From: a virus | Virus record (IMG/VR): IMGVR_UViG_3300021478_000001 | Location: 1-64,000 of that record | DNA: 64,000 nucleotides | Direction: 5' to 3' (one strand) | Shown: positions 1-64,000 of the stretch, piece after piece | How the letters are laid out: each line of letters opens with the position of its first letter | How positions within the stretch are numbered: the stretch's first letter is position 1 | The notes under the pieces: generated by a model | Told to the model about the DNA's origin: nothing | Database searches by the model: none | What the model saw: the letters and a program-made list of their open reading frames with translations, nothing else | Translations under genes and position numbers: made by a program

Positions 1-1
1 A

Positions 2-184
2 TCATATGCGCTCCGGTGGTTCGATAGCCTCAAGTATTGCTTCTTCGCGTGTCATGCCGCGAACGTTTTCACATTCGTCCGTGGACAATTGCTCGAACGT
101 AATTCCTTGCTTGCCACATGCAGCACAGGTGCCAATAAATGGCAGCCCCTTCGGCGAAGTCCGATTAACGAGAAGATGTTTCAT
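2..184 (-). CDS. small hypothetical protein with CxxC motif
   Basis: ORF with GGAG RBS before ATG at 184; CAAC motif. Confidence 0.5.
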   Translation of the reverse strand: MKHLLVNRTSPKGLPFIGTCAACGKQGITFEQLSTDECENVRGMTREEAILEAIEPPERI

Positions 185-316
185 ATGCGCTCCAGGTAGT
201 CGAAGGGACGAGACCACATTGAATTCCAGTCGGGATGCTGGCGCACCGGCAGCGGCGGAATAGGCCGCAGCCTTGCCTCATCTGGAAGATAGCGAGAAAC
301 CGGTCTATCATGAGAT

Positions 317-550
317 TTATTTGATAACGGTGATGGTGACGGCTACCTTGGCACCTACTTTGAAATTAGATGGTGGATCATCCTTCCCTAAGAACAACCA
401 TTCAGTGCTGCCTTCCAACAGAATGGCCCATCCCATGTCTTCAGTCTTGGTTTCTATTTCACTGTTAGGGTTATTTGGATCCTTCTTCCAGCTCCGCAGC
501 AATTGTATCTTGCGTTCTAGCTTCTTGATGCTGGAATAGAATTTGATCAT
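317..550 (-). CDS. hypothetical protein
   Basis: ORF overlapping the stop of the upstream gene in a tightly packed minus-strand operon. Confidence 0.5.
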   Translation of the reverse strand: MIKFYSSIKKLERKIQLLRSWKKDPNNPNSEIETKTEDMGWAILLEGSTEWLFLGKDDPPSNFKVGAKVAVTITVIK

Positions 551-768
551 AGCGGATAGAGCTCCTTCAACTTATTGATGCCCAATTTTTCCTCACCGTC
601 TTTGATTACTATGCGTTTGAGTATTCGTTCACCTCCAGCTGATGGGAACATGAGATTTCCTAGTTGATTTGTTTGCAACATGTCATTGACGCCTCCAGCA
701 AAAGGAGGCCCATGCCAGATTTGTGCTTCGGCGCCTTTAGTTGATCGTAGATATACCAGTTCACTCAT
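547..768 (-). CDS. hypothetical protein
   Basis: Coupled ORF with GGAG RBS. Confidence 0.55.
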   Translation of the reverse strand: MSELVYLRSTKGAEAQIWHGPPFAGGVNDMLQTNQLGNLMFPSAGGERILKRIVIKDGEEKLGINKLKELYPL

Positions 769-931
769 GATGATGCTCCTTTTCTAGCTCCAGATTGCGT
801 GCCATAGCACAGATGTGATCACAGCAATTCTGTACTGGTCTATGGATCATGGAGAAAGCTGGATGGTTCCTGGCTAGTTCCGAAATCTTTTCAGCTAAAT
901 CACGCAGGTCTTTGCTTTCTGGGGTGCTCAT
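761..931 (-). CDS. hypothetical protein
   Basis: ATG at 931 overlaps the polymerase stop (ATGA). Confidence 0.5.
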   Translation of the reverse strand: MSTPESKDLRDLAEKISELARNHPAFSMIHRPVQNCCDHICAMARNLELEKEHHHE

Positions 932-2928
932 TCTTTTTTCTCCATCCAACTATCACCTATTTCTGCATCAACTTTCATAGGGAGAGCCAGCGGCACAGCA
1001 ATACGCATGATCTCGGCAATTTCTTGTGCTTGCTTTTCATTTGCGATGCTGAAGCATAACTCGTCATGTATTTGCAGCACCGGGCAATATCCGGCACGCC
1101 ACACGTCACGCATGGCTATCTTGGTCTGGCGCGCAGCGCCACCCTGTATCAAAGCATTCATCGCTTTGTTGGTACGACTGCGATGTAACTTCTGCTGATA
1201 CCATTTATTTTCTGGATCATGCACGCGGCGTTGCGCTTCATTCCAGCGGCAGTCTGCTTGATAGTCTGGATTATTATCCTTTTCGTATTTAGCCCGCAAC
1301 ACATTCCACCAGTCAAACCGTATTCGTGCACCATCCAACAGTACAATATAGCCGCGATCCTCTACTCTTTCCTTGCACTTGGTATAAAGCATCTTGACAA
1401 ATGGCAGACGCTCATCATACTGATTCATAATGCGTGCTGCGGCCTCTTTGCTTTGCCCTATCATCATGGCAAATTTATCAACACCAGCACCATAGGCTTT
1501 CGCGAAGTTGCAATCCTTTGCTGGCTTTCTTTCCAATCCTGTCATCTCGGCAACCATGGCATGAAAGTCAGTATTTGGATCTTCTTGATAGCGTTGCCTT
1601 GCCGCCGCCGCCCCGGATAGCTTTTGCAGATAAGCATAGTGCACCATGAGGCGGAATTCCTGCTGACTGTAATCAACACTCAGCCATCGTTCTCCATCTT
1701 CACCAATGAAGACACTGCGAATTTCTGCCATCTCTGGATCACGATGTGGTATCTGTTGCAATGGTGGATCAGCATAGCTGAATCTATAAGTGCGTGTGCC
1801 GCCACTACTGTCTTCATCATCGCCAGGACTTTCCCCGCGATACTGATTGATAGTTGGATGTATGCGTGAATCCTCTGTGCAGAAATCCATGAGATAACCT
1901 TTAACGAATTTCTCGGCGGCTTCTTCTCGGCTTTTGGCACGGGTAATTAATCGCGGCAACCAATGAGGATGTTTCTTCATCCACTTGGCTTCAAAGCTTC
2001 CACGAGGAGAACCATCGCGGTTAGGCTTATTGGTATATGGATAAGAAATTTGTTCAGCTTGGAAAACTCTTTCTAACCATTTGACACTGCGAATATCATC
2101 AATGCCAGTAGTCTTTCCTATTCTATCTGTCAGATCAACCAAAGCAACTTGACTTTGTTCCTTGAAGCGGTAATACAGTTGTTCACATTTGTCATAATCT
2201 ATGCAGATGCCACGCTGGCGCATGGCATGGACCATGGGAACCAATTCCATTTCTAGATCATATGCGGCTGATAGTTCCTCCTTTATTATGATCGGCCGCA
2301 AAGCATGCGCCAACGCGAGCGTGCCTAGCGCGTCAGCCTCACCATAGGTGCCAACATAACGCGCGGGCATCTGATAAATGTCTTTCTTAGGATCAAATCC
2401 CATTGCTTGCGCATAATCGCGCAGCACCTCCTCTTGTTTTCCCGGCACATCATAGGTCTTGCACAGAGTATCCAATCTGTAATTCAAACCTCCTTCATCA
2501 ATCATGTAGGCCATGCAAGAGGAGTCATCAATTTGTTGAGGCGGCGGCAAGCCTAGATCACTGCTTATCCAGCCTATATCATAGGCAGCATTGTGATAAA
2601 TGAAGCGAACTTTTTTCTGCAACAAGTGCCGCAGCCAACGCCGCACTTGGCCTCTATCAAAGTTGCTGCTCTCTGGATGTGTGATTGGAATATATATTGA
2701 ACGATAATCTTCTTCCTTCCAAGCAATAGCTATGCCACATATATGTCCCGCCTTGGTTGCCCATCCCGGTCCCTTGTTTTCTTTCAATCCTATATCCTGA
2801 GTTTCACAGTCCAGGGCAATTTCTGCAACACTTGTCAGTGCTGGTAGTTCCTTTGGTGCGATCCAAGTGCTGTTAGGCAGCACGAATGAGAATGGTTGCT
2901 GGATGCCACCTACGTTTTTCTTAAGCAT
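928..2928 (-). CDS. polA: family A DNA polymerase with 3'-5' exonuclease
   Basis: ExoI DCETQD, ExoII HNAAYD, ExoIII YGEADA; motif A DYSQQEFR, motif B KDCNFAKAYG, motif C IHDEL. Confidence 0.96.
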   Translation of the reverse strand: MLKKNVGGIQQPFSFVLPNSTWIAPKELPALTSVAEIALDCETQDIGLKENKGPGWATKAGHICGIAIAWKEEDYRSIYIPITHPESSNFDRGQVRRWLRHLLQKKVRFIYHNAAYDIGWISSDLGLPPPQQIDDSSCMAYMIDEGGLNYRLDTLCKTYDVPGKQEEVLRDYAQAMGFDPKKDIYQMPARYVGTYGEADALGTLALAHALRPIIIKEELSAAYDLEMELVPMVHAMRQRGICIDYDKCEQLYYRFKEQSQVALVDLTDRIGKTTGIDDIRSVKWLERVFQAEQISYPYTNKPNRDGSPRGSFEAKWMKKHPHWLPRLITRAKSREEAAEKFVKGYLMDFCTEDSRIHPTINQYRGESPGDDEDSSGGTRTYRFSYADPPLQQIPHRDPEMAEIRSVFIGEDGERWLSVDYSQQEFRLMVHYAYLQKLSGAAAARQRYQEDPNTDFHAMVAEMTGLERKPAKDCNFAKAYGAGVDKFAMMIGQSKEAAARIMNQYDERLPFVKMLYTKCKERVEDRGYIVLLDGARIRFDWWNVLRAKYEKDNNPDYQADCRWNEAQRRVHDPENKWYQQKLHRSRTNKAMNALIQGGAARQTKIAMRDVWRAGYCPVLQIHDELCFSIANEKQAQEIAEIMRIAVPLALPMKVDAEIGDSWMEKKE

Positions 2929-2937
2929 TCATGCCTC

Positions 2938-3423
2938 CTAATGTCGGCAGTCTGGGCAGTCATCTGCATCTGCATAACCATGCGGACATGGGACATTTGG
3001 GGCATTTTTAAGAATTTCATACGCGGGTTGTCCTATCAATTTTCCGCGCTCGATCCCATCTAATCCGGTATCATCGTCATCTTGTTGTGCGTGATGGCCA
3101 CCATCTTCTGCACTCTGTTTTTGACTTAAACGTGCACGATACTCTGCCTCTACCAGCAATAGATAACGACGTAGATCTTGAATTTCTGCAAGAGTTGTGC
3201 CATCTGCACCAGGAGTATCGTCTTCATTTATGGCTGTGAAAACATTGTAGCTGAACACTTCAACCATATTTTCTAAACGATCCCATTTTCTAGCGAGCAT
3301 CATGAAGGCACCGACTCCTCCACGCTTCTTCCAGCTTCCGCGATATGTTCCTTCTTTAATTTCTAGTATTGTCACATCATCAAGAGCTACTTGTTTCAGG
3401 TATTCCATATGCTTCATGTTCAT
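2938..3423 (-). CDS. nucleotide-modification-associated all-alpha NTP pyrophosphohydrolase-like protein (Nmad1/DUF1599-like)
   Basis: YRGSWKKRGGVGAFMMLARKWDRLEN and TLAEIQDLRRYLLL helices; start moved to ATG 3423, which overlaps the TS stop and has a GGAG RBS. Confidence 0.6.
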   Translation of the reverse strand: MNMKHMEYLKQVALDDVTILEIKEGTYRGSWKKRGGVGAFMMLARKWDRLENMVEVFSYNVFTAINEDDTPGADGTTLAEIQDLRRYLLLVEAEYRARLSQKQSAEDGGHHAQQDDDDTGLDGIERGKLIGQPAYEILKNAPNVPCPHGYADADDCPDCRH

Positions 3424-4421
3424 TTCACTCTCCTTTGGATCCACTCTTTGCAAGCCATGCGCCAGTCTGGTGCTGCGATGTCGTCCGCACACAACAATGC
3501 TTCTTTATATTTCTTTTGCTTGAAAGAATGAAACGCCAGTAACGCAGGCGTGGCCACTGTTGAGAACCATAGGTTACGATAGCGACCAACTTTTTGCAGA
3601 TGAAATAATTCCCAATCAGACATGAAAGCATAAAGATCATCATCAATATCTTTAGGTTCAGTAAACATCTGCATGGCTTCGCTACTACCATCACTATAAC
3701 GATCATCTAGCAATAATTCAGGACCGGCTTGTCCCACCAATTTGTTGAACACATCCAAATAAGCGTGAGCATTGTTGCTTATCTGGTACATGACTCCGAC
3801 AGGTAGGTTACAACGTGATGCCAGATATTCTTGCAAGATGCTGAAGTGTACGGCGTTGGCACCATGCGCGCCCCATATCATGTCGTTAGACCGGCAACAT
3901 ACCGTCAGGTCTAATGCGCCATCATTGTTACGCACATAGGCGTGAGTGTTGCATGGTCGATCTTTCCAATCACCTAACAGATCATCACCATAGTCTCTTC
4001 GCACATCCCACATTTGCAACACACACTGCCGATCATGTGGATAATCTGTCAGTTTATCCACTATCACATTCAATTGATCAAAACCGAAAAAAGTACGCCA
4101 GCGACAACCATAAGCACCATGCAGCATGCCATCTTCTTCTGCGAATTGTTTGCTAAAATCCTTGATGAAATAATCCAATGGTCTTGCATCATAAAATCCA
4201 GACAGCATCCACAACGCTTCGAACATATGAAAAAATGGATTGGCATCACGAACAGGACTGAACAGCACCCGTTCCCATGGCCGCTTGGTGACGGTGCACA
4301 CCGGAACTGGACTTACTAATACTCTTCCGTTACGACTATCCTCAAACTCTGCAAAATCATTTAGATATTTGATTGTGACACTGAGTGCTTGGCATACGTT
4401 ACGAACCTCCTGGACGTGCAT
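3420..4421 (-). CDS. thymidylate synthase homologue, probable dUMP hydroxymethylase
   Basis: EALWMLSG, HGAYGCRW, DQL, PCN catalytic Cys, RSNDMIWGAHGAN (Asn at the dUMP-specificity position), NAHAY; neighbours are base-modification genes. Confidence 0.85.
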   Translation of the reverse strand: MHVQEVRNVCQALSVTIKYLNDFAEFEDSRNGRVLVSPVPVCTVTKRPWERVLFSPVRDANPFFHMFEALWMLSGFYDARPLDYFIKDFSKQFAEEDGMLHGAYGCRWRTFFGFDQLNVIVDKLTDYPHDRQCVLQMWDVRRDYGDDLLGDWKDRPCNTHAYVRNNDGALDLTVCCRSNDMIWGAHGANAVHFSILQEYLASRCNLPVGVMYQISNNAHAYLDVFNKLVGQAGPELLLDDRYSDGSSEAMQMFTEPKDIDDDLYAFMSDWELFHLQKVGRYRNLWFSTVATPALLAFHSFKQKKYKEALLCADDIAAPDWRMACKEWIQRRVK

Positions 4422-5061
4422 CGTTTCCTCCCTGTTGCAACCAGTCGCGTATTGTTTGGAAGCTTCCCTGACGGCTGAGCAAGCGGCATTTTACACCTAT
4501 CGTCCGAAGTTTGACAAATTCTTTTTTACTCTTGTCATCCAGTGCGATGATGGTGTCTTGCTTTATGTTGTGGCCGCGGTCGTGTACGGCTTGTATGCAC
4601 TTGGTTATTGGATGGTCTATGAACACAACACGAACATCCAATCTAGCTTGATGCATGATCTTGATACGTTCTAGGCTGTCGTTGAAATTCTTGCCCTCAT
4701 ACAATACATCGGCGCCTAGCTCATGATGCTTGAGAACCAACTCATAAGCATAATTCAAGCTTGGCAATGTGTCAATACCGCCATTCTGGATTTCGTAGTG
4801 GCCGGGAACAAACAAGCGACGTGTGGTATCTCCTTTGGATCTAGGACATTCTGTTTCTTCGCTAGGTTTATAACCTTTTGGGAAGCTGACTGTACAGCTA
4901 CAGTCAGGATAAGAACAACTCCATGAGCATATGTAGCCCATGGGTTTTCGCTTGTTCACTTCCGGATAAGCTATCGCGATGCGCGTTGGATATAGATCCA
5001 TAACCTTGCGCACGATCGTGCTCTTGCCAGAACCATTTGTACCTCTGATATTCACAATCAT
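4399..5061 (-). CDS. P-loop nucleotide kinase (5hmdU-DNA kinase or hmdUMP kinase)
   Basis: N-terminal Walker A IRGTNGSGKST, GGIDT, VLYEG; adjacent to the TS homologue. Confidence 0.8.
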   Translation of the reverse strand: MIVNIRGTNGSGKSTIVRKVMDLYPTRIAIAYPEVNKRKPMGYICSWSCSYPDCSCTVSFPKGYKPSEETECPRSKGDTTRRLFVPGHYEIQNGGIDTLPSLNYAYELVLKHHELGADVLYEGKNFNDSLERIKIMHQARLDVRVVFIDHPITKCIQAVHDRGHNIKQDTIIALDDKSKKEFVKLRTIGVKCRLLSRQGSFQTIRDWLQQGGNDARPGGS

Positions 5062-5252
5062 TTTCTACCCTTCTTATAACAATCTGGACACTGATGTTTC
5101 CCAGCTATCATATGCCATATCAAATTCTTGAATGTTTTTATTGCTTGATCATAATCCGCTGTTCCAACAGTAAATTTCTTTGGACAAAAATCACAGTTAA
5201 AGACTGTGCGCCCACGAACCGCACCTTTTGTTTTAGTCACTGTCATTGTCAC
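5058..5252 (-). CDS. small Zn-ribbon protein
   Basis: CDFC...CPDC; GGAGG RBS upstream of GTG 5252. Confidence 0.55.
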   Translation of the reverse strand: MTMTVTKTKGAVRGRTVFNCDFCPKKFTVGTADYDQAIKTFKNLIWHMIAGKHQCPDCYKKGRK

Positions 5253-5343
5253 TCGGTTTCCTCCATGCGAAGTTTTCTCTTTTCCCAAGCTAATCGCGTT
5301 GAATATTACGATATCGTGAATGATTGATCCTTAAATGGCATTT

Positions 5344-6375
5344 TTATTTCTCCTTCCAAGGTATACGAAGAATCTTTTCTCTAGGGCCAGTTTTCATTGC
5401 TGCCACTATATCAGCTTTAGTTTGTTCATCAGGCTTGTGCAATTTACCTTTACCTAATAAATCTGGGAGCAAGCCTACTCTATAAGATCTATGATTACAT
5501 CCATCACATACCGGGATTGCTTTCCTTTCACCACGAATAAGCATTTCACGGGCAGCCCCTAAAGCATTTCCTTGCCAAATTTCCTCCATAGATTTTTCAT
5601 TTATGTTACCACAATTATATGTTGAATCCCAAGTGTTGCAACAAATCGGAACATTACCGTCCCAGTGTACAACGAATTGCCTGAATGGATGATGACACCG
5701 TTTCCCATCCATACTATGATCTGGTGCAAAAGCTAATCCAGCATAGTTGAAAACTTTACTATGATTACCAATCTTGCTTTCCTTGTCCTGTGCAGCAATA
5801 TCTCGTATTTGTACTAATGTTCTAGTTCCACGTGGCCGACGCATATGGGGATTACCTGCTTTGTCTTGTGGATATTTGTAAAATGTGAAACCTAATGGAT
5901 GTTTTTGTCCTGAAACCAACTCTCCTTTTTCTACAAGAGCGACTATTGTCTTCGGTACAAATTTCACAGTTTCATAATCATCTAGCCCAAGCACACTCAA
6001 TCCAGCTTGAAATAATCCTGTTATGTTCGCTATAGGTCCTGGTTTGCGTAATAGACCGCTTGCATTGGTAAGCATGGTGATGTGTGCTTTAGGAAGATGT
6101 TTGCGAACGATGCCGACCATACCGATGTAGTCTGGATGCATTGTAGGTTCGCCGCGCATGGCAAAACCAACACGGCAATTCCATTTCATTTCAGCTATCT
6201 GTTGCATCACTGTAGTGATGGTTTCTTTAGACATGAACTTATATCCATGTCCTGGTTTATCTTGGATAGCTGGCATAGCACAGAACGGACAATGGATGGA
6301 GCATCCAAGAGTCAGCTCAAGCGTGACGTTGAATGGATCTTCTTGTTTTCGATATGGTCGGCGCTTCATGTCCAT
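5344..6375 (-). CDS. radical SAM protein with SPASM/twitch domain
   Basis: CSIHCPFC (CxxxCxxC), RGEPTMHP, LTNA; C-terminal CHHPF..DGNVPICC..CGNI..CDGC. Confidence 0.92.
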   Translation of the reverse strand: MDMKRRPYRKQEDPFNVTLELTLGCSIHCPFCAMPAIQDKPGHGYKFMSKETITTVMQQIAEMKWNCRVGFAMRGEPTMHPDYIGMVGIVRKHLPKAHITMLTNASGLLRKPGPIANITGLFQAGLSVLGLDDYETVKFVPKTIVALVEKGELVSGQKHPLGFTFYKYPQDKAGNPHMRRPRGTRTLVQIRDIAAQDKESKIGNHSKVFNYAGLAFAPDHSMDGKRCHHPFRQFVVHWDGNVPICCNTWDSTYNCGNINEKSMEEIWQGNALGAAREMLIRGERKAIPVCDGCNHRSYRVGLLPDLLGKGKLHKPDEQTKADIVAAMKTGPREKILRIPWKEK

Positions 6376-6383
6376 GGTTCCTT

Positions 6384-6944
6384 TCAGTAAGGTATGTCTT
6401 CAGTGGTTCTGTCCATAATAAACTTTTGTTTTGTTAAGTCAATAGTGAGTCGCATCACTTTGGCTTGATACATGGCGTTGAGAAGAGTTTGCATCTTAGA
6501 ATTTTGGAGATTGGCGTCCAAGTATTCACCAAGTAGAGTGTCTGGAGCATCATTGCGTACAATGTCTACTTCATATATGCTAGCATTAGAATTAATTGGT
6601 TCTTCATCTGATGTGGATCCATATTCAATAAAATTTCCTTCAATAGCATCCCAAGAAACTAAAACATAGTCAGCATCATCATGTGGTCGAATACCATGAT
6701 CTACTAATTCGGAGGCTTTATCTATAGGAATTAGTTTGTATTTGTTTTGTATTTGAAACATCACATGAGTTAGCTTTTCTTTAATCGCTTGTGCAAAAGA
6801 CTCAATGTTGACTGCTACGTTCATACTATAGATTTTAGAGATACAGTGTAATGCTGTTCCTTCTATTGTTTTATCTGGTTTGAAACAGATAATTTTACCA
6901 TGTCTACCAATCTTGCCGTTTGGTCTATAGAATCCCATTGACAT
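6384..6944 (-). CDS. hypothetical protein within the modification cluster
   Basis: 186-aa AT-rich ORF with GGAG RBS, no recognisable motif, ends EDIPY. Confidence 0.65.
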   Translation of the reverse strand: MSMGFYRPNGKIGRHGKIICFKPDKTIEGTALHCISKIYSMNVAVNIESFAQAIKEKLTHVMFQIQNKYKLIPIDKASELVDHGIRPHDDADYVLVSWDAIEGNFIEYGSTSDEEPINSNASIYEVDIVRNDAPDTLLGEYLDANLQNSKMQTLLNAMYQAKVMRLTIDLTKQKFIMDRTTEDIPY

Positions 6945-6993
6945 TTTAGTTCTCCCTAATTCAGGTTTGAGCGCAGATGTCGTTCAGAACCTA

Positions 6994-7938
6994 TTACATA
7001 GCACCCTCCAACTGTTTGTATGCTGCCTTGATCTTGCCGTGCAACCCATCACGCTCGGCCAAGGCGGTATTATACCACAACATCTGTTGCTCTTTCTTAA
7101 TCTTGCTGCGTTCCTCCAACATACGCGCCGCATGCACTGCATTGGACACCAGAAACTTTTCTGGATTGTATCCGGCGCGGCGCAACGTCATGCCTGCTTC
7201 TTCTTCAAACACCATGGGCAGGCCCGCACTCAGCATTTCGTAGAACCTGTTTGGTGGTGAATGGTATTCGTTGTGTGATTTGCGATCCTCCAAATAAAGA
7301 CCGAGGCCACGTTCACTTAGCCATTTGAGCAAGTCATCAGCAATACCTATGGCTTTGATTTTTTCATTGGCATAAGATTCAAATTTCTTGCTCGGGCTTG
7401 ATATCGTGATATTGCATCTTGGATCTTTGAAGAATTTGTCAAATGCCTTGATACGACCAACGCGATAACTGCCATAGTAGGCTATATCGTTCTCATGCAT
7501 GTTGCTAGGCAACGGCTTGGCCAGCATGCTCAGGCAGTTCCAGTTGATATAGGTGCTGAGTGGTGTTGCTTTGCTTTCCTTTTCACATGTCGTCCAGAAT
7601 TCTAAGTGCGACTTGCCCATCTTGCGCCGCGCCACGAACGCTTGACGGAACGGTGATTTTGCATCTCCATTGTTGATAGGAGGAACAATGGTGTAGTCTT
7701 GCTGGATCCAGACGATACGATTGGCTCCCAGGATTGCTAGACTTAGTTCTTTCAAATGTTTGCAAAAACCATAGGCACCATTGACTATGAACAAGAGGTC
7801 CAAGTTGGTGCAGTCAGCAATTTGGTCATCCCAGATCAACGGTTTCTGCAACTCATTAGACAAGAACCTTGCGACTTTCGTGCTAGCCACCATTGAGCGC
7901 TCAGTGGCCGGGATGAAGCTGAAGATCACTGTTTTCAT
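6994..7938 (-). CDS. T4 DNA beta-glucosyltransferase-like GT-B enzyme
   Basis: DLLFIVN..F..LAILGA, WIQQD, DIAYYGSYRVGR, LYLED, NRFYEMLSAGLPMVFEEE, FLVSN parallel my recollection of T4 BGT segments (DRLIVVN..LAILSA, FTD, DVIYGGSFRSG, LRVWETMASDAVMLIDEE, FYVNN). Confidence 0.75.
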   Translation of the reverse strand: MKTVIFSFIPATERSMVASTKVARFLSNELQKPLIWDDQIADCTNLDLLFIVNGAYGFCKHLKELSLAILGANRIVWIQQDYTIVPPINNGDAKSPFRQAFVARRKMGKSHLEFWTTCEKESKATPLSTYINWNCLSMLAKPLPSNMHENDIAYYGSYRVGRIKAFDKFFKDPRCNITISSPSKKFESYANEKIKAIGIADDLLKWLSERGLGLYLEDRKSHNEYHSPPNRFYEMLSAGLPMVFEEEAGMTLRRAGYNPEKFLVSNAVHAARMLEERSKIKKEQQMLWYNTALAERDGLHGKIKAAYKQLEGAM

Positions 7939-8270
7939 GCTGATTGGCCTTTCTTCATTTCTGCAATTGTAGCTGGATCATCTTTACGATGAAGGCCGCG
8001 GTCTGGATCACCAGCACCATGCCGAACACGGTAGGTGTCGAACTCATCGGCTAGTGCCATGAGTCGTATACAGAACATGGCATTGTATCCTAAGCCTATA
8101 CCAGCTTGCGCATAGGCCCGGAGTGCAGCTGGTGCCGCAGGATCACGTGCGCCTAGCACAAAGCTTGGCCACTCGACGACAGTGCCATCGCGACGCTTGA
8201 CTAGATACTTGCCTTCCGGCGTTGCTGGATTATCTCTGATTAGAGCAGTCAATGTTGGTTTCTCTTTCAT
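7935..8270 (-). CDS. conserved-type small phage protein (FVLGARDPAAPAALRAYA motif)
   Basis: GGAGG RBS before ATG 8270; stop overlaps the GT start. Confidence 0.6.
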   Translation of the reverse strand: MKEKPTLTALIRDNPATPEGKYLVKRRDGTVVEWPSFVLGARDPAAPAALRAYAQAGIGLGYNAMFCIRLMALADEFDTYRVRHGAGDPDRGLHRKDDPATIAEMKKGQSA

Positions 8271-8442
8271 TTCTTCCTCCTTTAGCACGTCGCCTACGTC
8301 TAGCTAAATTTTCACGCTCCCTCACACTCACCCGGTAGCGTATGTCTGCCTCGATAGCGCGAATTTCCGCGCATTCAAAGCAATACTTTCGAAACCTGAT
8401 GCGCTCTATTGGTGCGGCACACCGTTCACATTCACCTTTCAT
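8230..8442 (-). CDS. small Zn-finger, Arg-rich protein
   Basis: CERC...CFEC; ATG overlaps the upstream stop. Confidence 0.5.
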   Translation of the reverse strand: MKGECERCAAPIERIRFRKYCFECAEIRAIEADIRYRVSVRERENLARRRRRAKGGRNERETNIDCSNQR

Positions 8443-9359
8443 GTTGCATCTTCCCATCGGTACTTCTGTTTTGGCATCTTATCTTCGAAGTTGGCTTGAT
8501 GCCATTTCGAGTATTCGCACAAGCAATTTTGAATATCTTGGGCATGTGGTTGTGGCATCTGCTCGGCCTTGAACATCGGCAATAGTTTTTCTCGCAGCCT
8601 CCCTAGTTCTAGGCGGAATTCATCCTCTTTCCAAACATCCTTGCGATTGCGGCCGCAAACATAATTTAATCCTCTTTTTGAACCGGGTCCACTGGCAGCA
8701 AACGTATGCCAGTCTGATGCTTGACGAAGAGGCTCGTGGTATTTTATATCAGCAATCACTTGTGCGGTCATGAAGCTGCCAAATCCTTGCATGCTGCCAA
8801 GCAATATGTGAAATGAGTTGAGTGTGTCACCTGCCTTTGGTCGCAGTCTTTCTCGTGCTTTCCACAATGGTTCAATCACTTCATGTGCTAGATAAGCAAC
8901 TTTTGGAATATGAAAAGAGTCTTTTGTTAAATAATCCATGTTATCAACACTCGTTCCGGCAGTTGATACCATGTAGGCACCATTAAAGATCTTGCCGCCA
9001 GTCTTATAATAGCGACCAAGCAATCGTAGAAAAGTTGTTTTGTTGAACGGCACTGGATAGCCAACTATTTCTAAACTTTCAGGTAGATTGAGTATACGGG
9101 CAACGCACATGGCGAACCATAGTTCCGGATCATTGCTGTGCGGATTGCGCCAATTTTCTCTGATCCAAACAGTAACCTTGTCATCTTCGCGGTAGATGTT
9201 GCAGAAGCGATAACCACTAAGAATAGGATCATTCGTCCATGGTGGTCTATCACCGGCTTGGCGGCGCATGTAAATCATGTATCGTTCATGAGCGAACGCG
9301 AATATACGTTCTACTGGATCCTTGATGTTTTTGATCATACGCTCTTTAGGATCTTTCAT
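8439..9359 (-). CDS. aGPT-PPlase clade 1 / 5hmdU DNA kinase helical-domain protein (HhH glycosylase-like fold)
   Basis: WTNDPILSGYRFCNIYREDDKVT, GAYMV, GFGSFMTAQVIAD, GPGSKRGL, DIQNCLCEYSK; GGAGG RBS before ATG 9359. Confidence 0.8.
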   Translation of the reverse strand: MKDPKERMIKNIKDPVERIFAFAHERYMIYMRRQAGDRPPWTNDPILSGYRFCNIYREDDKVTVWIRENWRNPHSNDPELWFAMCVARILNLPESLEIVGYPVPFNKTTFLRLLGRYYKTGGKIFNGAYMVSTAGTSVDNMDYLTKDSFHIPKVAYLAHEVIEPLWKARERLRPKAGDTLNSFHILLGSMQGFGSFMTAQVIADIKYHEPLRQASDWHTFAASGPGSKRGLNYVCGRNRKDVWKEDEFRLELGRLREKLLPMFKAEQMPQPHAQDIQNCLCEYSKWHQANFEDKMPKQKYRWEDAT

Positions 9360-9588
9360 GTTTGTGTTCCTCCTCGACGATTTCTCCAGTTTCTCTATCA
9401 AACTCATAAGCTACACCTTGCACTATATCACCCGCTACTAACGGCTTGCCTTTGCGCTTTAGTTCTATGACTCGTACATCATTGATCGTGACAGGACCGG
9501 TGTTGGTTTCTTTCGCAACGAAACCAATCCAATTTGTACGCATCCCTTCGATGATAGTATCTAGATCATTTTTGTCTTTCGACATCAT
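9346..9588 (-). CDS. hypothetical protein
   Basis: Coupled ORF in the operon. Confidence 0.5.
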   Translation of the reverse strand: MMSKDKNDLDTIIEGMRTNWIGFVAKETNTGPVTINDVRVIELKRKGKPLVAGDIVQGVAYEFDRETGEIVEEEHKHERS

Positions 9589-10094
9589 GGTGCGCCCCAT
9601 CGTGATAGATATTTGAACACAGCCATGCCATCCTCCGATGACAGACCTAACTTTTCCAGCGCGGCAAACGTGTCTGCTATGATAGGATGAGCGAACTGGT
9701 TTCCCATCAATAGTTCCACGCGGCCGAATTCATGCATGTCTATCAGGTCGCATGCCTTGGCGCGCAGCTTTTCTTGGCCAGAAATATCAGGAAACACTCC
9801 TCCCATATTCTTGACAGCTTCTGTTTCTAGTGTGTTTATCGTATGCTTCAGGATGTCATTGTTAGCTTTGACTGGGAATGGGAGATCACCAGTCACCAAT
9901 TCACCGGCGTCGTGCCAGATAAAGTAAGTAGTAATGTAGGCGTTCGGTGGTCCCCAGATTTCATCCCAGATACGCAAGCATTGCCAAGTGTGTTCACCTA
10001 CAGTTTGACGTTGATGCGTCATCCAAGTGTGGTAACGCATAACGCTTCCGGCATAGCGAGGATTGTGCAGCACATCGTTGCGTTTCAAGTTCAT
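9585..10094 (-). CDS. HD-domain phosphohydrolase (YfbR-like deoxynucleotidase)
   Basis: VMRYHT, QTVGEH, WHDAGELVTGDLPFPVK, KACDLID. Confidence 0.88.
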   Translation of the reverse strand: MNLKRNDVLHNPRYAGSVMRYHTWMTHQRQTVGEHTWQCLRIWDEIWGPPNAYITTYFIWHDAGELVTGDLPFPVKANNDILKHTINTLETEAVKNMGGVFPDISGQEKLRAKACDLIDMHEFGRVELLMGNQFAHPIIADTFAALEKLGLSSEDGMAVFKYLSRWGAP

Positions 10095-10104
10095 ATGGGC
10101 GCCT

Positions 10105-10248
10105 CTACATTTTATGAGATGCAACAGCAACAATGCAACCAGCTAGTCCCAGCGAAACGAAAACAGCCCAAGCGTCTTGCCACCAGAACCAAAGAAATAG
10201 CAAGCAGATGCCAAGTCCAAAATGGAATAAGCCAAGAAATAATTTCAC
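10105..10248 (-). CDS. 47-aa membrane peptide (absent from ORF track)
   Basis: GAGG RBS, GTG start, MKLFLGLFHFGLGICLLFLWFWWQDAWAVFVSLGLAGCIVAVASHKM; fills the intergenic gap. Confidence 0.55.
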   Translation of the reverse strand: MKLFLGLFHFGLGICLLFLWFWWQDAWAVFVSLGLAGCIVAVASHKM

Positions 10249-10261
10249 AGTCGTACCTCTT

Positions 10262-10600
10262 TTAACAAATTACTGTGATTGGATCAAGCTTTATGTAGTG
10301 TGGATCTAGCTCGTGAAAAGCGATATTAAAGTTGATCGTTATTTTCTCATCCTTCTTGAATGCTTGTTGTATTATAAAATCCATGGCTTGCTGCAATGTT
10401 CGCCATGGTTTGTCATAGGTGCCAAGTTGTGGAAGATCAACTGGATAAGATTGATCAATATAAAAATCATAACCACCTATATACAAAGTGGTTAGGTTCC
10501 GTCCTGATAAGATCAATAATGCTCGCACCGGCATCAAGGATGCATACGGCACTATCGCAGGTGCAGCCAGAGCAAACAGTGTAGAGCGGCGCGTCAACAT
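10262..10600 (-). CDS. protein with twin-arginine-like N-terminus
   Basis: MLTRRSTLFALAAPAIVPYASLMPV; GTYDKPWRTLQQA motif. Confidence 0.55.
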   Translation of the reverse strand: MLTRRSTLFALAAPAIVPYASLMPVRALLILSGRNLTTLYIGGYDFYIDQSYPVDLPQLGTYDKPWRTLQQAMDFIIQQAFKKDEKITINFNIAFHELDPHYIKLDPITVIC

Positions 10601-10782
10601 TTCACATTCTTCCTTCGTTGGTGTTCTTCTATCACGGCATTTTCTACATGACAATACAGTTCATGTTCAAAGATTGGATCATAACAACCATGTTGTTCTA
10701 TGTATTCCACCATCGCCAGCACTGTTTCATACGGTACATTTAATTTCTGTGCGATAGCAAAGTACGGATATGACTGTGACAT
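10594..10782 (-). CDS. hypothetical protein
   Basis: Coupled small ORF. Confidence 0.5.
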   Translation of the reverse strand: MSQSYPYFAIAQKLNVPYETVLAMVEYIEQHGCYDPIFEHELYCHVENAVIEEHQRRKNVKC

Positions 10783-10785
10783 CTT

Positions 10786-10923
10786 TTAAGGACTCCACAT
10801 CATCACGGCGTAAACAATGGCAGCTACTAGCACAGCCAAGAAAAGTTGGAACACGCCTAGACGACCTGCCGCCGCCAAGGCTCCAATCGTCAATATGATT
10901 AGAGCCATTAGCAACGGTTCCAT
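10786..10923 (-). CDS. 45-aa membrane peptide (absent from ORF track)
   Basis: ATG overlaps the SSB-like stop (TAATG); MEPLLMALIILTIGALAAAGRLGVFQLFLAVLVAAIVYAVMMWSP. Confidence 0.55.
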   Translation of the reverse strand: MEPLLMALIILTIGALAAAGRLGVFQLFLAVLVAAIVYAVMMWSP

Positions 10924-11828
10924 TAGTATGGGATTTTGTCTGGATCCCCGGCAGCATCAGCACGGTCGGCTTCATCTATGCCCGCATCTTCAGGCGCTTC
11001 CATCTTTCGGCCACTTCGGAAAGCTTCAGCCAGTGCTTGGCCCATCATGTAGGCTCTGTTAGGATCATTGCCTACAATCTTTAATCCTTCCCGATGAGGT
11101 TTTTCGGGAAAGCCACTCAGATAGAACATTGGTTCACCCACATCTATGGTATACCATTGTCCTTGATTGTTGCTCTGCATGATTGTAGTGAGATGATACA
11201 GATGGCTCCATGCTGGCCATATATTGCTGTTGTTGGTGTTGCTTCCTCCTCGCACGCGGCGTTGCAGACTGGTACGCTTGGTCATCCAGGATCTGCTGAC
11301 TTTGTGCCCGGTGCTTTTAAAAGGAATGACATAAGGATATGGATTCCCATCGTGCCACACAAAGCCCGCTTCGTATCGTGTGTCCACACAATCATTTCCA
11401 GTATCTGGAAAATAATAGCGTGGTCTGTTCTTTACCTTGTCGTCACGCGTCGCACCCTCTGGCAGCTTGCCACCATTGTAGTCGTAGCTGGCAATGAAGC
11501 CGCCACCTTGCGCTCGTGGGATCCATTCGGTCCACTTCTGGTACATCACACACGGTTGAAAATCGATGCCGACTTTTCCCTGTATGATAGGAACATGGAA
11601 ATTCTTGAGCCAGAAATCCCCGCTCCTCGCGTTTTCCATATGTGCTGGCCCGTCCAGAACCTGTGGACTCAATGGTTGCAGTACATAGATAAGAGGTACT
11701 AGATTATCAGCAGCATCAGTGCTGACGCCTTTCCCCATGTCTTCGTCAAGAGCGCGCAGAACTTCTTCGCTGACTGGAATTTCTTTTTCCAGTTCTGTGC
11801 CAGCAGTAGTCGCGGGGGCTTTAGCCAT
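10923..11828 (-). CDS. putative single-stranded DNA-binding protein
   Basis: LIYVLQPLSPQV, EWIPRAQGGGFI, NNQGQWY; acidic tail ending DPDKIPY; position in a PolA replication module. Confidence 0.65.
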   Translation of the reverse strand: MAKAPATTAGTELEKEIPVSEEVLRALDEDMGKGVSTDAADNLVPLIYVLQPLSPQVLDGPAHMENARSGDFWLKNFHVPIIQGKVGIDFQPCVMYQKWTEWIPRAQGGGFIASYDYNGGKLPEGATRDDKVKNRPRYYFPDTGNDCVDTRYEAGFVWHDGNPYPYVIPFKSTGHKVSRSWMTKRTSLQRRVRGGSNTNNSNIWPAWSHLYHLTTIMQSNNQGQWYTIDVGEPMFYLSGFPEKPHREGLKIVGNDPNRAYMMGQALAEAFRSGRKMEAPEDAGIDEADRADAAGDPDKIPY

Positions 11829-12449
11829 TTATTTCTCCTTCACTGGATTGAGCTTGACCATCTTGCTTACTGTAGCACCCAAGATGGTCAGATCTTTGTC
11901 GCTGAGCGGCTTGCCATCTTGAAAGCGTTCCTTCACCACGGCTGTCAAAGTTTTCCATGGCACCGTTTCTTCTATTGTTGGAACGACCCCAAGTTTAGTT
12001 AATGCTGCCAATACTTTTTTCAGCAGTTTGTCTTGTCCTAGTCCTAGTTCTATAGTCAAGGTGGTTTTGATGATGTCTCCCAGCTTGTGCTTGCGCACCC
12101 ATTGCAGCGCCGCTTTGCGCTGACTGGATGGCCAATCACTTTTGATCACTGCATGATAATGGTCATTCAGCTTGGCCTCATATGCTGGCAAGTTTCCTTG
12201 TGCAGCAATTTCCAAACGATTGAGACCTACCTGCATGAACATGGTGGGCAAAGCGTCAAAGATCAAGTTGCGCTTCGTCTGGTTTAGTTCGCTGATATGG
12301 TTTTCCAAATCAGCTATCTTGAATTCTATGTCGCGAACCTCCCTGATTTTATCACGTATGAATTCCAGCTTGTCGGCTGGCGGTTTGGTCGCCATGTCCT
12401 TTTCTATCTGCTCCAACAAAGCAGCGTTTGATGTTTTCTGTTCCATCAT
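11829..12449 (-). CDS. conserved phage replication-module protein (coiled-coil N-terminus)
   Basis: LPTMFMQVG, AALQWVRKHKLGDIIK, VPWKTLTAVVKE pattern typical of the gene preceding SSB in PolA phages. Confidence 0.7.
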   Translation of the reverse strand: MMEQKTSNAALLEQIEKDMATKPPADKLEFIRDKIREVRDIEFKIADLENHISELNQTKRNLIFDALPTMFMQVGLNRLEIAAQGNLPAYEAKLNDHYHAVIKSDWPSSQRKAALQWVRKHKLGDIIKTTLTIELGLGQDKLLKKVLAALTKLGVVPTIEETVPWKTLTAVVKERFQDGKPLSDKDLTILGATVSKMVKLNPVKEK

Positions 12450-12622
12450 GCTGCACTCTGTGGATCTTCAAACCAGGAACAGAATTCTTCCAAGGCTATT
12501 TCCCAGCGGCTGTCTTGCTTGGCCACCTCCGTTATCGTTTTTCTTTTAGCTTTCCAGTTGCCTTCTTCATCAATAACTTCTCTGATGAGTGTGAACAGCT
12601 GTTCGATCTTTTGGTTAGTCAC
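12446..12622 (-). CDS. hypothetical protein
   Basis: GAGGAG RBS before GTG 12622. Confidence 0.5.
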   Translation of the reverse strand: MTNQKIEQLFTLIREVIDEEGNWKAKRKTITEVAKQDSRWEIALEEFCSWFEDPQSAA

Positions 12623-12816
12623 TTTTGCTTCTCCTCTTGTATTAAATAAGAATGGTTGAGTAGAATCAGCTCTCCATGTTCTTCTGGCCAATCCACTGTC
12701 AACCGATTTCTTTGCTGGTATACATAGCGATTGCCGAAGACTGCGCCATCAAAGCTAGAGCTGAGCAACACGTAGCCTTGTCGTTGAAGCCACCACATTG
12801 CTAATCGGGTAATCAT
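12619..12816 (-). CDS. hypothetical protein
   Basis: GAGG RBS before ATG 12816. Confidence 0.5.
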   Translation of the reverse strand: MITRLAMWWLQRQGYVLLSSSFDGAVFGNRYVYQQRNRLTVDWPEEHGELILLNHSYLIQEEKQK

Positions 12817-12862
12817 CTGGCTACCTCTAGCATAGCACATCCGTTACTGTTAGCAACTTCTT

Positions 12863-14488
12863 TTAGTTGGATTTGGGCTTGAATGTTTTTAGTTCCTCAG
12901 TCCTGAGTGGTTTCCCATCTATGATCGATCGCATATAACGCCCTATTTCACCTTCCCCGACTATATCATCCTTATCCATTTTCTTGGCCCAGAACTCATC
13001 GGAAACTCCAACGTCCATTTCCTCCATCATGGCGTGGTCTTTTCCAGGCACAGTTATTTTCACTTGATATCCAGCCCATGTAAATTCTCGCACACCACGA
13101 AAATGCAGCTTGGTCACGGTGCCATCACTGCGCACATGCGGCCGCACCATATGGAACACTTTCTTGCGCACCCCATGTTCTGTTAGTTGATAATCCCGAT
13201 CTTGAAAGAAATAGCTCATGCGTCGTGGGTCAAGAGAGAACAAGGCATGCTGCCCTTTTTTGTTTATCACCGAGACACGGACCATGGAAAAGGCGGCATA
13301 CTCCAAGTGTTCTACCAAGCCACAGAACAAATTGTTCAACAGCTTCCTGCTGCTGGTATGGTGCAACTTGGCCCAATCGTCGGCATGGTGCGGCAGTTTC
13401 CAGGCGCGTTGTGGTATATGGTTCAATCCATATTTCTTGCTGTAGATGGGAAACATCTCTGTTGATATCGTGCGAAGTATTTCCACCTTGCCGTCAGCGC
13501 TTATGAAGATAGGATATTCTTCAGGCACTCCGTATTTCATTTTCTTTTCTTCAGGCTTATCCCACCACACGGTCATTTTGTAAACATCACCGCCATTCTT
13601 AGGCTGTACTTCCGGGGGTGCTTCGTGGTCCTGATATTTGACGAAGTACATGAACTTGGGAATCCATGTTCTATACTTATCCTTCTGTGGATCTTTGCGA
13701 TATTCACCACGTTCTATCTTTTCTATTTCTGGACTGGTGCCATAGGCCACGCATCCAAATGCTGGACGATGACGCAGGAACCACGATGATGGCTCGGCAA
13801 ATTTTCTGTATTCATTTTTAGGATGTTCTTTTTCTGGATCCCAGGTATCGGGAACGGCGAGATACGGCAGCAACATGGCACCAACATGAGTATAGAATTC
13901 GTAAGCGCCTTTGTCGTGCCTGCGCATCCGTTCTAGATAAACGTAGTAGCGTTCCAATTGGTCAAGCACAGTATCACGGAAATTAAACTCTCCAAATAAT
14001 TCATGTGGATCATACAGCACTTCTGTCTTGCGATCGCTGTGATGTTTATCAACTAGATATTTGTCAGCTATACTGAAATGATTACCATCATCAGTGTATT
14101 GAAGTTCTGGTTGTTTGACTTTCGGCTTGGGATTTCCTATGCGCTCTATCGGAGTTGGTGGCGTGCCCTGTGGCACCACGAACCTATCAAACTTGCGTCG
14201 TCGTCGTTCATAAATACGCGCCTCCTTGCTCATACCTCTCCGAGTGGCGCGATTGGGTTTGAACTCTGGTTGTTCTGGTTGTTCATCCTTCTGGCGATCC
14301 TGCGTCCAGCACTGGCCACATATATGCCCTTCATTCTCTGTGCCAAGAAGCACTGGATCTATCTGGTTGATTCCACAACGTGGGCACAGTTTTTTCTCGG
14401 CATCTTCTTTGGGTTCAGATGCTTGTGCTTTCTTCCATTTGAGTTTGGATACCAGTGAGCGAAACTTTTGCAGCAGATTGCGCCACAT
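12863..14488 (-). CDS. large hypothetical protein with N-terminal Zn finger
   Basis: Long ORF, GGAGG RBS before ATG 14488; CPRC..CGQC; C-terminal HMVRPHVR..HFRG. Confidence 0.75.
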   Translation of the reverse strand: MWRNLLQKFRSLVSKLKWKKAQASEPKEDAEKKLCPRCGINQIDPVLLGTENEGHICGQCWTQDRQKDEQPEQPEFKPNRATRRGMSKEARIYERRRRKFDRFVVPQGTPPTPIERIGNPKPKVKQPELQYTDDGNHFSIADKYLVDKHHSDRKTEVLYDPHELFGEFNFRDTVLDQLERYYVYLERMRRHDKGAYEFYTHVGAMLLPYLAVPDTWDPEKEHPKNEYRKFAEPSSWFLRHRPAFGCVAYGTSPEIEKIERGEYRKDPQKDKYRTWIPKFMYFVKYQDHEAPPEVQPKNGGDVYKMTVWWDKPEEKKMKYGVPEEYPIFISADGKVEILRTISTEMFPIYSKKYGLNHIPQRAWKLPHHADDWAKLHHTSSRKLLNNLFCGLVEHLEYAAFSMVRVSVINKKGQHALFSLDPRRMSYFFQDRDYQLTEHGVRKKVFHMVRPHVRSDGTVTKLHFRGVREFTWAGYQVKITVPGKDHAMMEEMDVGVSDEFWAKKMDKDDIVGEGEIGRYMRSIIDGKPLRTEELKTFKPKSN

Positions 14489-14489
14489 C

Positions 14490-14699
14490 TTAGTCCTCCC
14501 CATAGCTCCTAGGAAATCTGCAATTATTGCAGCGATGTCTCCAATCTCCATGCGCTTTATCAAGGGGTGGTAGAGCAGTCCATCCCTCGCTACGCAGTTT
14601 CTCTATGGCTTCATGAAAGTCAGCAGTTTCAGAAGCTAGAATTTCTTGGCAGGTATCACACTCAAACTCTATTTTGCCTTTGATCCTATGGAGGGTCAC
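14490..14699 (-). CDS. small Zn-ribbon protein
   Basis: CDTC...EGW...HRCNNC; GGAGG RBS. Confidence 0.6.
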   Translation of the reverse strand: MTLHRIKGKIEFECDTCQEILASETADFHEAIEKLRSEGWTALPPLDKAHGDWRHRCNNCRFPRSYGED

Positions 14700-14841
14700 A
14701 TCAGTCCTCCTATATATTGTCCCCTAGCTCTGCGTTGGCGACACCAGCCAGAGCTGAACGGTATGTGGAATACCGCAGAGGTCGGGGCAGCCTCTGTATC
14801 GGCGGCACCAGAGTGTCGTTCCAGACGCCGCGATCCGAATT

Positions 14842-15015
14842 CTATAGTCGCCCCATCAACAGCAGCACTACAACTACAATTAGGATGATGCCTAGGACAC
14901 CGATGCCTCCGTGTCCAAAACCATATCCATATCCTCCTACATAGTTCCCGCCGAAACCACCGCCTAGCAGGAGCACGATAAGGATGATGACTAAAACTAT
15001 GCCGAGTGTGGACAT
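14842..15015 (-). CDS. DUF3309-like small membrane protein (absent from ORF track)
   Basis: AGGAG RBS; MSTLGIVLVIILIVLLLGGGFGGNYVGGYGYGFGHGGIGVLGIILIVVVVLLLMGRL. Confidence 0.75.
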   Translation of the reverse strand: MSTLGIVLVIILIVLLLGGGFGGNYVGGYGYGFGHGGIGVLGIILIVVVVLLLMGRL

Positions 15016-15031
15016 TAGAGTTCTCCTGTTG

Positions 15032-16645
15032 TTAGATCAACCAGTCCTCATAGTTTGCGCCAGTGATTATCCTGGCTAGATCAAGCTTCTTGCGCAACGC
15101 CTTCACAATCTTTTCTTCTACCGTGCCACGTGTGATCAGATCAATATATGTCACGGTCTTAGTCTGTCCCACACGATGGTTCCTATCCTCTGCCTGATAT
15201 CGGTGTTCCAGGTCATAGCTGTTGGCAGCGAATATAACCAGATCGGCAACGTTCCAGGTGTTCCCTTTACCTCCAGTTTGAGGTGTGCTGAGCATGAACC
15301 GGCAATTAGGATCTCCAAGAAATCTTTTTTCATCCTCTGCCCGTGTCTTAACATTTCCACCCCAAAAACAAGCCACGGCTTGCGGCCCATACATTAAACT
15401 ACTGTCGCCGTTTTTCGCTGCGCGTATGGCGTGCGCCGTCTTGCGCAATTCACGATCGTATGTCACCCAGATAATCGCCTTGCCATCGTGTTCTTCCAAT
15501 ATATCTAGTATCGCATCAATGCGTCGGCTGGGAATGTCCTCGATTTCCCCGTCTTCGGTTTTCACATGGCCACACACTATCTGGTGCAAGCGCACCATCT
15601 GCGACAGCACATTGATTGCCGATACATACTTGCCACTCTTGAGTTCGGCCATCGCCTGATGACGTATGTCTTTATAGATTTTCGTCTGCTCAGGAGTCAA
15701 TGTCAAATCGCGTGGCTCATATACCTTGGGCTTCAGGTCCAAACAATCCTTCTTCATAACACGATAGCAGTATGGTTCGTACATCGTGCGCAGTTCATTC
15801 AGGTTCTGGTAATGATCTATCAACGGCACGCCTTCTATGTAGCCTCCGTTATTAATTATGAAATCAGCACGCTGCTGGATTGTCCAATCTTTGGTGTCCG
15901 GCATCCGTATTCTTTTCCTGGTGCACATCTGGCGCAGCCGCATATCCACTATCGGCTCGGGTGGTGCATTCATCAATCGCATCTTCGCATAGCGCGCCCG
16001 GAATGCCACGAAGCTATTGAAGTTGAGTATTCGCGGGTCCAGGAAATACATTTGATAAAATAGATCAAGCGGACTTCGTGGAACTATTAGTCCTGTTAAG
16101 ATTCGCCGACTACGCGCGAACTTGGCCAGCCGCATGATTGCTTTGGTGCGACTACTGCGACCATGACGGATGGTCGTGCTTTCGTCTATCACCATCATTC
16201 CTTTACCAGCACTGAGAAACTGTCGGCACAATAATTCAGTTTCAGTATCCTTGCCTCTGCTCAACGCTTCGATATTCACAAACAGAGCTCGCGGCACCTT
16301 GCCGTTGCTTTCTATCAAGGCAGCACGTCGGTTTCTATCAGCTGCGGTTTTTCTATTATTCGCTATCAGCAATTTCTTCAGCAACATAGGGTCTAGATGG
16401 GTTTCCAATTCGCTTTGTTGATCGTCGCTCTTGCTTTCATACCAATTGCGTATGCAGCCGTTCGGTGCGATTACCAATAAATCTGTCAACTCATTCTTGT
16501 TGACTCTTTGCTGCCACTCGTACAACACCATGGCAGATTTTCCAGTTCCAGTTTCAGCCATATGGGCAAACGCCATAGGCTTGCGCAATGCCCGCTTCAC
16601 AGCTTCTAGCTGATGCGTCATCGGAGTAGAACGGCTGACAAACAT
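15032..16645 (-). CDS. SNF2-family helicase
   Basis: ETGTGKS, IDEST, ILTG, GGKGNTW, QAEDRNHRVGQ. Confidence 0.93.
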   Translation of the reverse strand: MFVSRSTPMTHQLEAVKRALRKPMAFAHMAETGTGKSAMVLYEWQQRVNKNELTDLLVIAPNGCIRNWYESKSDDQQSELETHLDPMLLKKLLIANNRKTAADRNRRAALIESNGKVPRALFVNIEALSRGKDTETELLCRQFLSAGKGMMVIDESTTIRHGRSSRTKAIMRLAKFARSRRILTGLIVPRSPLDLFYQMYFLDPRILNFNSFVAFRARYAKMRLMNAPPEPIVDMRLRQMCTRKRIRMPDTKDWTIQQRADFIINNGGYIEGVPLIDHYQNLNELRTMYEPYCYRVMKKDCLDLKPKVYEPRDLTLTPEQTKIYKDIRHQAMAELKSGKYVSAINVLSQMVRLHQIVCGHVKTEDGEIEDIPSRRIDAILDILEEHDGKAIIWVTYDRELRKTAHAIRAAKNGDSSLMYGPQAVACFWGGNVKTRAEDEKRFLGDPNCRFMLSTPQTGGKGNTWNVADLVIFAANSYDLEHRYQAEDRNHRVGQTKTVTYIDLITRGTVEEKIVKALRKKLDLARIITGANYEDWLI

Positions 16646-16936
16646 TCTAGGATATCTATTTTGCTAGTGATCGGGACGCATGCTAGCAAATAATAATGAG
16701 AAAGGCAAGCCCCCTTGTTAGGGCTAACAGATCATAGATAATAAAAAAGCCAGCGCAAGTCGGCGCGGGGCTGAAGTAGGAAATTTATTTTTTACTTCTT
16801 TTCGTGATTAACTGCTTGTTTAATTAAGGCCATCCATGATCATGAACTTCACTGATAAACATAGTTAAGTCAAAATCATTTAGTGTTCGGATGAACGCTA
16901 ATTCTTCCTTGGAGATTTTTTGATTATTAGACATGA

Positions 16937-17614
16937 TCAACTCGCTTCTCGTTTGCCAGCCAATTGTGATAGTTCGACGACATGGCCACTATTTTGTATT
17001 TTTGTAAGACGTTCGCTGCCAAATCGTTTTTCTACTTCAACAAAACTATTGGCTGCGATCAATATCTTGTCATGATCCCAAACCAATGCAAACGGATCCT
17101 TCTGTTCCTGGCTCCTTGGAATAATCCGTAAGCCAAATGCTCCACGATGACCAGCTTTCCAACTTCTGAATAAACGTGTAAGTGCTTCATTTTCAGTTTC
17201 TTTGCTAGGTACTCTACGCAGTTGATTTTCTTCCTCAATGATGTTTAGAGCATCCAATACAAATTCCTTGACTGGCTTATTGTGCGGACCACTAGTACAT
17301 AGTGGATATCTTTCGTAGAATGCTTCGCTTTGTGGGATAGCACGGAAACCATGTTTCCGATTTTCAAACAGCTTTCTGATTTTCCTGCCCATGACAAACT
17401 GAGTATCACAACAGATCTGATCGATGGTTGCATCTGCCATGGGAATATTCGCAGATTTCATGCGCTCTAATTGTACATCCACTATGAGATGATAGTAGAT
17501 GTTGACGTAGCCAGCATCTGCCAACTTTTCAACGATTCTACAGATACCTTCTAGATACTCTTTACGGTAGGAGGACCTGATTGGATCTTTTCGCCACGAT
17601 ACTCGCTTTTTCAT
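16937..17614 (-). CDS. hypothetical protein
   Basis: 225-aa ORF with GAGGAG RBS. Confidence 0.65.
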   Translation of the reverse strand: MKKRVSWRKDPIRSSYRKEYLEGICRIVEKLADAGYVNIYYHLIVDVQLERMKSANIPMADATIDQICCDTQFVMGRKIRKLFENRKHGFRAIPQSEAFYERYPLCTSGPHNKPVKEFVLDALNIIEEENQLRRVPSKETENEALTRLFRSWKAGHRGAFGLRIIPRSQEQKDPFALVWDHDKILIAANSFVEVEKRFGSERLTKIQNSGHVVELSQLAGKREAS

Positions 17615-18191
17615 CTTTCTTCTCCTCTAGTCTGTGTTGCAGAGTTTGCAGTAGGTTAATCTTAGCACGTAATTCGTTAATTAATGCACGTCGTGGAGCA
17701 GCATCGATCTCGGCTTGATATTTGATAATCGCTTTAGATAGATCCACATATCGCTGTTGCTTGAATGTGATTTGCAGCCAATGGCATAATTGATTGGCTA
17801 CATTGTTCATGTTCAGCGCCGGTAGCTGTTTGGTAGCGCGTTTATGCTTACGCATCACTTCTCGCGCTTTTCGTTGAGTCATTTTGGGATAAAGTTTAAT
17901 AACTTTTGATTTATGTGGATGCTTATTGAGTTCTTTTCCAACAGAAAACCGTGGGCGCCCACGCTTTTCCTTTTTCCATGCTAAAAAAGTTTGGCGATAC
18001 ATCTGAATTGTTCTTACATCCAACTCAACAGCCTCACCAAATTTCTCCAGTGTTTGTTCTCCATATTTAGGTTCAAGATCAGCCGCGATTTCACCTAAGC
18101 GCCATTGATCTTTTTCATTTTCAGTTTCACGTCGTCTAATGGCAATAACAATCTGTCGACCTTCTTTCACACCATCAGTAAACCTTATCAT
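17562..18191 (-). CDS. basic putative DNA-binding protein
   Basis: QWRLGEIAA..YGEQTLEKFGEAV pattern, Lys/Arg rich; first gene left of the divergent control region. Confidence 0.6.
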   Translation of the reverse strand: MIRFTDGVKEGRQIVIAIRRRETENEKDQWRLGEIAADLEPKYGEQTLEKFGEAVELDVRTIQMYRQTFLAWKKEKRGRPRFSVGKELNKHPHKSKVIKLYPKMTQRKAREVMRKHKRATKQLPALNMNNVANQLCHWLQITFKQQRYVDLSKAIIKYQAEIDAAPRRALINELRAKINLLQTLQHRLEEKKDEKASIVAKRSNQVLLP

Positions 18192-18272
18192 TTTGTTCGC
18201 CCTTTCTAATACCCTTAGCTGCCTAGTTGCCTAAGCGTAACATAAGTACACACTGTTCTGCAACAGATCGCC

Positions 18273-18290
18273 CTTGCTATATATAGCAAG
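18273..18290. promoter_or_regulatory. perfect 18-bp palindrome, putative operator
   Basis: CTTGCTATATATAGCAAG in the divergent intergenic region; related sites at 24236, 24336, 25628, 12843. Confidence 0.6.
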
Positions 18291-18494
18291 TCGAGTCGCC
18301 ATAAAAAAGCTTGTACTCCAAATAAATCCGGCGCAGCATTGCCACCCTAATCCCTCGCGAGCATCCCATGCTAAACAGAATCTATGCAGCATTGGCAGCT
18401 TTGTTCATAGCTGGTGTCTTTGTTGCTGTCGGTGTGTTGATTGGTCTTGCGTTAGCTTCCAAATATCCACCCTGTGCACATAAGGAAAACGCCC

Positions 18495-20699
18495 ATGACC
18501 GAGCTAAGGCAGTCGGCACATACCTATATCGAGCATAACTGGCCCGTCTTCCCCTGCAATCCCCTCAACAAGCGTCCACTCACTGCACACGGACATTTGG
18601 ATGCATCACTGGACCCCAAGCAAATAGACACATGGTGGGCTATTACTCCCATGGCCATGCTTGGAGTACCCATGGGTCTGCCGAGTGGAGTCTTCTGCGT
18701 TGATCTAGACATAAAGGATAAAATCAGTGGCGTCGAAATGTGGAACATGATGATTGCCAGTGAAAATGCTGGCGTCGATGCTGATACTCGCATTCATAAT
18801 ACTCCGAGCGGCGGCAAGCATTACATCTTTATTTGGAAGGAAGGCATTCGTAATATTCCATTGGGCAAATTGATGCCCGGTGTAGAGATCAAGGCAGATG
18901 GCGGTTATATCGTCGTACCACCGAGCCGGATGGCAGACGGACGGGAATACACCAGCAATGGAAAAGCCATAGCAGATGCACCTGAATGGTTGATGCAACG
19001 TATCAATGAATATTTTGGTCTACGATCAGAAGAGCCACTCGACCCCGATGAAATAAAAACCAGTGAAGAAGTATTGCGCATGTTGGATGAAGACATGGGC
19101 AAAGGAGTCAACCTCGAAGATTCTTATGATTTTGGTCAAGGACCTGACATTGATGCTATCAACGCGGCACTGGACAGTATTCCGTCAGATGGATATGAAG
19201 ATTGGTATCGTCTCGGTGCTGCCATCTTCCGAGCATTAGGAGATAACGGATATACGACATTCCGGGATTGGAGTGCGAAGAGCAACAAGTTCAAAGAAAA
19301 AGAATGCCAGCGCAAATGGAAGCAAGTGAAGGACATCAAGGATATCAACATCGGCTCAGTGTTTTATTTTGCCGACATCAACGATTCCAGCTGGCGCGAC
19401 CGATATGAACAACGAAAAGAACATCAGCGTCTGCAACAAGAGAAACAGAGACAGCAGACACAGGATGATGTGAAACCAAAAAAGTTTTCCAAATTCCGTA
19501 CGTATGCTTTGTTTCCCATCGACGAGTCGCGCGTGCCACTACGACCATGGCTCGTCCCTGGATTATTCATGCGAGGACATTTAACGGCGACAGCCGCGCC
19601 TGGAGGAACCGGCAAATCTATTTTCACATTATGTATCGCCATCATGCTTGCGACAGGAAGATCGTGGAGCAATTGGACACCACGTCAACAATATCGCACA
19701 CTAATTATTAATCTAGAAGAAGACAGTGATGAAATGCGCAGGAGAGCATTTGCCGCTGCACAGCATAGCATGGGAATGAACGACAATAGAATATTGAAAG
19801 ATTGGATAATCGCTGCAGAATATGATACTCGTCTAGTGATAGCCAAACAGAACAAGGTAACTCGTAGCCTTATACGAGAACCTGTTGTTGATGATCTCAA
19901 GGAATTTATCCGCGATGAAAAATTCGACGTTATAATTATTGATCCGTTTGCAGAAACATATGAAGGTGAAGAAACTAATAGAGAGTTGAAATATGTTGGT
20001 AGTCTATGGAGAGAAGTAGCACGCGACACGCAAAGTGCTGTCTGGCTCATTCATCATGTTAAGAAATACGCGCAGGATCTGCAAGGAGATGTGGATGCAT
20101 TACGTGGCGGTGGCGCGTTAGGCAATCTAATTCGTGCAGCTACCACGATGTTTAATATGACAAAGGATGAAGCACAATTATATGAGGTACTAGAAGAAGA
20201 TCGCAAATTGTATGTTCGGTTCGATGATGCAAAAGGAAATTATAATCTACCGAACGCCAAAACTGTTTGGTTCAAAAAAGAAACTATGCAACTTCAAAAT
20301 GGATATGGGTCACTACCTAATGACAATGTCGGGGCGTTGATGCCTTGGAATGCGCCAGATAAGCTCGGGAATTTGACACAGGAAAACATTGAGAACTTGG
20401 TAAGTAAAATTGATCAAGGGATCATGGTTGAAAAAGGTATTGAATATTACACATTGAGCTCTACCAAGACATCAGGAAGTAGTCGTTGGGTTGGTTTCTT
20501 GATAGTTAAAGAATTAGGATGTTCAGACAAAACTGCTAGAGACATTATCAAAGCATTTGAACAACGTGAAATACTAGTATCGTTCCCATATGAATCTCCA
20601 GGTAAGCGTGAAACACGGCAAGGATGCGGGAGTAAAAGCAAACGTGCAACCATGCTACAGACGGTGAAAAAATCGACCAAGCCAGATACCCTATTTTGA
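18495..20699 (+). CDS. primase-polymerase / PriCT-2 / AAA helicase fusion
   Basis: WPVFPC..KRP, VDLD, TPSGGKHY, GGYIVVPPS; YEDWYRLGAA..WS (PriCT-2); APGGTGKS, IIDPF, IHH. Confidence 0.92.
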   Translation: MTELRQSAHTYIEHNWPVFPCNPLNKRPLTAHGHLDASLDPKQIDTWWAITPMAMLGVPMGLPSGVFCVDLDIKDKISGVEMWNMMIASENAGVDADTRIHNTPSGGKHYIFIWKEGIRNIPLGKLMPGVEIKADGGYIVVPPSRMADGREYTSNGKAIADAPEWLMQRINEYFGLRSEEPLDPDEIKTSEEVLRMLDEDMGKGVNLEDSYDFGQGPDIDAINAALDSIPSDGYEDWYRLGAAIFRALGDNGYTTFRDWSAKSNKFKEKECQRKWKQVKDIKDINIGSVFYFADINDSSWRDRYEQRKEHQRLQQEKQRQQTQDDVKPKKFSKFRTYALFPIDESRVPLRPWLVPGLFMRGHLTATAAPGGTGKSIFTLCIAIMLATGRSWSNWTPRQQYRTLIINLEEDSDEMRRRAFAAAQHSMGMNDNRILKDWIIAAEYDTRLVIAKQNKVTRSLIREPVVDDLKEFIRDEKFDVIIIDPFAETYEGEETNRELKYVGSLWREVARDTQSAVWLIHHVKKYAQDLQGDVDALRGGGALGNLIRAATTMFNMTKDEAQLYEVLEEDRKLYVRFDDAKGNYNLPNAKTVWFKKETMQLQNGYGSLPNDNVGALMPWNAPDKLGNLTQENIENLVSKIDQGIMVEKGIEYYTLSSTKTSGSSRWVGFLIVKELGCSDKTARDIIKAFEQREILVSFPYESPGKRETRQGCGSKSKRATMLQTVKKSTKPDTLF

Positions 20700-20713
20700 T
20701 AAGGTTTTAAGCG

Positions 20714-20909
20714 TGCCCCAGTCACCCCCATGGACTGGGGCAAAGACTGGGGCAGACTGGGGCAAACTGTTCTAGCAAGCCCCCTTGCTTTTTGTCCCAG
20801 TCGGACGCTTGCCCCAGTCGTGCAAAGGAAGAACCTTTGCAAAAAGACTGGGGCAGCGCTTACCGTCGGCCGCTGGCCGCTAACGCTTGCGGCCTAGGCG
20901 ACTGGGGCA
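20714..20909. repeat. iteron-like GACTGGGGCA repeats, putative replication origin
   Basis: Direct copies at 20733, 20745, 20755, 20846, 20900; inverted copies at 20714, 20793 (1 mismatch), 20810; immediately after the primase. Confidence 0.7.
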
Positions 20910-21036
20910 AAAAGGCAAAGAGCGGGAGGCTTGCGCAGTTTTGGTGCAGATATAAATGTTCAGGAAAAATCTGGATCGCTTGCATCGCGCCGCGTTTTGC
21001 GTTACAAGGCCGACCCAATGCCGCAAGGCCGCGCCA

Positions 21037-21513
21037 ATGCCATGGATGGTCGTACGTACGGAGCCGCAACGTGAACTGGTAGCGCAACGCTATGTCCAGC
21101 TGTTCGGGAAAGAAACCTTCCTACCACGATTTCGCGATTGGCGAAGCGGAAGAATCAAGTCACTCTATCCCAATTATCTGTTTGTTGAGTATGATGGGAA
21201 TTGGTCCTATCTTCGTCGAACCTATGGTGCGAAAGATCCAATTTTCGTAGATGGAGCTCCTGGTGTTGTTCCTGATGAACATGTTGAAGAACTACAAGGA
21301 AGGCAAGACTCGGAAGGTTTGATATTGATAGACCTAGATGTTGGTCATGTCGTTACGGTAGTTCGAGGAAACGATATGCGAGGTTGGACTGGGATTTTTA
21401 ATGGGATGACCGACAAGGATAGATGCGAAGTCTTGTTCAACATCATCGGTCCGCCCGTTTCCAAGATTGTAGATACTAAGAATATTCGGGCCGAGAGCCT
21501 ACATCTTATTTGA
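21037..21513 (+). CDS. NusG/RfaH-family transcription antiterminator
   Basis: WMVVRTEPQRE, TFLPR, LYPNYLFV, KOW-like GHVVTVVRG..GWTGIF, VLFNIIG. Confidence 0.85.
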   Translation: MPWMVVRTEPQRELVAQRYVQLFGKETFLPRFRDWRSGRIKSLYPNYLFVEYDGNWSYLRRTYGAKDPIFVDGAPGVVPDEHVEELQGRQDSEGLILIDLDVGHVVTVVRGNDMRGWTGIFNGMTDKDRCEVLFNIIGPPVSKIVDTKNIRAESLHLI

Positions 21514-21734
21514 GCGTTGTTTAGTTTTCTGGTCACGACAACCGATAATCGTTTTGTCGGTATCGCCGGAGGTTCATGTTGTCGCAGTTCAGTCAAGTGG
21601 GTTTGTGGCTGATTGTTATGGCTGCAATAATGTTTGGTGTTGTCGCTGTCTTTTTGTTCATTCGGTAAGCTGCGCTGTGCCGTTATTATATATATTTAAA
21701 AGTAGCCCTAACGACTGGCATTGAGGTAAAGATT

Positions 21735-22106
21735 ATGTCGCGTTCACAATTCAGTTTCATGTATCATCGCAAGCGATGGTTCATGCGCCGTCGTGCTCAG
21801 TTAAGGAAGGAACCGTTGTGTGTGATATGCTTGCAACGTGGCATAGCAACGCCAGCAACTATTGCTGATCATATCATTCCACACAAGGGTGATTGGAATT
21901 TTTTTTGGACAGGTGATCTGCAATCGTTGTGCTTTACACATCATAACGGGAGCAAAAGGGAAATAGAAGAAAAAGGTTTTTGCAGCGATGTCGGTGTGGA
22001 TGGTTGGCCGTTAGATCCTAATCATTATGCTAACAACAAAGCAGCATTGCGCACGCGCAACAAGAAGCCGATAGCTAAGAAGCACAATCTGGATTTGTTA
22101 GGATAA
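21735..22106 (+). CDS. HNH endonuclease (HK97 gp74-like terminase accessory)
   Basis: EPLCVIC, ADHIIPHKGD, LQSLCFTHHNGSK, GVDGWPLDPNH. Confidence 0.9.
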   Translation: MSRSQFSFMYHRKRWFMRRRAQLRKEPLCVICLQRGIATPATIADHIIPHKGDWNFFWTGDLQSLCFTHHNGSKREIEEKGFCSDVGVDGWPLDPNHYANNKAALRTRNKKPIAKKHNLDLLG

Positions 22107-22334
22107 TTATGTTGTCGCCATGGGGTGCCAGGATCTGGCTGTTGCTCTGTGCTGGAATTCTATTTGCTATTTGGATGCGTTGGATTCCAGGTTGGCACTA
22201 GATAGACTGTGCCTGCCATAGTAGCCCTTCCTTTAAGCAATGGGCGCGTGCCGTGCCTCTTAGTTATTTGTTCACAAGTATGCTTTGTTCTATCCTCTGT
22301 GTCGTTATCGGTGATGTTCTTATTTGGACATCGC

Positions 22335-22702
22335 TTGTTTGGATATTCGTATACTGTTTGGAACAAAAGCAAATAGTCCTATTAGGAAATGGACTAATAG
22401 GTGTCATGGGATGTGGACTAGATAGTAATGTCAAGTCTGTTGTTTGTTTGGATATGAAGGATGGATTTAGAATCTATGGATCTATTTGTTTGGAATTCGG
22501 GTTCGTATTTGTTTGGATGTCGCGTTGTTTGTTTGGATATCTCAATGGGGTGTCTGTCACAGTTTCCGGAGGGTGGGGGGGACTGTTTGAATAGCAGCCC
22601 GAGCTCGGGCGAGACGTCGCGGAGCGATTCCGGCTCGGAACAGATTTATCTGTCCCGATCCAGAACGAGAGATGAGATGAGAGGAGATCCAAACAAACAA
22701 CG
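22335..22702. repeat. TGTTTGGA repeat array and inverted repeat, putative cos/packaging region
   Basis: Copies at about 22335, 22355, 22443, 22485, 22508, 22528; 16-bp inverted repeat 22523-22538 / 22687-22702 encloses a G-run and the palindrome GCCCGAGCTCGGGC. Confidence 0.6.
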
Positions 22703-22724
22703 AGATCGTTTGATTGGATCGTGA

Positions 22725-22946
22725 TTAGAATCTGATTGGACGACGCTCGACCGTGTCCGCCGTGCACGCCCAGACTATCGCAGCGACCCAACCGAGAAAT
22801 GTCCAACCGAGCAGCAAATTTAGGATGCCGATGGCTGTTCGTTGACGATGTGAGCGAATTACTGCGACGAGGTAGGGTAGAAAGTAGCTGCAGAATAGGA
22901 GACCTATGAAACACACAGTTAAGTAGGTCGTTATTTCTTTTTCCAT
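22725..22946 (-). CDS. imm: superinfection immunity protein (T4 Imm-like)
   Basis: YFLPYLVA..R.H....I.ILNLLLGWTFLGWVAAIVWA; AAGGAG RBS before ATG 22946. Confidence 0.88.
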   Translation of the reverse strand: MEKEITTYLTVCFIGLLFCSYFLPYLVAVIRSHRQRTAIGILNLLLGWTFLGWVAAIVWACTADTVERRPIRF

Positions 22947-23076
22947 TTTCGTTACTCCTTGACGCGCGTTGCGGTGAGGAGCGCTCTGTCCGTTCGCCTC
23001 TTTCACAAGTTTTCGTGGGCAAAAAGGACGGACTCAGGTGCTCCTCGCCGCAACGCGCGGCGTGTTGGTGGGGGGT

Positions 23077-23382
23077 TTATTTCTGTGGAATTGCCCAATC
23101 ACCGTGGTCAGCGACCATGATCATGAACAATTCATCCACTACTTCGTGGGCTGCCTCTGCGTCTGGGCCTCCAGCTTGCACCATGGGGCCAACTTCCTCT
23201 TCGCGGTCGCCGATGCAAAACGCTTCCAGTTGTTCTGCATTTAACGTTGCGAGGTAGCGTCGTGCACGATCGATAGGCAGGTCAGTCAGATCGACACAAC
23301 AATTTTCCGGGATGTCCATGCCCTGATCGTTGAATAAGCAACCAACGACTTGGGCAAATACCGGATCTTTCATCAGGTTCAT
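23077..23382 (-). CDS. acidic hypothetical protein
   Basis: AGGAG RBS, 101 aa. Confidence 0.65.
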   Translation of the reverse strand: MNLMKDPVFAQVVGCLFNDQGMDIPENCCVDLTDLPIDRARRYLATLNAEQLEAFCIGDREEEVGPMVQAGGPDAEAAHEVVDELFMIMVADHGDWAIPQK

Positions 23383-23440
23383 TGCTTTCTCCTGTGGTGT
23401 TGGTGGCAGGGCGCAACGTGCGCCCCGCCGTTTTTGTGCG

Positions 23441-23878
23441 TTACTGCGCGGCGATGACCATGACCGCGAACACGACCGGAAGAACCTTGATCAGGTTCTC
23501 CTTGACCGCGCGGGCGATGGTGGCGCGCCACTCCGGATACTTCTTGAGGAAGTCGCCGACCGTCTTGGACTTGCGCAGCGCCTCGAAGCGCTCGTAGGGC
23601 GGCAGACCTTCGCGGCGCGGATTGGTATCGACGAGCACCTGGATCTTCTGTGACACGTCGTACTTCGGCGCGAACGCCTTGGTCTTGGTCACCTCCTTGG
23701 GGGTCACCGACTTGACCGCGCGGGCGACTGCCGCCTTGGTCACCTTGCCCTTCTTGGTGGTCTTCACCGGTGCAACAAGCACCTTGGCACCTTTCGGGGC
23801 GGCATCCTTGGCGGAGGCCTTGAGATCCGCAACCAGAGTGGAGGTGGCGGGAACGGTCTTCTGGGCTTTCTTAGCCAT
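23441..23878 (-). CDS. Lys/Ala-rich histone-H1-like DNA-binding protein
   Basis: K/A/P-rich N-terminal half plus NPRREG..YERFE..KTVGDFL domain; strongly G/C-ending codons. Confidence 0.75.
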   Translation of the reverse strand: MAKKAQKTVPATSTLVADLKASAKDAAPKGAKVLVAPVKTTKKGKVTKAAVARAVKSVTPKEVTKTKAFAPKYDVSQKIQVLVDTNPRREGLPPYERFEALRKSKTVGDFLKKYPEWRATIARAVKENLIKVLPVVFAVMVIAAQ

Positions 23879-24228
23879 TTGAGTTTACTCTCTTTCAAGT
23901 GCGCCCTGTGGGCGCGGTAATGTTTGGCAGCTGGTAAGGCATACCAAACAGTTGAAGACCCGCCGCGCGGCGCGCGGCAGGGGCAGTGTGCGCTTTGCAG
24001 CGCCATGGGCTTACCGCACTGGCACCCCTTGCACTGGCCAACGCGCCACCAAAAGCGGTGGAGGGCTGCGCAAGGGGGCTGTACGCGCGGGGCGCACGGT
24101 TGGCCCAAGCCGCTACTTAGCGGGAGGGGGCGCAGTAGGGTTGCTCTGGCTTTTTGGGCCGCACCACACGCTTGGAATCGCGTGGCCCTACCGGTGAACC
24201 GCGCTGCATGGGCAGCGCCAACACACAC

Positions 24229-24256
24229 AACATAACATGCTACCCGTAGCATGCAA
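24229..24256 (-). promoter_or_regulatory. leftward sigma70-like promoter overlapping an operator palindrome
   Basis: TTGCAT-16-TATGTT on minus strand; overlaps the palindrome CATGCTAC-NN-GTAGCATG (24236-24253). Confidence 0.5.
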
Positions 24257-24605
24257 GAAAAATAGTGTGAAAACGACTAGGTGCGGCACCCTGCCGCAGG
24301 TAGGGCTAATTCTAGTTAGAGTTCAAGCACTTAGCTGTTACCGGTAGCAAGCCCCTTTGGCGGCACCTTGCCTCTGCCTCTGCCTCTGCCCCTTGCCTTA
24401 ATTGCGAGTTGGTGGGGCAATGAACTCACAATGCCCTAGGGCGACTCCGTGGCAGGGCATGCGCGGCGCGGCCATAAGGGTAGCGGGCACCTTGGAATAA
24501 CGCACAGGTGAGCTCCCTAGGGGCTGGTTTTGAGATGGTTGTAGTGCGAAAAATTGCTACCTGGGAAAAATGACCATTTTGGTCATTTGTTTGGAGTTCG
24601 CAGAT

Positions 24606-24635
24606 AAAAAGAAACCGGAGCGTTGCTGCTCCGGC
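24606..24635 (-). terminator. intrinsic terminator
   Basis: CCGGAGC-loop-GCTCCGG followed by TTTCTTTTT on minus strand, just after 24649..24918. Confidence 0.7.
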
Positions 24636-24648
24636 CTTGAATGGCAGT

Positions 24649-24918
24649 TCATGGAATTTCTGCCCAAGCCTCTGGTTCAAATTCCTCGCAGTTACAAAAT
24701 TCGTCATGGTCCCAGTTCCACCCAACGCAAATCCATTGACCTGGATCACTATCGCTTTCTGGATACCAGTGTCCCATGGTGATAAAGCTTTCTTCAGGTT
24801 TTACATCATACAGAGCAAGGCTTTCTGCGTTCTTCACCTTTAGGAATATCAGCCGATTGGGATAATCCGTGTTGTTTTTCACGAACTCGGCCATTGGCTT
24901 CCAATCAATCGTAGTCAC
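24649..24918 (-). CDS. hypothetical protein (WKPM...AWAEIP, DUF551-like pattern)
   Basis: AAGGAG RBS, GTG start. Confidence 0.65.
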   Translation of the reverse strand: MTTIDWKPMAEFVKNNTDYPNRLIFLKVKNAESLALYDVKPEESFITMGHWYPESDSDPGQWICVGWNWDHDEFCNCEEFEPEAWAEIP

Positions 24919-24933
24919 ATCACTTCTCCTTTA

Positions 24934-25149
24934 CTACTTCGTTGGGTGCCAGTGGAAGCCATCCGGGAGACTGCACCAGAAAAATAATTCCCCGGAGACA
25001 ATTATGTAGAAGGCGGTTTGTGATTCATCGATATCTTCTTGCTCGATCAATCGGTAAACCTGACTTCCAGCTATGTCTGTATCTGGTGCCGTGAAAATGG
25101 CAACGGGGATGAGGTCGTTGGCATTAACGCGGTAGACAGTGAGTTCCAT
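24934..25149 (-). CDS. hypothetical protein
   Basis: GGAG RBS. Confidence 0.6.
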   Translation of the reverse strand: MELTVYRVNANDLIPVAIFTAPDTDIAGSQVYRLIEQEDIDESQTAFYIIVSGELFFWCSLPDGFHWHPTK

Positions 25150-25167
25150 TTTGTTTTTCTCTCCATT

Positions 25168-25206
25168 GAAAGAAACCGGAGCAGCTGGTGCCGCTCCGGG
25201 TCTTTT
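25168..25206 (-). terminator. intrinsic terminator-like hairpin, same stem as 24606
   Basis: CCGGAGC...GCTCCGG followed by TTTCTTTC on minus strand. Confidence 0.55.
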
Positions 25207-25268
25207 GTTAGGCTGAGAATATATCTTCGTCTACGGCGACGCCGAGTACTTTTGCGGCGTTTCGCTGA

Positions 25269-25556
25269 TTAGCGTTTAGCTTTCCTTTGACTTTGACTAG
25301 CATAGAGTAACTCATGTATTTCCTGCTCAGTCAACGCCACTAGGATTTTATCCTTCAGCTCCTCATCATTATCTATCAGACGTTTTGCTTCAGGACTGTT
25401 TAGTTGAAGAATTTTGTATTGTATCTTGAAATCACGACTAGATATAAGTTCTCTAGCTTGTTTTTCTAGGGCTTCAGTACTGTCACTTGCTTCGGAAAGG
25501 TAGAAGCCCTTATGGTGATTCAAGAACAATCCATATTTCTTCTCACGTTCAGCCAT
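25269..25556 (-). CDS. hypothetical protein
   Basis: AGGAG RBS; first gene after a strong leftward promoter. Confidence 0.65.
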   Translation of the reverse strand: MAEREKKYGLFLNHHKGFYLSEASDSTEALEKQARELISSRDFKIQYKILQLNSPEAKRLIDNDEELKDKILVALTEQEIHELLYASQSQRKAKR

Positions 25557-25617
25557 TTACTCTCTCCTATTCACTTTTCAAACAGCATTTGTTGGTGCGG
25601 TATACACCAACCAAACA

Positions 25618-25646
25618 ATTATAGCACAGTTACAGGTAGCAAGCAA
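25618..25646 (-). promoter_or_regulatory. strong leftward sigma70 promoter
   Basis: TTGCTT-17 nt-TATAAT with extended -10 TG; spacer contains GCTACCTGTAAC operator-like site. Confidence 0.75.
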
Positions 25647-25658
25647 TAGGAACAAATA

Positions 25659-25940
25659 ATGGGTGTGACTGAGGAAGCTGGTAAGGTTGGGAGCGCCGCT
25701 GTTTCTGCGATGTCCTCGCAGCCGCTGGCGATTGCGCTCTTAATCATCAATATCGGTTTCCTTGGATTTGCTGGTTATATCTTGGGAGAAGTCGCTGCTA
25801 ATGCCAGTGAGCGTAACAAGTTACAGATGGAGTTGATTGCCAAGCTGGTTGGTGATATTCGTGACTGCCGACAAGGACCAGCAACTCGGTCAAAGTATCT
25901 ACCGCTTCCACCGTACTCGCCGATACCGATCAGAGATTAA
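25659..25940 (+). CDS. single-pass membrane protein
   Basis: Hydrophobic PLAIALLIINIGFLGFAGYIL followed by an amphipathic helix. Confidence 0.65.
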   Translation: MGVTEEAGKVGSAAVSAMSSQPLAIALLIINIGFLGFAGYILGEVAANASERNKLQMELIAKLVGDIRDCRQGPATRSKYLPLPPYSPIPIRD

Positions 25941-25955
25941 CAAAAGGAGCAGACA

Positions 25956-26366
25956 ATGTCACTCAAAGTCGTTACTGTGCATATCCCTCGTGGTGAGAGC
26001 CTTAGTGATGGTGCGGATTGCACTGAAGGCACTATCATTCGCGTGGCCGCGCCGCGTGATGGATGGGATGGTGCGAATATCAGCTTTGAAGTATCAACAG
26101 ATGACAGCCCCAACTATCATGCGTTGATCGATGTCAACGGTGAGGATGTGCAGGTTCCCGTCAAGATCGGCTGTTCTACTGTGGTACGGGAAGCTGATGG
26201 CTTGGCTCCTGGATGGTACAAGATCCGGTCCGGCACTTTGGACAATCCAGTGGAGCAATCCGGCGACCGTGATTTCTCATTTGTGCTGTTGACGAGTGAG
26301 GTATCGGCACCGGCGCGTTCTGCTGTTCCAGGCAAAGGACCTGGACAACATGAAAGAAGTCGCTGA
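25956..26366 (+). CDS. conserved-type phage protein (beta-rich)
   Basis: AAGGAG RBS; WDGANISFEVSTD, KIRSGT..PVEQ. Confidence 0.7.
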   Translation: MSLKVVTVHIPRGESLSDGADCTEGTIIRVAAPRDGWDGANISFEVSTDDSPNYHALIDVNGEDVQVPVKIGCSTVVREADGLAPGWYKIRSGTLDNPVEQSGDRDFSFVLLTSEVSAPARSAVPGKGPGQHERSR

Positions 26367-26818
26367 TGGATATCCGTCCTAAAGGAGGCCGCAGAAATCG
26401 TGCGGCTTTCGCACTCGTCGATGGTATGGCCGATCATCTGCGGCCAGATCCACCAGATTTCTTGTCTGATGAAGAAGCCGCTGAATGGATTCCCATTGTG
26501 GCACGCATGCCGCCGCAATGGTTCACTGCGGAACTCTGGCCTCTGCTCTCGGCTTACTGTCAGCACATCGTGCTGGCCAAGGAAATCATGGAGCAGATTC
26601 GGGCAATCAAGCTGGATGCTGATGCGGAAATAAAAGTAATCAAGGCTAACGCCATGTTGCGGGCGATGTTGGTGCGGGAGCATCGGGTTATGATCACTCT
26701 TGCTACCAAGATGCGCTTGACTCCGACGAGTAAATATGAAACAGTCGCGCAAGAAAACCAGAAAGACCGTCAGCCAAAGTTCCGTCAGCCATTCCAAGTG
26801 GATAACTCTGCCGCCTGA
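26366..26818 (+). CDS. terS: terminase small subunit (P27-like)
   Basis: PPDFLSDEEAAEW, LLSAYCQ, LATKMRLTPTSK; directly upstream of terL. Confidence 0.8.
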   Translation: MDIRPKGGRRNRAAFALVDGMADHLRPDPPDFLSDEEAAEWIPIVARMPPQWFTAELWPLLSAYCQHIVLAKEIMEQIRAIKLDADAEIKVIKANAMLRAMLVREHRVMITLATKMRLTPTSKYETVAQENQKDRQPKFRQPFQVDNSAA

Positions 26819-28328
26819 AAAGGTTTCGGCCAAGCAAGTTATCCATTGGATTGAGAACACGCTCTATGTTCCTGAGGGTCGTTTCATTGGTCAGCCTATG
26901 CGGTTGGCTCCTTGGCAGAAAGACGAACTCAGGAACATTTACGATAATCCAGCTGGCACGCGCCGTGCTATCCTCAGTTTTGCGCGCAAGAATGGCAAGA
27001 CGGCGTTAAGTGCTTGTCTATTGCTGGTGCATCTGTGTGGACCGAAGGCGATTCCTAATTCTAGCTTGTATTCTGCGGCGCAAAGCCGTGATCAGGCTTC
27101 GTTAATTTTTAATCTGGCTGCAAAGATTATTCGCATGGCTCCAGTGTTGCATGATCAAATCGTTATCAAGGAAGCTACCAAGGTTTTGGAATTTCCCACT
27201 TATGGCTCCAAATATCGGGCGCTTAGTGCAGAGGTGACGACGGCATATGGCTTGTCGCCGGTGTTTGTTGTTCATGATGAGCTCGGGCAAGTGCGCGGTC
27301 CGCGAAGCAGTTTGTATGAAGCACTCGAGACTGCGACTGGTGCCCAGGAAAATCCGCTCAGCGTAATTATCTCTACACAAGCACCGACGGACGGGGATCT
27401 GTTAAGCATATTAATCGATGATGCTTTGACAGAAGCAGATCCTCGCGTGGTTTGCAAAGTGTATTCTGCGCCTATGGATATTGATCCATTCTGTGAAGCG
27501 GCATTGCGATTGGCTAATCCAGCTTATGGTGACTTCCTTAATCCACAGGAAGTCTTGGGTATGGCTAATGATGCCAAGCGCATGCCCGCGCGTGAGGCGG
27601 AATATCGTAATCTGGTGCTTAATCAACGTGTGGAGGCGTTGGCACCATTTGTGAGTAAGGACGTTTGGGATCGCTGCGGCTTTGCGACTGAAGATATCAT
27701 GGATACGCCGGTTTATGGTGGGTTGGATTTGAGCGAAGTTAAAGACCTCACTGCATTGGTTCTCATAGGTATGGTGCATGGTAGATGGCAAGTGCATCCT
27801 ACATTTTGGTTGCCGAGCGAGGGGATTGCCGAGAAGGCGCGCAATGATCGGGTGCCTTACGATTTGTGGGTGAAGAATAAATCTTTGGAGACCACGCCTG
27901 GACGGAGTGTCAGCTATGAGTATGTGGCTAATTATCTTCGTGGTGTATTTGATACCTATGATATTAGGAAGCTGGCATTTGATACTTGGAACATGAAGCA
28001 TCTGAAGCCGTGGCTGGAGCAGGCCGGTTTTAGCGAACAGGAAATCAAGGATAAGTTCGTGGAGTTCGGGCAAGGCACTAAATCTATGTCGCCGGCGCTA
28101 CGCGAGCTTGAAGAAATCTTGTTGGAAGAGAAAATGGCGCACGGCATGCATCCGGTATTGTCCATGTGCGCTGGAAATAGCGTGGTGGAAGGCAAGGATA
28201 GTGCCAATCGCAGACTATCCAAGAATAAATCTTCAGGTCGCATAGATGGAATGGTGGCGTTGGCCATGGCTGTAGGGGCCGCGCCATTGAAAGCACCGCA
28301 AGTAGACATAGAAGCTTTGATAGGGTGA
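26736..28328 (+). CDS. terL: terminase large subunit
   Basis: LAPWQ, ARKNGKT, VVHDELG, IISTQ, GLDLS..DLTA, RIDGMVA. Confidence 0.96.
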   Translation: MKQSRKKTRKTVSQSSVSHSKWITLPPEKVSAKQVIHWIENTLYVPEGRFIGQPMRLAPWQKDELRNIYDNPAGTRRAILSFARKNGKTALSACLLLVHLCGPKAIPNSSLYSAAQSRDQASLIFNLAAKIIRMAPVLHDQIVIKEATKVLEFPTYGSKYRALSAEVTTAYGLSPVFVVHDELGQVRGPRSSLYEALETATGAQENPLSVIISTQAPTDGDLLSILIDDALTEADPRVVCKVYSAPMDIDPFCEAALRLANPAYGDFLNPQEVLGMANDAKRMPAREAEYRNLVLNQRVEALAPFVSKDVWDRCGFATEDIMDTPVYGGLDLSEVKDLTALVLIGMVHGRWQVHPTFWLPSEGIAEKARNDRVPYDLWVKNKSLETTPGRSVSYEYVANYLRGVFDTYDIRKLAFDTWNMKHLKPWLEQAGFSEQEIKDKFVEFGQGTKSMSPALRELEEILLEEKMAHGMHPVLSMCAGNSVVEGKDSANRRLSKNKSSGRIDGMVALAMAVGAAPLKAPQVDIEALIG

Positions 28329-28332
28329 TATC

Positions 28333-28527
28333 ATGGACGAACCTTTGTTGCAATTTTTCACGTGGGAACACTTGAAGCCGGAACTGCAAGAAGTGAGCAA
28401 ACACTTTGCCACGCTTGCAGATACGATTGTTTCATCTCTTCCACGTAATCCAGAACGTACAGTAGCATTGCGGAAGTTGTTGGAAGCGAAAGACTGCGCA
28501 GTACGCGCGAAACTCTTCAAAGGTTAA
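28333..28527 (+). CDS. small helical-hairpin protein, possibly Acb2/Tad1-like
   Basis: FFTWEHLKPELQEVSKHF..LA..LP..PERTVALRKLLEAKDCAVRA. Confidence 0.7.
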   Translation: MDEPLLQFFTWEHLKPELQEVSKHFATLADTIVSSLPRNPERTVALRKLLEAKDCAVRAKLFKG

Positions 28528-28674
28528 GTCGCTCTTGTATCAGTTTACGGCCTGATACAAGATGGTGAGTGGAAAAGCCTCATAAGCTCAAGTCCACTCC
28601 TTGCGGACCGTGGGGTTTTTCCGGTCTTTGGCGCCTCACGGTCCGTACCAATTTGAAATACGAAAGGAAACAAC

Positions 28675-29022
28675 ATGCAAGTAACAGTGACGATCAAGAC
28701 AGTTGAAGAAAAATTTCCCGGCGGCACCATCGGTGGCGACTTTCGTATAGAATTGGCACTAGCCAATGATCCAGGAGTAATAGCAGACAACTATGAAGGT
28801 CCAAACTCCTCTGCAAACTTTGATTTGCCGGATAGTGATCCTCCGGATACTTATGTCGTTCGCGGTTGCCGTCTTGATGCTGGCGGTGCTGTCATTGGTG
28901 GTATCGTTACAACGCAATACACTGTTGGAGAAGATTTGGTGCCTATGGATGTAGCCGATAGTATTTCGGTTGTCTCTGTATTGACATCCAGGGAGGCTCC
29001 GGCTCCGAAAGGCAAGCGTTGA
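28675..29022 (+). CDS. hypothetical protein
   Basis: AAGGA RBS, 115 aa. Confidence 0.65.
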   Translation: MQVTVTIKTVEEKFPGGTIGGDFRIELALANDPGVIADNYEGPNSSANFDLPDSDPPDTYVVRGCRLDAGGAVIGGIVTTQYTVGEDLVPMDVADSISVVSVLTSREAPAPKGKR

Positions 29023-29154
29023 TGCCTCAGAAGACAGTAGCACAGACAGTATATGAACTTCTGCGTCTTGTTGCTACTTGGCTGCAACAGCCCACAATCA
29101 TTAAGGTCGCACAGGATATTTCTGTGCGACCAACTAAACAGAGCTGATGAATAA

Positions 29155-31143
29155 ATGCCGATTATACCATGGGAGTGTGCACATGGTGATACACCATCTG
29201 TCTCGCTGCCATGTGCATCTACTGTTGCGATTGCGCCGCTTGATGATTCGGTAGATACGAACAATGTTATAATCACTGGTTCGGGGACTATTACTTCATT
29301 TGGACTCGGGCCATTAGTCACCAAACAAGTTACGTTTGAACCAAGTGGATCCATCGTATTAACTCATAGTGCTTCGTTATCGTTGCTTGGTCATGCAACA
29401 AGGACAATCACTAATATATCTGTAGGAAAATATTCCTGTGACGGTGCAGGTAATTGGATAGAATTAAGTTTTACTGATACTGTTGTAGGAGGTGGATCTG
29501 GTGGTGGTCCGGGAGCAACTGGTCCAACAGGTCCTACAGGACCGACTGGTCCAGCTGGTTCTTCTGGCGGTGCCACTGGTCCGCGTGGTGCAACTGGTCC
29601 TACAGGACCAACTGGATCCACTGGTCCTACAGGACCACAAGGAATTGTTGGTCCGACTGGCGCGACTGGTATTACAGGATCGGCTGGAGTTGTTGGACCA
29701 ATTGGACCAACGGGTCCGCAAGGTAATGTTGGTTCTACAGGAACGACTGGAGCAACAGGTCCACAAGGAACTGCTGGATCACCTGGAGGTGCCACTGGAC
29801 CAACTGGTCCTGCTGGCATAAATGGTGCGACTGGAGCGACGGGTGCATCAGGTTCTCCTGGTTCTCCTGGAGGAGCAACAGGAGTTACCGGCCCGACTGG
29901 TCCACAAGGAATAGTTGGTCCAACTGGCCCAATAGGAGTTACAGGACCGACAGGTTTACAAGGACTAGCTGGTCCAACTGGACCAACTGGTTTAACAGGA
30001 ATTACTGGACCAACTGGTTTGCAGGGAATAGCTGGTCCTACTGGTCCACAAGGAGTAGTTGGACCAACTGGTCCTATAGGGTTGACAGGTACGACTGGTC
30101 CGACAGGAGTTGGTACGACCGGCGCTACTGGTGTAACAGGTCCTATTGGAGTTACTGGACCTATTGGGCCAACAGGAGGAGCTGGACTAGCAGGACCAAC
30201 TGGTCCAACTGGACCGTCAGGATCTGCTGGAGGGGTTGGACCAGCAGGAACTACCGGAGCAACTGGACCTACAGGATCTGCTGGTGGTGCAGGTCCACAG
30301 GGAGTAACAGGTCCTACTGGACCATCAGGATCTGCTGGTGGTGTAGGAACTACCGGAGCAACTGGACCGACTGGTCCAATAGGATCGGCTACGGTTTTGT
30401 GTGGTTGGATTGCTGGGTTAACACTTTCGAATGACGGTACGACGCCAACGACCAAGCTTGATATTGCCGCCGGTCAAGCCGCCGACAGTGGCAACGCCGC
30501 GCTGATCAGTATCGGCGCGTTCATCAAGGCGATCAGCGGCGCGTGGGTTTTTGGTTCCGGCAACAACGGCATGGGCAACGGACTCACTGTTGCCGCGAAC
30601 ACTTGGTATCACGTTATCCTGGCGAACAATAACGGCACGCCGGATATCTACTTCGATACCTCGGTAACTGGAGCAAACAGGCCAAGCGGTATTTCTGATA
30701 CCAAAGTTCGTCGTATCGGCTCGTTCAAGACCAACGCCTCGTCGCAGATTATCGCGTTCATTCAGAACGGTGAAGAGTTTTTGTGGGCTATTCCGGTCAC
30801 TGATTATAGCGCTCAGGGTCAAGGAGCGACGGCTAATCTTTATGTCTTGTCGGTGCCGACAGGAGTTCAAGTTTGGGCGATATTCTCAATCCAAATTAAC
30901 GGCACGACAATAGTAACAAACTTGCTGGTCTATTCTCCAGACATGGGCTCCGGTCTTACGGCAACCATGGGATCAGGCGGCATTACAACGCGCATGGGAG
31001 CGGCAAACTCGGTCAGCGCCACTATCCCTGCTCCAGTGCGAACCAATACTAGCGGTCAGGTCTATGTTGTTCAGAACGCCGCTGGTAACAGCTTCTCACT
31101 CACGACTTTGGGTTGGATAGATCGGCGCGGTATGGACGCGTGA
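29155..31143 (+). CDS. collagen-like virion fibre protein
   Basis: About 300 aa of Thr-rich G-X-Y repeats (GPTGPT); fibre-like C-terminal domain ([23 protein letters not shown]). Confidence 0.85.
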
Positions 31144-31152
31144 GGAACAAAG

Positions 31153-31533
31153 ATGGCAACTGGTACGGCACAATCACAAGCAATCTATGTTGCTAATTCA
31201 CTGCTCGGTGTCGCGCAGCAGATTATGAGTATTTATGAACAGATTGGTTTGCTTAGTCAGCAATGGAATGATCAACAAGTAGCAAATACGATGGCGACTT
31301 TTTCAACAGTTAATGAAACGCCAGATGGTGGTATTGGTGATCCTGATCCAACACCTATTAACGGTCACAATTTTGATCCAGCGATTTATCCTGGTTTGAG
31401 TCGCTCGGTATCAGCGATGGAGGTGACGCAGATTAAGACGGCACTTGATGATATTAAGGCTTACATTGATGGCCAAGATCTTCCGCCTAATCCTGGTGCC
31501 CGTGCCATTCTTAATGTGGCGACTGGTGGATGA
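31153..31533 (+). CDS. hypothetical protein
   Basis: GAGG RBS, between fibre and capsid genes. Confidence 0.7.
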   Translation: MATGTAQSQAIYVANSLLGVAQQIMSIYEQIGLLSQQWNDQQVANTMATFSTVNETPDGGIGDPDPTPINGHNFDPAIYPGLSRSVSAMEVTQIKTALDDIKAYIDGQDLPPNPGARAILNVATGG

Positions 31534-31545
31534 AGGATCAAACAA

Positions 31546-34152
31546 ATGCCCATGAAACCGCATAAAGGTGAAAGCCAGAGTGATTTTATGAGTCGCTGTG
31601 TGCCAGAAATGATGGGCGATGGCAAGCGTGAACAGGATCAAGCTGTGGCAGCGTGCGCACAGATTTGGCGAGATAAGGACAAGATGATGAAAAATCCAGC
31701 TAAGGAGTATGCAGATCCAGGTTATCAAGCGGATGGTAAGAAGCGATTTGCCATCGATACCAAGGATCAAGTGCGTGTAGCATGGTCTATGGTTCATAAT
31801 GCTAAACTTGAAAAGAATTACACGGTAGCACAACTTAGTCGGATTGAAATCCGTATTACGAACGCTTGGAAAATTTTAGTTGATCCTAGTGGTCCACCAG
31901 CTATTGATGATATTGGTGCTATGCAGGCATTGCGAAAGACAGTAGTTAAAATTGGTGATGCACCTGATGTTGAAGAAGGTGAAAGTCACGATGATTACAT
32001 GGATCGCTGTATGGAGGAACTAGGCGCTGAAGTTGGTGGCGACAGTCCTGATGATGATGAAGCAGAAATTGCTTGTGAAGAGATGTTTGAACTTTCTGAA
32101 GAAGAAAAAGCTGTGTTTGGATCTGCTCTCATTATGCACAAGACACATGCGGAAGCAGCAGAAGGGATGGAGTTTATTTTATCTGACGCCACGGCAGATC
32201 GCTTTGGTGATATCGTGGAAGTTAATGGGTGGGATTTTGAAAATTTTAAGAAAAATCCTATTGCTTTGTTCGGTCATAATTCGTCCTTCCCGATAGGGAA
32301 GTGGAAGAACATCAGGATTAACGAAGACAAGGATCTTCGCGCTGAATTGCAGTTGGCTCCGAAAGGCACCAGTGATCGTATTGATGAAATTCGCAAACTG
32401 ATTGAAGCGGATATTCTTCGGGCAACATCTGTGGGCTTTCGACCGTTGGATCATGCACCAATTAACAGCAAAGATCCTTGGGGTGGAACGAGATATACCA
32501 AACAAGAATTGGTGGAATGCAGTCTGGTATCAGTACCAGCAAATCCCAATGCTTTGGCTGTAGCCAAGAGCTTGAATATTTCTCCATCTACCGTTCGCAT
32601 GGTGTTTGGCGAGGATGCCAGCAAAGGCATTGTGCAGCGGAGTTTAGACGTCGCGAACCGTGGCGAGCATGCCGACAATAAGCGGGGCGCAAAAGAGGGT
32701 ACTAAAACTGGCGAGCATGCCGAACGTAACGGTGAAAGAGCGAAAGGACAAAAAATGTTGCTTTCACAGCGCATCCAGGAGGCGGAGAAAAATCTCCTAG
32801 CTCTCCAGGATAATCTCGACAAGCATCTCGAGGGTATCGACGATGGGAACCCCTCTGAAGATCAGATGGTTCTCACCGAAGATTTCACTGCCAAGATTGA
32901 GGTTGCCACGCGGCATCTCAAAAATCTCAAGGCTATCGAGACCAGGAATGCTGGTGGCGCGCAGGATGTAGGTGATCTTGAAAAGCGTGGGAATGGTAAG
33001 GCGCCTGCGAATGTCAGCATCATTCTGCCCAAGAAGAAAGTGGAACCGCTTGACTTTTTGGTACGCGCGGCGTTGGTGCGTTGCAAGTCCAAGATCGACG
33101 GCGCCACTATCGATGATACCCGCCGGAAGATTTACGGCGATGATGAAGCTACGCGCGTCATGTGCGACTTGATGCTGAAAGCAGCGAGCGCGCCGGCGAT
33201 GACTACTGTGACAGGATGGGCTGCAGAACTTGTGCAGACTATCTGGGCAGCGTTCATGGAAGTCTTGTTGCCTGTGAGCGTTTATCCGCGACTTTCGGCG
33301 GCTGGTCTGTCGCTGACGTTTGGTGCTGCCGGTAAGATTATCATTCCTACTCGTAATCTTACTCCATCGATCAGCGGCAGCTTTGTTGGAGAAGGTCAAC
33401 CTATTCCAGTGAGACAAGGTGCCTTCTCGTCGCAACAACTTACGCCGAAGAAGATGGCTGTCATCACGACCTGGACTCGTGAGATGGACGAGCATTCAAT
33501 CCCAGCAATTGAGGGTCTGCTGCGGCAAGCCATCCTGGATGATACCGCAATCAGCCTGGACACTGTTTTGTTGGACGTCAATCCGGCCACGGCAATACGT
33601 CCGCCTGGTTTGCGTTCTTACCAGGCAGGACTCACGCCATCAGCTGTTGCAACTAATCCGTTTGCGAATTTTGTTGCTGACTTCAAGTCGCTCTATGGGG
33701 CGCTCTTGACGTTGACTAGCGGCAATGTTCGTAATCCGGTTATTATGTTGAATCCAACACAGGTCTTGGGTATCTCGTTGATCCAACCTCCGAATGCTGC
33801 TACCACTTTGTTCCCATTTATGACCATGATCGATGGGGGCAAAATTCTCAAGGTGGGTTTGATTGAGTCGGCGACGGTACCGGTGGGCATGGCCATCATG
33901 GTGGATGCTGCTGATTTCACAACTGCTGGCGCTGAAGGTCCGCGCTTGGAAATCAGTGATCAAGCAACACTGCATATGGAAGACACCACACCGCAGGATA
34001 TCGTTGGAGGTGGTGCATCTGGCCCGACTGTTGCTAATCCTGTGAAGAGTATGTGGCAGACGGATAGCTTGGCGCTGCGCTTGATCATGCATATGAACTG
34101 GATCATGCGGCGTCCGGTAGTTTCCTGGATGACTGGAGTCCAGTGGGGTTAA
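31546..34152 (+). CDS. prohead protease - major capsid protein fusion (HK97 fold)
   Basis: DRFGDIV..FKKNPIALFGHN..PIGKW, TSVGFRP, LVECSLVSVPANPNA (protease); FVGEGQPIPV, LTPKKMAVI, SMWQTDSLALR (capsid). Confidence 0.95.
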   Translation: MPMKPHKGESQSDFMSRCVPEMMGDGKREQDQAVAACAQIWRDKDKMMKNPAKEYADPGYQADGKKRFAIDTKDQVRVAWSMVHNAKLEKNYTVAQLSRIEIRITNAWKILVDPSGPPAIDDIGAMQALRKTVVKIGDAPDVEEGESHDDYMDRCMEELGAEVGGDSPDDDEAEIACEEMFELSEEEKAVFGSALIMHKTHAEAAEGMEFILSDATADRFGDIVEVNGWDFENFKKNPIALFGHNSSFPIGKWKNIRINEDKDLRAELQLAPKGTSDRIDEIRKLIEADILRATSVGFRPLDHAPINSKDPWGGTRYTKQELVECSLVSVPANPNALAVAKSLNISPSTVRMVFGEDASKGIVQRSLDVANRGEHADNKRGAKEGTKTGEHAERNGERAKGQKMLLSQRIQEAEKNLLALQDNLDKHLEGIDDGNPSEDQMVLTEDFTAKIEVATRHLKNLKAIETRNAGGAQDVGDLEKRGNGKAPANVSIILPKKKVEPLDFLVRAALVRCKSKIDGATIDDTRRKIYGDDEATRVMCDLMLKAASAPAMTTVTGWAAELVQTIWAAFMEVLLPVSVYPRLSAAGLSLTFGAAGKIIIPTRNLTPSISGSFVGEGQPIPVRQGAFSSQQLTPKKMAVITTWTREMDEHSIPAIEGLLRQAILDDTAISLDTVLLDVNPATAIRPPGLRSYQAGLTPSAVATNPFANFVADFKSLYGALLTLTSGNVRNPVIMLNPTQVLGISLIQPPNAATTLFPFMTMIDGGKILKVGLIESATVPVGMAIMVDAADFTTAGAEGPRLEISDQATLHMEDTTPQDIVGGGASGPTVANPVKSMWQTDSLALRLIMHMNWIMRRPVVSWMTGVQWG

Positions 34153-34262
34153 TAGTTCGGGGCACTAACCAGCACTAGATGCCCTGAAGGGGACTGGCAT
34201 GCTGATCTGTTTGCTGGCAGGGAATGTCGGTCCCCGCTCATTCTTAACCAAAGGAGCCTGAA

Positions 34263-34592
34263 ATGGCAGAAGAAAAGCACGTATCGGAAGAAGCAAAAAA
34301 GCGCATGGCGGAAGATAAGAAAAAACTTGAAACTGAGCGTGAAGCACGCGCCAAGGCGCAAGCAGAACACCAAAAGAAGATGACAGGTCGACCGACTCCT
34401 ACTCAGGAAGAAGCCGACTTAATCAAGCTTGGTCATCATCCGGAACTTGAACCTGATGGTTCTACAGATCCGTATGCTGTTCCTACCACTACCGAGACCA
34501 AGCATATGGAGCATGCTGAAGGTAAGCCGTATCAGACGCGCCAGCAAATGCCGGCGAGTGGACGCGGCAGCACTGAAAGCAAGTCTTCCTAA
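34263..34592 (+). CDS. small charged head-module protein
   Basis: AAGGAG RBS; GRPTPTQEEAD, YQTRQ. Confidence 0.75.
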   Translation: MAEEKHVSEEAKKRMAEDKKKLETEREARAKAQAEHQKKMTGRPTPTQEEADLIKLGHHPELEPDGSTDPYAVPTTTETKHMEHAEGKPYQTRQQMPASGRGSTESKSS

Positions 34593-36043
34593 TGGGCTTT
34601 GCAAAGCGCCTATCTACTTGGGCCGGAGCCGCCATCAAGGCGGTCTCCGGTTTTCCTGCCGAGGGCCAGTATCGTCCTGGTCCTTGGTATCTTCCTGTAA
34701 CACATGGATGGTTGCCCGCGGATGTTGGTAACTCTTTGAATTGGTGGCAGAACGGATATACTCCGATATTGCAAAGTGCACAGTTATCAATTATAGAAGC
34801 TTGTGTTGGTGCATATTCACAGACGATGGCGATGTGTCCTGGAGATCATTGGCGTTCTAAATCTAATGGTGGTCGAGAGCGTGTTACGAATTCTTCGCTG
34901 TGTCGTATCTTGCGATATCCTAATGATTATCAGTCAATGTCTGATTTTTTGTTGAATGCTGTGCGTCAATTGTATTTGCAGGGTAACGCCTATGCGCTTT
35001 GTATACGAAATTCACGTTTTGAAATTACTGAATTGCATCTTATGGATAACCGCTATTGTCGAGCGCTGATAGACGGTAGCGGTGAAGTGCATTATAGCTT
35101 GGGAGGCAATTGGGTTATTGAAAATCGTATAGGGCCATTAGCAACAGTGCCTCAGCGTGACGTGCTGCATATCAAATTGCATTGTGACCAGCTTCGTAAT
35201 CCATTGATTGGTCAGACGCCATTGGCGGCGGCTTATTTGGATACTGCAATGGGACAAAGTATTAAGGAACAACAATTCATATTTTATCAACGCCAAGCAA
35301 AGCCTGGATTTGTGCTGAGCACTGATCTAACTTTGGAAAAAGATCAAGTCAGTGCTCTGCGTGATCGTTGGACAGAACAAACGACTGGAGCCAATACTGG
35401 CGGTACTCCAATTCTTACTGGAGGTTTGAAGCCGCAACAGATTCCAGTAACAAGTTGGCGTGATGCTCAACTCGCTGAGTTGCTCAAGCTGACAGATCAA
35501 GATATCGCCATGGCTTTTCGAGTGCCGCCGCAGATAATAGGTATACCGGCGCACAGTACTCATGGCACGACAGAAGCAATGATGCGTTCTTGGATTGCTA
35601 CTGGATTTGGATTCTGCATCAATCATGTTGAAGAAGCTTTTGGATTGACCTTTGGTCTCAAGGGTCAGCCTGATGATTATGTAGAATTCAGCACAGACAT
35701 TCTTTTACGATCTGACTTTAAGGATCGTATTGATGGGCTTACTAAAGCCGTGGTCGGTGGTATCTTTTCACCGAATGAAGCACGGAATCAAGAAGATCTT
35801 CCTAATGTGCCGTTTGGAGATGAGCCGCGCGTGCAACAACAAGTAGTCCCGCTCAGTGCAGCGGGTAAAATACCAGCATCGCCTGCCGCTCCGCCAGCAC
35901 CTCCGGCACCAAAAGCACCGGAGGAGCCGCAGAGGAGCTTGAACGCTGATGCAAGAAGAAACAGCTTTGCCAGAATCCTCCTTAACAGATCAAGACAACT
36001 TGAACGGGAACAACAGCGAAGAATTTCCGGACGCGTTGCTTGA
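34592..36043 (+). CDS. portal protein (HK97 family)
   Basis: [53 protein letters not shown]. Confidence 0.95.
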
Positions 36044-37514
36044 TGCAGGTGCGGCGGTTCTAGCTCAACTCCGTGAGGAGTGGAAGAGAGAATGGTCGCG
36101 AGATTATGAAGTTATGCAATCGAAACACCGCGAATTTGAAGCGGTGATGCGTGCTGAGTTACTTATGATCAGACTTGAAGTTTCTAACTTGTTAGCACAA
36201 GTCAAGCACGGTGATCCTGGAGAGCCTGGAGAGCCTGGACGTAATGGCGCCGATGGAGATAAAGGCGACAAGGGCGATAAAGGTGATAAAGGTGATCGCG
36301 GTGAAAAAGGTGATAAGGGAGATCTTGGAGAACCGGGACGTAATGGAGATCCTGGATTGCAAGGCATTAAAGGTGAACAAGGTCTTCCTGGTTTGCCAGG
36401 AGTAACTGGACCTCAAGGTTTGAAAGGTGATTCTGGAGAACCTGGACGTAATGGTGAACCTGGAATGCGCGGTGAGCGTGGTGAAATTGGACAACAAGGT
36501 TTGATTGGACCTATTGGAGAGCGTGGTGAAAAAGGTGATTCTGGAGAGCCGGGACGTAATGGTGTTGATGGTTTGATTGGACCACGTGGTGAAAAAGGTG
36601 AATGTGGAGAACCTGGATCAATTGGAGAGCGTGGTGAAAAAGGTGATCCTGGAGAGCCAGGACGTAATGGCGCTGAAGGTTTGATTGGACCGCGTGGTGA
36701 GAAAGGCGAACCTGGATCAGTTGGATTGCGTGGTGAGAAAGGTGATATTGGAGAACCTGGACGCAATGGCGCTGATGGTTTGATTGGGCCATGCGGTGAA
36801 AAAGGTGATCAAGGGGACCGCGGTGAAAAAGGTGAGCCGGGAATACCTGGATTAAGCATTAAAGGTGATCAGGGAGAGCGCGGTGATAAAGGGGAACGTG
36901 GTGAAAGCGGCTCACGTGGTGAGAGGGGTGAAGTGGGCGATCCGGGGCGTAACGGCGCAATGGGAGAGCGTGGTCCCCAAGGTGAAAAAGGCGACCGTGG
37001 TGAAGCCGGTCCGCGCGGTACGATAGAAAGAATTGTTCCGTGGACAGATCGCATCTTTTATGAAGGTGATCTGGCAACTCATAGAGGTTCCAGCTGGCAA
37101 GCAGTTCGCGATACCGCAAAAGAACCTGATAGTACTGATGATTGGAGACTAATAGCGGCGGCTGGTCAGCCTGGAGTAACATTCAATATTCGTGGTACGT
37201 ATTCTGAGAAAGAAATTTATCGAGCTCTTGATGTAGTCACTTTGGATTATGGATGGTTTGTAGCCAAGAAAGATAATCCAGGTGTGATTCCTGGTCCTGG
37301 TTGGCAGTCTGGTCCTGTGGGCAAGCGTGGTGAAAAAGGTTTGCCTGGAGATAAAGGACCGCAAGGACCAGTAGGTAAGGCCGCGCCGCATTGGATAGGT
37401 GTTAAGATTGATGGTTATGACTTGATAACTGTTTTGAGCGATGGCACAATGGGTCCTAAAATTTCCTTAACTAAAATGTTTGATCAATTCATAGCGGAAC
37501 AGTTGAGGAAGTGA
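35949..37514 (+). CDS. collagen-like head-associated protein (charged GEKGD/GEPGRNG repeats)
   Basis: N-terminal coiled coil, long G-X-Y region, C-terminal [13 protein letters not shown] / YRALDVVT small beta repeats. Confidence 0.85.
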
Positions 37515-37517
37515 GCT

Positions 37518-38168
37518 ATGCAACAGATCCTCAATGTAATCACCAAGTCTGACACGTATGATTTAGTGACGCTTGCTGAAATGAAAATGAAAATGTTTAT
37601 TCCGACTACGGATACAAGCAAGGATGCTTTGTTGCAGGAATTGATTACCAACATTTCTGAAACGATTGCTAAGATGTGTAATCGTGTATTTGCTTATGAA
37701 AAGGTTGATGAAAGCTATTATCAGCTTAGTGATGATTGTTATACTCAACGTCTGTATTTGTCGCGTTGGCCTGTGGTTAAGACAGACATTGAAACTTTTA
37801 TGCAGAATCAGATTGATATTTCTAGTTGGTTAGCAGATGGTACTTGTGTGCTTGAAGAAGAAACAGGCACCATTTATCTATCATCAAGTAATGGACCATG
37901 GACTGGTCAAGTTGATGTAGTTTACAGCGGCGGCTATCAATTGCCGGATGGCGCACCAGGAACATTGAAGTTTGCTGTTGAAGCTGTTATTCGTGAAAGT
38001 TACATGTCGTGGATTAGAAATCCAGCATTGTTTGGAGTTCGTTTGTTAACTCATAAGCAAGCGCGCATAGGCTACTATGGTCCGAATATGTTTCCAGTAA
38101 TGGGACTTCCACAGACTTGGAAGACTGTTGAAAGCTTGATCTACAAATACATACGTCATTGGGTCTGA
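37518..38168 (+). CDS. head-tail connector/adaptor
   Basis: DLVTLAEMK..DALLQELI..S..I...CNRVF, LSRWPV, VVYSGGY. Confidence 0.75.
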   Translation: MQQILNVITKSDTYDLVTLAEMKMKMFIPTTDTSKDALLQELITNISETIAKMCNRVFAYEKVDESYYQLSDDCYTQRLYLSRWPVVKTDIETFMQNQIDISSWLADGTCVLEEETGTIYLSSSNGPWTGQVDVVYSGGYQLPDGAPGTLKFAVEAVIRESYMSWIRNPALFGVRLLTHKQARIGYYGPNMFPVMGLPQTWKTVESLIYKYIRHWV

Positions 38169-38178
38169 AAGGTGGACA

Positions 38179-39243
38179 ATGAAACAGGATCGTGATCTAG
38201 TCAAGCAATTGACTCAGCAACCTTCCAATCAGGTTTGGCGTGCCGCTACCGCAGTTGTTAAGGGGCATGTGCTAGGTTGCACCGCGGAACAAGCGGCAAG
38301 AGGCTTGTATCCTGATGATCCAGTCACACCATTGATCTTGCGCGCGGGCAGTACGCAAGCGACAACGACGGATCCAGCATGGGCTGGACCGCTGGCGCAA
38401 TATGCGGTGTCGCAAGCAATTGAAGATATTGTAGCGATGACTGTCGCTTATCGTTTGGAAATGGGCGGCGCATTGCGTATAGATTTAGGACGATTGGCAT
38501 CAGTGACAGTTCCTGGCCGTGCTGTATCACCGGCTGATGCTGGAACATGGGTTGGAGAAGGACAACCAATTCCAGTTCGGCAAATGAATATTTTTCCAGG
38601 AGCAAAATTAACGCCGACAAAGTTGGCAGTTATCGTGACTTTGACGCGAGAAATTACTGAAGCATCTAATATTGAAGATGTTTTGAAAAAGCTTTTGACA
38701 GAAGCTGCCGGAATAGCATTGGATACTGCGTTGTTTAGTACAGCGGCAGTGTCGGCAGTGAAACCGGCAGGACTACTATATGGTGTGACTCCACTAACTC
38801 CAATATCGAGCACTCTTGGTTTTGATGCTTGCGGCCAAGATATGGGTCTTCTTGTGCAAGACATTGCTACTCGTGGGGGAGGCCGCAATGCTTTCTTTAT
38901 CGCAGCTCCTAAACAAGCAACTTCAATACGGTTTTTTGCTGGTGGTCAATTTGGTGATGCACCAGGAAAAGATATTCTGCCTGTCGCTGCATCTGTTGGT
39001 CTGCCTGTTGGGACCGTGGTATGTTTGGAGCCAGAAAGTTTGGTGTTCACCATTGCTGATCCACAGTTTTCGATCTCTAGTGTGGCAGCCGTGCAACAAG
39101 AAGATACGACGCCGACGTCAGATCTTACAAATGCTACCAAGTCGATGTATCAGATTGATGCTTATGCTTTGAAGATGATTGTGTGGGCGAGTTGGGGTTT
39201 GCGTGCTCCACATGTTTCTTTTATGAGCACTGTAAACTGGTAA
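38179..39243 (+). CDS. second HK97-fold capsid protein paralogue
   Basis: WVGEGQPIPVRQ, LTPTKLAVIVTLTRE, IALDTALF, SMYQIDAYALK match the capsid domain of 31546..34152. Confidence 0.88.
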   Translation: MKQDRDLVKQLTQQPSNQVWRAATAVVKGHVLGCTAEQAARGLYPDDPVTPLILRAGSTQATTTDPAWAGPLAQYAVSQAIEDIVAMTVAYRLEMGGALRIDLGRLASVTVPGRAVSPADAGTWVGEGQPIPVRQMNIFPGAKLTPTKLAVIVTLTREITEASNIEDVLKKLLTEAAGIALDTALFSTAAVSAVKPAGLLYGVTPLTPISSTLGFDACGQDMGLLVQDIATRGGGRNAFFIAAPKQATSIRFFAGGQFGDAPGKDILPVAASVGLPVGTVVCLEPESLVFTIADPQFSISSVAAVQQEDTTPTSDLTNATKSMYQIDAYALKMIVWASWGLRAPHVSFMSTVNW

Positions 39244-39244
39244 A

Positions 39245-39616
39245 ATGTTTTTCATCCAAATAGATGCTAGTTCAGTCATCGAGCGGGTTGATGATATGAT
39301 TGGCAAATTGAAAGGATTTCCAAATTTTATGGCCGATGAGTTAACTCATTGGCAAGCTGAAGACATGCATCGGACTGTTGGATTGAATACTGCATTAAAA
39401 GAAAATGTGGCTGAAACAATTATTACTCAGCATACCCAACCAGGAGAAGCACATCTCGTGCGTACTTCACGGCGTAGGATACGCAGAGTGTCTTCTAGAC
39501 AGCTTTCAGCGCGACGTGGTTCAGCTAGTGAAAAACCGATTCTTCGGCAATCGCTTTTGGATTTGCTAGATCAGCGAATGCAAATGTTGTTGCAGGGTAA
39601 AATCACGTGGCGATAA
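39245..39616 (+). CDS. putative neck/tail-completion protein
   Basis: Position and basic C-terminal half. Confidence 0.5.
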   Translation: MFFIQIDASSVIERVDDMIGKLKGFPNFMADELTHWQAEDMHRTVGLNTALKENVAETIITQHTQPGEAHLVRTSRRRIRRVSSRQLSARRGSASEKPILRQSLLDLLDQRMQMLLQGKITWR

Positions 39617-39957
39617 ATTTTTCTACAGATTTGTATGGACCGTGCCAGGATACATTTGGTCGTCCTGTTACGTTTACGTCTACAAAAGGAAATTCCTTTA
39701 GCGGACCAGCGCGTGGCATTTATCGGAGTGATGAAATCAATATTGTTTTGGAAAATGGGTCTATAATTACTGATCAACAAACTATTTTGGATATTAAGAC
39801 TGATGAATTTTCTGTCTTGCCGGTGCAAGACGATACTATCAATATTCCTTTTGAACCTATATCAGGAGTGCCTGCGCTTGGTGATTTTCAAATCATTAAT
39901 CTATGGCACAATGGGGGTGGTGAGACTACTCTAGTGATACGGAAAATTGAACCGTGA
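39607..39957 (+). CDS. head-closure/head-tail joining protein
   Basis: TFGRPVTF, ARGIY, PVQDDTI, NGGGETTLVIR (lambda FII-like pattern). Confidence 0.65.
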   Translation: MAINFSTDLYGPCQDTFGRPVTFTSTKGNSFSGPARGIYRSDEINIVLENGSIITDQQTILDIKTDEFSVLPVQDDTINIPFEPISGVPALGDFQIINLWHNGGGETTLVIRKIEP

Positions 39958-40583
39958 TCACTGAACAGCAAAGCTTCGCTTATGATATTAGGGATGCATT
40001 CTTTAATGTAATTTCTGCAGATACGTTCTTTAATGGGTTCACGGCAAAAAAGAATAAGATGCTGCCGGTGCAACTGACACAGTTGCCCTATCTTGGTGTT
40101 TATCTGGTAGATGAAACTATGACGCCGGATGGTGATGACAATGCGGGCTGTGTCAGGTTTACTCATCTGGCGCGCATAGGATTTTCTGTGATTGTTGTAA
40201 ACAATGACCAGATTGCTGGTGAAAAATTAAGTGATCAAGCTTATTTGAAGATAGGTACGTTGTTGTTTACGAATTCTAAGATTTTCAACATGATACAGAG
40301 TAATAATCCTGAAGGTGTGCTTATAGAAGGTGTGGCGCGTGGCACGCGGCGGCACTTGTATGGCAATGCCGGTTTGAATAACGAAACACCGTTTATTGAA
40401 ATGCAATATGAAATCTATTGTAAGTTCCGCACAGAATGGTATCCGGATATCGTAGATACGCTTGATGAGATAGATGTTACTACTGGTATCAAGCAATCAG
40501 AAACCCAAGCTGACCGTGATCAACGTCAGCAAGTGAAAGTAGTTTACTCTGGACTCCAAACGAAAGGAAATGGTCATGGTTGA
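39954..40583 (+). CDS. putative tail terminator
   Basis: IRDAFF, LPYLGVYLVDE; position before the sheath. Confidence 0.55.
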   Translation: MITEQQSFAYDIRDAFFNVISADTFFNGFTAKKNKMLPVQLTQLPYLGVYLVDETMTPDGDDNAGCVRFTHLARIGFSVIVVNNDQIAGEKLSDQAYLKIGTLLFTNSKIFNMIQSNNPEGVLIEGVARGTRRHLYGNAGLNNETPFIEMQYEIYCKFRTEWYPDIVDTLDEIDVTTGIKQSETQADRDQRQQVKVVYSGLQTKGNGHG

Positions 40584-40926
40584 TGTTGCTATGAAACTGC
40601 AAACGCAAGGCGAAAGACTAAAGGAAAGGGTTGGTCGTATTCGGGTGCCAGCAAAACGTCCAGGCATTCGTGTTGAACCAGCTAATGAAGATCTTAGGAG
40701 GGTGCTGCGGCATATTCCTTCTGGTGTGCGTTTTAGATCAGAAGGCAGCATTGAATGGCCGGATGATACGTTCACCAGACGTCGCTTGAAAGATGGTTCA
40801 GTCAAGCTTGTGGAAAAACAAGATGAATCATGTCAACAGCTTGAACAAGCAACAGAACAGCAATCTGAACAAGCTGTAGAACAACAGCCTGAACCAAGAA
40901 CTCAAACTCGGCCACGTTCCCGATAA
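40570..40926 (+). CDS. DUF2635/Mu gp38-like protein
   Basis: WPDDTFTRRRLKDGSV directly before the sheath. Confidence 0.65.
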   Translation: MVMVDVAMKLQTQGERLKERVGRIRVPAKRPGIRVEPANEDLRRVLRHIPSGVRFRSEGSIEWPDDTFTRRRLKDGSVKLVEKQDESCQQLEQATEQQSEQAVEQQPEPRTQTRPRSR

Positions 40927-40956
40927 GTCTTCAATATCCAAATAAAGGAGGGCACC

Positions 40957-42549
40957 ATGCCCATTAGCTATGCAAATATTCCGGCGAATATCAAGGTGCC
41001 ACTCTACTATGTGGAGGTGGATCCTTCGATGGCTGGTCTGCCGAGCATTAATCTGCGTGCTTTGCTAATTGGCATTATGATTGCCGATGGTGTGGCCACT
41101 AAAGATATTCCGATTCCTATTGGTTCTCAGGCGCAAGCGGATCGAGCGTTTGGGCCTGGTAGTGAATTGAGCAGAATGTTTCAAGCTTACTACGCGAATA
41201 ATTTTGCGAATGAAGTCTGGGGTCTCCCGGTGGCTGAACCGGCAGCTTCAGCGGCAGCGACTGGTACTATCGTGGTGACGACAGCACCAACACAAGCGGG
41301 CACCATCCATTTGTATATCGCCGGTACTCATGTGCCTGTCAATGTTATGTCGACAGACACAGTGACTGACATTGCAGCTGCGATTGCCGATGCAATCAAT
41401 ACTCAATACACAAATCTTGGTACTCCGGCTCTACCTGTGACTGCGGTTGCTGCTACTGGTACAGTGACATTGACAGCATCATTCAAAGGCGTGAATGGCA
41501 ATGATATCACGGTCACTACCAACTATTATGGTACTCGTGGTTCTGAGATCACGCCTGTTGGTTTGGCCATGACTTTGCCGACGACAGGTTTGTTGACTGG
41601 TGGTACTGGCGTGCCGATATTTGACAATGCTATCAACAATATTCAAAAGACGCAATTCGAGTACGTCGCCATGCCGTATACTGACTCCAACAGTCTGTTT
41701 GCTTGGGATCAAGAATTCGGGTTTACAGATTCTGGGCGTTGGGGTTGGAACAGACAGATGTTTGGTCATGTGTTCAGTGCTAAGCGTGGCTTGTATGCCG
41801 ATCTGTTGCTGTATGGTGAAACGCTTAATAGTGCTGTGGAATCTATTATGGCGTTTGAAAATACAGCGTTATCCCCAATGTTTGAAGTGTCAGCGGCATA
41901 CGCTGCTAAAGCGCAGCGCGCATTGATCAATGATCCGGCACGGCCGTTGCAGTCGTTGGCGCTTAACAAGATTAAGGGATGCCCGCATCAGGATGATTTT
42001 AATTGGGCAGAACTGAATGCGATTGCATCCAGTGGCTTGGCTATCCAGGAGCGTGGCTCTGATAATCAACCTATGATCGCCAGAGAACAAACATCCTATC
42101 AAGTGAATCTCTATGGCCAGCCAGATGATGCTTATGAATTGGTGACTACGTTGGCCACACTCGCCAAACTGTTGCGTAATCAGAAAGCTGCGATCACATC
42201 CAAGTTCCCGCGCGCGAAACTCGCTGATGATGGTACCAGATTTGGACCCGGACAGGCAATAGTAACTCCTGGGATTATCAAGGCAGAGCTTGTCAATGAG
42301 TATCAGCTCGATTCCTGGAATGGGCTTGTGGAAAATCTGCGGGCGTTCAAAGCCAACTTGCTTGTTGAACGTGATCCAAACGATCCTAACAGGGTTAATG
42401 TTCTGTATCCGCCAGATCTTATCAACCAGCTTCGTGTCTTTGCAGTGCTGGCACAATTCAGACTGCAATACGACAGAGGCATTGATCTGGCCATTATAGG
42501 GCAGGCACCATCTCCGTTCCAAGCGTCATCTGGTGCACCAGCACAGTAA
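40957..42549 (+). CDS. tail sheath protein (Mu gpL-like)
   Basis: IPANIKVPLYYVEVD, FGPGSEL, DPARPLQ, KLADDGTRFGPGQAIVTP, PPDLINQLRVFA. Confidence 0.96.
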   Translation: MPISYANIPANIKVPLYYVEVDPSMAGLPSINLRALLIGIMIADGVATKDIPIPIGSQAQADRAFGPGSELSRMFQAYYANNFANEVWGLPVAEPAASAAATGTIVVTTAPTQAGTIHLYIAGTHVPVNVMSTDTVTDIAAAIADAINTQYTNLGTPALPVTAVAATGTVTLTASFKGVNGNDITVTTNYYGTRGSEITPVGLAMTLPTTGLLTGGTGVPIFDNAINNIQKTQFEYVAMPYTDSNSLFAWDQEFGFTDSGRWGWNRQMFGHVFSAKRGLYADLLLYGETLNSAVESIMAFENTALSPMFEVSAAYAAKAQRALINDPARPLQSLALNKIKGCPHQDDFNWAELNAIASSGLAIQERGSDNQPMIAREQTSYQVNLYGQPDDAYELVTTLATLAKLLRNQKAAITSKFPRAKLADDGTRFGPGQAIVTPGIIKAELVNEYQLDSWNGLVENLRAFKANLLVERDPNDPNRVNVLYPPDLINQLRVFAVLAQFRLQYDRGIDLAIIGQAPSPFQASSGAPAQ

Positions 42550-42591
42550 AACAAATTCTACATCAAGCAATAGGTGCTGCGCTTGGTGTAG

Positions 42592-42636
42592 GGGAGCGAG
42601 GCCGAGCATCGAAGGTACTCGCTCCCATTTATTTTC
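42592..42636 (+). terminator. terminator-like hairpin between sheath and tube
   Basis: GGGAGCGAG...CTCGCTCCC then ATTTTATTTT. Confidence 0.5.
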
Positions 42637-42661
42637 AACCTAGCAAAGAAGGAGAAATGTA

Positions 42662-43027
42662 ATGGCGCAACGGATCGCTGGCATTGCTTTCCTAAAAGTG
42701 GATGGCGTGCCGTTTGCATTGCGTGGGAATTTTACTGTGAGCCCGAGCAGTGTAGAGCGTACCATGATCGCCGGTCAAGATGGCGTGCATGGTTATCAAG
42801 AGCTACCAAGAGTTCCCTATATTGAAGGGGATCTTTCTACTGTTCCTGGTCTTTTGCTTGAAGATCTTGAAGCGGAGACAGATGTCACAGTAGTCGCGCA
42901 ACTTGCCAATGGCATGCAATACACTCTCACGGGTGGAACATGCAAAGGTGGGTTTGAAAACAACACTAGAGATGGCCAAGTCCGTGTTAGATGGGAAGGC
43001 TTGGCGTGTCAGGAGATTACGCTTTGA
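42662..43027 (+). CDS. tail tube protein (Mu gpM-like)
   Basis: RIAGIAFLKVDG, GQDGVHGYQE.P..PYIE, LANG. Confidence 0.92.
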   Translation: MAQRIAGIAFLKVDGVPFALRGNFTVSPSSVERTMIAGQDGVHGYQELPRVPYIEGDLSTVPGLLLEDLEAETDVTVVAQLANGMQYTLTGGTCKGGFENNTRDGQVRVRWEGLACQEITL

Positions 43028-43464
43028 ACCAGCCAGCAGAAAATATCAAACCTATTCGCGAAGGCTTCGTCGATCCAGACAAGGATAGGGTCGCGGCGCG
43101 TGCAGCGCCGCCTCCACATATGGAAGATCCGCCTCCTCAAGATGGTGGCTTAGATTCTTCAAAGGAAGTGTGGCCAGTAGTTGTTAAGCTTATTCATAAA
43201 AGCATAACAACTCCTGAAGGTGAGATTATGGATCGGTTGAGTTTTCGGCAACCTCGTGGTGGTGACATTAATCGTTATGGTAATCCTTGTCGGGTGAACC
43301 AAGAAGGTGATGTTATCATTGATGAACGCAAGATGCATTACATTATGTCAGCACTGTGTGGAGTGCTGCCACCTGTATTGGAGTCAATGGATCCACGAGA
43401 TTGGAATTCTTGTGCTTATCGGTTACGAGATTTTTTTCTCCCCGATCTGCGGGCTTGGCTGTAG
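43024..43464 (+). CDS. tail assembly chaperone
   Basis: AGGAG RBS, TTG start; LSFRQPRGGDI, MDPRDW..C...L.DFF. Confidence 0.8.
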   Translation: MNQPAENIKPIREGFVDPDKDRVAARAAPPPHMEDPPPQDGGLDSSKEVWPVVVKLIHKSITTPEGEIMDRLSFRQPRGGDINRYGNPCRVNQEGDVIIDERKMHYIMSALCGVLPPVLESMDPRDWNSCAYRLRDFFLPDLRAWL

Positions 43465-43622
43465 CAGCAGACGCAGAGGAATTAATTCTGGACTGCTACA
43501 GGTTAGCTCAATATTATCATCAGCATCCTAATATCTTTCTGGAAATGACATTAGAGGAGGTCAAGCTACATGGTTATCGTACGGCGCAATTGATAGAGCG
43601 GCGAAGGGCGCAGGAAGAATAA
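43431..43622 (+). CDS. tail assembly chaperone -1 frameshift extension (G-T type)
   Basis: GAT TTT TTT CTC slippery heptamer at 43431-43437; the -1 frame stays open to 43622, abutting the tape measure ATG. Confidence 0.7.
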   Translation, partial: FFSPRSAGLAVAADAEELILDCYRLAQYYHQHPNIFLEMTLEEVKLHGYRTAQLIERRRAQEE

Positions 43623-46600
43623 TGGCTGACCAATATGAAGAACTAAGACTGCAAGTAAACTTGCAGGACAATGCGTCTACCGGACTAGTTGCGCTTAAGA
43701 AACAATTGGACGAATTAAGCAGGTCTGGGATAGCTGAAAGATTTAGAGATCAAGCTTCTATTTTTGAACGAAGCATGAAAGCTTTAGGAGTAGAAGCAAC
43801 AGGTGCAGCCAAGTCTCTAAAAGAATTAGCTGGCCAATACAGCGGCTTGCTAGGTGGAGCGGTAGCTGTTGGATTTGCCAGCTACAAGATACAAGAAAAT
43901 TTCCGTAACCTGACAGGGGAAATAAATGAAACGCGGATAGCGGCTGAAGAACTTGGAATTGCTTATTCTGAATTGCATCATATTAATGAGGAATTGAGTA
44001 AGTCCGGTTATTCTGTTGCTGAGTCTACAAAGCTTGCAGCGCAAGTTGAAAATGCTATGTATGAAGCACGTAAACATCGTGTTTCACAGATGTTTCAGGA
44101 CCTGATTACTATGACTGCGCGTCCTGATATTATGTTGACTTTTCGCAAGGAGTTGGCGGAGAGTAAAGACACCGCAGATGGTATTGCAGCTTTTCTAAGA
44201 ATGAATAAGGCAGCTTCTGATTCAATTGCTAAGAATAATGTGGATGCTGATAAGCACCGTATCGCAACTGATAGTGCCCGTGCTAGGGAACGTCTAAACC
44301 AAGCGGCAGGCGTTACCATTGATCTTAATCGTGTAAGAGATATTGGAAAAGAAACTGAGGAAGAAAAAGCACGAAATGAAGCGTTAGCCGCTAGTGTTAA
44401 GACATTGAATGAACAATGGGCCGCTACTGAAGTTAATTTGACTCGGATAAGAGATGTGATTCTTTTGCCCATTATTAGTGAAGGTAGTGTATTCTCTAAT
44501 TTTGTTAAAGGAGGCGCTAAGACTACTGATGAAATAGCTACTAAGATGGAAGCTTGGCAAGCAGGATTGAAAGGCAGCTTCTGGGATTTTTTCAAAATAC
44601 CTCCTGGAATTCAAGCTCTTGTTGATAGATTATTAGGAATATCAAATAAAGGAATGGGTGGTGGACCTCAAGGTGGTGCTCCATTTGGAAAAGGTGGTCC
44701 ACCATTTGGAAAGGAGGGGTTTAAATCTCCTCCTACTAGTCCAGTACAAACTCATGATATGCTTGGACCAGTTACTAAAGGACCGGAACTTGTAGCGCCT
44801 CCACTAAAATCAGATTTAGGAAATGATATAGGCATCAATGCTCCCATTTTAAATCAAAAGAATCAAAATAGAAAATGGGGACCAATGGATTTGATGCCTG
44901 GTTCCGATATGTTGCGTTTTAGCGGAGGTGGCGGTGATCAGCTTGGTTATCCTTGGAATCAGATGCGTAAGTCAACAAATATTGAAGATCGCCGCGCTGA
45001 AGGCGAAGAATTTATGAAGCGCCGTGAGGAAAATACCAAACTGCTTATTCAAGTAAATGACAGACTGTTTGCTTTGTTGCAGCCACAAGGGGATACACAA
45101 TCTCCAGCATTTCGCGGGCTTGGTGGCTTGCCAGGACTTGGTGGACGCGCCGGACCCGGTTATGGTAGAGGGCCAAGTGCTGCGCCAAGTGCTGCGCCAA
45201 GTGCTGCGCCAAGTGCTGCGCCAAGTGTAGGTCCAAGCGGAACGCGTGATAGGGGGACTGGACCTAACGTTACTGCTCCGTTAGGTCCGCCTCCGGCAGG
45301 AGGACCATTAACTCCGGAGGGAATGGCTCTTCTTGATACCATTGCAACACGGGAGGCTGAACCAGCCTTCAAGGACAACAAACGAGCTGGATGGGATGTG
45401 GGTGTTGGTGGTAAGTCATTAGATGTCAGTAATCCTCCTGTTAATAAACCAGGAGCAACATATTCATATCACGGAGAAACTATAGATATTGGTGGCGTTG
45501 AGATGCATCCTCACCACCAGTATCCAGGTTGGGGTGGTTTTCGAGGAGGGGCTGGTACATCTTTTGCATTTGGCCGTTATCAAGAAACGGTCCTAACTTA
45601 TTATGAGAATGTCAGGAGAAGTCAGAAGCTGCATCCTGGAATGAAGGTCGATGGTTGGTCACCAGAGGCACAGAACATTCGTAACTGGGATAAAGCTCAA
45701 GAGGTTTATCGCCGTAATTATTCGAAGACAGGAGTCCAAGATCTCACTGGTGACTTGCAAAAAGATCTAGAAGCCAATAAGGGTAATCCAGAAGCTATTG
45801 GACGAATGTCTGGTGCATTGAGTGGTGAGTGGACTTCTGCTCCTGGTGGTCGTGAAGGATCAAAGGTTACTGGTGGCAAAGTTCAGTATTATGGCGCTAC
45901 ATTTCAGAAGATGTTGGAAGCACAGACTAAAGTTCCTGCAACAGCAAAAGGAGCTCCTGGTGGTGGTCTTGGCCAGCTTGGAAGAGCTGCGGCCTCGCCC
46001 TCGCCAGTTGGTGATGCAACTCTTCAAGAAAATGTTAAGTTTCTTGAAGAAAGAGGTGGTCATAGTGAGATTAATAGGAAGAGTGGACCAATTGGTGCAA
46101 CCGGACAAATAAATCCTGAATTTATTGCTCGTATGGTTGCTGCCGGTAAAGATTATGAGAAGGAAACTGGCAAGAAAGCAGTGTTTGGTGAGTTTGATCG
46201 TGACTATGCCACTCAGCAGTATTATAGGTCTGAATATTTAAGAACTCATCAAGGACTAGCTGCTCCTGCTGGAACATCTAGGCATGAACATGCTGAGAGG
46301 GGAGCTGGAGATTTACCTACAAGTGATTTTCGTACTTGGATGGAGGCCAATCGAGAAAAATATGGGATTGAAGGTTTGCCTGGACATGCTGGAGTTGTGG
46401 ATCGCCCACATCAGCAGATGTCCAGGATCTATAAAGGACCATCATTTTATCATCCAACAGCAGCGACTGCGAAATCTCCTGCTGATCAAGCACCAACTAC
46501 AGCGCCGTCCACCAATCGTGGGGTGGCTATTTTACCGCAAGGCATTGAAGCGCGTTATGGTGGTCATGATCCCAAGGAAGTGGCACAGAGTCTTCGTGAT

Positions 46601-47161
46601 ATTGCTTTGGGGGAAGGCTTTTCAGACACCATTGTTATTTCTGGTGCCGGAACTCCTGAAGAAGAAACTGCCGCAGTTGTAGCTGCTCTTAATCGAGGTG
46701 ATGTTACTGGAGCGATTGGCTTTTCTAGAGGTGCTAATGTCCTAGAAAAGGTATTGAAAGATCCTAAGGTAGATCCTAAACTTAAAGAAAGGATTAAGGA
46801 AGTAGTTCTTATTGGTCGTACTCGTAAATATACAACAGGTAAAATTCCCGGCATTAAGACAATTGATATTCCAGAAATAGCTGGGAAGACCCACATGGAA
46901 TTGCCTGGAGAAGTTGCCAGGAAAGTTAAGGAAGAAGTGGAAAGAAGAAAGGCGAGGGATACTATAGATAGTGATGCTAAGAAAAGCAACGGTGTGGGCA
47001 AATCAAAAGTTTCTGGTAAGTTGACTGTGGACGTAGAAGCACCGGCAGGCACTAGAGTGCATGCGGTTGGCACTGGTCCATTTGAAAAGCCTACGATCCA
47101 GCGACGGCATCGGCCGCTGATTTCTCCTGAACCAGTTGTCGCTCCTAGCAATCTAGGTTGA
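43622..47161 (+). CDS. tape measure protein 1 with lysozyme-like, M15-peptidase-like and esterase-like domains
   Basis: Follows the chaperones; helical N-terminus; ALLDTIATRE..AFGRYQ..SPEAQ; RDYATQ..APAGTSRHE..D..PHQQ; GFSRGA. Confidence 0.8.
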   Translation: MADQYEELRLQVNLQDNASTGLVALKKQLDELSRSGIAERFRDQASIFERSMKALGVEATGAAKSLKELAGQYSGLLGGAVAVGFASYKIQENFRNLTGEINETRIAAEELGIAYSELHHINEELSKSGYSVAESTKLAAQVENAMYEARKHRVSQMFQDLITMTARPDIMLTFRKELAESKDTADGIAAFLRMNKAASDSIAKNNVDADKHRIATDSARARERLNQAAGVTIDLNRVRDIGKETEEEKARNEALAASVKTLNEQWAATEVNLTRIRDVILLPIISEGSVFSNFVKGGAKTTDEIATKMEAWQAGLKGSFWDFFKIPPGIQALVDRLLGISNKGMGGGPQGGAPFGKGGPPFGKEGFKSPPTSPVQTHDMLGPVTKGPELVAPPLKSDLGNDIGINAPILNQKNQNRKWGPMDLMPGSDMLRFSGGGGDQLGYPWNQMRKSTNIEDRRAEGEEFMKRREENTKLLIQVNDRLFALLQPQGDTQSPAFRGLGGLPGLGGRAGPGYGRGPSAAPSAAPSAAPSAAPSVGPSGTRDRGTGPNVTAPLGPPPAGGPLTPEGMALLDTIATREAEPAFKDNKRAGWDVGVGGKSLDVSNPPVNKPGATYSYHGETIDIGGVEMHPHHQYPGWGGFRGGAGTSFAFGRYQETVLTYYENVRRSQKLHPGMKVDGWSPEAQNIRNWDKAQEVYRRNYSKTGVQDLTGDLQKDLEANKGNPEAIGRMSGALSGEWTSAPGGREGSKVTGGKVQYYGATFQKMLEAQTKVPATAKGAPGGGLGQLGRAAASPSPVGDATLQENVKFLEERGGHSEINRKSGPIGATGQINPEFIARMVAAGKDYEKETGKKAVFGEFDRDYATQQYYRSEYLRTHQGLAAPAGTSRHEHAERGAGDLPTSDFRTWMEANREKYGIEGLPGHAGVVDRPHQQMSRIYKGPSFYHPTAATAKSPADQAPTTAPSTNRGVAILPQGIEARYGGHDPKEVAQSLRDIALGEGFSDTIVISGAGTPEEETAAVVAALNRGDVTGAIGFSRGANVLEKVLKDPKVDPKLKERIKEVVLIGRTRKYTTGKIPGIKTIDIPEIAGKTHMELPGEVARKVKEEVERRKARDTIDSDAKKSNGVGKSKVSGKLTVDVEAPAGTRVHAVGTGPFEKPTIQRRHRPLISPEPVVAPSNLG
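45173..45227 (+). repeat. 12-bp tandem repeat (PSAA) within tape measure 1
   Basis: CCAAGTGCTGCG x4 plus a partial copy. Confidence 0.95.
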
Positions 47162-47163
47162 TC

Positions 47164-49584
47164 ATGGCTGAGTTTGAAGAATTACGAATTGTAGTTTCTT
47201 TAACGGATCAGGCGTCGACTGGATTCAACAGCTTTAAGAAATCTATATCTGAATTTACCAGTGGTCAGCCAGCACAGCATCTGGAAAATTTCAAAAGACA
47301 TAACACATTGCTCACTCAACTTCTTAAGGCAACTGGTCTTGAAGCGACTGGCACATCTAAAGCTTTTATAGATTTGACTTCCAAGTTTGCTTTGAGTGCT
47401 GGCGTTATAGGTGCGCTTGGATACGCTCTGTATAAGACCACGAGCATTGTAGCTGATGCAGCTAAAGGGATTGTTGATCAAGCTAATAAATTGAAAGCTT
47501 TAGGTATTCCATATTCTGAGGGCAGGAACATTATTGAGCAATATGCTTTAGTGAATATAGAAGCTAATAAAACTATTGAAGATATTCAGGCAGCAAATCA
47601 ATTACAATTTGAAGCGCGTAAGGCGCATCATAGTGAGATGTTTGATCAACTGCGGCAGCTGGTGTTTAATGATCCGTATGTTAAAGATTTTCAAATACAA
47701 TTGCAAAATGCGAAAACGCAAGTCGAACTACAGAATGTGATTGTAGAAGGCCAAGAAAAATTTTCTGAACTTTCCAATAAGTATTATCATTCAGATGATG
47801 AGGCTACACAGAAAAGAACTAATGCTCAAACTAGAGCTCGATTCCGTGCGATAGTTGGTTTGAATGAAGAGTTTGACCGCGCAGTTAGAATTAAGGAAAT
47901 TGATAAGGATCGTGCTGCGTCTTTGGAAAAATTGAATACTGAAGCTCAAAAATTTACAAGATTGTGGAATGAGACTGCGGTAAATCTTGAAAGAATTGGT
48001 GGGGTGCTGGAAGGTGCAGCTATCCAGCAATTACTTCCACTGTTGCAGAGCGCCAAAGATCTAACCGGGGCCATTTTCCAATTGGTGACTGAAGGTTTTT
48101 CTGCTCTGAAAGATAAGAATTTTTGGGAGTCAATGATCAGTGGTGCTGATGTTGCTCGGTATGGAGGCTATGTATTGGGAGGTCCAGGAGCTATTTTGGG
48201 AGGAGTGGCAACCGAGGCCATACGGAATAGATTTAAGCAGCCTTCATCACAGTCGCCATCTAATTTTGGTCTTGATCAAGCACAGCCATTTTTAGGAATT
48301 CCTGGAGGAACAGAGAACGATAAGATCAATGATAATACTCGTGAGTTGAAAAGACTTAATGATAATCTCTATATTCTGTTGCATCCTGAAGTAATGAAGA
48401 ATAGTGGAACGGTATCTCCTGCTTCACAGCAAGTTCCGATTCCCGGCTTGCAACATGGTGGCATTGTTACTAAGCCGACAATTGCTATGATAGGTGAGGC
48501 TGGACCGGAAGCTGTTGTGCCGTTGCCACGTGGAAGACCAATCGGTCTAGGAGGAGATCCTGCGGTAGCTTGGCAAGAACTTCATGATCGTCTTATTAAA
48601 AATCCGAATGAAGCAGGAGCTTTAAGTTATTCTGAACGACCAATTTTGCCGGGCGAAAAAGGTATGCATTCAGAAATGGATCTTATGACTGGACCAGGGA
48701 TGTTTCCTGGGGGCGGTTCTATCTATCAACATTTGAAAGATGTAGAAAAGGGTATGGAAATGCAATTTGCAAGACCTAATGCAGATGATTATGTTTCTAC
48801 AAATCCAAGATTTGCACCTCATGATTTGCGTTTGCAACATGGCGGTATAGTTGATAAACCAACTACTGCATTGATAGGTGAAGCTGGTCCAGAAGCAGTT
48901 ATACCTTTACGGGATGCTAGGGCTCGTTATGCTGCTGAGATGTTAAAAGATCCAGCATTACGGGATCGGTTTATTTCTTTTGCTGAAGCAGAAACTGGCG
49001 GCCAAGGTAGAGGTGCTGCACAAGCTTGGATGGAAAGCACTTTAAATCGAGCAGCTTCACGTGATCAAACACTTTCAAGAGCGTTGAGTTCAGGGTCTGG
49101 TTATTGGCCACCACGAACTTTAGGAATAGGTGCGCAAACACCAACTGATAAGCAGCGTGATTATTATGATCCTGGTCTTGAATATGCTTTGGGTGGATCT
49201 AACATTTCAAGATTAGCTACAGGAAACGCTAGTAGTTCTGTTGGATTCGCAGGAGGTCCTGAAACATCACGAGTAGTATCTTCAAAAGGAAAAACTCTAG
49301 AACGTTTTGGTACTGAAGGCCGTGATATTGGATGGGCCAATAGGGAACGGATTGCAATATCTTTGCAAGATGTTCGTTCTACTATAGACACTGCATCTAG
49401 ATCGCCAGATATAGAAGCAGCGGGACATATCAAGGTGCAAGTCGGAGAGAGTGGTGGAAGATCAACTCCATTAGAAACATTATTCAAGCCAGTTCCGGAA
49501 GAACAAAAAGTACAGATGACCCCAGCTTCTGTGGGGCCATCAGAGCGTACACGCTCTGCGCCACCTTCTTTAGCAAACAGGTAA
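47164..49584 (+). CDS. tape measure-like protein 2 (paralogue)
   Basis: MAEFEELRIVVSLTDQASTG resembles the TMP1 start; two GGIV.KPT.A.IGEAGPEAV.PL motifs; AEAETGGQG...ESTLNRA. Confidence 0.8.
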   Translation: MAEFEELRIVVSLTDQASTGFNSFKKSISEFTSGQPAQHLENFKRHNTLLTQLLKATGLEATGTSKAFIDLTSKFALSAGVIGALGYALYKTTSIVADAAKGIVDQANKLKALGIPYSEGRNIIEQYALVNIEANKTIEDIQAANQLQFEARKAHHSEMFDQLRQLVFNDPYVKDFQIQLQNAKTQVELQNVIVEGQEKFSELSNKYYHSDDEATQKRTNAQTRARFRAIVGLNEEFDRAVRIKEIDKDRAASLEKLNTEAQKFTRLWNETAVNLERIGGVLEGAAIQQLLPLLQSAKDLTGAIFQLVTEGFSALKDKNFWESMISGADVARYGGYVLGGPGAILGGVATEAIRNRFKQPSSQSPSNFGLDQAQPFLGIPGGTENDKINDNTRELKRLNDNLYILLHPEVMKNSGTVSPASQQVPIPGLQHGGIVTKPTIAMIGEAGPEAVVPLPRGRPIGLGGDPAVAWQELHDRLIKNPNEAGALSYSERPILPGEKGMHSEMDLMTGPGMFPGGGSIYQHLKDVEKGMEMQFARPNADDYVSTNPRFAPHDLRLQHGGIVDKPTTALIGEAGPEAVIPLRDARARYAAEMLKDPALRDRFISFAEAETGGQGRGAAQAWMESTLNRAASRDQTLSRALSSGSGYWPPRTLGIGAQTPTDKQRDYYDPGLEYALGGSNISRLATGNASSSVGFAGGPETSRVVSSKGKTLERFGTEGRDIGWANRERIAISLQDVRSTIDTASRSPDIEAAGHIKVQVGESGGRSTPLETLFKPVPEEQKVQMTPASVGPSERTRSAPPSLANR

Positions 49585-49588
49585 AAAG

Positions 49589-50170
49589 ATGGGTACGATC
49601 TTAGATTTATCAGATCGCGCTAAATTCAAGGGTCAGCCAGGAACAATATGGCGCGATGAATTGTTGCCAGCCTCATTTCGTGGTCAACAGTTTCATTGTG
49701 AGAGTTCCAGCAAAACTGGTGGAAGACATATTGTGGTTCATGAGTTTCCAAAGCGTGATATTCCTTATGCAGAAGACATGGGTCGTAAGCCTAAAGAATT
49801 TACTGTTCGCGGTTATTGCATAGTGTATCCTTTCACTTCTCCCAAATATAATCTGTATAATCGGGATTATCGGGTGCCGCGCGATTCATTGCTGGGAGTG
49901 CTGGACGATGGTCAGCCTGGAGTTTTGCAGCTGCCAACGTGGCCAGCACTCTATGTTCGTTGTTCCAATTATCGTTTGACGGAAGAGGAAAAGCTTGGTG
50001 GCTATTGTGTGTTCGATATGTCGTTTGTTGAATATGGTTATCAACCAGGAGTGTCAGGACCAGACACAAGTGCGTTGCTGGCAGCGGCCAGTCAGCTCTT
50101 GAAACAGCGAGTCAAGACTGTATTGTCGATAAATCCTCATGCGACTCCAGGTATTCATCCGGGGCTATAG
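49589..50170 (+). CDS. Mu gpN-like DNA circularisation protein, N-terminal domain
   Basis: WRDELLPASFRG..F, GRHIVVHEFPKRD.PYAEDMGR, PGVLQLP, FVEYG. Confidence 0.88.
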   Translation: MGTILDLSDRAKFKGQPGTIWRDELLPASFRGQQFHCESSSKTGGRHIVVHEFPKRDIPYAEDMGRKPKEFTVRGYCIVYPFTSPKYNLYNRDYRVPRDSLLGVLDDGQPGVLQLPTWPALYVRCSNYRLTEEEKLGGYCVFDMSFVEYGYQPGVSGPDTSALLAAASQLLKQRVKTVLSINPHATPGIHPGL

Positions 50171-50842
50171 ATGCAATCAGAAGATTCAAAAGAAGCTAAC
50201 AAGATAATCCAAACATTGTTGGATGATCTATCTACATGTATTTCCCAGAAAGGCCAGAGTGGCATTGATGCACGAACCGCCATTGGTGATTTAAAGATTC
50301 AAGCTTTAGTTCTGCTGAGTCAGGATGCTATAGGGCCGCAGTTATTGAATTGTTTTGATCTTGTTGTTCAAGCTGGAGCATTGCGCACACAGATTGATTG
50401 GGTCAGGATGAGGTTGAGTACAATTCCTGTGCCAGTGACAGTGGGCGCAACCATGGTGCAGAATAGCTGTATCGCCCTTTGCTTGGCGACTGAAGCTGAT
50501 ATTATTGGAGCTATGACTTTTACTAGTTTTCAGGATGTTGAAACAGTGATTGATTCACTGCAAGAACCTTTTCAGGATGCCATTGAATCAGCTGCTGATG
50601 AAATGGATCAGGCAACTTATCAAGCATTGTTAAGTCTGGCTTCTACTTTGGTGAATTTCCTGGTGACAACTGCACGCCCATTGCCACGGATGATCAACTA
50701 TCAGTTTACTGACACATTGCCGAGTTTGGTTATTGCTCATCGTTTGTATGCAGATTCTAGCCGTGCTGATGAAATTCGTCAGGAGAACAAGATTGTGCAT
50801 CCGGCATTCTGTCCTAGGCAAGGTAGAGCGTTGTCGAGTTGA
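50171..50842 (+). CDS. Mu gpN-like protein, C-terminal part
   Basis: LPSLVIAHRLYADSSRADEI..ENKIVHPAF. Confidence 0.8.
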   Translation: MQSEDSKEANKIIQTLLDDLSTCISQKGQSGIDARTAIGDLKIQALVLLSQDAIGPQLLNCFDLVVQAGALRTQIDWVRMRLSTIPVPVTVGATMVQNSCIALCLATEADIIGAMTFTSFQDVETVIDSLQEPFQDAIESAADEMDQATYQALLSLASTLVNFLVTTARPLPRMINYQFTDTLPSLVIAHRLYADSSRADEIRQENKIVHPAFCPRQGRALSS

Positions 50843-50845
50843 GCA

Positions 50846-52018
50846 ATGCCTGCACCTGTTATTGTTCCACGCCCTACGTTGCTGCCTATCGATGCGCCGA
50901 ATGCGGAACTAGCAGTTCTCAAAATTGGAGGCAATGAGTTTAAGGATTGGGAATCTGTCTGGGTTCAGACACGTTGGATGCATGCTTGGGACTATTGTCG
51001 GTTTGCTGCTACGGAACGCCGCGGTGATAGTGTTGTAGATTGGACGTTTAATCAAATCAGACCATGCGATCAGGTTATGGTGCAATTGGCTGGTCAATTA
51101 GTTATGAGTGGAACTGTTACTGAACGGCAAGTTGCTTATGATGTGAATAATCACGGGATACAGATACTGGCCAAAGGTTCCACGAAGTGGGGCTACATGT
51201 CCAGCGTCAATACGAAGACTGGTAGTTTTGATAACATGTCGTTTGAAGATATAGCTAAAATGGTTTTGACACCGTATCTATCTGGGAATACTATTGAGAT
51301 TGTCGGCAAGTTAAATCCGCTGCCTTTTCTGAAAGTGCAATGCCAGAAAGGTGAGTCATGCTGGGATTTCCTTGAGCGTTTAGCCCGTGTTCGCGGTATA
51401 GTTATAGGTTCCAATGAGAAAGGTGATTATGTTTTTGTTGGTGATCATTTTTCATCACCAGTAGCTACATTGAAAGAAGGGTTCAATATTAAGAATATGC
51501 AGTGCAGCATTAATGTCGATGATAATTATGTGATGTATGAAGCAGTCGGTCAGCAAGGATCAAGCGGCAATGGAACTGCCGGTGCAGATGCGCAAGATAT
51601 GGTGGCGCATTGGGGCGGAAGTGGTTGTAGGACAAGCTTGTTATCAACTCCAGCAGAAGAACCTGTAACATGGCCAGAATTACAAGACCGCGCTAAGAAT
51701 GATGCAAAGTGGAACGAGGCGGCGCGTGTTACTGCTACTGCTATTGTCTATGGCTGGATGTGGGCTCCTGGTCAACTGTGGCGCGTAGGGCAAAGCGTAT
51801 GGGTAGATAGTCCGATGTGTCCGTTGAATCAAAAAATGATGTTGCAACGTGTCACATATGAGCAGGATAGAAACAAGGGGACTATCACCACGTTGGATCT
51901 GGTGCTGCCTTGGATGTTGAATGATATAGATACCAATCTTGGACCATTCGCATTTCAGCCACCATCAGAACCAACCGCAGCACAGCTACAAGAGTTCAAC
52001 GAAGCATTTGGTTTATAA
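50846..52018 (+). CDS. baseplate hub (Mu gp44/gpP-like)
   Basis: FKDWESVWV, GESCWDFLERLARVRG, LKEGFNIK, GQLWRVG, GTITTLDL. Confidence 0.88.
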   Translation: MPAPVIVPRPTLLPIDAPNAELAVLKIGGNEFKDWESVWVQTRWMHAWDYCRFAATERRGDSVVDWTFNQIRPCDQVMVQLAGQLVMSGTVTERQVAYDVNNHGIQILAKGSTKWGYMSSVNTKTGSFDNMSFEDIAKMVLTPYLSGNTIEIVGKLNPLPFLKVQCQKGESCWDFLERLARVRGIVIGSNEKGDYVFVGDHFSSPVATLKEGFNIKNMQCSINVDDNYVMYEAVGQQGSSGNGTAGADAQDMVAHWGGSGCRTSLLSTPAEEPVTWPELQDRAKNDAKWNEAARVTATAIVYGWMWAPGQLWRVGQSVWVDSPMCPLNQKMMLQRVTYEQDRNKGTITTLDLVLPWMLNDIDTNLGPFAFQPPSEPTAAQLQEFNEAFGL

Positions 52019-52029
52019 GGAAAAGAACC

Positions 52030-52971
52030 ATGCACCGCGCTACACCTTCACAATCATCGTTTCGTGGTTATTCATCTGGTGGCAGCCGATCGGTTGTCGG
52101 TGAAGTCGACGATACCAAATTCATGCAAGAGATGGCCGGAAACTTCATGCATAATGAAGCACGCAAGGCTGTTGAAGCTGCGCAGAATTTTGGTTTCACT
52201 TCGGTTACGATGGATGCTATTAAGAGTGCACTTGGAAAGATTGTGGGCAGTGCGGAAACATTTATGAGTTTCATGGGAGGCAATCGAGGATTCCCGGCCG
52301 CTGGCAATATTGATGACCGTCGTCATCGCATGATGGGATTGGAAAAAGGTGAAGCTGGGATGTTTGGCACTCAGGGCATGATGCAACAAATTCATTCGGC
52401 CATTGATGGATTGTTTCATAGCGTGCCAAACGATAAGACTATGCGCATGGCGCTGCTTGATGATAGCAGTCAGAAAGATATGACTACTGCAACATTCCAA
52501 CAAGAAGCTCTTTTACCTGAAATGAATGTTGAGCATGTTGATCGTCGAGGTATCCGTTACAAATTTCGTAGAGTATTTCCACGTAGTATTACCAACTATT
52601 ATGACATTGTGCCTTTTGATTCTGGAGGTGCCTCTGGAGGTGCTGGCGCTGGAGGTGGTGCCACAGATGGCATGAAGATGGGCCAACAATCTCTTAAAGA
52701 TAAGAACAAGAAGGCGAGTATATTTTTTGATTTCTCCAAAGACAGTACAAGAGCAGCGGGCAAGATTGTTCAATTGATTGTAGCAGGGAGTGGAAGTAGT
52801 GGAAGCAGCAAAGATGGAGGTAGTGGAAGCAGTGGCAGTCAAGGAACTACTTTAGCTCAAGCTCATTCTGATGGAAAATTCTATTGTGGTGGAGATCCTT
52901 CGAAAGGAAAGTATGCTCTTATTGTGACACTGAAGGGACCTACTAAGAACGTTCCTGGAAAGATCGGCTAA
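52030..52971 (+). CDS. baseplate spike (Mu gp45-like)
   Basis: VDDTKFMQ, QNFGFTSV, GGNRGFP, DDRRHRMMGLEKGE. Confidence 0.85.
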   Translation: MHRATPSQSSFRGYSSGGSRSVVGEVDDTKFMQEMAGNFMHNEARKAVEAAQNFGFTSVTMDAIKSALGKIVGSAETFMSFMGGNRGFPAAGNIDDRRHRMMGLEKGEAGMFGTQGMMQQIHSAIDGLFHSVPNDKTMRMALLDDSSQKDMTTATFQQEALLPEMNVEHVDRRGIRYKFRRVFPRSITNYYDIVPFDSGGASGGAGAGGGATDGMKMGQQSLKDKNKKASIFFDFSKDSTRAAGKIVQLIVAGSGSSGSSKDGGSGSSGSQGTTLAQAHSDGKFYCGGDPSKGKYALIVTLKGPTKNVPGKIG

Positions 52972-53174
52972 TGGGCACTATATTAATGGCGCGAAACGGC
53001 AAGAAGTTGCTGTGTGATATATGTAAGACGCCGCATGAGATTTTGGTAAGCAATACCTTGCGTTATCCAACATGGCATGTCTGTGGTTGGTGTTTTGAAA
53101 AAGTAGATGCTTTGGCTGCTCGTGAAGGTCGCTGGCCAGAAGCTAAAGATTTCTTGAGGTTGGCCAATGGTTAG
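52971..53174 (+). CDS. small Zn-binding protein
   Basis: CDIC...CGWC, coupled to both neighbours. Confidence 0.55.
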   Translation: MGTILMARNGKKLLCDICKTPHEILVSNTLRYPTWHVCGWCFEKVDALAAREGRWPEAKDFLRLANG

Positions 53175-53712
53175 TCCTGTCCCAGACATTCGGCTCAATC
53201 AGAGCTTTGTTCCACCTTACTATAATGTTTCTATAGATTGGGTCCTGCTGCAAGATGGAACGTTGGACGATACGCAAGCATTGGCCACTGCGATTGTTGT
53301 GGCACTTGGGACTGATGCACTTGCCGATTTAGATGATCAATTACCAGATCCAGATTCTACAGACCGCGCTGGATGGTGGGGTGACTTTGAGTCTGACATT
53401 ATTTGGAATGCATGGCCTATAGGCTGTAAGCTGTGGCTTATGCGCCGCGCTGCCATCGAGAGCGTCCAGGCAGGTCAAGGCGCAACTACTGTACGAATTA
53501 GAAACTACATATACGATGCTATTCAGCCATTCGTGGATAATAGAATTATTTCTTCTTTTGATGCTTATGTAGAGCGTGCAGATAGACAAACAATCGTTAG
53601 TCGTATTCGTATTTTCAAGGGGCCAACACCAGTGATTGATATGCGCTACACCATTGCTTGGGATGAACTACAAGCAAATCAACAAGCAAATCCATCTCCT
53701 ATGGGATTCTAA
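53167..53712 (+). CDS. baseplate protein (Mu gp46-like)
   Basis: LATAIVVALGTD, RAGWWGD, IGCKLWLMRR. Confidence 0.88.
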   Translation: MVSPVPDIRLNQSFVPPYYNVSIDWVLLQDGTLDDTQALATAIVVALGTDALADLDDQLPDPDSTDRAGWWGDFESDIIWNAWPIGCKLWLMRRAAIESVQAGQGATTVRIRNYIYDAIQPFVDNRIISSFDAYVERADRQTIVSRIRIFKGPTPVIDMRYTIAWDELQANQQANPSPMGF

Positions 53713-53715
53713 ATC

Positions 53716-54825
53716 ATGCCTTGGGCAACTCCTACACTGCGAGATGTACGCACTCTAGTGCGTGACAGTATTCGGGCTTTCTTACCTGGAAGTGATGCGA
53801 CACCACAAAATTCAGTGCTCCGCGTGCTTAGTGACGCGCAAGGTGCGCTGACACATTTGACACTGCAATATATAGATTGGTTAGCGCTTCAACTATTGCC
53901 TGATACAGCTGAGGAAGAATGGTTGGATCGGCATGGTCAAATCTGGCTGGTTAATTCAGACGGTACGACCGGGCGCAAGCTTGCTACCTTGGCGTCTGGC
54001 ACTTGCGCATTCACAGCGCTCGCCACTGGCAATGGCGTTATTCCAATGTTTTCACAACTTACTGGAGCTAATAATATTCTTTATGAAACGATTGAAGAAA
54101 TCGCTGTCTTGGCCAATGAAACTTCTTCTGGATTAGTGAGGGCTGTTGATCCAGGAACTATAGGTAATCAAGTAGTCGGTGCAGCTTTGTCTTTTATCAC
54201 TCCTCCAGTAAACATTTTCGCAATTGCATTTGTTGAGACTATGCAAGGCGGTATAGATCAAGAAACTACTGAAGAACTTAGAAGCAGAGTTTTGGAGCGT
54301 ATTAGAAAACCACCGATGGGTGGTGATAAAGATGATTATGAAGAATGGGCGTTGGCTGTGCCTGGAGTTACCAGAGCATGGTGCAGCCCATTAGAAATGG
54401 GGATTGGTACAATTACTGTTAGATTTATGATGGATGATGTGAATGCTGACAATGGTGGATTTCCAACAGGTTTTGATATTCAAGCAGTCACGGCATATCT
54501 CAATACTGTCAGGCCGGTTACTGTTGAAGATTTTTGGGTCGTGGCACCAATTCCTCAACCTATTGATGTTTTCATTTCTCATCTTAATCCAGACACAGAC
54601 ACTATCAGGGCTTTGATACAGACCAGTTTAGAAGACATGATATTCCAAAAATCTGCACCAGGACAGACGATCTTTACGGCTTGGAAGTATTATGCCATCA
54701 TGAACACTCCTGGGGTTATATCATTTGATTTGGAAGATGTTGTAGATGATGTCATGACATCACCTGGTCATTTAGCAGTGCTTGGAGACATCAATTATGC
54801 CAGTGAACCAGTTTCAACTCCTTGA
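53716..54825 (+). CDS. baseplate wedge J-like (Mu gp47)
   Basis: LLPDTAEEEWLDRHG, GGIDQETTEELRSR, PPMGGDKDDYEEWALAVPGVTRAW. Confidence 0.93.
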   Translation: MPWATPTLRDVRTLVRDSIRAFLPGSDATPQNSVLRVLSDAQGALTHLTLQYIDWLALQLLPDTAEEEWLDRHGQIWLVNSDGTTGRKLATLASGTCAFTALATGNGVIPMFSQLTGANNILYETIEEIAVLANETSSGLVRAVDPGTIGNQVVGAALSFITPPVNIFAIAFVETMQGGIDQETTEELRSRVLERIRKPPMGGDKDDYEEWALAVPGVTRAWCSPLEMGIGTITVRFMMDDVNADNGGFPTGFDIQAVTAYLNTVRPVTVEDFWVVAPIPQPIDVFISHLNPDTDTIRALIQTSLEDMIFQKSAPGQTIFTAWKYYAIMNTPGVISFDLEDVVDDVMTSPGHLAVLGDINYASEPVSTP

Positions 54826-55576
54826 TCAGTCAGATAAGCATGTTCGGCGTTCTGGTGATGATTATGCGCGCCAATTTCTAGCTCTATTACCCAAGGGGCA
54901 AGCGTGGCTTAGAAAATATGGTTCTGACTTTGTAGATGGATGCTATGGCCTCATGCAGTATTGGGGCTTTGTTGATGCTCGTGCTGCCGATCTGTTGGAA
55001 CAAGAGTCAGACCCGCGCAAGACTATAGAGCTACTTCGTGATTGGGAAATAGCGTGGGGCTTGCCTGATCCTTGCTTGCAAGAGCCGACATCTATAGATA
55101 CTCGGCGTACTATATTGTTGCAGCGCATGACTTTGCTAGGTGCGCAGTCGCGTGCATGGTTTGCAGAAGTAGCGGCTAGTCTTGGTTACACCATAGCAAT
55201 AGGAGAGTATTCTCCTTGGATATGCGGCATTTCAAGGTGTGGCAATACACCTGTCCATCCTTACGTTTTGTCAGATCCCACATTAAGTCTTGATCCAGAT
55301 GTATTATTTGACATACAAGAAGCAGGACAACTGAGCATGCCACGTTGGCAAATTGCTCCTGCTACGATCAGGTTTTATTGGAAGATCTATGTAGATCAAG
55401 CTAGATTGACTTGGTTTCGTTGTGGTGTTGGTCAATGTGGTGTTGATCCTATGCTGATAATTGGATTGGCAACTGACCTTGAATGTTTGATAGGTCGTTG
55501 GGCACCGGCACATACCAAAATTATCTATGACTACACTAATCTGTCAACTGGCGGCTCGATGGCGGGCACTCCATAG
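54797..55576 (+). CDS. baseplate protein (Mu gp48/YmfQ-like)
   Basis: LALLPKGQAW, ESDPRKTIELLRDWE..WGLPD.C, LECLIGRWAPAHT. Confidence 0.88.
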   Translation: MPVNQFQLLDQSDKHVRRSGDDYARQFLALLPKGQAWLRKYGSDFVDGCYGLMQYWGFVDARAADLLEQESDPRKTIELLRDWEIAWGLPDPCLQEPTSIDTRRTILLQRMTLLGAQSRAWFAEVAASLGYTIAIGEYSPWICGISRCGNTPVHPYVLSDPTLSLDPDVLFDIQEAGQLSMPRWQIAPATIRFYWKIYVDQARLTWFRCGVGQCGVDPMLIIGLATDLECLIGRWAPAHTKIIYDYTNLSTGGSMAGTP

Positions 55577-55587
55577 AGGAAAATCCA

Positions 55588-57204
55588 ATGCTTTACAATC
55601 CTCCATACGGCGTTTCTAATCCTGATGCACCATACGTTAATGGTGACCCGTCTATTGCACAGCAAGGTTCTATCTTACCAGCAGAAGCTGCGGAATTTCC
55701 GCAACGTGAAATAGTCAGTGTAATTGCAAACAGCAATTACATTCCTACCAATAATGATCTTCAACAACTTACCAGGGCGGTTCGTAGTCAGTTTTTAAAT
55801 TTCTGTGTTGACAATGGCGCTGCTAATGCTTTGTCAGTGGCGTTGACGCCGCCTCTTACTCAATATCGTCAAGGTTTTCCATTGCGGGTTTTGGTGGCGA
55901 ATGACAATACTGGACCTGCTACTATCAACGTTAATTCACTAGGTAATCGCCAGATCAAACGTGCAAGTGGTGGACAGCTACAGCCTGGAGATATGAAGGC
56001 TGGCATGATTGCTTCATTGGTTGATGATGGAACGGCATATCAACTACAAAATTATCTTGGGGCTACAGGCGGCGGTATCAACAACACCTATATAACCAAG
56101 ATTCCTTATGCTGAAGATACCAGCATTGTTCCAAATCAAGTCATTGCATCTTTTACTCCAGCGATTACGACAGTTAATCCTGGAGACGTAGTTATTGTCA
56201 AAGTTAAGAACTTGAATACAGGCGCTATGACTTTAGCTATTAACGCGCTGGCACCAGTGCCAATCAATCGTAATGATGGCCAGCCTCTTCAGGCCGGAGA
56301 CATTGGTGCTTTAGAAGGTGTTATGATGGAATTTAATACGACCTATTGGCAGATGCTGCGATTAGTCAAGAGCCAGACATTTTTCAAGCTAACAACCAAC
56401 TTGATTGTATATGTGAGACCAGATGGTAATGATGCTAATAGTGGCGTGAGCAATGATCCAGCACATGCACTTCAAACTATTGATGCAGCAGTAACCAACA
56501 TCCAAGCCAACTTCTTACTTGGTGGTCGCACAGCTACTATTCAATTAGGCATTCCTGGAACATATAACAGACCAGGAGCACCGAGTCCACCAACTACGGA
56601 TCGTGGAATAAAAATTATGAGTTTGGCTGGAGCGATAAGCATTGTTGGAGATAAGACCAATAAGGCAAACTATATTGTCAAGGGACCGAAAAAAGGTCCT
56701 GTGATAAGTGTCAGTGGTAGTGGCGTCGATGTTACCATGCAAGGATGGACGGCCAACATTGTTGACACAACCAACAACATGATTGTTGTGTCCAACAATG
56801 CTTCTATACATCTAATGGATATGTCTGGTACTGGACCGACCTGTTTCGGTTCATTTGTTGCAGCATTTGAAGGTGGTGATTGCACCATGGCCAACACTAT
56901 AGACCTCTTCAATTCTAGTGGAGGTCTGTTCGGTGCAGGTGGTGGCTCGAAGTTGACTATTGGTATTTGGAAAACGTTGATTACCGTCCATGGAATTACC
57001 GTCAATGCTTTTGTCAACGTTACAGGTAGTTCAAGTGCTTACATCGCTGCTGGTTATTGCTCGTTTTCTGGTGCTGCTTATGGTTATCGTTATCTTGCAT
57101 CAAGCGGTGGTCAGATTCAAGTCAATGGTGGTGGTCCTTACTATCTGCCGGGGAGTATAGATGGTAAAACTGATTATCCATTGTCTGGTAGTTCTTATCA
57201 ATAA
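55588..57204 (+). CDS. tail fibre/spike protein
   Basis: N-terminal PAEAAEFPQREI..DLQQLTRAV, two NTG..T..(V/I)N.L repeats, YVRPDGNDANSG beta-helix-like C-terminus. Confidence 0.85.
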   Translation: MLYNPPYGVSNPDAPYVNGDPSIAQQGSILPAEAAEFPQREIVSVIANSNYIPTNNDLQQLTRAVRSQFLNFCVDNGAANALSVALTPPLTQYRQGFPLRVLVANDNTGPATINVNSLGNRQIKRASGGQLQPGDMKAGMIASLVDDGTAYQLQNYLGATGGGINNTYITKIPYAEDTSIVPNQVIASFTPAITTVNPGDVVIVKVKNLNTGAMTLAINALAPVPINRNDGQPLQAGDIGALEGVMMEFNTTYWQMLRLVKSQTFFKLTTNLIVYVRPDGNDANSGVSNDPAHALQTIDAAVTNIQANFLLGGRTATIQLGIPGTYNRPGAPSPPTTDRGIKIMSLAGAISIVGDKTNKANYIVKGPKKGPVISVSGSGVDVTMQGWTANIVDTTNNMIVVSNNASIHLMDMSGTGPTCFGSFVAAFEGGDCTMANTIDLFNSSGGLFGAGGGSKLTIGIWKTLITVHGITVNAFVNVTGSSSAYIAAGYCSFSGAAYGYRYLASSGGQIQVNGGGPYYLPGSIDGKTDYPLSGSSYQ

Positions 57205-57216
57205 AGAGAATTGAAT

Positions 57217-57606
57217 ATGAGCTCACTCCTAGCAATGCCGTTGGTGGCGCTGACTATTGAAGTTGGCAATAATGAAGACTGGATTGATAGCATAGTCTAT
57301 TGTGTGCCACCACCGACAGATCCTACAGCACCGCAACTAGATTTGCGTGGCATTGATTTTGAAATGGAACTGCGTAAGCATGCAGAGGACCATGAAGTTT
57401 CCTTGAGTGCTTCAACAAAAGCTGGAACAATTCAAATAGGATTGCCACCAAACTTTGGTTATCTAATATTCTATGTGCCATACAAAGACACCATGCAATA
57501 TATGGCTCCTGGAGATTACGTTGGTGACATTGTAGGAAACGATGGTCAGTATCAACGACGCGTTGCCAATATCTTTCTTACAATTGATGAAGGCATTACT
57601 CGGTGA
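57217..57606 (+). CDS. putative fibre adaptor (BppU N-terminal-like)
   Basis: [30 protein letters not shown]; precedes the fibre genes. Confidence 0.55.
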
Positions 57607-59111
57607 CTATTAAAGACATAAGCATTGGCACCAACGCGCCGCTTGCTGCCGTCTTCGTCGCACCATATGCGCCGCCTGGACCTGTGATGGCCGGGACAAG
57701 TTCAAGCATGGTCCAAATTCAATATGGACCGGCAGCTTTTGTGATGGAAGAGTTTGGTCTTGGCTTTGTTGGTGGTGCGCGTGTCCGCGCGAGTGCTGGA
57801 TATCAAATCTATATTGAAGGTGTTGTCATAAGTTATGACGAACCTAATCTAGTTATAGATGTTGATTTTTTGATGGGCTTTGGTTTTCACAATCAGTGGA
57901 ATATAAATGTTGCTGGTCAGCCTGGAGCAACAGGTCCACAAGGATTAGTTGGTTCGACTGGCATTGCTGGCATAGCATTAGGCGTGACTGGCCCACGAGG
58001 AGCAACTGGTCCAACAGGCCCGATTGGCGTAACGGGTCCAACCGGTCCACGAGGACCAACAGGCCCATCGCTAATTGGTGCTACAGGTCCAACGGGTATT
58101 GTTGGTCCTTCTGGACCATCTGGTCCTCCAGGAGCTTCAGGTGGTGCAACAGGTCCGACTGGTCCTGTAGGTTATGGTGGTCCAACAGGACCCTCTGGTC
58201 CTTTGGGAACAACAGGCATTGTTGGACCATCAGGATCAATAGGATTGAAAGGTCCAACTGGTCCAATAGGCCCGACTGGTCCTAATGGTGCATCTGGCTT
58301 GATTGGTTCTACTGGCACGACTGGCGTTACAGGAAAAATAGGAGGTGCGACAGGACCAATAGGTCCTCGTGGTGCTACCGGACCGATTGGTCCTCAAGGT
58401 CCAATGGGGACACCTGGTGCAAGTGGCACGTCAGGAATAAATGGTCTTGGATTTACCGCGTGGTGGGGTGGCACGATTACGCCAACACAGACGGCAAACC
58501 CGAGTAGCCTTGATGCCACTGCTGATACGATTACTTGGGCTAGTCCACATGGAATTACGACCGGTCAATTTGGGTACATCAACGGTACGGCTCCTACAGG
58601 ACTCAACGGCGGCAGAGGTTATTATCTTCGAGCTCTATCGACGACCATGCTGGCATTGTATCCAACATTGAACGACGCCAAGAACGACACTAATCGTATC
58701 AACTTTACTGGCACCGGCAAGGCTTGGAACCTTCGAGTGTGGGTGTATTCCAATGTTATTAGTAGTGGATTTGATACTACTTGTCCGATAGGAGGTGATA
58801 CCTCAGACAACACTCTCCGACCGGAGCTGAACTTGAGTCAGCCGCTGGTGTCTCTTCATGCCATTGTTATTATTTCAAGAGTCAATATAGTTGGTGTTTC
58901 TAATTTCACCAGCGGTTTTAAAAGTTATTGGGTTCCTGGAAATGCTCCGACAATCGTTAGCACTACATTGATTCGTTTTGATAATGATGTGTGGGTTGCT
59001 AATCCAAGCAATGCTTGTGATGTCAATAATGGTGGTCCAAGTCAGATTGTTGGTAGTCATGCTCAACAAGGGACTAGCGATATGTACTTTGAATTTGCTG
59101 TGATCGGATGA
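57603..59111 (+). CDS. collagen-like tail fibre A
   Basis: Thr-rich G-X-Y core; N- and C-terminal domains paralogous to 59119..60627. Confidence 0.85.
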
Positions 59112-59118
59112 GGCAGAT

Positions 59119-60627
59119 ATGACAGTTAAGGATATAAGTGTAATTACAACTGCACCTCTGGCGGTAGTTTACACTGCGCCTTTTGCGCCGCCTGGACCTG
59201 TGATCGCTGGGACCAGCAATAGCACTGTCTCCATTCAGATGGGGCCAGCTTCGTTTGTGATGAATGAATTTCATCTAGGCTTCCTTGATGGTGCTAGGTT
59301 AAGAGCGACTGCTGGAAGCAATTTGTTTGTTGAAGGTATTGTCACCAGCTATGACGAGCCTGATCTAGTTATCAATGTTGATTTTTTAATGGGAGTAGGA
59401 TCATTTCCAGCATGGAATATCAATGTTGTAGGTTATCCTGGACAGACAGGCTCGGCGGGACCACAAGGTCCGCAGGGTGTTCCTGGCACTCCTGGCGGTG
59501 CGACTGGACCTACAGGTCCAACTGGACCGGCCGGTCCACAAGGTCTTAATGGTGCAATCGGACCTATTGGTCCATCTGGCCCTACTGGTCTTGTTGGTGC
59601 GACTGGTCCACAAGGTGTAGATGGTTCTCCTGGTGGTCCTGGTCCTCCTGGCACTCCTGGCGGAGCTCAAGGAGTTGCTGGTCCAACTGGTCCTGCCGGT
59701 GCTATTGGCGCGACTGGTCCGCAAGGTTCACAAGGCCCAAGTGGTCCTACTGGACCGAGTGGTCCTATTGGTACAACAGGACCGTTCGGTCTTCAAGGAC
59801 CAACAGGAATGACTGGTCCACAAGGTATTCAAGGAGTGACTGGACCATCAGGTCCAGCTACAGGAGCAACTGGACCAACTGGACCTGTGGGAACAACAGG
59901 TCCGCAAGGACCGCAAGGCGCAGCGGGTACTCCTGGCACCAGTGGTATACCAGGAACGAACGGTCAGGGATTCAAGGCGTATTGGGCCGGAACGATCACG
60001 CCGACTGACGGTGTCAATCCAAGCAGCGTTGATAAAGTCAATTACGTTGCTACATGGGCAAGTCCGCATGGTTATGTCACTGGTCAGTTTGGTGTAATCA
60101 TTGGCACGCCTCCAAGTGGCTTATCTGTTAATACGGGATTATACGTTAGAGCACTGAGCCCGACTACGCTTGCATTCTACAACGTGCAGAGTGATGCCTA
60201 TGCTGATACTAATCGTGTGGCAATCACTGGTACGGCAGTAACTTGGCATATACGTCAGTGGGTTCTTACTCCAGCTCTCAGTGTTGGTTTCGACCCTGTT
60301 CAGGCAATTGGTGCTCAACAAGGTACCGGCAAGATTTATCCTGAACTGAATTTGACAAATCCGCTGACAACACTCAACGCTATCACTATCATAGGTCGTG
60401 TCAACGGTCTTGCTGCCAATGATGGCTCCAAGCAATCATATTGGATTCCTGGAAATGCTCCGACAATCGTCACGACCACCTTAATCCGTTTTGACAACAA
60501 CAATTGGGTCGTTAGTCCCAGCTTGTATGTGCCATCTCAAACTGGTGGCTATCCATCTCAAGGTATTGGTACTCATAATCTTCAAGGCAATACCCCAATT
60601 TGGATGGAGTTCACAGTCCTAGGTTAA
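59119..60627 (+). CDS. collagen-like tail fibre B
   Basis: Same architecture and length (502 aa) as fibre A; shared SYW(V/I)PGNAPTIV. Confidence 0.85.
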
Positions 60628-60640
60628 ACAGGAGAAAACA

Positions 60641-60874
60641 ATGAGCGCGAATCCTTCGGCAACACTTACAAAATCAGTGACACCGTTTGCCACTGCTGGA
60701 TCAATACCAGTGACAGATATCAATGCAGCCTATGCTGATTTCATAGCGATCGTACCAGAAGCTCAGACCATGCATGACAATGATGTCACTGATATGGTTG
60801 AGTCGTTGCAACTGCACCGGAACCATATCCAGACTTGGCAAACACAGATTCTAAACAATACGACAACGTCATGA
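60641..60874 (+). CDS. hypothetical protein
   Basis: AGGAG RBS. Confidence 0.6.
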   Translation: MSANPSATLTKSVTPFATAGSIPVTDINAAYADFIAIVPEAQTMHDNDVTDMVESLQLHRNHIQTWQTQILNNTTTS

Positions 60875-61080
60875 GCAACGGCACAGTAGGCGGCACTGAT
60901 TGGTTGAACAGTCAACGTGATGCTGTTTATGTGCCTAATCGAGAACTGACTGTGCAGCGGCGTCTGCAGATAACTTACCGAATCATGCCAGTATATCTAT
61001 CACTGACGCCGCCAGGAGCACCACCTTCACCATTCCAATCGCCATTCCAACCTCCATTTTTGATAGGAACTGATCAATGA
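60871..61080 (+). CDS. hypothetical Pro-rich protein
   Basis: ATGA coupling at both ends. Confidence 0.5.
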   Translation: MSNGTVGGTDWLNSQRDAVYVPNRELTVQRRLQITYRIMPVYLSLTPPGAPPSPFQSPFQPPFLIGTDQ

Positions 61081-62267
61081 GGTTTCACGCGCTTGGCATT
61101 CCGCACACTGCAACTAACAAGTGGCACGCCAGTTGTGCTTACACGCAGAAGGTAAGGCGACTATGTGCTATGCTCAAATCACTTGGTCATACTGTCTATC
61201 ACTATGGCAACGAAGAAAGTGAAGTTGAATGTGATGAACATATATCTGTGACAACGCGTGAAGATCTGATCAAGCAGTATGGTGATGGAGTTGGCAGAAC
61301 ACAAGAATACAAGTTTGACATCAAGGATCCGGTCTACATTAAATTTTACATCAACACCATCAATGCTATTAATGAACGCAAGCAAGCAAATGATTTCTTG
61401 CTGTGCTTCTGGGGTGTTGGTCATAAAGCTATTGCCGAACTTATGACCGATATGATTGTCGTAGAACCGGGTATCGGCTATGGTGGCACATTTGCCCGCT
61501 GGAAAATCTTTGAATCCTATGCCATGTTGCACGCCTGGAGCGGGATAGAAGTGGTAAACGTAGCTGGCAAGGTTGACTGGTACAATGTAGTGATCCCAAA
61601 CTATTTTGATCCTGCGGATTTTACCTTTAGCAGTGATAAGAAAAATTATCTGTTGTTCCTTGGTCGTATGGGAGAAGCTAAAGGATTAGATATTGCTGCT
61701 GAAGCTGCCAAGGCAACCAACACTAGATTGATTGCAGCCGGAGCAGCATCTGGTGAATATAAAGATGTTGAGTTTGTAGGTTTCGCAGACTGGGAAACTC
61801 GTCGTGGATTATTGGCTGGTGCCAAGGCGCTGATAGCACCGAGTCGTTTCATAGAGCCATTCTGTGGTGTGCTGATAGAGGCTGCTCTTTCTGGGACACC
61901 AGTGATAACTATTGATTGGGGCGCGGCCACTGAAACAGTATTGCACGGGATAACCGGATATCGCTGCAGAACCTTTGACCATTTCACATGGGCGGTCAAT
62001 AACATTCATCACATCAAGCCACAAGCTTGCTTGGATTGGGCGCAAGCCAATTATTCCATGGACCGTGTGCGTTTTATGTATGAAGAATATTTCAACACGG
62101 TGATGGACGTGTATGTTGGCAAAGGATGGTATCAACGGCATCCCAACCGAACAGAACTAGATTGGTTAAGCAAAGAGTTCCCCAATGACAAACTGTCGTT
62201 TTTGCGGCCAAGTCAGAAAGACCATCGGCCGCGTCTATTCCAAAATCATAAAGCCGAGGCGATCTAA
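61077..62267 (+). CDS. GT4-family glycosyltransferase
   Basis: VIPNYFD, LLFLGRMGEAKGLD, VEFVG, EPFCGVLIEAALSGTPVI (E-x7-E), ETVLHGITGY. Confidence 0.92.
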   Translation: MRFHALGIPHTATNKWHASCAYTQKVRRLCAMLKSLGHTVYHYGNEESEVECDEHISVTTREDLIKQYGDGVGRTQEYKFDIKDPVYIKFYINTINAINERKQANDFLLCFWGVGHKAIAELMTDMIVVEPGIGYGGTFARWKIFESYAMLHAWSGIEVVNVAGKVDWYNVVIPNYFDPADFTFSSDKKNYLLFLGRMGEAKGLDIAAEAAKATNTRLIAAGAASGEYKDVEFVGFADWETRRGLLAGAKALIAPSRFIEPFCGVLIEAALSGTPVITIDWGAATETVLHGITGYRCRTFDHFTWAVNNIHHIKPQACLDWAQANYSMDRVRFMYEEYFNTVMDVYVGKGWYQRHPNRTELDWLSKEFPNDKLSFLRPSQKDHRPRLFQNHKAEAI

Positions 62268-62587
62268 TGAAAAATTCAGCAAACAGAATAGAGAAAAAAC
62301 TATTCGTGATATTCTGCGTGCTGCTAGGCGTCACGGTTAGTGCTAACGCTAAAGATTACAAGCTGAAAGATTTCAGCATTAAGGATGTGGAAACACGGTG
62401 CCAGAAAGTGCATGGTGAATTTATTGCGCATGATGACGGCTCATATGGCTGTACTTATTCCAAGGGCACTGTATCGTGCAACGCGGAACAGCATTGCATC
62501 GGGCATTTGAAGGAACATCATAAAGCCTACAAGATTCGGCCTAAGCCACACTACTATCCTCACTATAACCATTGGTATCAGTGGTAG
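62267..62587 (+). CDS. secreted Cys-rich protein
   Basis: Signal-peptide-like N-terminus (SANA cleavage), four Cys in the mature part. Confidence 0.6.
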   Translation: MKNSANRIEKKLFVIFCVLLGVTVSANAKDYKLKDFSIKDVETRCQKVHGEFIAHDDGSYGCTYSKGTVSCNAEQHCIGHLKEHHKAYKIRPKPHYYPHYNHWYQW

Positions 62588-62603
62588 AAACAGGAGCGCT
62601 CAA

Positions 62604-63296
62604 ATGACAACTTATGATCGCGTTGTTATATCTTCTGGTCACGGCAAATATGTGCGTGGTGCCGCTGGCGTGCTTGATGAAGTTGATGAAGCACGTCGTG
62701 TAGTTGAGGCAGTTGCTGAGGAACTGCGCAAACGAGGTGTGGATGTTGATACTTTCCATGATGACACTTCGCATTCACAGAATGAAAATCTTAATACCAT
62801 TGTCAATCATCACAATAATCAGACAAGAGATCTTGATGTATCAGTTCACTTCAATGCCTATGTGGAAACGACCAAGCCTATGGGTACCGAGGTGCTGTAC
62901 GTTACCCAGAATACACTTGCTGATCAAATGTCTAGGGCTATTGCTTCTGTCGGCTTTATCAACCGCGGTCCCAAGAAACGTACAGACTTGTTTTTTCTAA
63001 ACAACACGGAAGAGCCGGCGATCCTGCTGGAAGTCTGTTTCGTGGACAGTACCGTGGATGCCAACATCTATGACGGTGAGTTCGATGCCATCTGCAACGC
63101 CATTGCTAATGTGCTTGGTGGTGCGGAAGAGGCTCCGGCACCTGAACCACCTCCTGGGGAAAAGCCGCCAACTGTGCAGCCACCAACAGAAGTCAGCAAA
63201 GTCAACATTCAAATTGCTGTCACTGGCAATGTGGAAGTAACTGTGAACGGTGAACAGATTGAAATTGTTGGCCATGGAAGAGGTCCAACTACATGA
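62604..63296 (+). CDS. endolysin, N-acetylmuramoyl-L-alanine amidase (Amidase_3)
   Basis: ISSGHG, E, VSVHFNA, GTEV, NRGPK, PAILLEVCFVDS. Confidence 0.93.
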   Translation: MTTYDRVVISSGHGKYVRGAAGVLDEVDEARRVVEAVAEELRKRGVDVDTFHDDTSHSQNENLNTIVNHHNNQTRDLDVSVHFNAYVETTKPMGTEVLYVTQNTLADQMSRAIASVGFINRGPKKRTDLFFLNNTEEPAILLEVCFVDSTVDANIYDGEFDAICNAIANVLGGAEEAPAPEPPPGEKPPTVQPPTEVSKVNIQIAVTGNVEVTVNGEQIEIVGHGRGPTT

Positions 63297-63496
63297 GCTG
63301 GACCAATCTAGATTCAGCTCATCGGCATTCCGCGCACGCTCTTGAAGATTTCAAAAAGCTGCGCGATATGGTACGTGATAGGCGTGCTGCTAGTTTGCTG
63401 CACAGCCTATCGCACCATCTGCGCCATGCTGTCTATCGTGTTGGTGAAGAGCTGCCGCCGCACCATTGGCGTGAAATCCCTGAGAGGGACCAATGA
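63293..63496 (+). CDS. hypothetical protein
   Basis: ATGA coupling to both neighbours. Confidence 0.5.
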   Translation: MSWTNLDSAHRHSAHALEDFKKLRDMVRDRRAASLLHSLSHHLRHAVYRVGEELPPHHWREIPERDQ

Positions 63497-64000
63497 CAAA
63501 ATTAGCAATCTTAATCTGTTTGTTGTCAACAACAGCATATGCACAGAACACTCGCGTCTGGGGATTATATGGCTATGGTGATAACTGGCACGGAACGTCG
63601 AGAGGCATTGATGAAATTGCGGATGAAGCACGTACAATCCCAGGAGTCGAGTTCGTTCATGTGTTTAACTATTGGCAGACGCAGGACGTTGCGAATGAGA
63701 TTCTGGCTTCGCCTCCGGATATTAAGATCGCAATCTATGGCTATTCTTGCGGTGCTAACGCGATGACCACTATTGCCAAGGGATTGGATGGACAGCGCAA
63801 CATAGATACCCTCGCCGGTATCCAACAAAGCTTATGGTGCGGCGGCGATTATCTGGGCGGAAACGTGATCTATGGACAAATGACCTATGGAGGCTGTGGT
63901 CAAACTCTTGGTCTTGGTTGCAAAAAGTTGATGGCCAATCAAAGTTTCAATGGTACCATACTAAACATTCGTCGTCCTGATCTGCACAGCCAAGCAGATA
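63493..64000 (+). CDS. secreted alpha/beta-hydrolase-like protein (partial, runs off the window)
   Basis: MTKLAILICLLSTTAYAQ signal peptide; IAIYGYSCGANA (GxSxG); no stop before the window end; absent from ORF track. Confidence 0.65.
   Translation, partial: MTKLAILICLLSTTAYAQNTRVWGLYGYGDNWHGTSRGIDEIADEARTIPGVEFVHVFNYWQTQDVANEILASPPDIKIAIYGYSCGANAMTTIAKGLDGQRNIDTLAGIQQSLWCGGDYLGGNVIYGQMTYGGCGQTLGLGCKKLMANQSFNGTILNIRRPDLHSQAD

Follow-up and report, generated by a model that had tools for sequence, protein, structure and literature searches.

Thymidine hypermodification clusters have been described in the Pseudomonas phages PaMx11 and M6/YuA and in ViI, PhiW-14, SP10 and SH-Ab 15599 (Lee et al. 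2018, 2021, PMC5889632, PMC8989533; PMC13458397). In PaMx11, the genes are ordered AADT (amino acid:DNA transferase)-FAD-AT-kinase-clade 1-TS-HD-polA and, in YuA, AADT-PLP-rSAM-kinase-clade 1-TS. Catalysis by the clade-2 transferases relies on an essential Cys with a Glu close by (PMC8989533). Reconstitution of the M6 and ViI hypermodifications did not need the clade-1 proteins, which have no assigned role even in the studied phages (PMC8989533). Among the phages compared in 2018, clade-1 proteins were confined to hypermodifying ones, and in SP10 gp186 the clade-1 domain is fused to a kinase (PMC5889632). A gene set with a glycosyltransferase is also already in print: HTVC023P-type pelagiphages carry a TS, an aG/PT-PPlase1, a 5'-deoxynucleotidase and a putative glucosyltransferase (PMC9599517), and a GT-B/ThyS association was found in metaviromes (bioRxiv 10.1101/2023.12.21.572611). 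Neither description includes a 5-HMUDK kinase or an rSAM (radical SAM) enzyme. In the literature searched, no product is reported for these sets or for those of E. coli phages EP_H11 and IME392.

The window studied here is a stretch of 64,000 nucleotides (IMG/VR record IMGVR_UViG_3300021478_000001, positions 1 to 64,000) of a complete 86.9-kb soil phage genome. Beside polA, on the minus strand, positions 2938-10133 hold a probable thymine-hypermodification cluster. The eight co-oriented genes listed in the initial annotation are all present and tightly packed, with gaps of at most 55 nt and several ATGA-type overlaps (Table 1). The cluster is best read as a thymine-replacement/hypermodification module of the M6/PaMx11 lineage in which a BGT-like glycosyltransferase and a predicted BtrN-like radical SAM enzyme (rSAM) occupy the slot of the AADT and tailoring enzymes. 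It shares with PaMx11 and M6/YuA a hydroxymethylase-type TS, a 5-hmdU DNA kinase, the clade-1 HMUDK_hel protein and an HD nucleotidase beside polA, and in each case a gene for the transfer reaction is followed by one or more for tailoring and then by the kinase gene. Unlike them, it lacks an amino acid/diamine:DNA transferase (PF18724) as well as any PLP, FAD or acetyltransferase enzyme, and carries a BGT-like GT-B and a SPASM-type BtrN-like rSAM instead. With the HTVC023P-type sets, EP_H11 and IME392, it shares a core of TS, clade 1, HD and glycosyltransferase near the polymerase.

Table 1 Genes of the cluster and the adjoining polA
Feature	Position	Strand	Remarks
polA, family A DNA polymerase, 666 aa	928..2928	-	last gene of array; PF00476 E 1e-47
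p161, conserved helical protein	2938..3423	-	listed as 184-aa ORF, GTG 3492
TS-fold enzyme, predicted dUMP hydroxymethylase, 333 aa	3420..4421	-	PF00303, phrog_5131
kinase of P-loop type, homologous to 5-hmdU DNA kinase	4399..5061	-	PaMx11 gp49 homology
p76, small Cys-containing ORF	5058..5288	-	ORF list
radical SAM enzyme with SPASM/twitch domain, 343 aa	5344..6375	-	PF04055, PF13186
p186, orphan ORF between glycosyltransferase and rSAM genes	6384..6944	-	family matches none
GT-B glycosyltransferase, 314 aa, predicted DNA 5hmU glycosyltransferase	6994..7938	-	AF2 model
p117, small ORF	7935..8288	-	short phrog_9572 match, E 1e-6
p75, small Cys-rich basic ORF	8230..8457	-	ORF list
HMUDK_hel / aGPT-Pplase clade-1 protein, 322 aa	8439..9407	-	PF18723 E 8e-40
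p84, small ORF, coding status doubtful	9346..9600	-	ORF list; overlap with both neighbours
YfbR-like HD 5'-deoxynucleotidase	9585..10133	-	PF12917; ATG 10094 = probable start

The TS homologue (PF00303, E 6e-19; phrog_5131, E 1e-91) is 41% identical to YuA gp17 and 38% to RSL1 ORF230, and lies far under every NCBIfam ThyA cut-off. It has Cys157 and, as already read in the initial annotation, the dUMP-type Asn (Asn189), in a ‘GAN’ motif common to YuA gp17 and PaMx11 gp51; in MilA and T4 gp42 this region carries Asp. It is hence predicted to be a dUMP hydroxymethylase of the type found in M6/YuA/PaMx11-like phages, with the caution that a TS-fold sequence does not distinguish hydroxymethylase from methylase with certainty (see also PMC5977210). 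No ThyA or ThyX was found elsewhere among the scanned ORFs. The HD protein matches PF12917 over its cut-off (E 1e-8) and NF003009 (E 1e-6), and is 26% identical to YuA gp18; in 17 related loci its gene is conserved beside that of the TS. Position 10094, given as the end of the cluster in the initial annotation, is the ATG start of this HD gene. The polA product has a 3'-5' exonuclease domain in addition to PF00476 and 31% identity to YuA gp21; it is presumably the enzyme that incorporates 5hmdUTP. The neighbouring p161 has homologues beside polA in 12 related loci. Its most probable start is the ATG at 3423, which gives 161 aa and lies within an ATGA shared with the stop codon of the TS gene. 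The gene called NTP-PPase-like in the initial annotation thus stands with a shifted start, and its assigned fold is faintly suggested: the model is a helical bundle across residues 1-112 (pLDDT 74), about 10 of the 22 top VIA rows are MazG-family chains with Z of only 6-7.4, and Foldseek E values exceed 2. Possibly, p161 is a MazG-like NTP pyrophosphatase, a candidate dTTPase/dUTPase.

The P-loop kinase shares 28% identity with gp49 of PaMx11, a verified enzyme, across 95% of its length (E 1e-18) and aligns full-length with YuA gp13. Its invariant features are Walker A, GG-x-D, EG and R162. No amino acid:DNA transferase was detected. PF18724, detected in the positive controls YuA and PaMx11, is absent from the complete genome at E<=1, hence also outside the window, and from five near-complete relatives, EP_H11 and RSL1. 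No PLP enzyme occurs among the 96 ORFs scanned against Pfam. Both absences had been noted for the cluster in the initial annotation. PF18723 is matched and PF18748 weakly so (9 of 19 kinase family members match it), whereas PF18724 and the T4 BGT family PF09198 are not.

The glycosyltransferase had been called BGT-like. Despite about 16% identity to T4 BGT and no sequence-level match to T4-Gluco-transf (PF09198), its AF2 model (pLDDT 95.5) has T4 BGT as top structural match (Foldseek E 2.6e-10; VIA Z 20.9, 296 of 314 residues aligned), followed by the SenB family (VIA Z 17.7). S157, R159, R162, R231 and E234 align with BGT S189, R191, R195, R269 and E272, positions invariant or nearly so in 48 family members. 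D81 corresponds to the catalytic Asp100 of BGT by topology only, the pair being unaligned in MAFFT. As modelled, the enzyme is thus BGT-like in fold and donor-site residues. Its family is phage-specific and uncatalogued, with at least 345 homologues, including true homologues in EP_H11 and IME392 (28% identity) beside HMUDK_hel. As for T4 BGT, a pre-replicative TS-fold hydroxymethylase would precede it. In contrast to T4, where the modified base is 5-hydroxymethylcytosine, its partner belongs to the uracil (Asn) rather than the cytosine (Asp) type of hydroxymethylase, and a DNA-base kinase, a clade-1 protein and an rSAM accompany the enzyme. We infer from this context and from relatives devoid of the kinase that the acceptor is 5hmdU.

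The rSAM, correctly recognized at the outset as an rSAM/SPASM enzyme (PF04055 and PF13186), has its CX3CX2C motif at C25/C29/C32. Among solved proteins, BtrN is closest (a single-sequence search gives E 1.9e-11, the family profile 3.7e-21), and the next-best with the profile, anSME (4e-7), lies about 14 orders of magnitude behind. In the biosynthesis of butirosin, BtrN acts as a radical SAM enzyme that dehydrogenates 2-deoxy-scyllo-inosamine; it and anSME are both radical dehydrogenases of carbinols. The motif is the same as in BtrN and the auxiliary-cluster cysteines align; in contrast, the window enzyme exceeds BtrN by about 70 residues, carries C247 and C257 as additional cysteines, and belongs to a family always found behind a DNA-type glycosyltransferase. 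From this likeness it is predicted to be a BtrN-like radical dehydrogenase, whose substrate the likeness leaves unfixed. The M6/YuA radical SAM enzyme (gp53/gp12) has no match in the window or related loci (BLASTP, phmmer). Homologues of the window rSAM are absent from 50,697 cultured-phage records and, among the matches listed, come from phage-sized contigs only.

Gene order in the relatives, GT-rSAM-kinase-TS-HD-p184 (p161 as listed)-polA, shows a physical coupling of rSAM and glycosyltransferase. The rSAM gene directly follows the glycosyltransferase gene in 17 of 32 loci, that is, in every rSAM-bearing locus, one of which (L032) lacks the kinase. Since the rSAM occurs only behind the glycosyltransferase, even without the kinase, its substrate seems to depend on the glycosyltransferase.

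We consider it slightly better than an even chance that thymine is replaced by hydroxymethyluracil and that a sugar is attached directly to 5hmdU in DNA and then oxidized. This agrees with the initial annotation, which had inferred a 5hmU further phosphorylated and/or glycosylated and perhaps rSAM-tailored. The TS-fold enzyme would produce 5-hydroxymethyl-dUMP, as its YuA and PaMx11 homologues suggest, while the HD 5'-deoxynucleotidase, perhaps with p161, would deplete thymidine and uridine nucleotides. PolA would place 5hmdU in phage DNA. After replication, the 314-aa GT-B would take a UDP-sugar of the host as donor and join its hexose to the 5-hydroxymethyl oxygen; no sugar-nucleotide enzymes were found elsewhere among the scanned ORFs. 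Judged by its likeness to BtrN and by its position beside the glycosyltransferase, the rSAM may then remove a hydrogen atom at a carbinol of the sugar, yielding a keto-sugar. In parallel or later, the 5-HMUDK homologue would phosphorylate 5hmdU, on which the clade-1 Cys-Glu enzyme could act. With a hexose on the hydroxymethyl of 5hmU as its predicted core, the product would be of the same kind as base J (beta-D-glucosyl-hydroxymethyluracil) of kinetoplastids, which is made post-replication by a JBP dioxygenase and the GT-A-fold JGT. Here, in contrast, 5hmU is predicted to arise before replication via a TS-fold enzyme, and the transferase is a GT-B; Pfam scans revealed no TET/JBP family member. 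If this pathway is right, virion DNA would contain (keto)glycosyl-oxymethyl-uracil and perhaps also another species derived from phosphate; we found no literature report of either. Given that a kinase of the amino-acid pathways is kept alongside sugar enzymes, the predicted DNA base is one not known to have been measured.

In 26 of 32 related viral contigs, the kinase gene lies beside that of the glycosyltransferase or beside GT-rSAM, and in most relatives the glycosyltransferase and kinase genes adjoin or overlap. This arrangement fits equally well a sequential route, which we regard as unlikely overall. The kinase would generate 5-phosphomethyl-dU, the GT-B would add a sugar onto the phosphate and the rSAM would tailor that sugar. 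The layout GT-(rSAM)-kinase mirrors AADT-tailoring-kinase, where the transferase substrate is the kinase product. SenB, the second-best fold, uses the anion selenophosphate as acceptor. The resulting sugar-1-phosphate diester on the thymine methyl would be like the phosphate-bridged sugars of SP-15, YerA41 and Carin-5, whose thymines combine sugar and phosphate (PMC12686479, PMC5977210) and give chemical precedent in phage DNA for the outcome of a kinase plus a glycosyltransferase. However, these bases have a C5 pentyl-type linker, their clusters encode sugar-nucleotide enzymes, none of which is seen in the window phage, and the SP-15 base is made at the nucleotide level. In addition, two complete relatives, one of them with the rSAM, have glycosyltransferase, clade 1, TS and HD without a kinase of the window's family, EP_H11 likewise carries a family member without it, and no Walker-A ORF lies within 10 kb of the glycosyltransferase in L028 and L029. 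Catalytic and donor residues are alike in relatives with and without the kinase, and BGT, the closest structure, acts on a hydroxyl group. The kinase-less relatives and unchanged residues favour direct glycosylation over a kinase requirement.

The clade-1 protein (PF18723, as the initial assignment to aGPT-PPlase1/HMUDK-helical proteins implied; 32% identity to YuA gp14) probably starts at M17, position 9359. It is a predicted helix-hairpin-helix, glycosylase-like enzyme in which C297-E298-x2-K301 and a GPG motif are invariant in 20 sequences. This Cys-Glu pair, reminiscent of clade-2 catalysis, the SP10 fusion to a kinase and the presence of clade 1 with the TS gene in essentially all related loci would suit a real group transferase, acting on 5-phosphomethyl-dU to install a small nucleophile or restore thymine, with the glycosyltransferase decorating the product or a minor fraction of sites. 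We judge this quite improbable, as reconstitution succeeded without clade-1 proteins in M6 and ViI, and profile comparison with the YuA AADT is not significant. Moreover, clade 1 is found in kinase-less relatives, where it cannot depend on phosphate.

It is more doubtful still that the rSAM acts on the base, either converting 5-hydroxymethyl to 5-formyluracil, as anSME does on serine, or forming a new C-C bond at the same carbon, with the glycosyltransferase working at other sites: the CH2OH in DNA is a carbinol, like those oxidized by BtrN and anSME, but the invariable position behind the glycosyltransferase in 17 loci and the occurrence without the kinase (L032) argue against it. Least credible, and very improbable, is an ordinary thymidylate synthase with the GT and rSAM serving a non-DNA target (host envelope glycan or protein), a reading left room by the hydroxymethylase/methylase ambiguity and by the wide occurrence of GT-B and SPASM enzymes in glycan and peptide pathways, but opposed by the location within the replication module, the presence there of proteins homologous to clade 1, seen in 2018 only in the hypermodifying phages among those compared (PMC5889632), and to a DNA-base kinase that is itself verified, the DNA glucosyltransferase as best structural match, and a TS that clusters with those of YuA and PaMx11 and falls far under the equivalog cut-offs for ThyA.

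The array holds four additional small ORFs, p76, p117, p75 and p84. No homologue of p117, p75 or p84 was found across distinct related loci, and p75 and p84 have no family match. p76, which has weak homologues elsewhere in loci L010-L012, is no conserved part of the module. For p186, the orphan of the initial annotation, Pfam, PHROGs and NCBIfam indeed gave no match, and no homologue turned up across 31 related loci, only the identical contig L004 carrying it; in 16 relatives, the genes on either side of its place, for glycosyltransferase and rSAM, touch or overlap each other.

From its gene content, the cluster is predicted to retain the kinase for 5-hmdU in DNA (5-HMUDK) and to have a DNA-type glycosyltransferase plus a radical SAM dehydrogenase in place of the transferase. 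All genes from 10133 down to 928 lie on the minus strand, separated by gaps of at most 55 nt and with several start/stop overlaps. The identities of polA, the TS homologue, the kinase, the clade-1 protein and the HD protein were established by matches to PF00476, PF00303, PaMx11 gp49, PF18723 and PF12917, respectively, and the named genes are therefore real. These family matches, homology to proteins of the Pseudomonas phages YuA and PaMx11, and the tight, co-oriented array bear out the eight genes that the initial annotation had named here. A promoter and terminator scan of 800-12900 returned sites no more frequent than in shuffles.

Features of the cluster, in gene order from 10133, and other loci discussed in the text
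Feature	Sequence	Position (strand)	Assignment
HD	window	9585-10133 (-)	YfbR-like nucleotidase
p84	window		
HMUDK_hel	window	8439-9407 (-)	clade-1 (aGPT-Pplase1) protein
p75	window		
p117	window		
p314	window	6994-7938 (-)	BGT-like GT-B glycosyltransferase
p186	window	6384-6944 (-)	orphan
rSAM	window	5344-6375 (-)	radical SAM enzyme
p76	window		
kinase	window	4399-5061 (-)	5-HMUDK homologue
kinase insertion	window	4834-4923 (-)	Cys-bearing segment, residues ~47-76
TS	window	3420-4421 (-)	TS-fold, predicted dUMP hydroxymethylase
p161	window	2938-3423 (-)	helical-bundle protein (p184 in locus comparisons)
p161 C-terminus	window	2938-3000 (-)	short Cys/His knuckle
polA	window		PF00476, E = 1e-47
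Pam3 gp34-like gene	window	10923-11828 (-)	
Pam3 gp34-like and gp33-like genes	window	10923-12449 (-)	gp33-like: DUF7307
two fibre genes	window	57603-60627	collagen-repeat proteins
second glycosyltransferase	window	61077-62267 (+)	GT4, PF00534, E = 1e-15
lysin	window	62604-63296	Amidase_3
kinase-methyltransferase fusion	L035	11901-13037	
EP_H11 gene row	L001	6301-11933	
RSL1 gene group	L003	1699-10093	

The sequence of the glycosyltransferase p314 has no match in Pfam, PHROGs or NCBIfam, nor in PF09198 (T4-Gluco-transf) at E <= 10. Against PDB sequences it gave chance matches only, as a single sequence or as a 48-member profile, and in hhalign it reached E = 0.023 with T4 BGT. Its homologues number at least 345, all metagenomic and all unnamed or "hypothetical". 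The AlphaFold2 model built from 48 homologues (pLDDT 95.5, pTM 0.91) ranks T4 BGT entries at the top in Foldseek (E = 2.6e-10 to 7e-9, TM 0.65-0.71). In VIA it aligns with T4 BGT at Z 20.9 and an rmsd of 3.7 Å over 296 of its 314 residues, followed by SenB (Z 17.7), PimA (17.1) and the T4 alpha-glucosyltransferase (16.9). With the T4 BGT sequence taken from NC_000866, hhalign and MAFFT match p314 S157, R159, R162, D218, R231 and E234 to BGT S189, R191, R195, D258, R269 and E272. In BGT, S189, R191, R195, R269 and E272 are UDP-glucose-binding residues; their five p314 counterparts are invariant or nearly so in the 48 homologues. The catalytic base of BGT is Asp100. In p314, strand 74-79 leads into an invariant D81, in the way that the "KIYYLFT" segment of BGT leads into D100; MAFFT, however, pairs D100 with the non-conserved D92. 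In short, p314 is predicted to work like BGT yet belongs to an uncatalogued family; the top structural rank and the aligned donor site agree with its initial description as a BGT-like glucosyltransferase.

The radical SAM enzyme contains a CX3CX2C motif (C25-x3-C29-x2-C32), whose cysteines are invariant in 34 homologues, and a SPASM/twitch domain (PF13186, E = 6.5e-14). Its closest solved relative is BtrN, with both domains covered: the single sequence reaches E = 1.9e-11, and a profile of 34 members reaches 3.7e-21. anSME comes next at 4e-7 and nothing else is near. BtrN and anSME, which have the CX3CX2C motif and an auxiliary Fe-S domain in common with the window enzyme, are radical dehydrogenases converting a carbinol into a carbonyl. 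At least 229 homologues were found, all metagenomic, with generic names only and on contigs of at most ~92 kb for the longest; there was none in 50,697 records of cultured phages.

The TS homologue matches PF00303 (E = 6e-19) and phrog_5131 (E = 1e-91), and scores far under all NCBIfam ThyA equivalog cut-offs. It is 41% identical to YuA gp17 over its full length and 38% identical to ORF230 of Ralstonia phage RSL1. Cys157 and Asn189 ("GAN") are common to YuA gp17, and HMMER places Asn189 opposite the Asp of the CMP hydroxymethylase MilA. In a MAFFT alignment, the window protein, YuA gp17, PaMx11 gp51 and RSL1 ORF230 share the motif RSND-x3-G-x3-A-N, with V at the A position in the E. coli phage EP_H11. 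Asp179 of the T4 dCMP hydroxymethylase lies one position earlier than Asn189 in this alignment, so that the two differ by one residue in the loop. The Asn189 motif, common to YuA and PaMx11, is thus the residue type of phages with 5hmdU-derived DNA, in line with the dUMP-type Asn initially reported. Hence, the protein is a predicted dUMP hydroxymethylase with a uracil-type Asn189, although sequence cannot separate a hydroxymethylase from a methylase.

By tblastn (E = 1e-18), the kinase is 28% identical to PaMx11 gp49 across 95% of its own length, and its family aligns over the full length with YuA gp13; against PF18748 it scores 16 bits, under the cut-off of 27. PaMx11 gp49 is listed by Lee et al. 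as an experimentally demonstrated 5-hmdU DNA kinase (Table 1, PMC8989533). The clade-1 protein (HMUDK_hel) matches PF18723 (E = 8e-40; score 137 bits, cut-off 25) and is 32% identical to YuA gp14. The gene for the latter directly follows the YuA kinase gene, the same position as that listed for gp55, the second glycosylase-like paralogue of the related phage M6 (Table 3 in PMC5889632). Residues R42, N70, R73, D76, G240-P-G242 and C297-E298-x2-K301 are invariant in 20 clade-1 family members. In clade-2 transferases, catalysis involves an essential Cys with a nearby Glu (PMC8989533). Comparison of the clade-1 family with the YuA amino acid:DNA transferase (AADT, clade 2) in hhalign was not significant, aligning only a GFG helix-hairpin-helix-like motif. 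Clade 1 was dispensable in published reconstitutions (PMC8989533), and no functional assignment was found for it in the literature searched. Clade 1 accompanies TS whether or not a relative has the kinase, and its role therefore appears tied to 5hmdU hypermodification generally. The HD protein, homologous to YuA gp18, scores 35.6 bits against PF12917 (cut-off 25.9) and shows a "WHDAGE" motif in its translation.

The contig that begins with the 64-kb window is 86,933 bp long and has a 127-bp terminal overlap; it is classed in IMG/VR as having direct terminal repeats and given 100% completeness by CheckV. Its gene content (terminase, Mu-like baseplate, sheath and tube proteins, collagen-like fibres) is that of a tailed phage, and its large terminase is 60% identical to the counterpart in Pseudomonas phage PAJU2. 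The stretch, or part of it, is present in six soil metagenome DNA runs from six studies, the source run possibly among them, and no RNA run containing it is listed. The cluster had no megablast match among the 50,697 cultured-phage records, and the phage has no near relative there.

Over this complete genome, a six-frame search with PF18724, the Pfam model for AADT, returned nothing at E <= 1. YuA gp10 matches this model at 3e-48, and the same search finds the AADT in YuA and PaMx11; the enzyme is also absent from five near-complete relatives, EP_H11 and RSL1. Pfam scans of 96 ORFs across the genome detected no PLP, FAD or acetyltransferase tailoring enzyme, no sugar-nucleotide enzyme and no ThyA/ThyX. 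Searches of the genome with YuA gp11 and with gp12, the radical SAM enzyme of YuA that carries a photolyase-like annotation, gave no match. That neither a clade-2 transferase nor a PLP enzyme is recognisable, as initially noted, thus holds for the DNA beyond the window as well. The kinase and clade 1 are common to the kinase/AADT pathway of M6, PaMx11, ViI and PhiW-14, but its AADT and tailoring enzymes were not found here. T4 BGT, with which p314 shares the GT-B fold and UDP-glucose-site residues, acts on 5hmC from an Asp-type dCMP hydroxymethylase, whereas the neighbouring TS has Asn189 here. Unlike the base J pathway, with its JBP dioxygenase and GT-A JGT, the genome yielded no TET/JBP in the Pfam scans and its transferase is of the GT-B type. 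Overall, the system is predicted to operate as a cross between the PaMx11/M6 route and the glucosylation of T4, but it lacks the defining transferase of the former and falls outside the sequence family of T4 BGT.

We fetched 32 IMG/VR loci with the p314-family alignment and scored them with family HMMs. A p314 homologue and the kinase occur together in 26 of them, mostly adjacent or overlapping, and the kinase-containing form is commoner for the p314 family than the kinase-less one. The radical SAM gene, found in 17 of the 32, each time lies directly downstream of the p314 homologue. Clade 1 is present in 25 loci, and TS, HD, p184 and polA in most loci with enough flank; homologues of YuA gp10, gp11 and gp12 are found in none. 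The usual order is clade 1 ... GT - (rSAM) - kinase - TS - HD - p184 - polA, as compared to AADT - FAD - AT - kinase - clade 1 - TS - HD ... polA in PaMx11 and AADT - PLP - rSAM - kinase - clade 1 ... TS ... polA in YuA. Therefore, the variable slot for transfer and tailoring, located upstream of the kinase, is taken here by the glycosyltransferase and its radical SAM partner.

Some relatives dispense with the kinase. The complete contigs L029 (68 kb) and L032 (61.5 kb) encode the glycosyltransferase, clade 1, TS and HD, and L032 the radical SAM enzyme as well. No kinase of the 5-HMUDK family was found in either, the control search being positive in 5 of 5 cases, and in L028 and L029 no ORF carrying a Walker A motif lies within 10 kb of the p314 homologue. 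EP_H11 and IME392, both cultured E. coli phages, also have a p314 homologue (28% identity), with genes for a PIG-L-type deacetylase, HMUDK_hel, a P-loop protein of the AAA_28 type, TS and HD on its flanks; a 5-HMUDK-family kinase is absent from both. These phages have been listed as suspected thymidine-hypermodifying, their DNA not being analysed there (PMC12686479). Relatives that have the kinase and relatives that lack it do not differ in the conserved p314 residues, D81 and the donor site among them, and none of the family's residues convincingly tracks the presence of the kinase.

Because kinase-less relatives exist and the conserved p314 residues are unchanged without the kinase, direct O-glycosylation of 5hmdU is favoured. 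p314 would act on 5hmdU as BGT does on 5hmC, the radical SAM enzyme would modify the sugar already attached by p314, and the kinase and clade-1 protein would perform a parallel or later step. The main rival is a sequential phospho-sugar route, in which the sugar is attached via the kinase-made phosphate. This route is consistent with the tight linkage of the glycosyltransferase and kinase genes, and with the second-best fold match of p314 being SenB, whose acceptor is an anion. In addition, phosphate-bridged sugars occur on thymine derivatives in SP-15, YerA41 and Carin-5 (PMC12686479, PMC5977210). Against it, L029, L032, EP_H11 and IME392 keep the p314 family without a kinase of the 5-HMUDK family. 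We regard as rather unlikely that the kinase and p314 work in series, whether 5hmdU is phosphorylated and the sugar placed on the phosphate or the glycosylated base is phosphorylated, with a BtrN-like oxidation leading post-replicatively to a phospho-keto-glycosyl thymine. If true, this serial scheme would extend the "activation" logic of 5-HMUDK from amino-acid to sugar transfer, give the clade-1 protein a testable context and yield an unreported base. The initial interpretation, a 5hmU that is glycosylated and/or phosphorylated and maybe tailored by the radical SAM enzyme, is supported as far as computation reaches, direct O-glycosylation being its preferred form.

To our knowledge, all characterised post-replicative thymidine hypermodifications depend on a kinase together with a transferase for amino acids or diamines, and the literature searched held no report of glycosylated 5hmdU from a phage TS-type pathway. 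A pelagiphage study reported TS and aG/PT-PPlase1 near PolA, joined in some cases by a 5'-deoxynucleotidase and by a putative glucosyltransferase, and identified no product (PMC9599517). Likewise, a metavirome survey found GT-B-like enzymes with thymidylate synthases in ~28% of pathways, again with no product identified (bioRxiv 10.1101/2023.12.21.572611). What the window contributes is the pairing of such genes with a bona fide 5-HMUDK homologue. Given the size of the p314 and radical SAM families, the cluster predicts a widespread phage DNA base. If confirmed, it would be a base-J-like sugar on thymine in a bacterial virus, made by a TS-fold route, and would include the first case of a radical SAM enzyme tailoring a sugar linked to DNA; comparing relatives that have or lack the kinase would then offer a clean genetic contrast for the roles of the kinase and clade 1. 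Such enzymes are of interest for labelling and mapping 5hmU and matter for phage resistance to restriction and DNA-glycosylase defences, and the set is small and easily reconstituted.

Several features of the relatives and of the window stand beside this scheme. In EP_H11, a PIG-L GlcNAc-deacetylase-like gene, a 344-aa gene, the p314 homologue, HMUDK_hel, AAA_28 and TS lie in a row, which suggests a hexosamine on 5hmU. RSL1 places next to HMUDK_hel and TS two nucleotidyltransferases, an APS kinase, a gene resembling galactose-3-O-sulfotransferases and three genes annotated as glucosyltransferases; the product could be a sulfated glycan on thymine. In L035, a complete 61.7-kb relative, the 5-HMUDK-type kinase has a SAM-dependent methyltransferase domain fused to its C-terminus. 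Methyltransf_31/12/25 matches are confined to this member of the kinase family, and the fusion tentatively suggests that the lineage adds a methylation as one more step. The window kinase carries an insertion of ~30 residues with C49, C54, C56 and C72, and C45 just upstream, that is missing in 18 of 18 aligned homologues including YuA gp13 and could be a metal-binding insert. A GT4 glycosyltransferase in the late region was rejected as a cluster member because its neighbours are collagen-like fibre genes on one side and the lysis amidase on the other; its target may be a host glycan or the fibres, or conceivably DNA, with the enzyme as a second sugar transferase for it.

The orphan p186 falls precisely at the junction of p314 and the radical SAM gene, which abut or overlap in 16 relatives. 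Its C-terminus, ending in EDIPY, is reminiscent of the acidic tail of SSB proteins. DKIPY is the end of the Pam3 gp34-like protein, whose gene lies with the gp33-like one just upstream of the cluster; both co-occur with it in many related loci.

Finally, the gene initially called NTP-PPase-like, p161, is real, but its most likely start is the ATG at 3423, overlapping the TS stop codon, which gives 161 aa instead of 184. As modelled, p161 is a helical bundle. Its VIA matches show an enrichment of MazG-family chains at Z 6-7.4, mixed with unrelated helical proteins and in the noise range for helical bundles; Foldseek returned nothing significant (E > 2), Pfam no match and the family profile no PDB match. 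A MazG-like NTP pyrophosphatase is thus weakly supported by the model. A DUF1599 lead was dropped after the family search gave no match. The C-terminus of p161, CPHGYADADDCPDCRH, forms a short Cys/His knuckle that the aligned homologues do not have, and several of them carry a conserved C-terminal domain of ~130 residues in its place.

Follow-up and report, generated by a model that had tools for sequence, protein, structure and literature searches.

A distant relative of T4 beta-glucosyltransferase, paired with a uracil-type hydroxymethylase, as a candidate glycosyltransferase of 5-hydroxymethyluracil in phage DNA

The gene at 6994-7938 in the window (the whole analysed stretch, 64,000 nucleotides, from a soil phage) encodes a protein that, by sequence profiles and by its predicted structure, is a distant but clear relative of T4 beta-glucosyltransferase (BGT), with homology along the whole length. 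The usual substrate of BGT is 5-hydroxymethylcytosine (5hmC), for which a dCMP hydroxymethylase of the Asp type is responsible. The glycosyltransferase described here (GT) is, as far as active-site residues of the neighbouring genes tell, paired across its whole family with a uracil-type (Asn) hydroxymethylase, whereas the partner of T4 BGT is cytosine-type. Since the GT is tied to enzymes making hydroxymethyl-uracil and not hydroxymethyl-cytosine, it probably adds a sugar to hydroxymethyl-uracil. We lean, with moderate confidence, towards a DNA glycosyltransferase of the inverting GT-B type, a remote sister of the T4 enzyme, which transfers a sugar onto 5-hydroxymethyluracil (5hmU) in DNA.

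The gene cluster

The GT gene is part of a co-oriented gene string, which contains the following features:

928-2928, minus strand: family A DNA polymerase, whose gene closes the string (31-37% identity to phage PolA, with matches including PolA of Yuavirus-like and Bordetella phages)
2938-3492, minus strand: 184-aa ORF between hydroxymethylase and polA, conserved in related clusters (homologues 35-62% identical in 11 loci besides the near-identical contig L005; no Pfam or NCBIfam match)
3420-4421, minus strand: TS homologue, read as a dUMP hydroxymethylase (PF00303, E 5.6e-19; phrog_5131, E 1e-91)
4399-5061, minus strand: P-loop kinase, a diverged 5-hmdU DNA kinase relative (PF18748 at E 0.0089, 16 bits, below the 27-bit cut-off; 24% identity to Yuavirus 5-HMUDK, E 2e-4)
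5344-6375, minus strand: BtrN-like radical SAM enzyme (rSAM) with a SPASM/twitch auxiliary-cluster domain (PF04055 and PF13186)
6384-6944, minus strand: 186-aa ORF between the GT and rSAM genes (no Pfam, PHROG or NCBIfam match, no usable match in an atlas search; elsewhere only in L005)
6994-7938, minus strand: BGT-like GT-B glycosyltransferase, P0001, 314 aa
7935-8288, minus strand: 117-aa ORF, its ATGA overlap indicating translational coupling to the GT (weak partial PHROG match only; elsewhere only in L005)
8439-9407, minus strand: PF18723 protein (Pfam 'HMUDK_hel'; an M6 gp55-type aGPT-Pplase paralogue), 322 aa (E 8.4e-40)
9585-10133, minus strand: HD-domain YfbR-like 5'-deoxynucleotidase (PF12917, E 1e-8; phrog_6047, E 6e-26)

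The GT ORF begins with ATG and overlaps the upstream 117-aa ORF by four bases. The hydroxymethylase, P-loop kinase, PF18723 and HD 5'-deoxynucleotidase genes stand near polA in the same order as in Yuavirus; the PF18723 protein is 31-33% identical to the gp55-type protein encoded at the syntenic position there, and the HD enzyme, likewise syntenic with the Yuavirus 5'-deoxynucleotidase, presumably shapes the dNMP pool. A reading of the 322-aa neighbour as an amino-acid:DNA transferase was considered and rejected, since comparison with the cluster of Yuavirus and the Pfam models in their current form both give PF18723. The stretch is contained, in part or whole, in six soil-metagenome sequencing runs, of which one may be the run that it came from; the sequencing-run search listed no RNA run containing it, and a 20-kb part of the window, compared by megablast with 50,697 phage records, gave no match.

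Fold of the glycosyltransferase and its homology to T4 BGT

Standard searches with the GT protein gave no Pfam (E up to 0.1), PHROG or NCBIfam match, and searches of PDB sequences, whether started from the one sequence or from a profile of 29, returned only chance matches to ribosomal protein eL27. The Pfam BGT model PF09198, present in all 42 BGT homologues retrieved for comparison, does not match the GT; BLASTP against T4 BGT is not significant (E 0.15), and the 29-sequence family profile reaches a probability of only 22.9% against a single BGT sequence. The likeness is thus too weak for ordinary searches, and large profiles are needed on both sides: when 255 GT-family members were aligned with the 42 BGT homologues, local hhalign gave a probability of 97.7% (E 2.3e-12, 275 columns) and the global mode 99%, while MAFFT alignment of 10 sequences reproduced the same register.

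The AlphaFold model (pLDDT 93.9) is a two-Rossmann GT-B enzyme. In Foldseek, T4 BGT entries take ranks 1-5 (E 6.5e-10 to 8e-9, TM 0.66-0.73), and in VIA-align T4 BGT is the best solved match (Z 20.2-20.9, rmsd 3.7-4.0, 293-299 residues aligned). An earlier note, made by eye, had the protein following T4 BGT along its length, and had proposed prediction and superposition as a check; structure, profiles and alignment agree with it. The next fold in VIA-align is SenB at Z 17.7. The structural matches next after BGT, to SenB, PimA, BshA and Gtf3/GtfC, are to non-DNA GT-B enzymes, most GT-B enzymes act on non-DNA targets, and some members of the GT family show weak Glyco_trans_1_2 matches, so the target of the GT might instead be a protein, a small molecule or a polymer of the cell envelope, with the position of the gene in the cluster being incidental. 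We consider this improbable, given that the best structural match is, by a clear margin, a DNA glycosyltransferase, that T4 AGT also ranks high among the VIA matches, and that the gene is translationally coupled within a nucleotide- and DNA-modification operon. The gene linkage described in the next section weighs against it as well.

The residues expected of a BGT-like enzyme are in place. WIQQD81 of the GT aligns with LFTD100 of BGT in both hhalign and MAFFT, GS157-Y-R159-V-G-R162 with GS189-F-R191-S-G-Q-R195, D218 with D258 and R231-F-Y-E234 with R269-V-W-E272. D81 is Asp in 254 of the 255 family members; R159, R162 and E234 are kept in all 255 and R231 in 254. In BGT we take Ser189, Arg191 and Arg195 together with Arg269 and Glu272 to be the UDP-binding residues of the solved structures. 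From this correspondence D81 is proposed as the catalytic base, and R159, R162, R231 and E234 as ligands of the UDP phosphates and ribose. Both the Asp at the catalytic-base position and the GS(Y/F)RxG and RxxE motifs, picked out from the single sequence in the earlier note, are thereby upheld at the level of the family.

The GT thus has in common with T4 BGT (PF09198; PDB 1BGT, 1C3J, 1J39, 1QKJ) the two-domain GT-B fold, a similar size, the catalytic Asp, the Ser/Arg/Arg...Arg-x-x-Glu UDP set at equivalent positions and a place in a DNA-metabolism operon of a phage, next to a hydroxymethylase of the TS family. The T4 enzyme belongs to CAZy GT63. The two proteins differ in that identity is only about 15%, the GT is 37 residues shorter, and its loop before R-x-x-E (SH..HSP.N), on the donor side, is unlike that of BGT, which leaves room for a sugar other than glucose. 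Their surroundings differ too: a PF18723 protein, absent from T4, goes with the GT, and a BtrN-like rSAM gene often follows it.

Linkage to a uracil-type hydroxymethylase across the family

The GT family comprises 623 clusters at 50% identity. It was found in 34 IMG/VR loci and in the E. coli phage EP_H11, and in every case with enough flanking sequence the GT gene has a TS homologue and a gene of the PF18723 family beside it; a protein of this M6 gp55 type is almost always encoded with the GT. EP_H11 is a myovirus, so the linkage spans very different phages, and in one protein (P0212) the GT is naturally fused to the PF18723 domain, which is of a DNA-base-flipping kind. Longer relatives carrying a fusion did not emerge from a further search, whose negative outcome is weak evidence by its own account. 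Linkage of this breadth and the fusion both argue against a non-DNA acceptor for the GT.

The sequence of the TS homologue, RSNDMIWGAHGAN, has Asn at the position of Asp179 in T4 gp42 and an RSND...GAN motif; the protein shares 46% identity with a Yuavirus protein that is annotated as 'deoxyuridylate hydroxymethyltransferase', and 29% with the SPO1-like enzyme. The Asn had been remarked on in the earlier note for this one gene, and it recurs in all 27 linked TS homologues seen in other loci and in that of EP_H11. These observations bear on whether the GT could simply be a 5hmC glucosyltransferase like T4 BGT, as the shared fold and the identical catalytic and UDP-binding residues would allow. 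We regard this as very improbable. The cluster's only TS-family gene carries the Asn, against Asp in T4 gp42, and has 46% identity to the Yuavirus dUMP hydroxymethylase; two 5hmU-pathway families, PF18723 and a kinase like PF18748, also belong to the cluster, and a scan of 40 further ORFs of the genome revealed neither a cytosine methyltransferase nor a dioxygenase family.

No PF18724 amino-acid:DNA transferase was found in the complete genome by protein and family searches at E up to 1, nor in nine other genomes (CheckV 94-100% complete) or EP_H11; as a positive control, Yuavirus scored 2.3e-48 in the PF18724 search. It follows that amino-acid adducts of the M6/ViI type are not available as acceptors and that these phages represent a separate branch of thymidine hypermodification. 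The 40 further ORFs also contain no sugar-nucleotide family and no second GT family, which fits a common host UDP-sugar as the donor, as in T4.

Proposed pathway and the role of the kinase and PF18723 protein

In the pathway that we propose, the Asn-type TS homologue would make hmdUMP, and 5hmU would then be incorporated in place of thymine. After replication the GT would move a hexose from a host UDP-sugar to the hydroxymethyl oxygen of 5hmU in DNA, with D81 as general base and with R159, R162, R231 and E234 holding the UDP. An alpha-linked donor would give beta-glycosyl-5hmU and, were the sugar glucose, base J. The rSAM probably oxidises a hydroxyl of the attached sugar, and the PF18723 protein may act at the same sites as a base-flipping HhH-type partner. 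The DNA acceptor, the hydroxyl of 5hmU as nucleophile, the sugar donor and its identity, the anomeric outcome and the order of the steps are all inferred. A hydroxyl acceptor fits the invariant general base D81, by analogy with BGT.

The kinase and the PF18723 protein could, on the other hand, create a different acceptor first. The kinase would phosphorylate 5hmU, the PF18723 protein, in a Cys-dependent reaction of the PUGT kind, would swap the phosphate for a nucleophile, and the GT would glycosylate the adduct or the phosphate itself, to yield a linker-sugar or sugar-phosphate base such as those of SP-15, YerA41 and Carin-5. Glycosylated thymidine hypermodifications containing phosphate are indeed known from these phages, where a pentyl-type linker with phosphate carries the sugars (PMC12686479, PMC13697223), and the polymerases of EP_H11 and IME392 are of the YerA41 type (PMC12686479, PMC13697223). 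Kinase and PF18723 genes are in the same operon as the GT, kinase homologues are found in or beside many GT loci, and in three of them (L019, L025, L033) a kinase-type ORF is directly upstream of the GT. The 5hmU-kinase-type genes that the earlier note had placed in the cluster are thus there, in the form of the PF18723 protein and of a P-loop protein weakly like 5-HMUDK, although a genome-wide search with PF18748 gave nothing above the cut-off; the kinase may act on hmdUMP, on 5hmU in DNA or on the sugar attached to it. The model of the PF18723 protein (pLDDT 88.5) is HhH DNA-glycosylase-like, with Z 10.7 to Ogg and 10.7 to PUGT, and has an invariant Cys297-Glu298. An hhalign comparison with the Yuavirus amino-acid:DNA transferase (AADT), not significant at a probability of 0.6% and limited to a 16-residue stretch around the Cys, places C297 on Cys247, the catalytic Cys of the AADT/PUGT family.

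We nevertheless rate such a route as unlikely. A phosphate acceptor needs no invariant general base, and no linker-donor gene was recognised among the 40 further ORFs. The P-loop kinase was not detected in several GT loci, including four genomes 94-100% complete (sequence searches can miss a divergent kinase), and in genomes of this kind 5hmU is the only evident hydroxyl. Together, the catalytic base and the members with no detectable kinase make the sugar-phosphate variant, which the earlier note had offered beside base J, less likely. In the only pathway reconstituted so far, M6 gp55, which is of the PF18723 type and has no known activity, is dispensable (PMC8989533).

Transfer of a sugar directly to the hydroxyl of 5hmU is therefore the reading that we retain, with plain base J as a possible product of the GT. 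The rSAM suggests that matters go further. Its closest solved relative is BtrN, the 2-deoxy-scyllo-inosamine dehydrogenase of butirosin biosynthesis (PDB 4M7S, 4M7T); the single sequence matches it at E 1.9e-11 and a profile of seven sequences at 6e-21, with anSME following at 7e-7. The likeness spans the core and the auxiliary-cluster region, with the phage protein about 90 residues longer and its proposed substrate, by analogy, a sugar on DNA; in about 15 loci its gene immediately follows that of the GT. As BtrN is a sugar/cyclitol dehydrogenase, the sugar is probably tailored further and the finished base is probably something other than plain glucosyl-hmU.

Comparison with known modification systems

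Phage DNA glycosylation is established on cytosine-derived bases, namely in T-even and RB69-type phages and as the 5hmC glycans of dioxygenase-encoding phages. To our knowledge, only kinetoplastids have been found to carry glycosylated 5hmU as such, and we know of no phage in which a sugar on 5hmU has been shown chemically. In kinetoplastids base J is produced by the thymidine hydroxylases JBP1/2 and the glucosyltransferase JGT. Base J, beta-glucosyl-hydroxymethyluracil in DNA, is a beta-glycosylated 5hmU of the kind proposed here for the GT product; the routes differ in that 5hmU would be made before replication by the TS homologue in the phage and is made by a dioxygenase acting on DNA in kinetoplastids. 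JGT is reported to be the structural match of a set of GT-A-fold phage glycosyltransferases (preprint 10.1101/2023.12.21.572611). With JGT being GT-A and the present GT being GT-B, any likeness between them is convergent, and a base J-like product made by a BGT-like GT-B enzyme would, if real, have arisen in convergence with kinetoplastids.

The clusters of M6, PaMx11, ViI, PhiW-14 and SP10 (PMC5889632, PMC8989533, PMC11472151) modify 5hmU after replication, as proposed here. Compared with M6/ViI-type clusters, the present one lacks PF18724, the PLP decarboxylase, the SPL-like rSAM and Nmad5, and has the BGT-like GT and the BtrN-like rSAM in their stead. SP-15, YerA41 and Carin-5 share with the product proposed here a sugar on a thymine-derived base, and differ in having multi-gene sugar-nucleotide blocks, genes of which were not found among the 40 further ORFs here.

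The amino-acid transferase that is excluded by the GT family is that of every characterised thymidine pathway. A large family strictly tied to uracil-type hydroxymethylases and devoid of this transferase leads us to predict that thymidine hypermodification has a third branch, based on sugars. Only tentatively, and with some doubt, do we extend this to the statement that many phages, including EP_H11 and IME392, carry in place of thymine beta-glycosyl-5hmU (base J or a derivative), with the rSAM oxidising the sugar in the present lineage. Were it so, it would enlarge the set of natural DNA bases, or extend base J beyond eukaryotes, and would help to explain the resistance of such phages to restriction and sequencing. 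With the rSAM, a radical SAM enzyme would for the first time be seen to tailor a DNA sugar, giving an undescribed keto- or amino-sugar base; the GT could serve as an enzyme for 5hmU tagging, and the uncharacterised PF18723 (gp55-type) proteins would gain a testable partner.

EP_H11 (OP688485) and vB_EcoM_IME392 (MH719082), which each carry a member of the GT family, are cultured coliphages. In EP_H11 a PIG-L deacetylase is encoded near the GT, a hint of GlcNAc as the sugar in that lineage.

The glycosyltransferase gene and its family

The gene for the glycosyltransferase (GT) that resembles T4 beta-glucosyltransferase (BGT) is real and conserved. Its ATG start codon shares an ATGA with the stop codon of the ORF upstream. 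A collection clustered at 90% contains 345 homologues, and a profile search of 1.84 billion representatives brings the family to 623 clusters at 50% identity. The homologues found in either set are all without a name or Pfam domain, and searches of Pfam, PHROG, NCBIfam and PDB sequences gave no match for the window protein. The genes considered here are:

3420-4421, thymidylate-synthase (TS) homologue
4399-5061, P-loop protein
5344-6375, minus strand, radical SAM (rSAM)/SPASM enzyme, nearest solved relative BtrN
6384-6944, minus strand, orphan ORF of 186 aa, flanking the GT gene and separating it from the rSAM gene
6994-7938, minus strand, GT, 314 aa
7935-8288, minus strand, orphan ORF of 117 aa, flanking the GT gene
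8439-9407, minus strand, 322-aa PF18723 protein (Pfam 'HMUDK_hel'), M6 gp55-type aGPT-Pplase paralogue

Apart from the window, the two orphans are seen in the near-identical contig L005 only. Among family proteins from the profile search, the representative P0212 (634 aa) is a GT fused to a PF18723 domain, a single divergent example. Another, P0218 (784 aa), continues for ~450 residues beyond the GT and ends in a second R-L-Y-E-A-L-x-A-G motif; this extension is possibly a further GT domain, in which case it would point to di-glycosylation.

Fold and active site

The AlphaFold2 model of the GT (29 homologues, mean pLDDT 93.9, pTM 0.89) finds T4 BGT at ranks 1–5 of a Foldseek search against the PDB (E 6.5e-10 to 8e-9, TM 0.66–0.73, 15% identity), and VIA-align superposes it on BGT with Z 20.2–20.9 and rmsd 3.7–4.0 over 293–299 aligned residues, ahead of SenB (Z 17.7), PimA (17.3) and T4 alpha-glucosyltransferase (16.8). 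BGT is the best PDB fold for the model, and the likeness along the whole length that had been noticed by eye is borne out. From sequence alone a small GT profile matched BGT with no more than 22.9% probability; an alignment of 255 members compared with 42 BGT homologues gave 97.7% (E 2.3e-12, 275 columns) in local mode, and the family profile against the BGT profile gave 99% in global mode.

In the resulting register D81 (WIQQ-D81) falls on BGT D100 (LFT-D100), S157, R159 and R162 on S189, R191 and R195, D218 on D258, and R231 and E234 on R269 and E272 (T4 BGT numbering checked). A plain MAFFT alignment of 10 sequences from both families gives the same register. Position 81 is Asp in 254 of the 255 members, R159, R162 and E234 are present in all 255, R231 in 254 and D218 in 253. 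The earlier note had placed an Asp at the catalytic-base position and recognised the UDP-sugar motifs GS(Y/F)RxG and RxxE, and its register is reproduced by both kinds of alignment. Since the GT does not match the curated Pfam model PF09198, it is not a member of that family as curated; we class it as a family sister to BGT among the GT-B enzymes, and that it is a BGT-like GT-B glycosyltransferase we regard as nearly certain.

A predicted separate branch of thymidine hypermodification

The TS homologue shares 46% identity with a Yuavirus protein carrying the annotation deoxyuridylate hydroxymethyltransferase, and 29% with the SPO1-like enzyme. At the site of T4 gp42 Asp179 (RSNDVVFGFRND) it has Asn, as do dUMP enzymes (RSND...GAN), in agreement with the uracil type assigned to it previously, and the same Asn is found in 27 of 27 GT-linked TS homologues, a count that took in every GT-linked locus containing one, as well as in cultured phage EP_H11. 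In the 34 IMG/VR loci with a GT family member, the GT is accompanied by homologues of both the TS homologue and the PF18723 protein wherever the flank suffices.

The Yuavirus cluster, by comparison with which the identity of the 322-aa protein as PF18723 is clear, runs in the order PF18724 amino-acid:DNA transferase, PLP enzyme, SPL-like rSAM, PF18748 kinase, PF18723, Nmad5, hydroxymethylase, HD nucleotidase and polA. Protein and family searches find no PF18724 gene in the window genome, nor in nine other GT-bearing viral genomes (CheckV 94–100% complete) and EP_H11 (Yuavirus control, 2.3e-48), and no GT locus contains homologues of the PLP enzyme, the SPL-like rSAM or Nmad5. Therefore the GT clusters form a branch of thymidine hypermodification in their own right, with a glycosyltransferase in the place that the amino-acid machinery occupies in the known branches. 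It is quite probable that the GT works on DNA in a 5-hydroxymethyluracil (5hmU) pathway.

Of the 5hmU-kinase-type genes previously ascribed to the cluster, PF18723 is present and the P-loop protein is only weakly 5-HMUDK-like. Many GT loci have a P-loop homologue within or next to them; in three (L019 9384-10004, L025 110-724, L033 9303-9926) the ORF is directly upstream of the GT, overlaps it and shares the IRGTNGSGKS Walker motif with the window kinase, and these ORFs were missed by tblastn with the window kinase at E 1e-4. As no P-loop kinase was detected in seven GT loci, four of them from genomes estimated 94–100% complete, we take the kinase to be common in these clusters but not required, although a divergent one could escape detection.

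Proposed mechanism

In the mechanism that we favour, with modest confidence, as the most likely, the Asn-type hydroxymethylase would make hmdUMP, DNA would take up 5hmU, the GT would move a hexose from a UDP-sugar onto the oxygen of the hydroxymethyl group in an inverting reaction with D81 as general base, and a BtrN-like enzyme would then modify the sugar. We lean slightly towards 5hmU itself as the acceptor; that the product is exactly base J appears doubtful. Since no sugar-nucleotide or glycosyltransferase family is found in forty further ORFs of the genome, a UDP-sugar abundant in the host is the probable donor, as it is in T4.

The last step is suggested by the rSAM enzyme, which matches BtrN with E 1.9e-11 as a single sequence and 6e-21 as a 7-sequence profile (anSME, 7e-7) and is unrelated to the M6 SPL-like isomerase. 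BtrN, an rSAM dehydrogenase, oxidises one hydroxyl group on 2-deoxy-scyllo-inosamine; the resemblance fits an enzyme which may tailor a DNA-bound sugar. The rSAM gene directly follows the GT in ~15 loci; the 186-aa ORF between them in the window is lineage-specific.

Alternatively, the GT could act later, with the kinase phosphorylating 5hmU, PF18723 adding a nucleophile and the GT then glycosylating the adduct or the phosphate. The main ground for this order, which we consider unlikely, is that PF18723 is possibly catalytic. It is without assigned activity because M6 gp54 and gp51 suffice and gp55 is dispensable in the only reconstituted pathway (PMC8989533). The PF18723 model (pLDDT 88.5) resembles HhH DNA glycosylases in fold, with Z 10.7 to archaeal Ogg and to the PaMx11 5-PmdU glycinyltransferase PUGT and 10.0 to DUF2419, values that are middling for helical proteins. 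Cys297-Glu298 is invariant in it (19 homologues), and the sole stretch aligned by hhalign with the Yuavirus amino-acid:DNA transferase, not significant, puts C297 on Cys247, in PUGT the nucleophile attacking the pyrimidine (PMC11472151). We take this as a lead that PF18723 may have catalytic activity of its own and not serve just as a passive helical domain.

We found no paper characterising the GT family. The account of T-hypermodification genes in PMC8989533 does not mention glycosyltransferases, and a preprint surveying GTs near TS homologues and dioxygenases suggests only that some systems may target 5hmU (10.1101/2023.12.21.572611).

Cultured relatives and the virus

Two cultured E. coli phages, EP_H11 and IME392, already predicted to be T-modified in published genome analyses (PMC13697223), have a GT homologue 28% identical over 90% of its length, followed directly in EP_H11 by PF18723, the P-loop protein, the TS homologue and an HD nucleotidase. 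Upstream of the EP_H11 GT (L001, 5832-8953) lie a BCCT-family transporter gene, a PIG-L-family gene and a 344-aa ORF. The PIG-L-family deacetylase (GlcNAc de-N-acetylase type), two genes upstream of the GT, hints at GlcNAc or an amino sugar on DNA in this lineage, and so the sugar may differ between lineages.

In T4-like Straboviridae (Cronobacter S13 and LPCS28, Citrobacter Ci1) a 283-aa hypothetical protein is 24–27% identical to the C-terminal half of the GT family. Its S13 gene (L002, 4665-5516) is flanked by uvsY and uvsW, and Glu takes the place of the catalytic Asp; the protein is possibly a DNA glycosyltransferase of these phages.

The virus is represented by an IMG/VR contig of 86,933 bp that carries direct terminal repeats and is estimated complete by CheckV; the window covers its first 64 kb. 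Megablast of 20 kb of the window found no close relative among 50,697 deposited phages; the PolA is 31–37% identical to its counterparts in Pelagibacter HTVC023P-type phages, Vibrio VpKK5, Pseudanabaena Pan1, Bordetella phages and one Pseudomonas aeruginosa phage, and several soil metagenome runs contain sequence near-identical to the window. Outside the window, in the early region and on the strand of the modification operon, lies a SAM-dependent methyltransferase gene (PF13649, E 2e-16; G000:C1:81310-81573, minus strand).

What the first reader, a model, noticed from the sequence alone, without database searches (positions are those of the whole stretch)
11724..11771. 16-aa motif shared by the SSB-like protein and the primase-helicase
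The SSB-like N-terminus has SEEVLRALDEDMGKGV (11771-11724, minus strand). The primase linker between PrimPol and PriCT-2 has SEEVLRMLDEDMGKGV (19062-19109, plus strand). 15 of 16 residues are identical, yet 7 of those 15 codons differ synonymously, which points to selection on the peptide rather than a recent DNA duplication. Inference: a private docking motif. Either both proteins bind the same partner (polymerase, helicase or the 11829..12449 protein), or the primase mimics the SSB oligomerisation arm to load onto SSB-coated DNA.
Basis: partly seen in the sequence, partly recalled or inferred. Interest (0 to 1): 0.78.

Follow-up and report, generated by a model that had tools for sequence, protein, structure and literature searches.

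The report
Shared SSB-arm peptide on replication proteins
A phage's DNA-coating protein, the small protein encoded next to it and its primase-helicase all carry the same short floppy peptide, which changes in step in related phages, so it is most likely a private docking tag that brings these proteins together on single-stranded DNA.

Summary
Both 16-residue peptides are at the stated coordinates. They match at 15/16 residues and 37/48 bases, and 7 of the 15 identical residues use different codons. That is what codon usage alone predicts, so there is no trace of a recent DNA copy.

The "SSB-like" protein belongs to Pfam Pam3_Gp34. It has an OB-fold core closest to the phiC31 gp3/TG1 RDF and T4 gp32 type of SSB, an acidic IPY tail, and a poorly ordered N-terminal arm. 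The motif is that arm.

Three extensions:
- About 25 related PrimPol-PriCT2-helicase primases carry the motif at the same linker position, with D-x-G-K-G invariant. A subclade has lost it.
- The adjacent gp33-like protein (DUF7307) begins with a copy of the helical half of the arm in most of 32 dereplicated loci. The same is seen in cultured phages YuA and Pam3.
- Copies within one phage are more alike than copies between phages (permutation p<5e-5 for gp33/gp34; p=0.002 for primase/gp34).

Best reading: a private docking peptide, probably received by the SSB core as in gp32 cooperativity. The receptor was not identified. This scan noted similar shared tags before on other phage DNA. I rate it a new variant of a known kind, interest about 0.6.

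The parts
11724..11771 (-). Arm motif, copy 1: residues 20-35 of the gp34-like SSB-like protein. It is an amphipathic acidic helix (21-30) followed by a D-M-G-K-G-V turn.
   Evidence: In the AF2 model the helix spans 21-30 with pLDDT 56-64 and is not docked on the core. The motif is family-wide in the 113 of 120 homologues where it could be anchored; consensus P-A-E-L-x-x-x-M-x-x-D-A-G-K-G-V.
19062..19109 (+). Arm motif, copy 2: residues 197-212 of the primase-helicase, in the linker between Prim-Pol and PriCT_2.
   Evidence: An HMM built from the gp34 arms finds, outside gp34 itself, the primase linkers first. D200, G202 and G204 are invariant and K203 nearly invariant among 20 motif-bearing primases.
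12390..12428 (-). Arm motif, partial copy 3: residues 8-20 (NAALLEQIEKDMA) at the N-terminus of the gp33-like protein. It has the helical half only, including the rare D-M.
   Evidence: The AF2 model shows a helix at 6-19 with pLDDT 63-80.
10923..11828 (-). Gene for the gp34-like protein (301 aa): N-terminal arm, OB-fold core at about 40-280, and an acidic tail.
   Evidence: Pfam PF23977, E 8e-33. AF2 pLDDT 84.5 overall, core above 90. VIA-align top match is phiC31 integrase-RDF entry 9teh_I (Z 6.9, 154 aligned residues), followed by BRCA2 OB, T4 and RB69 gp32, LEF-3, Pf3 SSB, RPA and PRD1 P12.
10926..10949 (-). C-terminal tip GDPDKIPY of the gp34-like protein, resembling the SSB C-terminal tip. 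This is a second candidate docking peptide.
   Evidence: The family consensus ends DDxIPF, and 53 of 120 homologues end in [ILMV]P[FY].
11829..12449 (-). Gene for the gp33-like protein (206 aa, DUF7307): arm-like N-terminal helix, long helix 27-74, and an alpha/beta domain. It lies immediately upstream of the gp34-like gene.
   Evidence: Pfam PF23984. It was found in the same locus as gp34-like, nearly always immediately upstream, in 68 loci. AF2 model; fold searches were uninformative.
18474..20699 (+). Gene for the PrimPol-PriCT_2-AAA_25 primase-helicase (741 aa from the GTG start; the database form has 734 aa).
   Evidence: Pfam PF09250, PF08707 and PF13481; homologues.

Best explanation
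The 16-residue peptide is the flexible N-terminal arm of a phage SSB-like OB-fold protein (Pam3_Gp34 family). It works as a short linear docking motif: an acidic amphipathic helix followed by a D-x-G-K-G-hydrophobic turn.

The same arm is displayed by the primase-helicase in its inter-domain linker. Its helical half also sits at the N-terminus of the gp33-like protein encoded next door.

All copies are read by one receptor site that evolves with the phage, so the copies change together. The most likely receptor is the core of a neighbouring gp34-like molecule on ssDNA. That is how the T4 gp32 N-terminal domain produces cooperative binding, and how the N-terminal extension of the TG1 RDF/SSB is predicted to bind other copies of itself.

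On this reading the arm strings SSB molecules together. The primase-helicase and gp33-like proteins use a copy of the arm to plug into, cap or open SSB-coated ssDNA, and so are recruited where priming or loading is needed.

Shown here: the peptide, its positions, its disorder, its conservation, the saturation of synonymous sites and the co-variation. Inferred: ssDNA binding, the docking function and the identity of the receptor.
For: 1. Protein-level selection. The copies share 15/16 residues while synonymous sites are at chance identity.
2. The carrier is SSB-like. The OB-fold core is closest to the phiC31 gp3 RDF (Z 6.9), gp32 (Z 4.8) and a run of further OB-fold/SSB matches such as RB69 gp32, LEF-3, Pf3 SSB, RPA and PRD1 P12. 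It has an acidic tail with an IPF/IPY tip.
3. The TG1 RDF, of the phiC31 gp3 family, is an experimentally shown SSB. Its disordered N-terminal extension is predicted to bind other RDF copies and a family A polymerase (PMC11795197). The gp32 N-terminal domain binds the core of the adjacent protomer (PMC12893549 abstract).
4. The arm is poorly ordered and undocked in the monomer model, pLDDT 56-64.
5. The primase copy has the anatomy of a short linear motif. It is a conserved island (D, G, K, G invariant or nearly so) in a gap-rich variable linker, and a subclade deleted it cleanly.
6. An HMM of the gp34 arms finds about 25 primase linkers and, more weakly, gp33 N-termini, and nothing else convincing.
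7. Co-variation between primase and gp34 arms. Same-phage identity is 9.25/16 against 6.8/16 between phages; exact permutation p=0.0023, or 0.017 without the window. The rare states M before G-K-G (4/113) and G-M-G (5/113) occur in both copies of the same phage: the window and L055.
8. Co-variation between gp33 and gp34 arms. The best same-phage 10-mer score is 23.1 against 16.3 +/- 4.3 between phages; the own partner scores best in 10 of 32; permutation p<5e-5.
9. None of 56 PrimPol primase loci without a gp34-like gene nearby has the motif.
10. gp33 and gp34 are the only constant pair. No other of the families tested is constant within +/-10 kb, and one complete genome with matching arms lacks PolA. 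This favours a receptor inside the pair.
Against: - No interaction was computed or measured. Only single chains could be folded, so the receptor is inferred by analogy and parsimony.
- The SSB assignment rests on moderate fold scores (Z 4-7; Foldseek PDB E only 0.014). No Zn site like that of gp32 is conserved.
Three lineages were verified on one contig: window/L003, L045 and L055.
- Related phages are not independent, so the permutation p-values are optimistic.
- Some phages with gp34-like arms have primases without the motif (L004, L048, L049, L051), so the primase link is dispensable.
- In the window the gp33-like copy is weak (3 identities plus 3 conservative matches of 12).
Confidence: 0.5

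Rival explanations
1. The peptide is a shared docking tag, but the receptor is a third protein: the family A DNA polymerase, the SNF2-type helicase, another phage protein or a host protein. This would be the T7 arrangement, where the SSB and the primase-helicase both tether to the polymerase.
For: The TG1 RDF N-terminal peptide is predicted to bind a family A polymerase as well as itself (PMC11795197). The window encodes PolA at 928-2928 (-) and an SNF2 helicase at 15032-16645 (-). From my own knowledge, the T7 gp2.5 and gp4 tails bind gp5. All the conservation and co-variation evidence fits this reading equally well.
Against: None of the other families tested is constant next to gp33/gp34 (SNF2 14/25, PolA 10/25 within +/-10 kb). 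A complete 73.7-kb genome with matching gp33/gp34 arms has no PF00476 match. A host receptor would not easily explain arms that differ strongly between phages from similar soil samples.
Confidence: 0.25
2. The helices pair with each other, like with like, in a small helical bundle or coiled coil that joins gp33-like, gp34-like and primase. Similarity is kept because each helix packs against its own kind.
For: The shared core is an amphipathic helix with hydrophobic positions at i, i+1, i+4 and i+8. gp33-like continues into a 48-residue helix typical of coiled coils. All three copies keep the helical half, but only two keep the G-K-G turn.
Against: The helix is only about 10 residues long and net acidic, which is poor for self-association. 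The invariant D-x-G-K-G turn in gp34 and primase suggests recognition of an epitope, not a zipper. No model shows pairing.
Confidence: 0.12
3. The match is a relic of a past copy or gene-conversion event between the two genes, with no present function.
For: The window pair (15/16) is much more alike than pairs in other phages (5-12 of 16). The window's gp34 arm resembles the primase arms of the window and P0129 more than it resembles most other gp34 arms. This could reflect an old transfer of the primase version into gp34-like.
Against: Synonymous sites are at chance identity, so any transfer is old, and only purifying selection could then keep 15/16 residues. The motif is at a homologous position in about 25 primases and family-wide among gp34-like proteins, with invariant residues.
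Confidence: 0.04
4. The shared feature acts at the nucleic-acid level (an operator, RNA structure or translational control site), or the peptide is a processing or targeting signal, not a docking site.
For: From my own knowledge, T4 gp32 autoregulates on its own mRNA. The copies lie near the 5' ends of two adjacent genes (gp33-like and gp34-like).
Against: Bases are conserved no more than the protein sequence requires. The copies lie on opposite strands. The primase copy is internal (residue 197), and the gp34 copy starts at variable distances from the N-terminus. This does not fit an N-terminal signal or a 5' RNA element.
Confidence: 0.03

Closest known systems
T4 gp32 N-terminal (B) domain
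   Same: It is a short N-terminal arm on an OB-fold phage SSB that reaches the core of the neighbouring protomer and produces cooperative ssDNA binding (PMC12893549). The protein also has an acidic C-terminal partner-binding tail. The gp34-like core aligns to gp32 structures at Z 4.8 (8gme_B) and 4.4 (2atq_B).
   Different: The gp32 arm is basic (the LAST motif, from my own knowledge); this arm is acidic and helical. No Zn site is conserved here. I know of no report of gp32's arm being copied onto primase or other T4 proteins. There is no detectable sequence relation.
TG1 gp25 / phiC31 gp3 recombination directionality factor, a moonlighting phage SSB
   Same: It is the best structural match (9teh_I, Z 6.9, 154 aligned residues). 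TG1 RDF binds ssDNA in vitro and has a 27-residue poorly ordered N-terminal extension. That extension is predicted to bind other RDF copies and a family A polymerase through the same hydrophobic residues (PMC11795197).
   Different: The arm sequences differ (F/L/W-based there, from that paper; acidic helix plus G-K-G here). That paper does not describe copies of the arm on primase or on a neighbouring protein, nor co-variation. No integrase link is seen here.
T7 replisome: acidic C-terminal tails of gp2.5 (SSB) and gp4 (primase-helicase)
   Same: The SSB and the primase-helicase carry the same kind of short acidic peptide and thereby share one docking site (from my own knowledge: on gp5 polymerase/thioredoxin). 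In relatives of this phage, seven PrimPol-helicases also end in an SSB-like [DE]x[ILM]P[FY] tip like the gp34-like tail.
   Different: The motif studied here is not C-terminal. It is N-terminal in the SSB-like protein and internal in the primase. It is helical with a G-K-G turn, and a third protein (gp33-like) shares it. The receptor is unknown.
Bacterial SSB C-terminal tip (SSB-Ct, ...DDDIPF) and clamp-binding or PIP-box motifs
   Same: The logic is the same: one short peptide, displayed by one or several proteins, is read by a common pocket. The gp34-like family also ends in DDxIPF-like tips.
   Different: SSB-Ct, clamp-binding and PIP motifs are conserved across whole domains of life. This arm is private to a phage lineage and drifts quickly, with its copies drifting together.

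Membership tests
Pfam PF23977 Pam3_Gp34 (carrier of copy 1) | Match to the family HMM above the curated cut-off | tested here: met
   114.7 bits against a cut-off of 27, E 8e-33, residues 29-272. There are 168 homologues at E<=1e-5.
Pfam PF23984 DUF7307, Pam3 gp33-like (carrier of copy 3) | Match to the family HMM above the cut-off, and a position immediately upstream of gp34-like | tested here: met
   42.3 bits against a cut-off of 27. All 25 aligned neighbours match. Found in the same locus as gp34-like, nearly always immediately upstream, in 68 loci.
PrimPol-PriCT_2-AAA_25 primase-helicase (carrier of copy 2) | The three Pfam domains in this order | tested here: met
   PF09250 at 15-172, PF08707 at 231-300, PF13481 at 350-532, all above their cut-offs.
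gp32 / phiC31 gp3-type phage SSB | OB-fold ssDNA-binding core | tested here: inconclusive
   VIA-align gives Z 6.9 to 9teh_I, 4.8 to gp32, and a list dominated by OB-fold SSBs. But Z is below 8, and the best Foldseek PDB E-value is 0.014.
gp32 / phiC31 gp3-type phage SSB | Zinc-binding site in the core (His/Cys ligands) | tested here: not met
   No Cys or His is invariant among 35 family members (H175 is nearly invariant), and the window protein has only two Cys.
gp32 / phiC31 gp3-type phage SSB | Flexible N-terminal arm plus acidic C-terminal tail flanking the core | tested here: met
   pLDDT is below 65 for residues 1-40 and below 60 for 281-301. The last 30 residues average 25% D+E against 9% K+R across 120 homologues.
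gp32 / phiC31 gp3-type phage SSB | Binds ssDNA, cooperatively | not testable with these tools
   Needs EMSA or a single-molecule assay.
Bacterial SSB (PF00436) | Sequence match to the SSB OB domain | tested here: not met
   No Pfam hit other than PF23977 at E<=0.01. No PDB sequence match.
Bacterial SSB (PF00436) | C-terminal acidic tip ending I/L-P-F | tested here: met
   The window protein ends DKIPY. The family consensus is DDxIPF, and 53/120 homologues end in [ILMV]P[FY].
Short linear docking motif (SLiM) | A short conserved island in a disordered or variable region, separable from the folded domains | tested here: met
   Low pLDDT. Gap-rich variable flanks with invariant D, G, G and nearly invariant K. 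Clean loss in a primase subclade without loss of domains.
Short linear docking motif (SLiM) | Binds a defined pocket on a partner | not testable with these tools
   No multimer prediction or binding assay was available.
T7-type shared SSB / primase-helicase tail | The same peptide on the SSB and on the primase-helicase | tested here: met
T7-type shared SSB / primase-helicase tail | The peptide is the acidic C-terminus ending in an aromatic residue | tested here: not met
   The motif is N-terminal in one protein and internal in the other. A separate C-terminal tip of that kind exists on gp34-like and on some relatives' primases, but the window primase ends ...PDTLF.

The most novel reading that the evidence does not exclude
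Phages that carry the gp33-like/gp34-like pair, including cultured YuA-type and Pam3-type phages, may wire their replication and recombination proteins with a private two-peptide address code taken from the SSB itself. One peptide is the N-terminal arm and the other is the C-terminal IPF tip. Primase-helicases copy either or both. The arm drifts fast, with all its copies drifting together, which would keep each phage's machinery orthogonal to that of co-infecting relatives and of the host.
Probability: 0.25. Interest if true: 0.8.

Novelty: new variant of a known kind. Interest (0 to 1): 0.6.

Why it matters
- It gives a first functional handle on two widespread phage families of unknown function, PF23977 and PF23984. 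These occur in hundreds of Pseudomonas, Bordetella, Burkholderia and cyanobacterial phages.
- It proposes that PF23977 is the SSB of these phages.
- It points to a testable wiring rule for their replisomes: an SSB arm that is copied onto the primase-helicase and onto a neighbouring coiled-coil protein.
- Docking peptides shared by an SSB and a primase-helicase are known as C-terminal tails in T7. An N-terminal or internal, helical, fast co-evolving version would extend that principle.
- Because the peptide is short and lineage-specific, it could serve to predict which replication proteins work together, and as an orthogonal tether in engineered phages.

Tried and rejected
- **Context look-ups closed.** Gene context of the closest homologues could therefore not be fetched.
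- I stopped that form and recomputed the test from stored records by id (one search failed on a regex; one search ran).
- **Third copy in the window.** None found. The best other 16-mer (7/16, inside PolA at 2389-2436) is at chance level.
- **Recent duplication or gene conversion.** Rejected, because synonymous sites are at chance identity.
- **Sequence searches against solved structures.** Nothing for gp34-like or gp33-like.
- **Foldseek against PDB.** Nothing significant for either model.
- **BFVD.** Only uncharacterised viral proteins, plus one annotated SSB at rank 48.
- **gp33-like fold.** VIA-align matches were dominated by the long helix, so the alpha/beta domain stays unassigned. The "host-nuclease inhibitor" label on Pam3 gp33 found no support in Pfam at E<=1.
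- **Protein Atlas.** It returned only the protein's own family.
- **Literature.** No paper mentions PF23977, PF23984 or DUF7307, and the Pam3 gp34 search gave nothing functional.
- **Fused forms.** A search for longer fused forms of gp34-like (Rosetta-stone evidence) found none, which is weak evidence.
- **IMG/VR scan with the primase profile.** Only one more motif-bearing locus, the window's 99% relative.
- **Constant third gene as hub candidate.** No candidate family was constant within +/-10 kb of the pair.
Full report
**1. The observation**

Window 11724-11771 (-) translates to SEEVLRALDEDMGKGV and 19062-19109 (+) to SEEVLRMLDEDMGKGV. They match at 15 of 16 residues and 37 of 48 bases. Of the 15 identical residues, 8 use the same codon and 7 a synonymous one. 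The flanks are unrelated.

No third copy exists in the window. The next best 16-mer has 7/16 identities, about what chance gives for 128,000 positions.

I drew codons independently from the usage of nine neighbouring genes. This predicts 6.5 +/- 1.7 identical codons (8 observed, P=0.27) and 34.8 identical bases in those codons (37 observed, P=0.22). The DNA is therefore no more alike than the shared peptide forces it to be. Any copying event is old, and the peptide has been held by selection.

**2. The genome and the carriers**

The window is the first 64 kb of an 86.9-kb IMG/VR virus record with direct terminal repeats. It is far from all cultured phages.

Around the finding lies a replication module next to a thymidine-hypermodification cluster:
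- PolA, 928-2928 (-)
- thymidylate-synthase-like, radical-SAM/SPASM and 5-hmdU-kinase-type genes
- an SNF2-type helicase, 15032-16645 (-)
- a 566-aa protein with no family match

Copy 1 lies in a 301-aa protein of Pfam family Pam3_Gp34 (PF23977, E 8e-33). The gene just upstream of it (11829-12449) is Pam3 gp33-like (PF23984, DUF7307). Copy 2 lies at residues 197-212 of a 741-aa Prim-Pol (15-172) / PriCT_2 (231-300) / AAA_25 (350-532) primase-helicase, which places it in the inter-domain linker.

**3. What the gp34-like protein is**

An AlphaFold2 model built on 35 homologues has mean pLDDT 84.5. The core (about 40-280) is above 90. Residues 1-40 are at 46-64 and the last 20 at 52-56. The motif forms helix 21-30 followed by a loop and is not packed on the core.

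A search of about 48,000 PDB representatives puts the phiC31 integrase-RDF entry first (9teh_I, Z 6.9, 154 aligned residues). Next come BRCA2 OB folds, T4 gp32 (8gme_B, Z 4.8), RB69 gp32, baculovirus LEF-3, Pf3 SSB, Rim1, RPA and PRD1 P12. Foldseek alone is weak, with RPA on top at E 0.014.

The family ends in an acidic tail whose consensus is DDxIPF. Of 120 homologues, 53 end in [ILMV]P[FY], and the window protein ends GDPDKIPY.

The phiC31 gp3 family has recently been shown to contain a working SSB. TG1 RDF binds ssDNA, has a gp32-like OB core, and has a 27-residue poorly ordered N-terminal extension. A virtual pull-down predicts that this extension binds other RDF copies and a family A polymerase through the same hydrophobic residues (PMC11795197). 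In T4 gp32 the N-terminal domain binds the core of the adjacent ssDNA-bound protomer and creates cooperativity (PMC12893549 abstract).

I therefore accept "SSB-like" as the best reading at about 0.7. Two caveats apply: the fold scores are moderate, and no gp32-type zinc site is conserved. On this reading the motif is the N-terminal arm of that SSB-like protein.

**4. The arm is family-wide in gp34-like proteins**

In the 113 of 120 homologues where a regular expression could anchor it, the arm sits just before the core. Its consensus is [V/P/L]-P-A-E-L-x-x-x-[M/L/I]-x-x-D-A-G-K-G-V, followed by S-T-x3-D-N-L-V-P. G-x-G was required by the anchor, so its invariance in that set is not independent evidence. 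D before it is present in 84/113. The helical part varies strongly between lineages.

**5. The primase copy is old, positionally homologous and facultative**

Among 97 primase homologues, about 25 carry the motif at the same alignment position in the Prim-Pol/PriCT_2 linker. The flanks are gap-rich, acidic and rich in Pro and Gly.

In an alignment of 20 motif-bearing primases, D200, G202 and G204 are invariant and K203 nearly so. That is as conserved as catalytic residues. A subclade (P0132-P0140 and a few others) has the segment cleanly deleted.

A 17-column HMM built only from gp34 arms, run over all ORFs of the fetched loci and all primase homologues, gave this ranking outside gp34 itself: primase linkers (6-18 bits), then gp33-like N-termini at weak scores, and nothing else convincing.

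In 59 IMG/VR loci holding PrimPol-type primases, only three have a gp34-like gene nearby. The only primase with the motif is the window's 99% relative. In the data I could reach, the motif occurs on primases only in phages that have the gp34-like protein.

**6. A third carrier: the gp33-like neighbour**

A gp33-like gene was found in the same locus as the gp34-like gene, nearly always immediately upstream of it, in 68 fetched loci. Its N-terminus, usually right after the start Met, resembles the helical half of its own phage's gp34 arm. The arm type differs between phages. Examples from tool output, written gp33 then gp34:
- L055: DFESRMRADA, DFDKAMRADA
- L006: DLDALMRQDA, DLDEMMRQDA
- L054: MDDIDKDLLD, MDDIDNLLYE
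- L010: EPPAFLAQAI, APPAFLQAQI

The same is visible in cultured phages: YuA gp04/gp05 and Pam3 gp33/gp34.

Over 32 loci dereplicated at 60%, the best ungapped 10-mer score between a gp33 N-terminus and the gp34 arm of the same phage averages 23.1, against 16.3 +/- 4.3 for other phages. The own partner is the best of 32 in 10 cases, and no permutation out of 20,000 reached the observed sum.

In the window the gp33-like copy is NAALLEQIEKDMA (12390-12428). It is weak overall (3 identities and 3 conservative matches of 12). It does share the D-M that is rare in the family: M at that position occurs in 4/113 gp34 arms.

The gp33-like model shows helix 6-19, a long helix 27-74 and an alpha/beta domain. 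Fold and profile searches gave no function.

**7. Co-variation of the primase and gp34 arms**

Pairs verified on one contig are window/L003, L045 and L055.

With eight lineages, same-phage identity is 9.25/16 against 6.8/16 between phages. The exact permutation p is 0.0023, or 0.017 without the window.

Rare states coincide within phages. M before G-K-G is found in both window copies. G-M-G (5/113) is found in both L055 copies, where all three proteins read alike.

The window primase arm is closest to the primase arm of P0129 (9/12 in the helical part). The window gp34 arm is closer to these primase arms than to most other gp34 arms. The near-identity here may reflect the gp34 arm having moved towards the primase version, or an old transfer that selection then held.

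These tests ignore phylogenetic non-independence and are small. I read them as clear for gp33/gp34 and moderate for primase/gp34.

**8. A second shared peptide**

Seven PrimPol-helicases of relatives end in [DE]x[ILM]P[FY], like the gp34-like tail. Three of them (P0152, P0156, P0158) carry both the linker arm and the tip. A D5-type primase in L006 ends EDHIPF, and one gp33-like protein ends DDIIPY.

So primases in this group tend to copy both flexible peptides of the SSB-like protein. This is the T7 logic (gp2.5 and gp4 tails, from my own knowledge) applied twice.

**9. Mechanism**

The anatomy is that of a short linear docking motif displayed by up to three replication proteins and read by one co-evolving site.

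Which site it is was not determined, because only single chains could be folded here. I favour the gp34-like core of a neighbouring protomer for three reasons:
- The gp32 and TG1 precedents point that way.
- gp33-like and gp34-like are the only constant pair. None of the other families tested is constant within +/-10 kb (SNF2 14/25, PolA 10/25).
- A complete genome with matching arms lacks PolA.

A sub-variant is that the acidic arm occupies the basic ssDNA cleft of the OB core. From my own knowledge this has been shown for the acidic tail of T7 gp2.5. In that case the primase copy would help displace the SSB-like protein where a primer is needed.

The rivals are a third-protein hub, like-with-like helix pairing, a functionless relic, and a nucleic-acid or processing signal. 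Each is given with its weight in the structured fields.

**10. Novelty and verdict**

No paper in the library mentions these two families. The TG1 study describes an N-terminal SSB extension with predicted partners, but not its duplication onto other proteins or its co-variation.

Earlier notes of this scan, which are unchecked AI notes, report similar shared tags on SSBs and partners in other phages. These include N-terminal ones in a Streptomyces-type phage and in SP6-like phages. The kind of thing is therefore recurring, and this case is a further form of it.

I rate it a new variant of a known kind. Interest 0.6.

**Limits**

Noticed in passing
window 6384-6944 (-) and 10926-10949 (-); proteins P0145, P0149, P0152, P0156, P0158, P0172, P0177, P0123; L069:1071-1703: There is a second shared peptide. 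The gp34-like protein ends GDPDKIPY and an unrelated 186-aa orphan ends TTEDIPY. In relatives, seven PrimPol-helicases, one D5-type primase and one gp33-like protein end in the same SSB-tip-like [DE]x[ILM]P[FY]. Three primases carry both the arm motif and the tip.
   Followed up: partly
L080 (Pseudomonas phage YuA gp04/gp05) and L081 (Pseudanabaena phage Pam3 gp33/gp34): Cultured phages show the same pairing of a short N-terminal peptide on the two adjacent proteins: an A-Y-x-D-Y type in YuA and a Y-E-x-x-A type in Pam3. They could serve as experimental models. Pam3 gp33 is annotated 'host-nuclease inhibitor' and gp34 'ATP-binding protein'; I found no support for either label.
   Followed up: partly
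window 2389-2436 (-), inside PolA: PolA residues of about 165-180 read QEEVLRDYAQAMGFDP, which shares EEVLR and 7/16 positions with the motif. This is within chance expectation for the window and lies in the exonuclease domain.
   Followed up: partly
window 12863-14563 (-): A 566-aa protein lies between the SNF2 helicase and the gp33-like gene. It has no Pfam or PHROG match and a Cys-x2-Cys ... Cys-x2-Cys zinc-ribbon-like stretch near the N-terminus. A homologue was seen in only 2 of 25 related loci.
   Followed up: no
window 2938-10133 (-): A thymidine-hypermodification cluster lies next to PolA. It holds a thymidylate-synthase-like gene, a weak P-loop 5-hmdU kinase match, a radical-SAM/SPASM gene, a 5-hmdU DNA kinase helical-domain protein and an HD/YfbR-like hydrolase. 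Earlier notes of the scan cover it.
   Followed up: no
window 20956-21513 (+): A 185-aa protein with a NusG N-terminal domain (PF02357, E 1e-8) is encoded just downstream of the primase-helicase. It is a possible phage transcription antitermination factor.
   Followed up: no
L014 / G003 (IMGVR_UViG_3300047160_005424, 73.7 kb, complete): This is a complete phage genome with a gp33/gp34 pair and matching arms but no family A polymerase match. Its replicative polymerase is unidentified.
   Followed up: no
P0185 (431 aa, Prim-Pol only): This shorter PrimPol protein carries the arm motif at residues 271-286, followed by G-K-G-T-S-T-R-P-A-D. That continues the resemblance to the gp34-like arm/core junction further than in other primases.
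   Followed up: no
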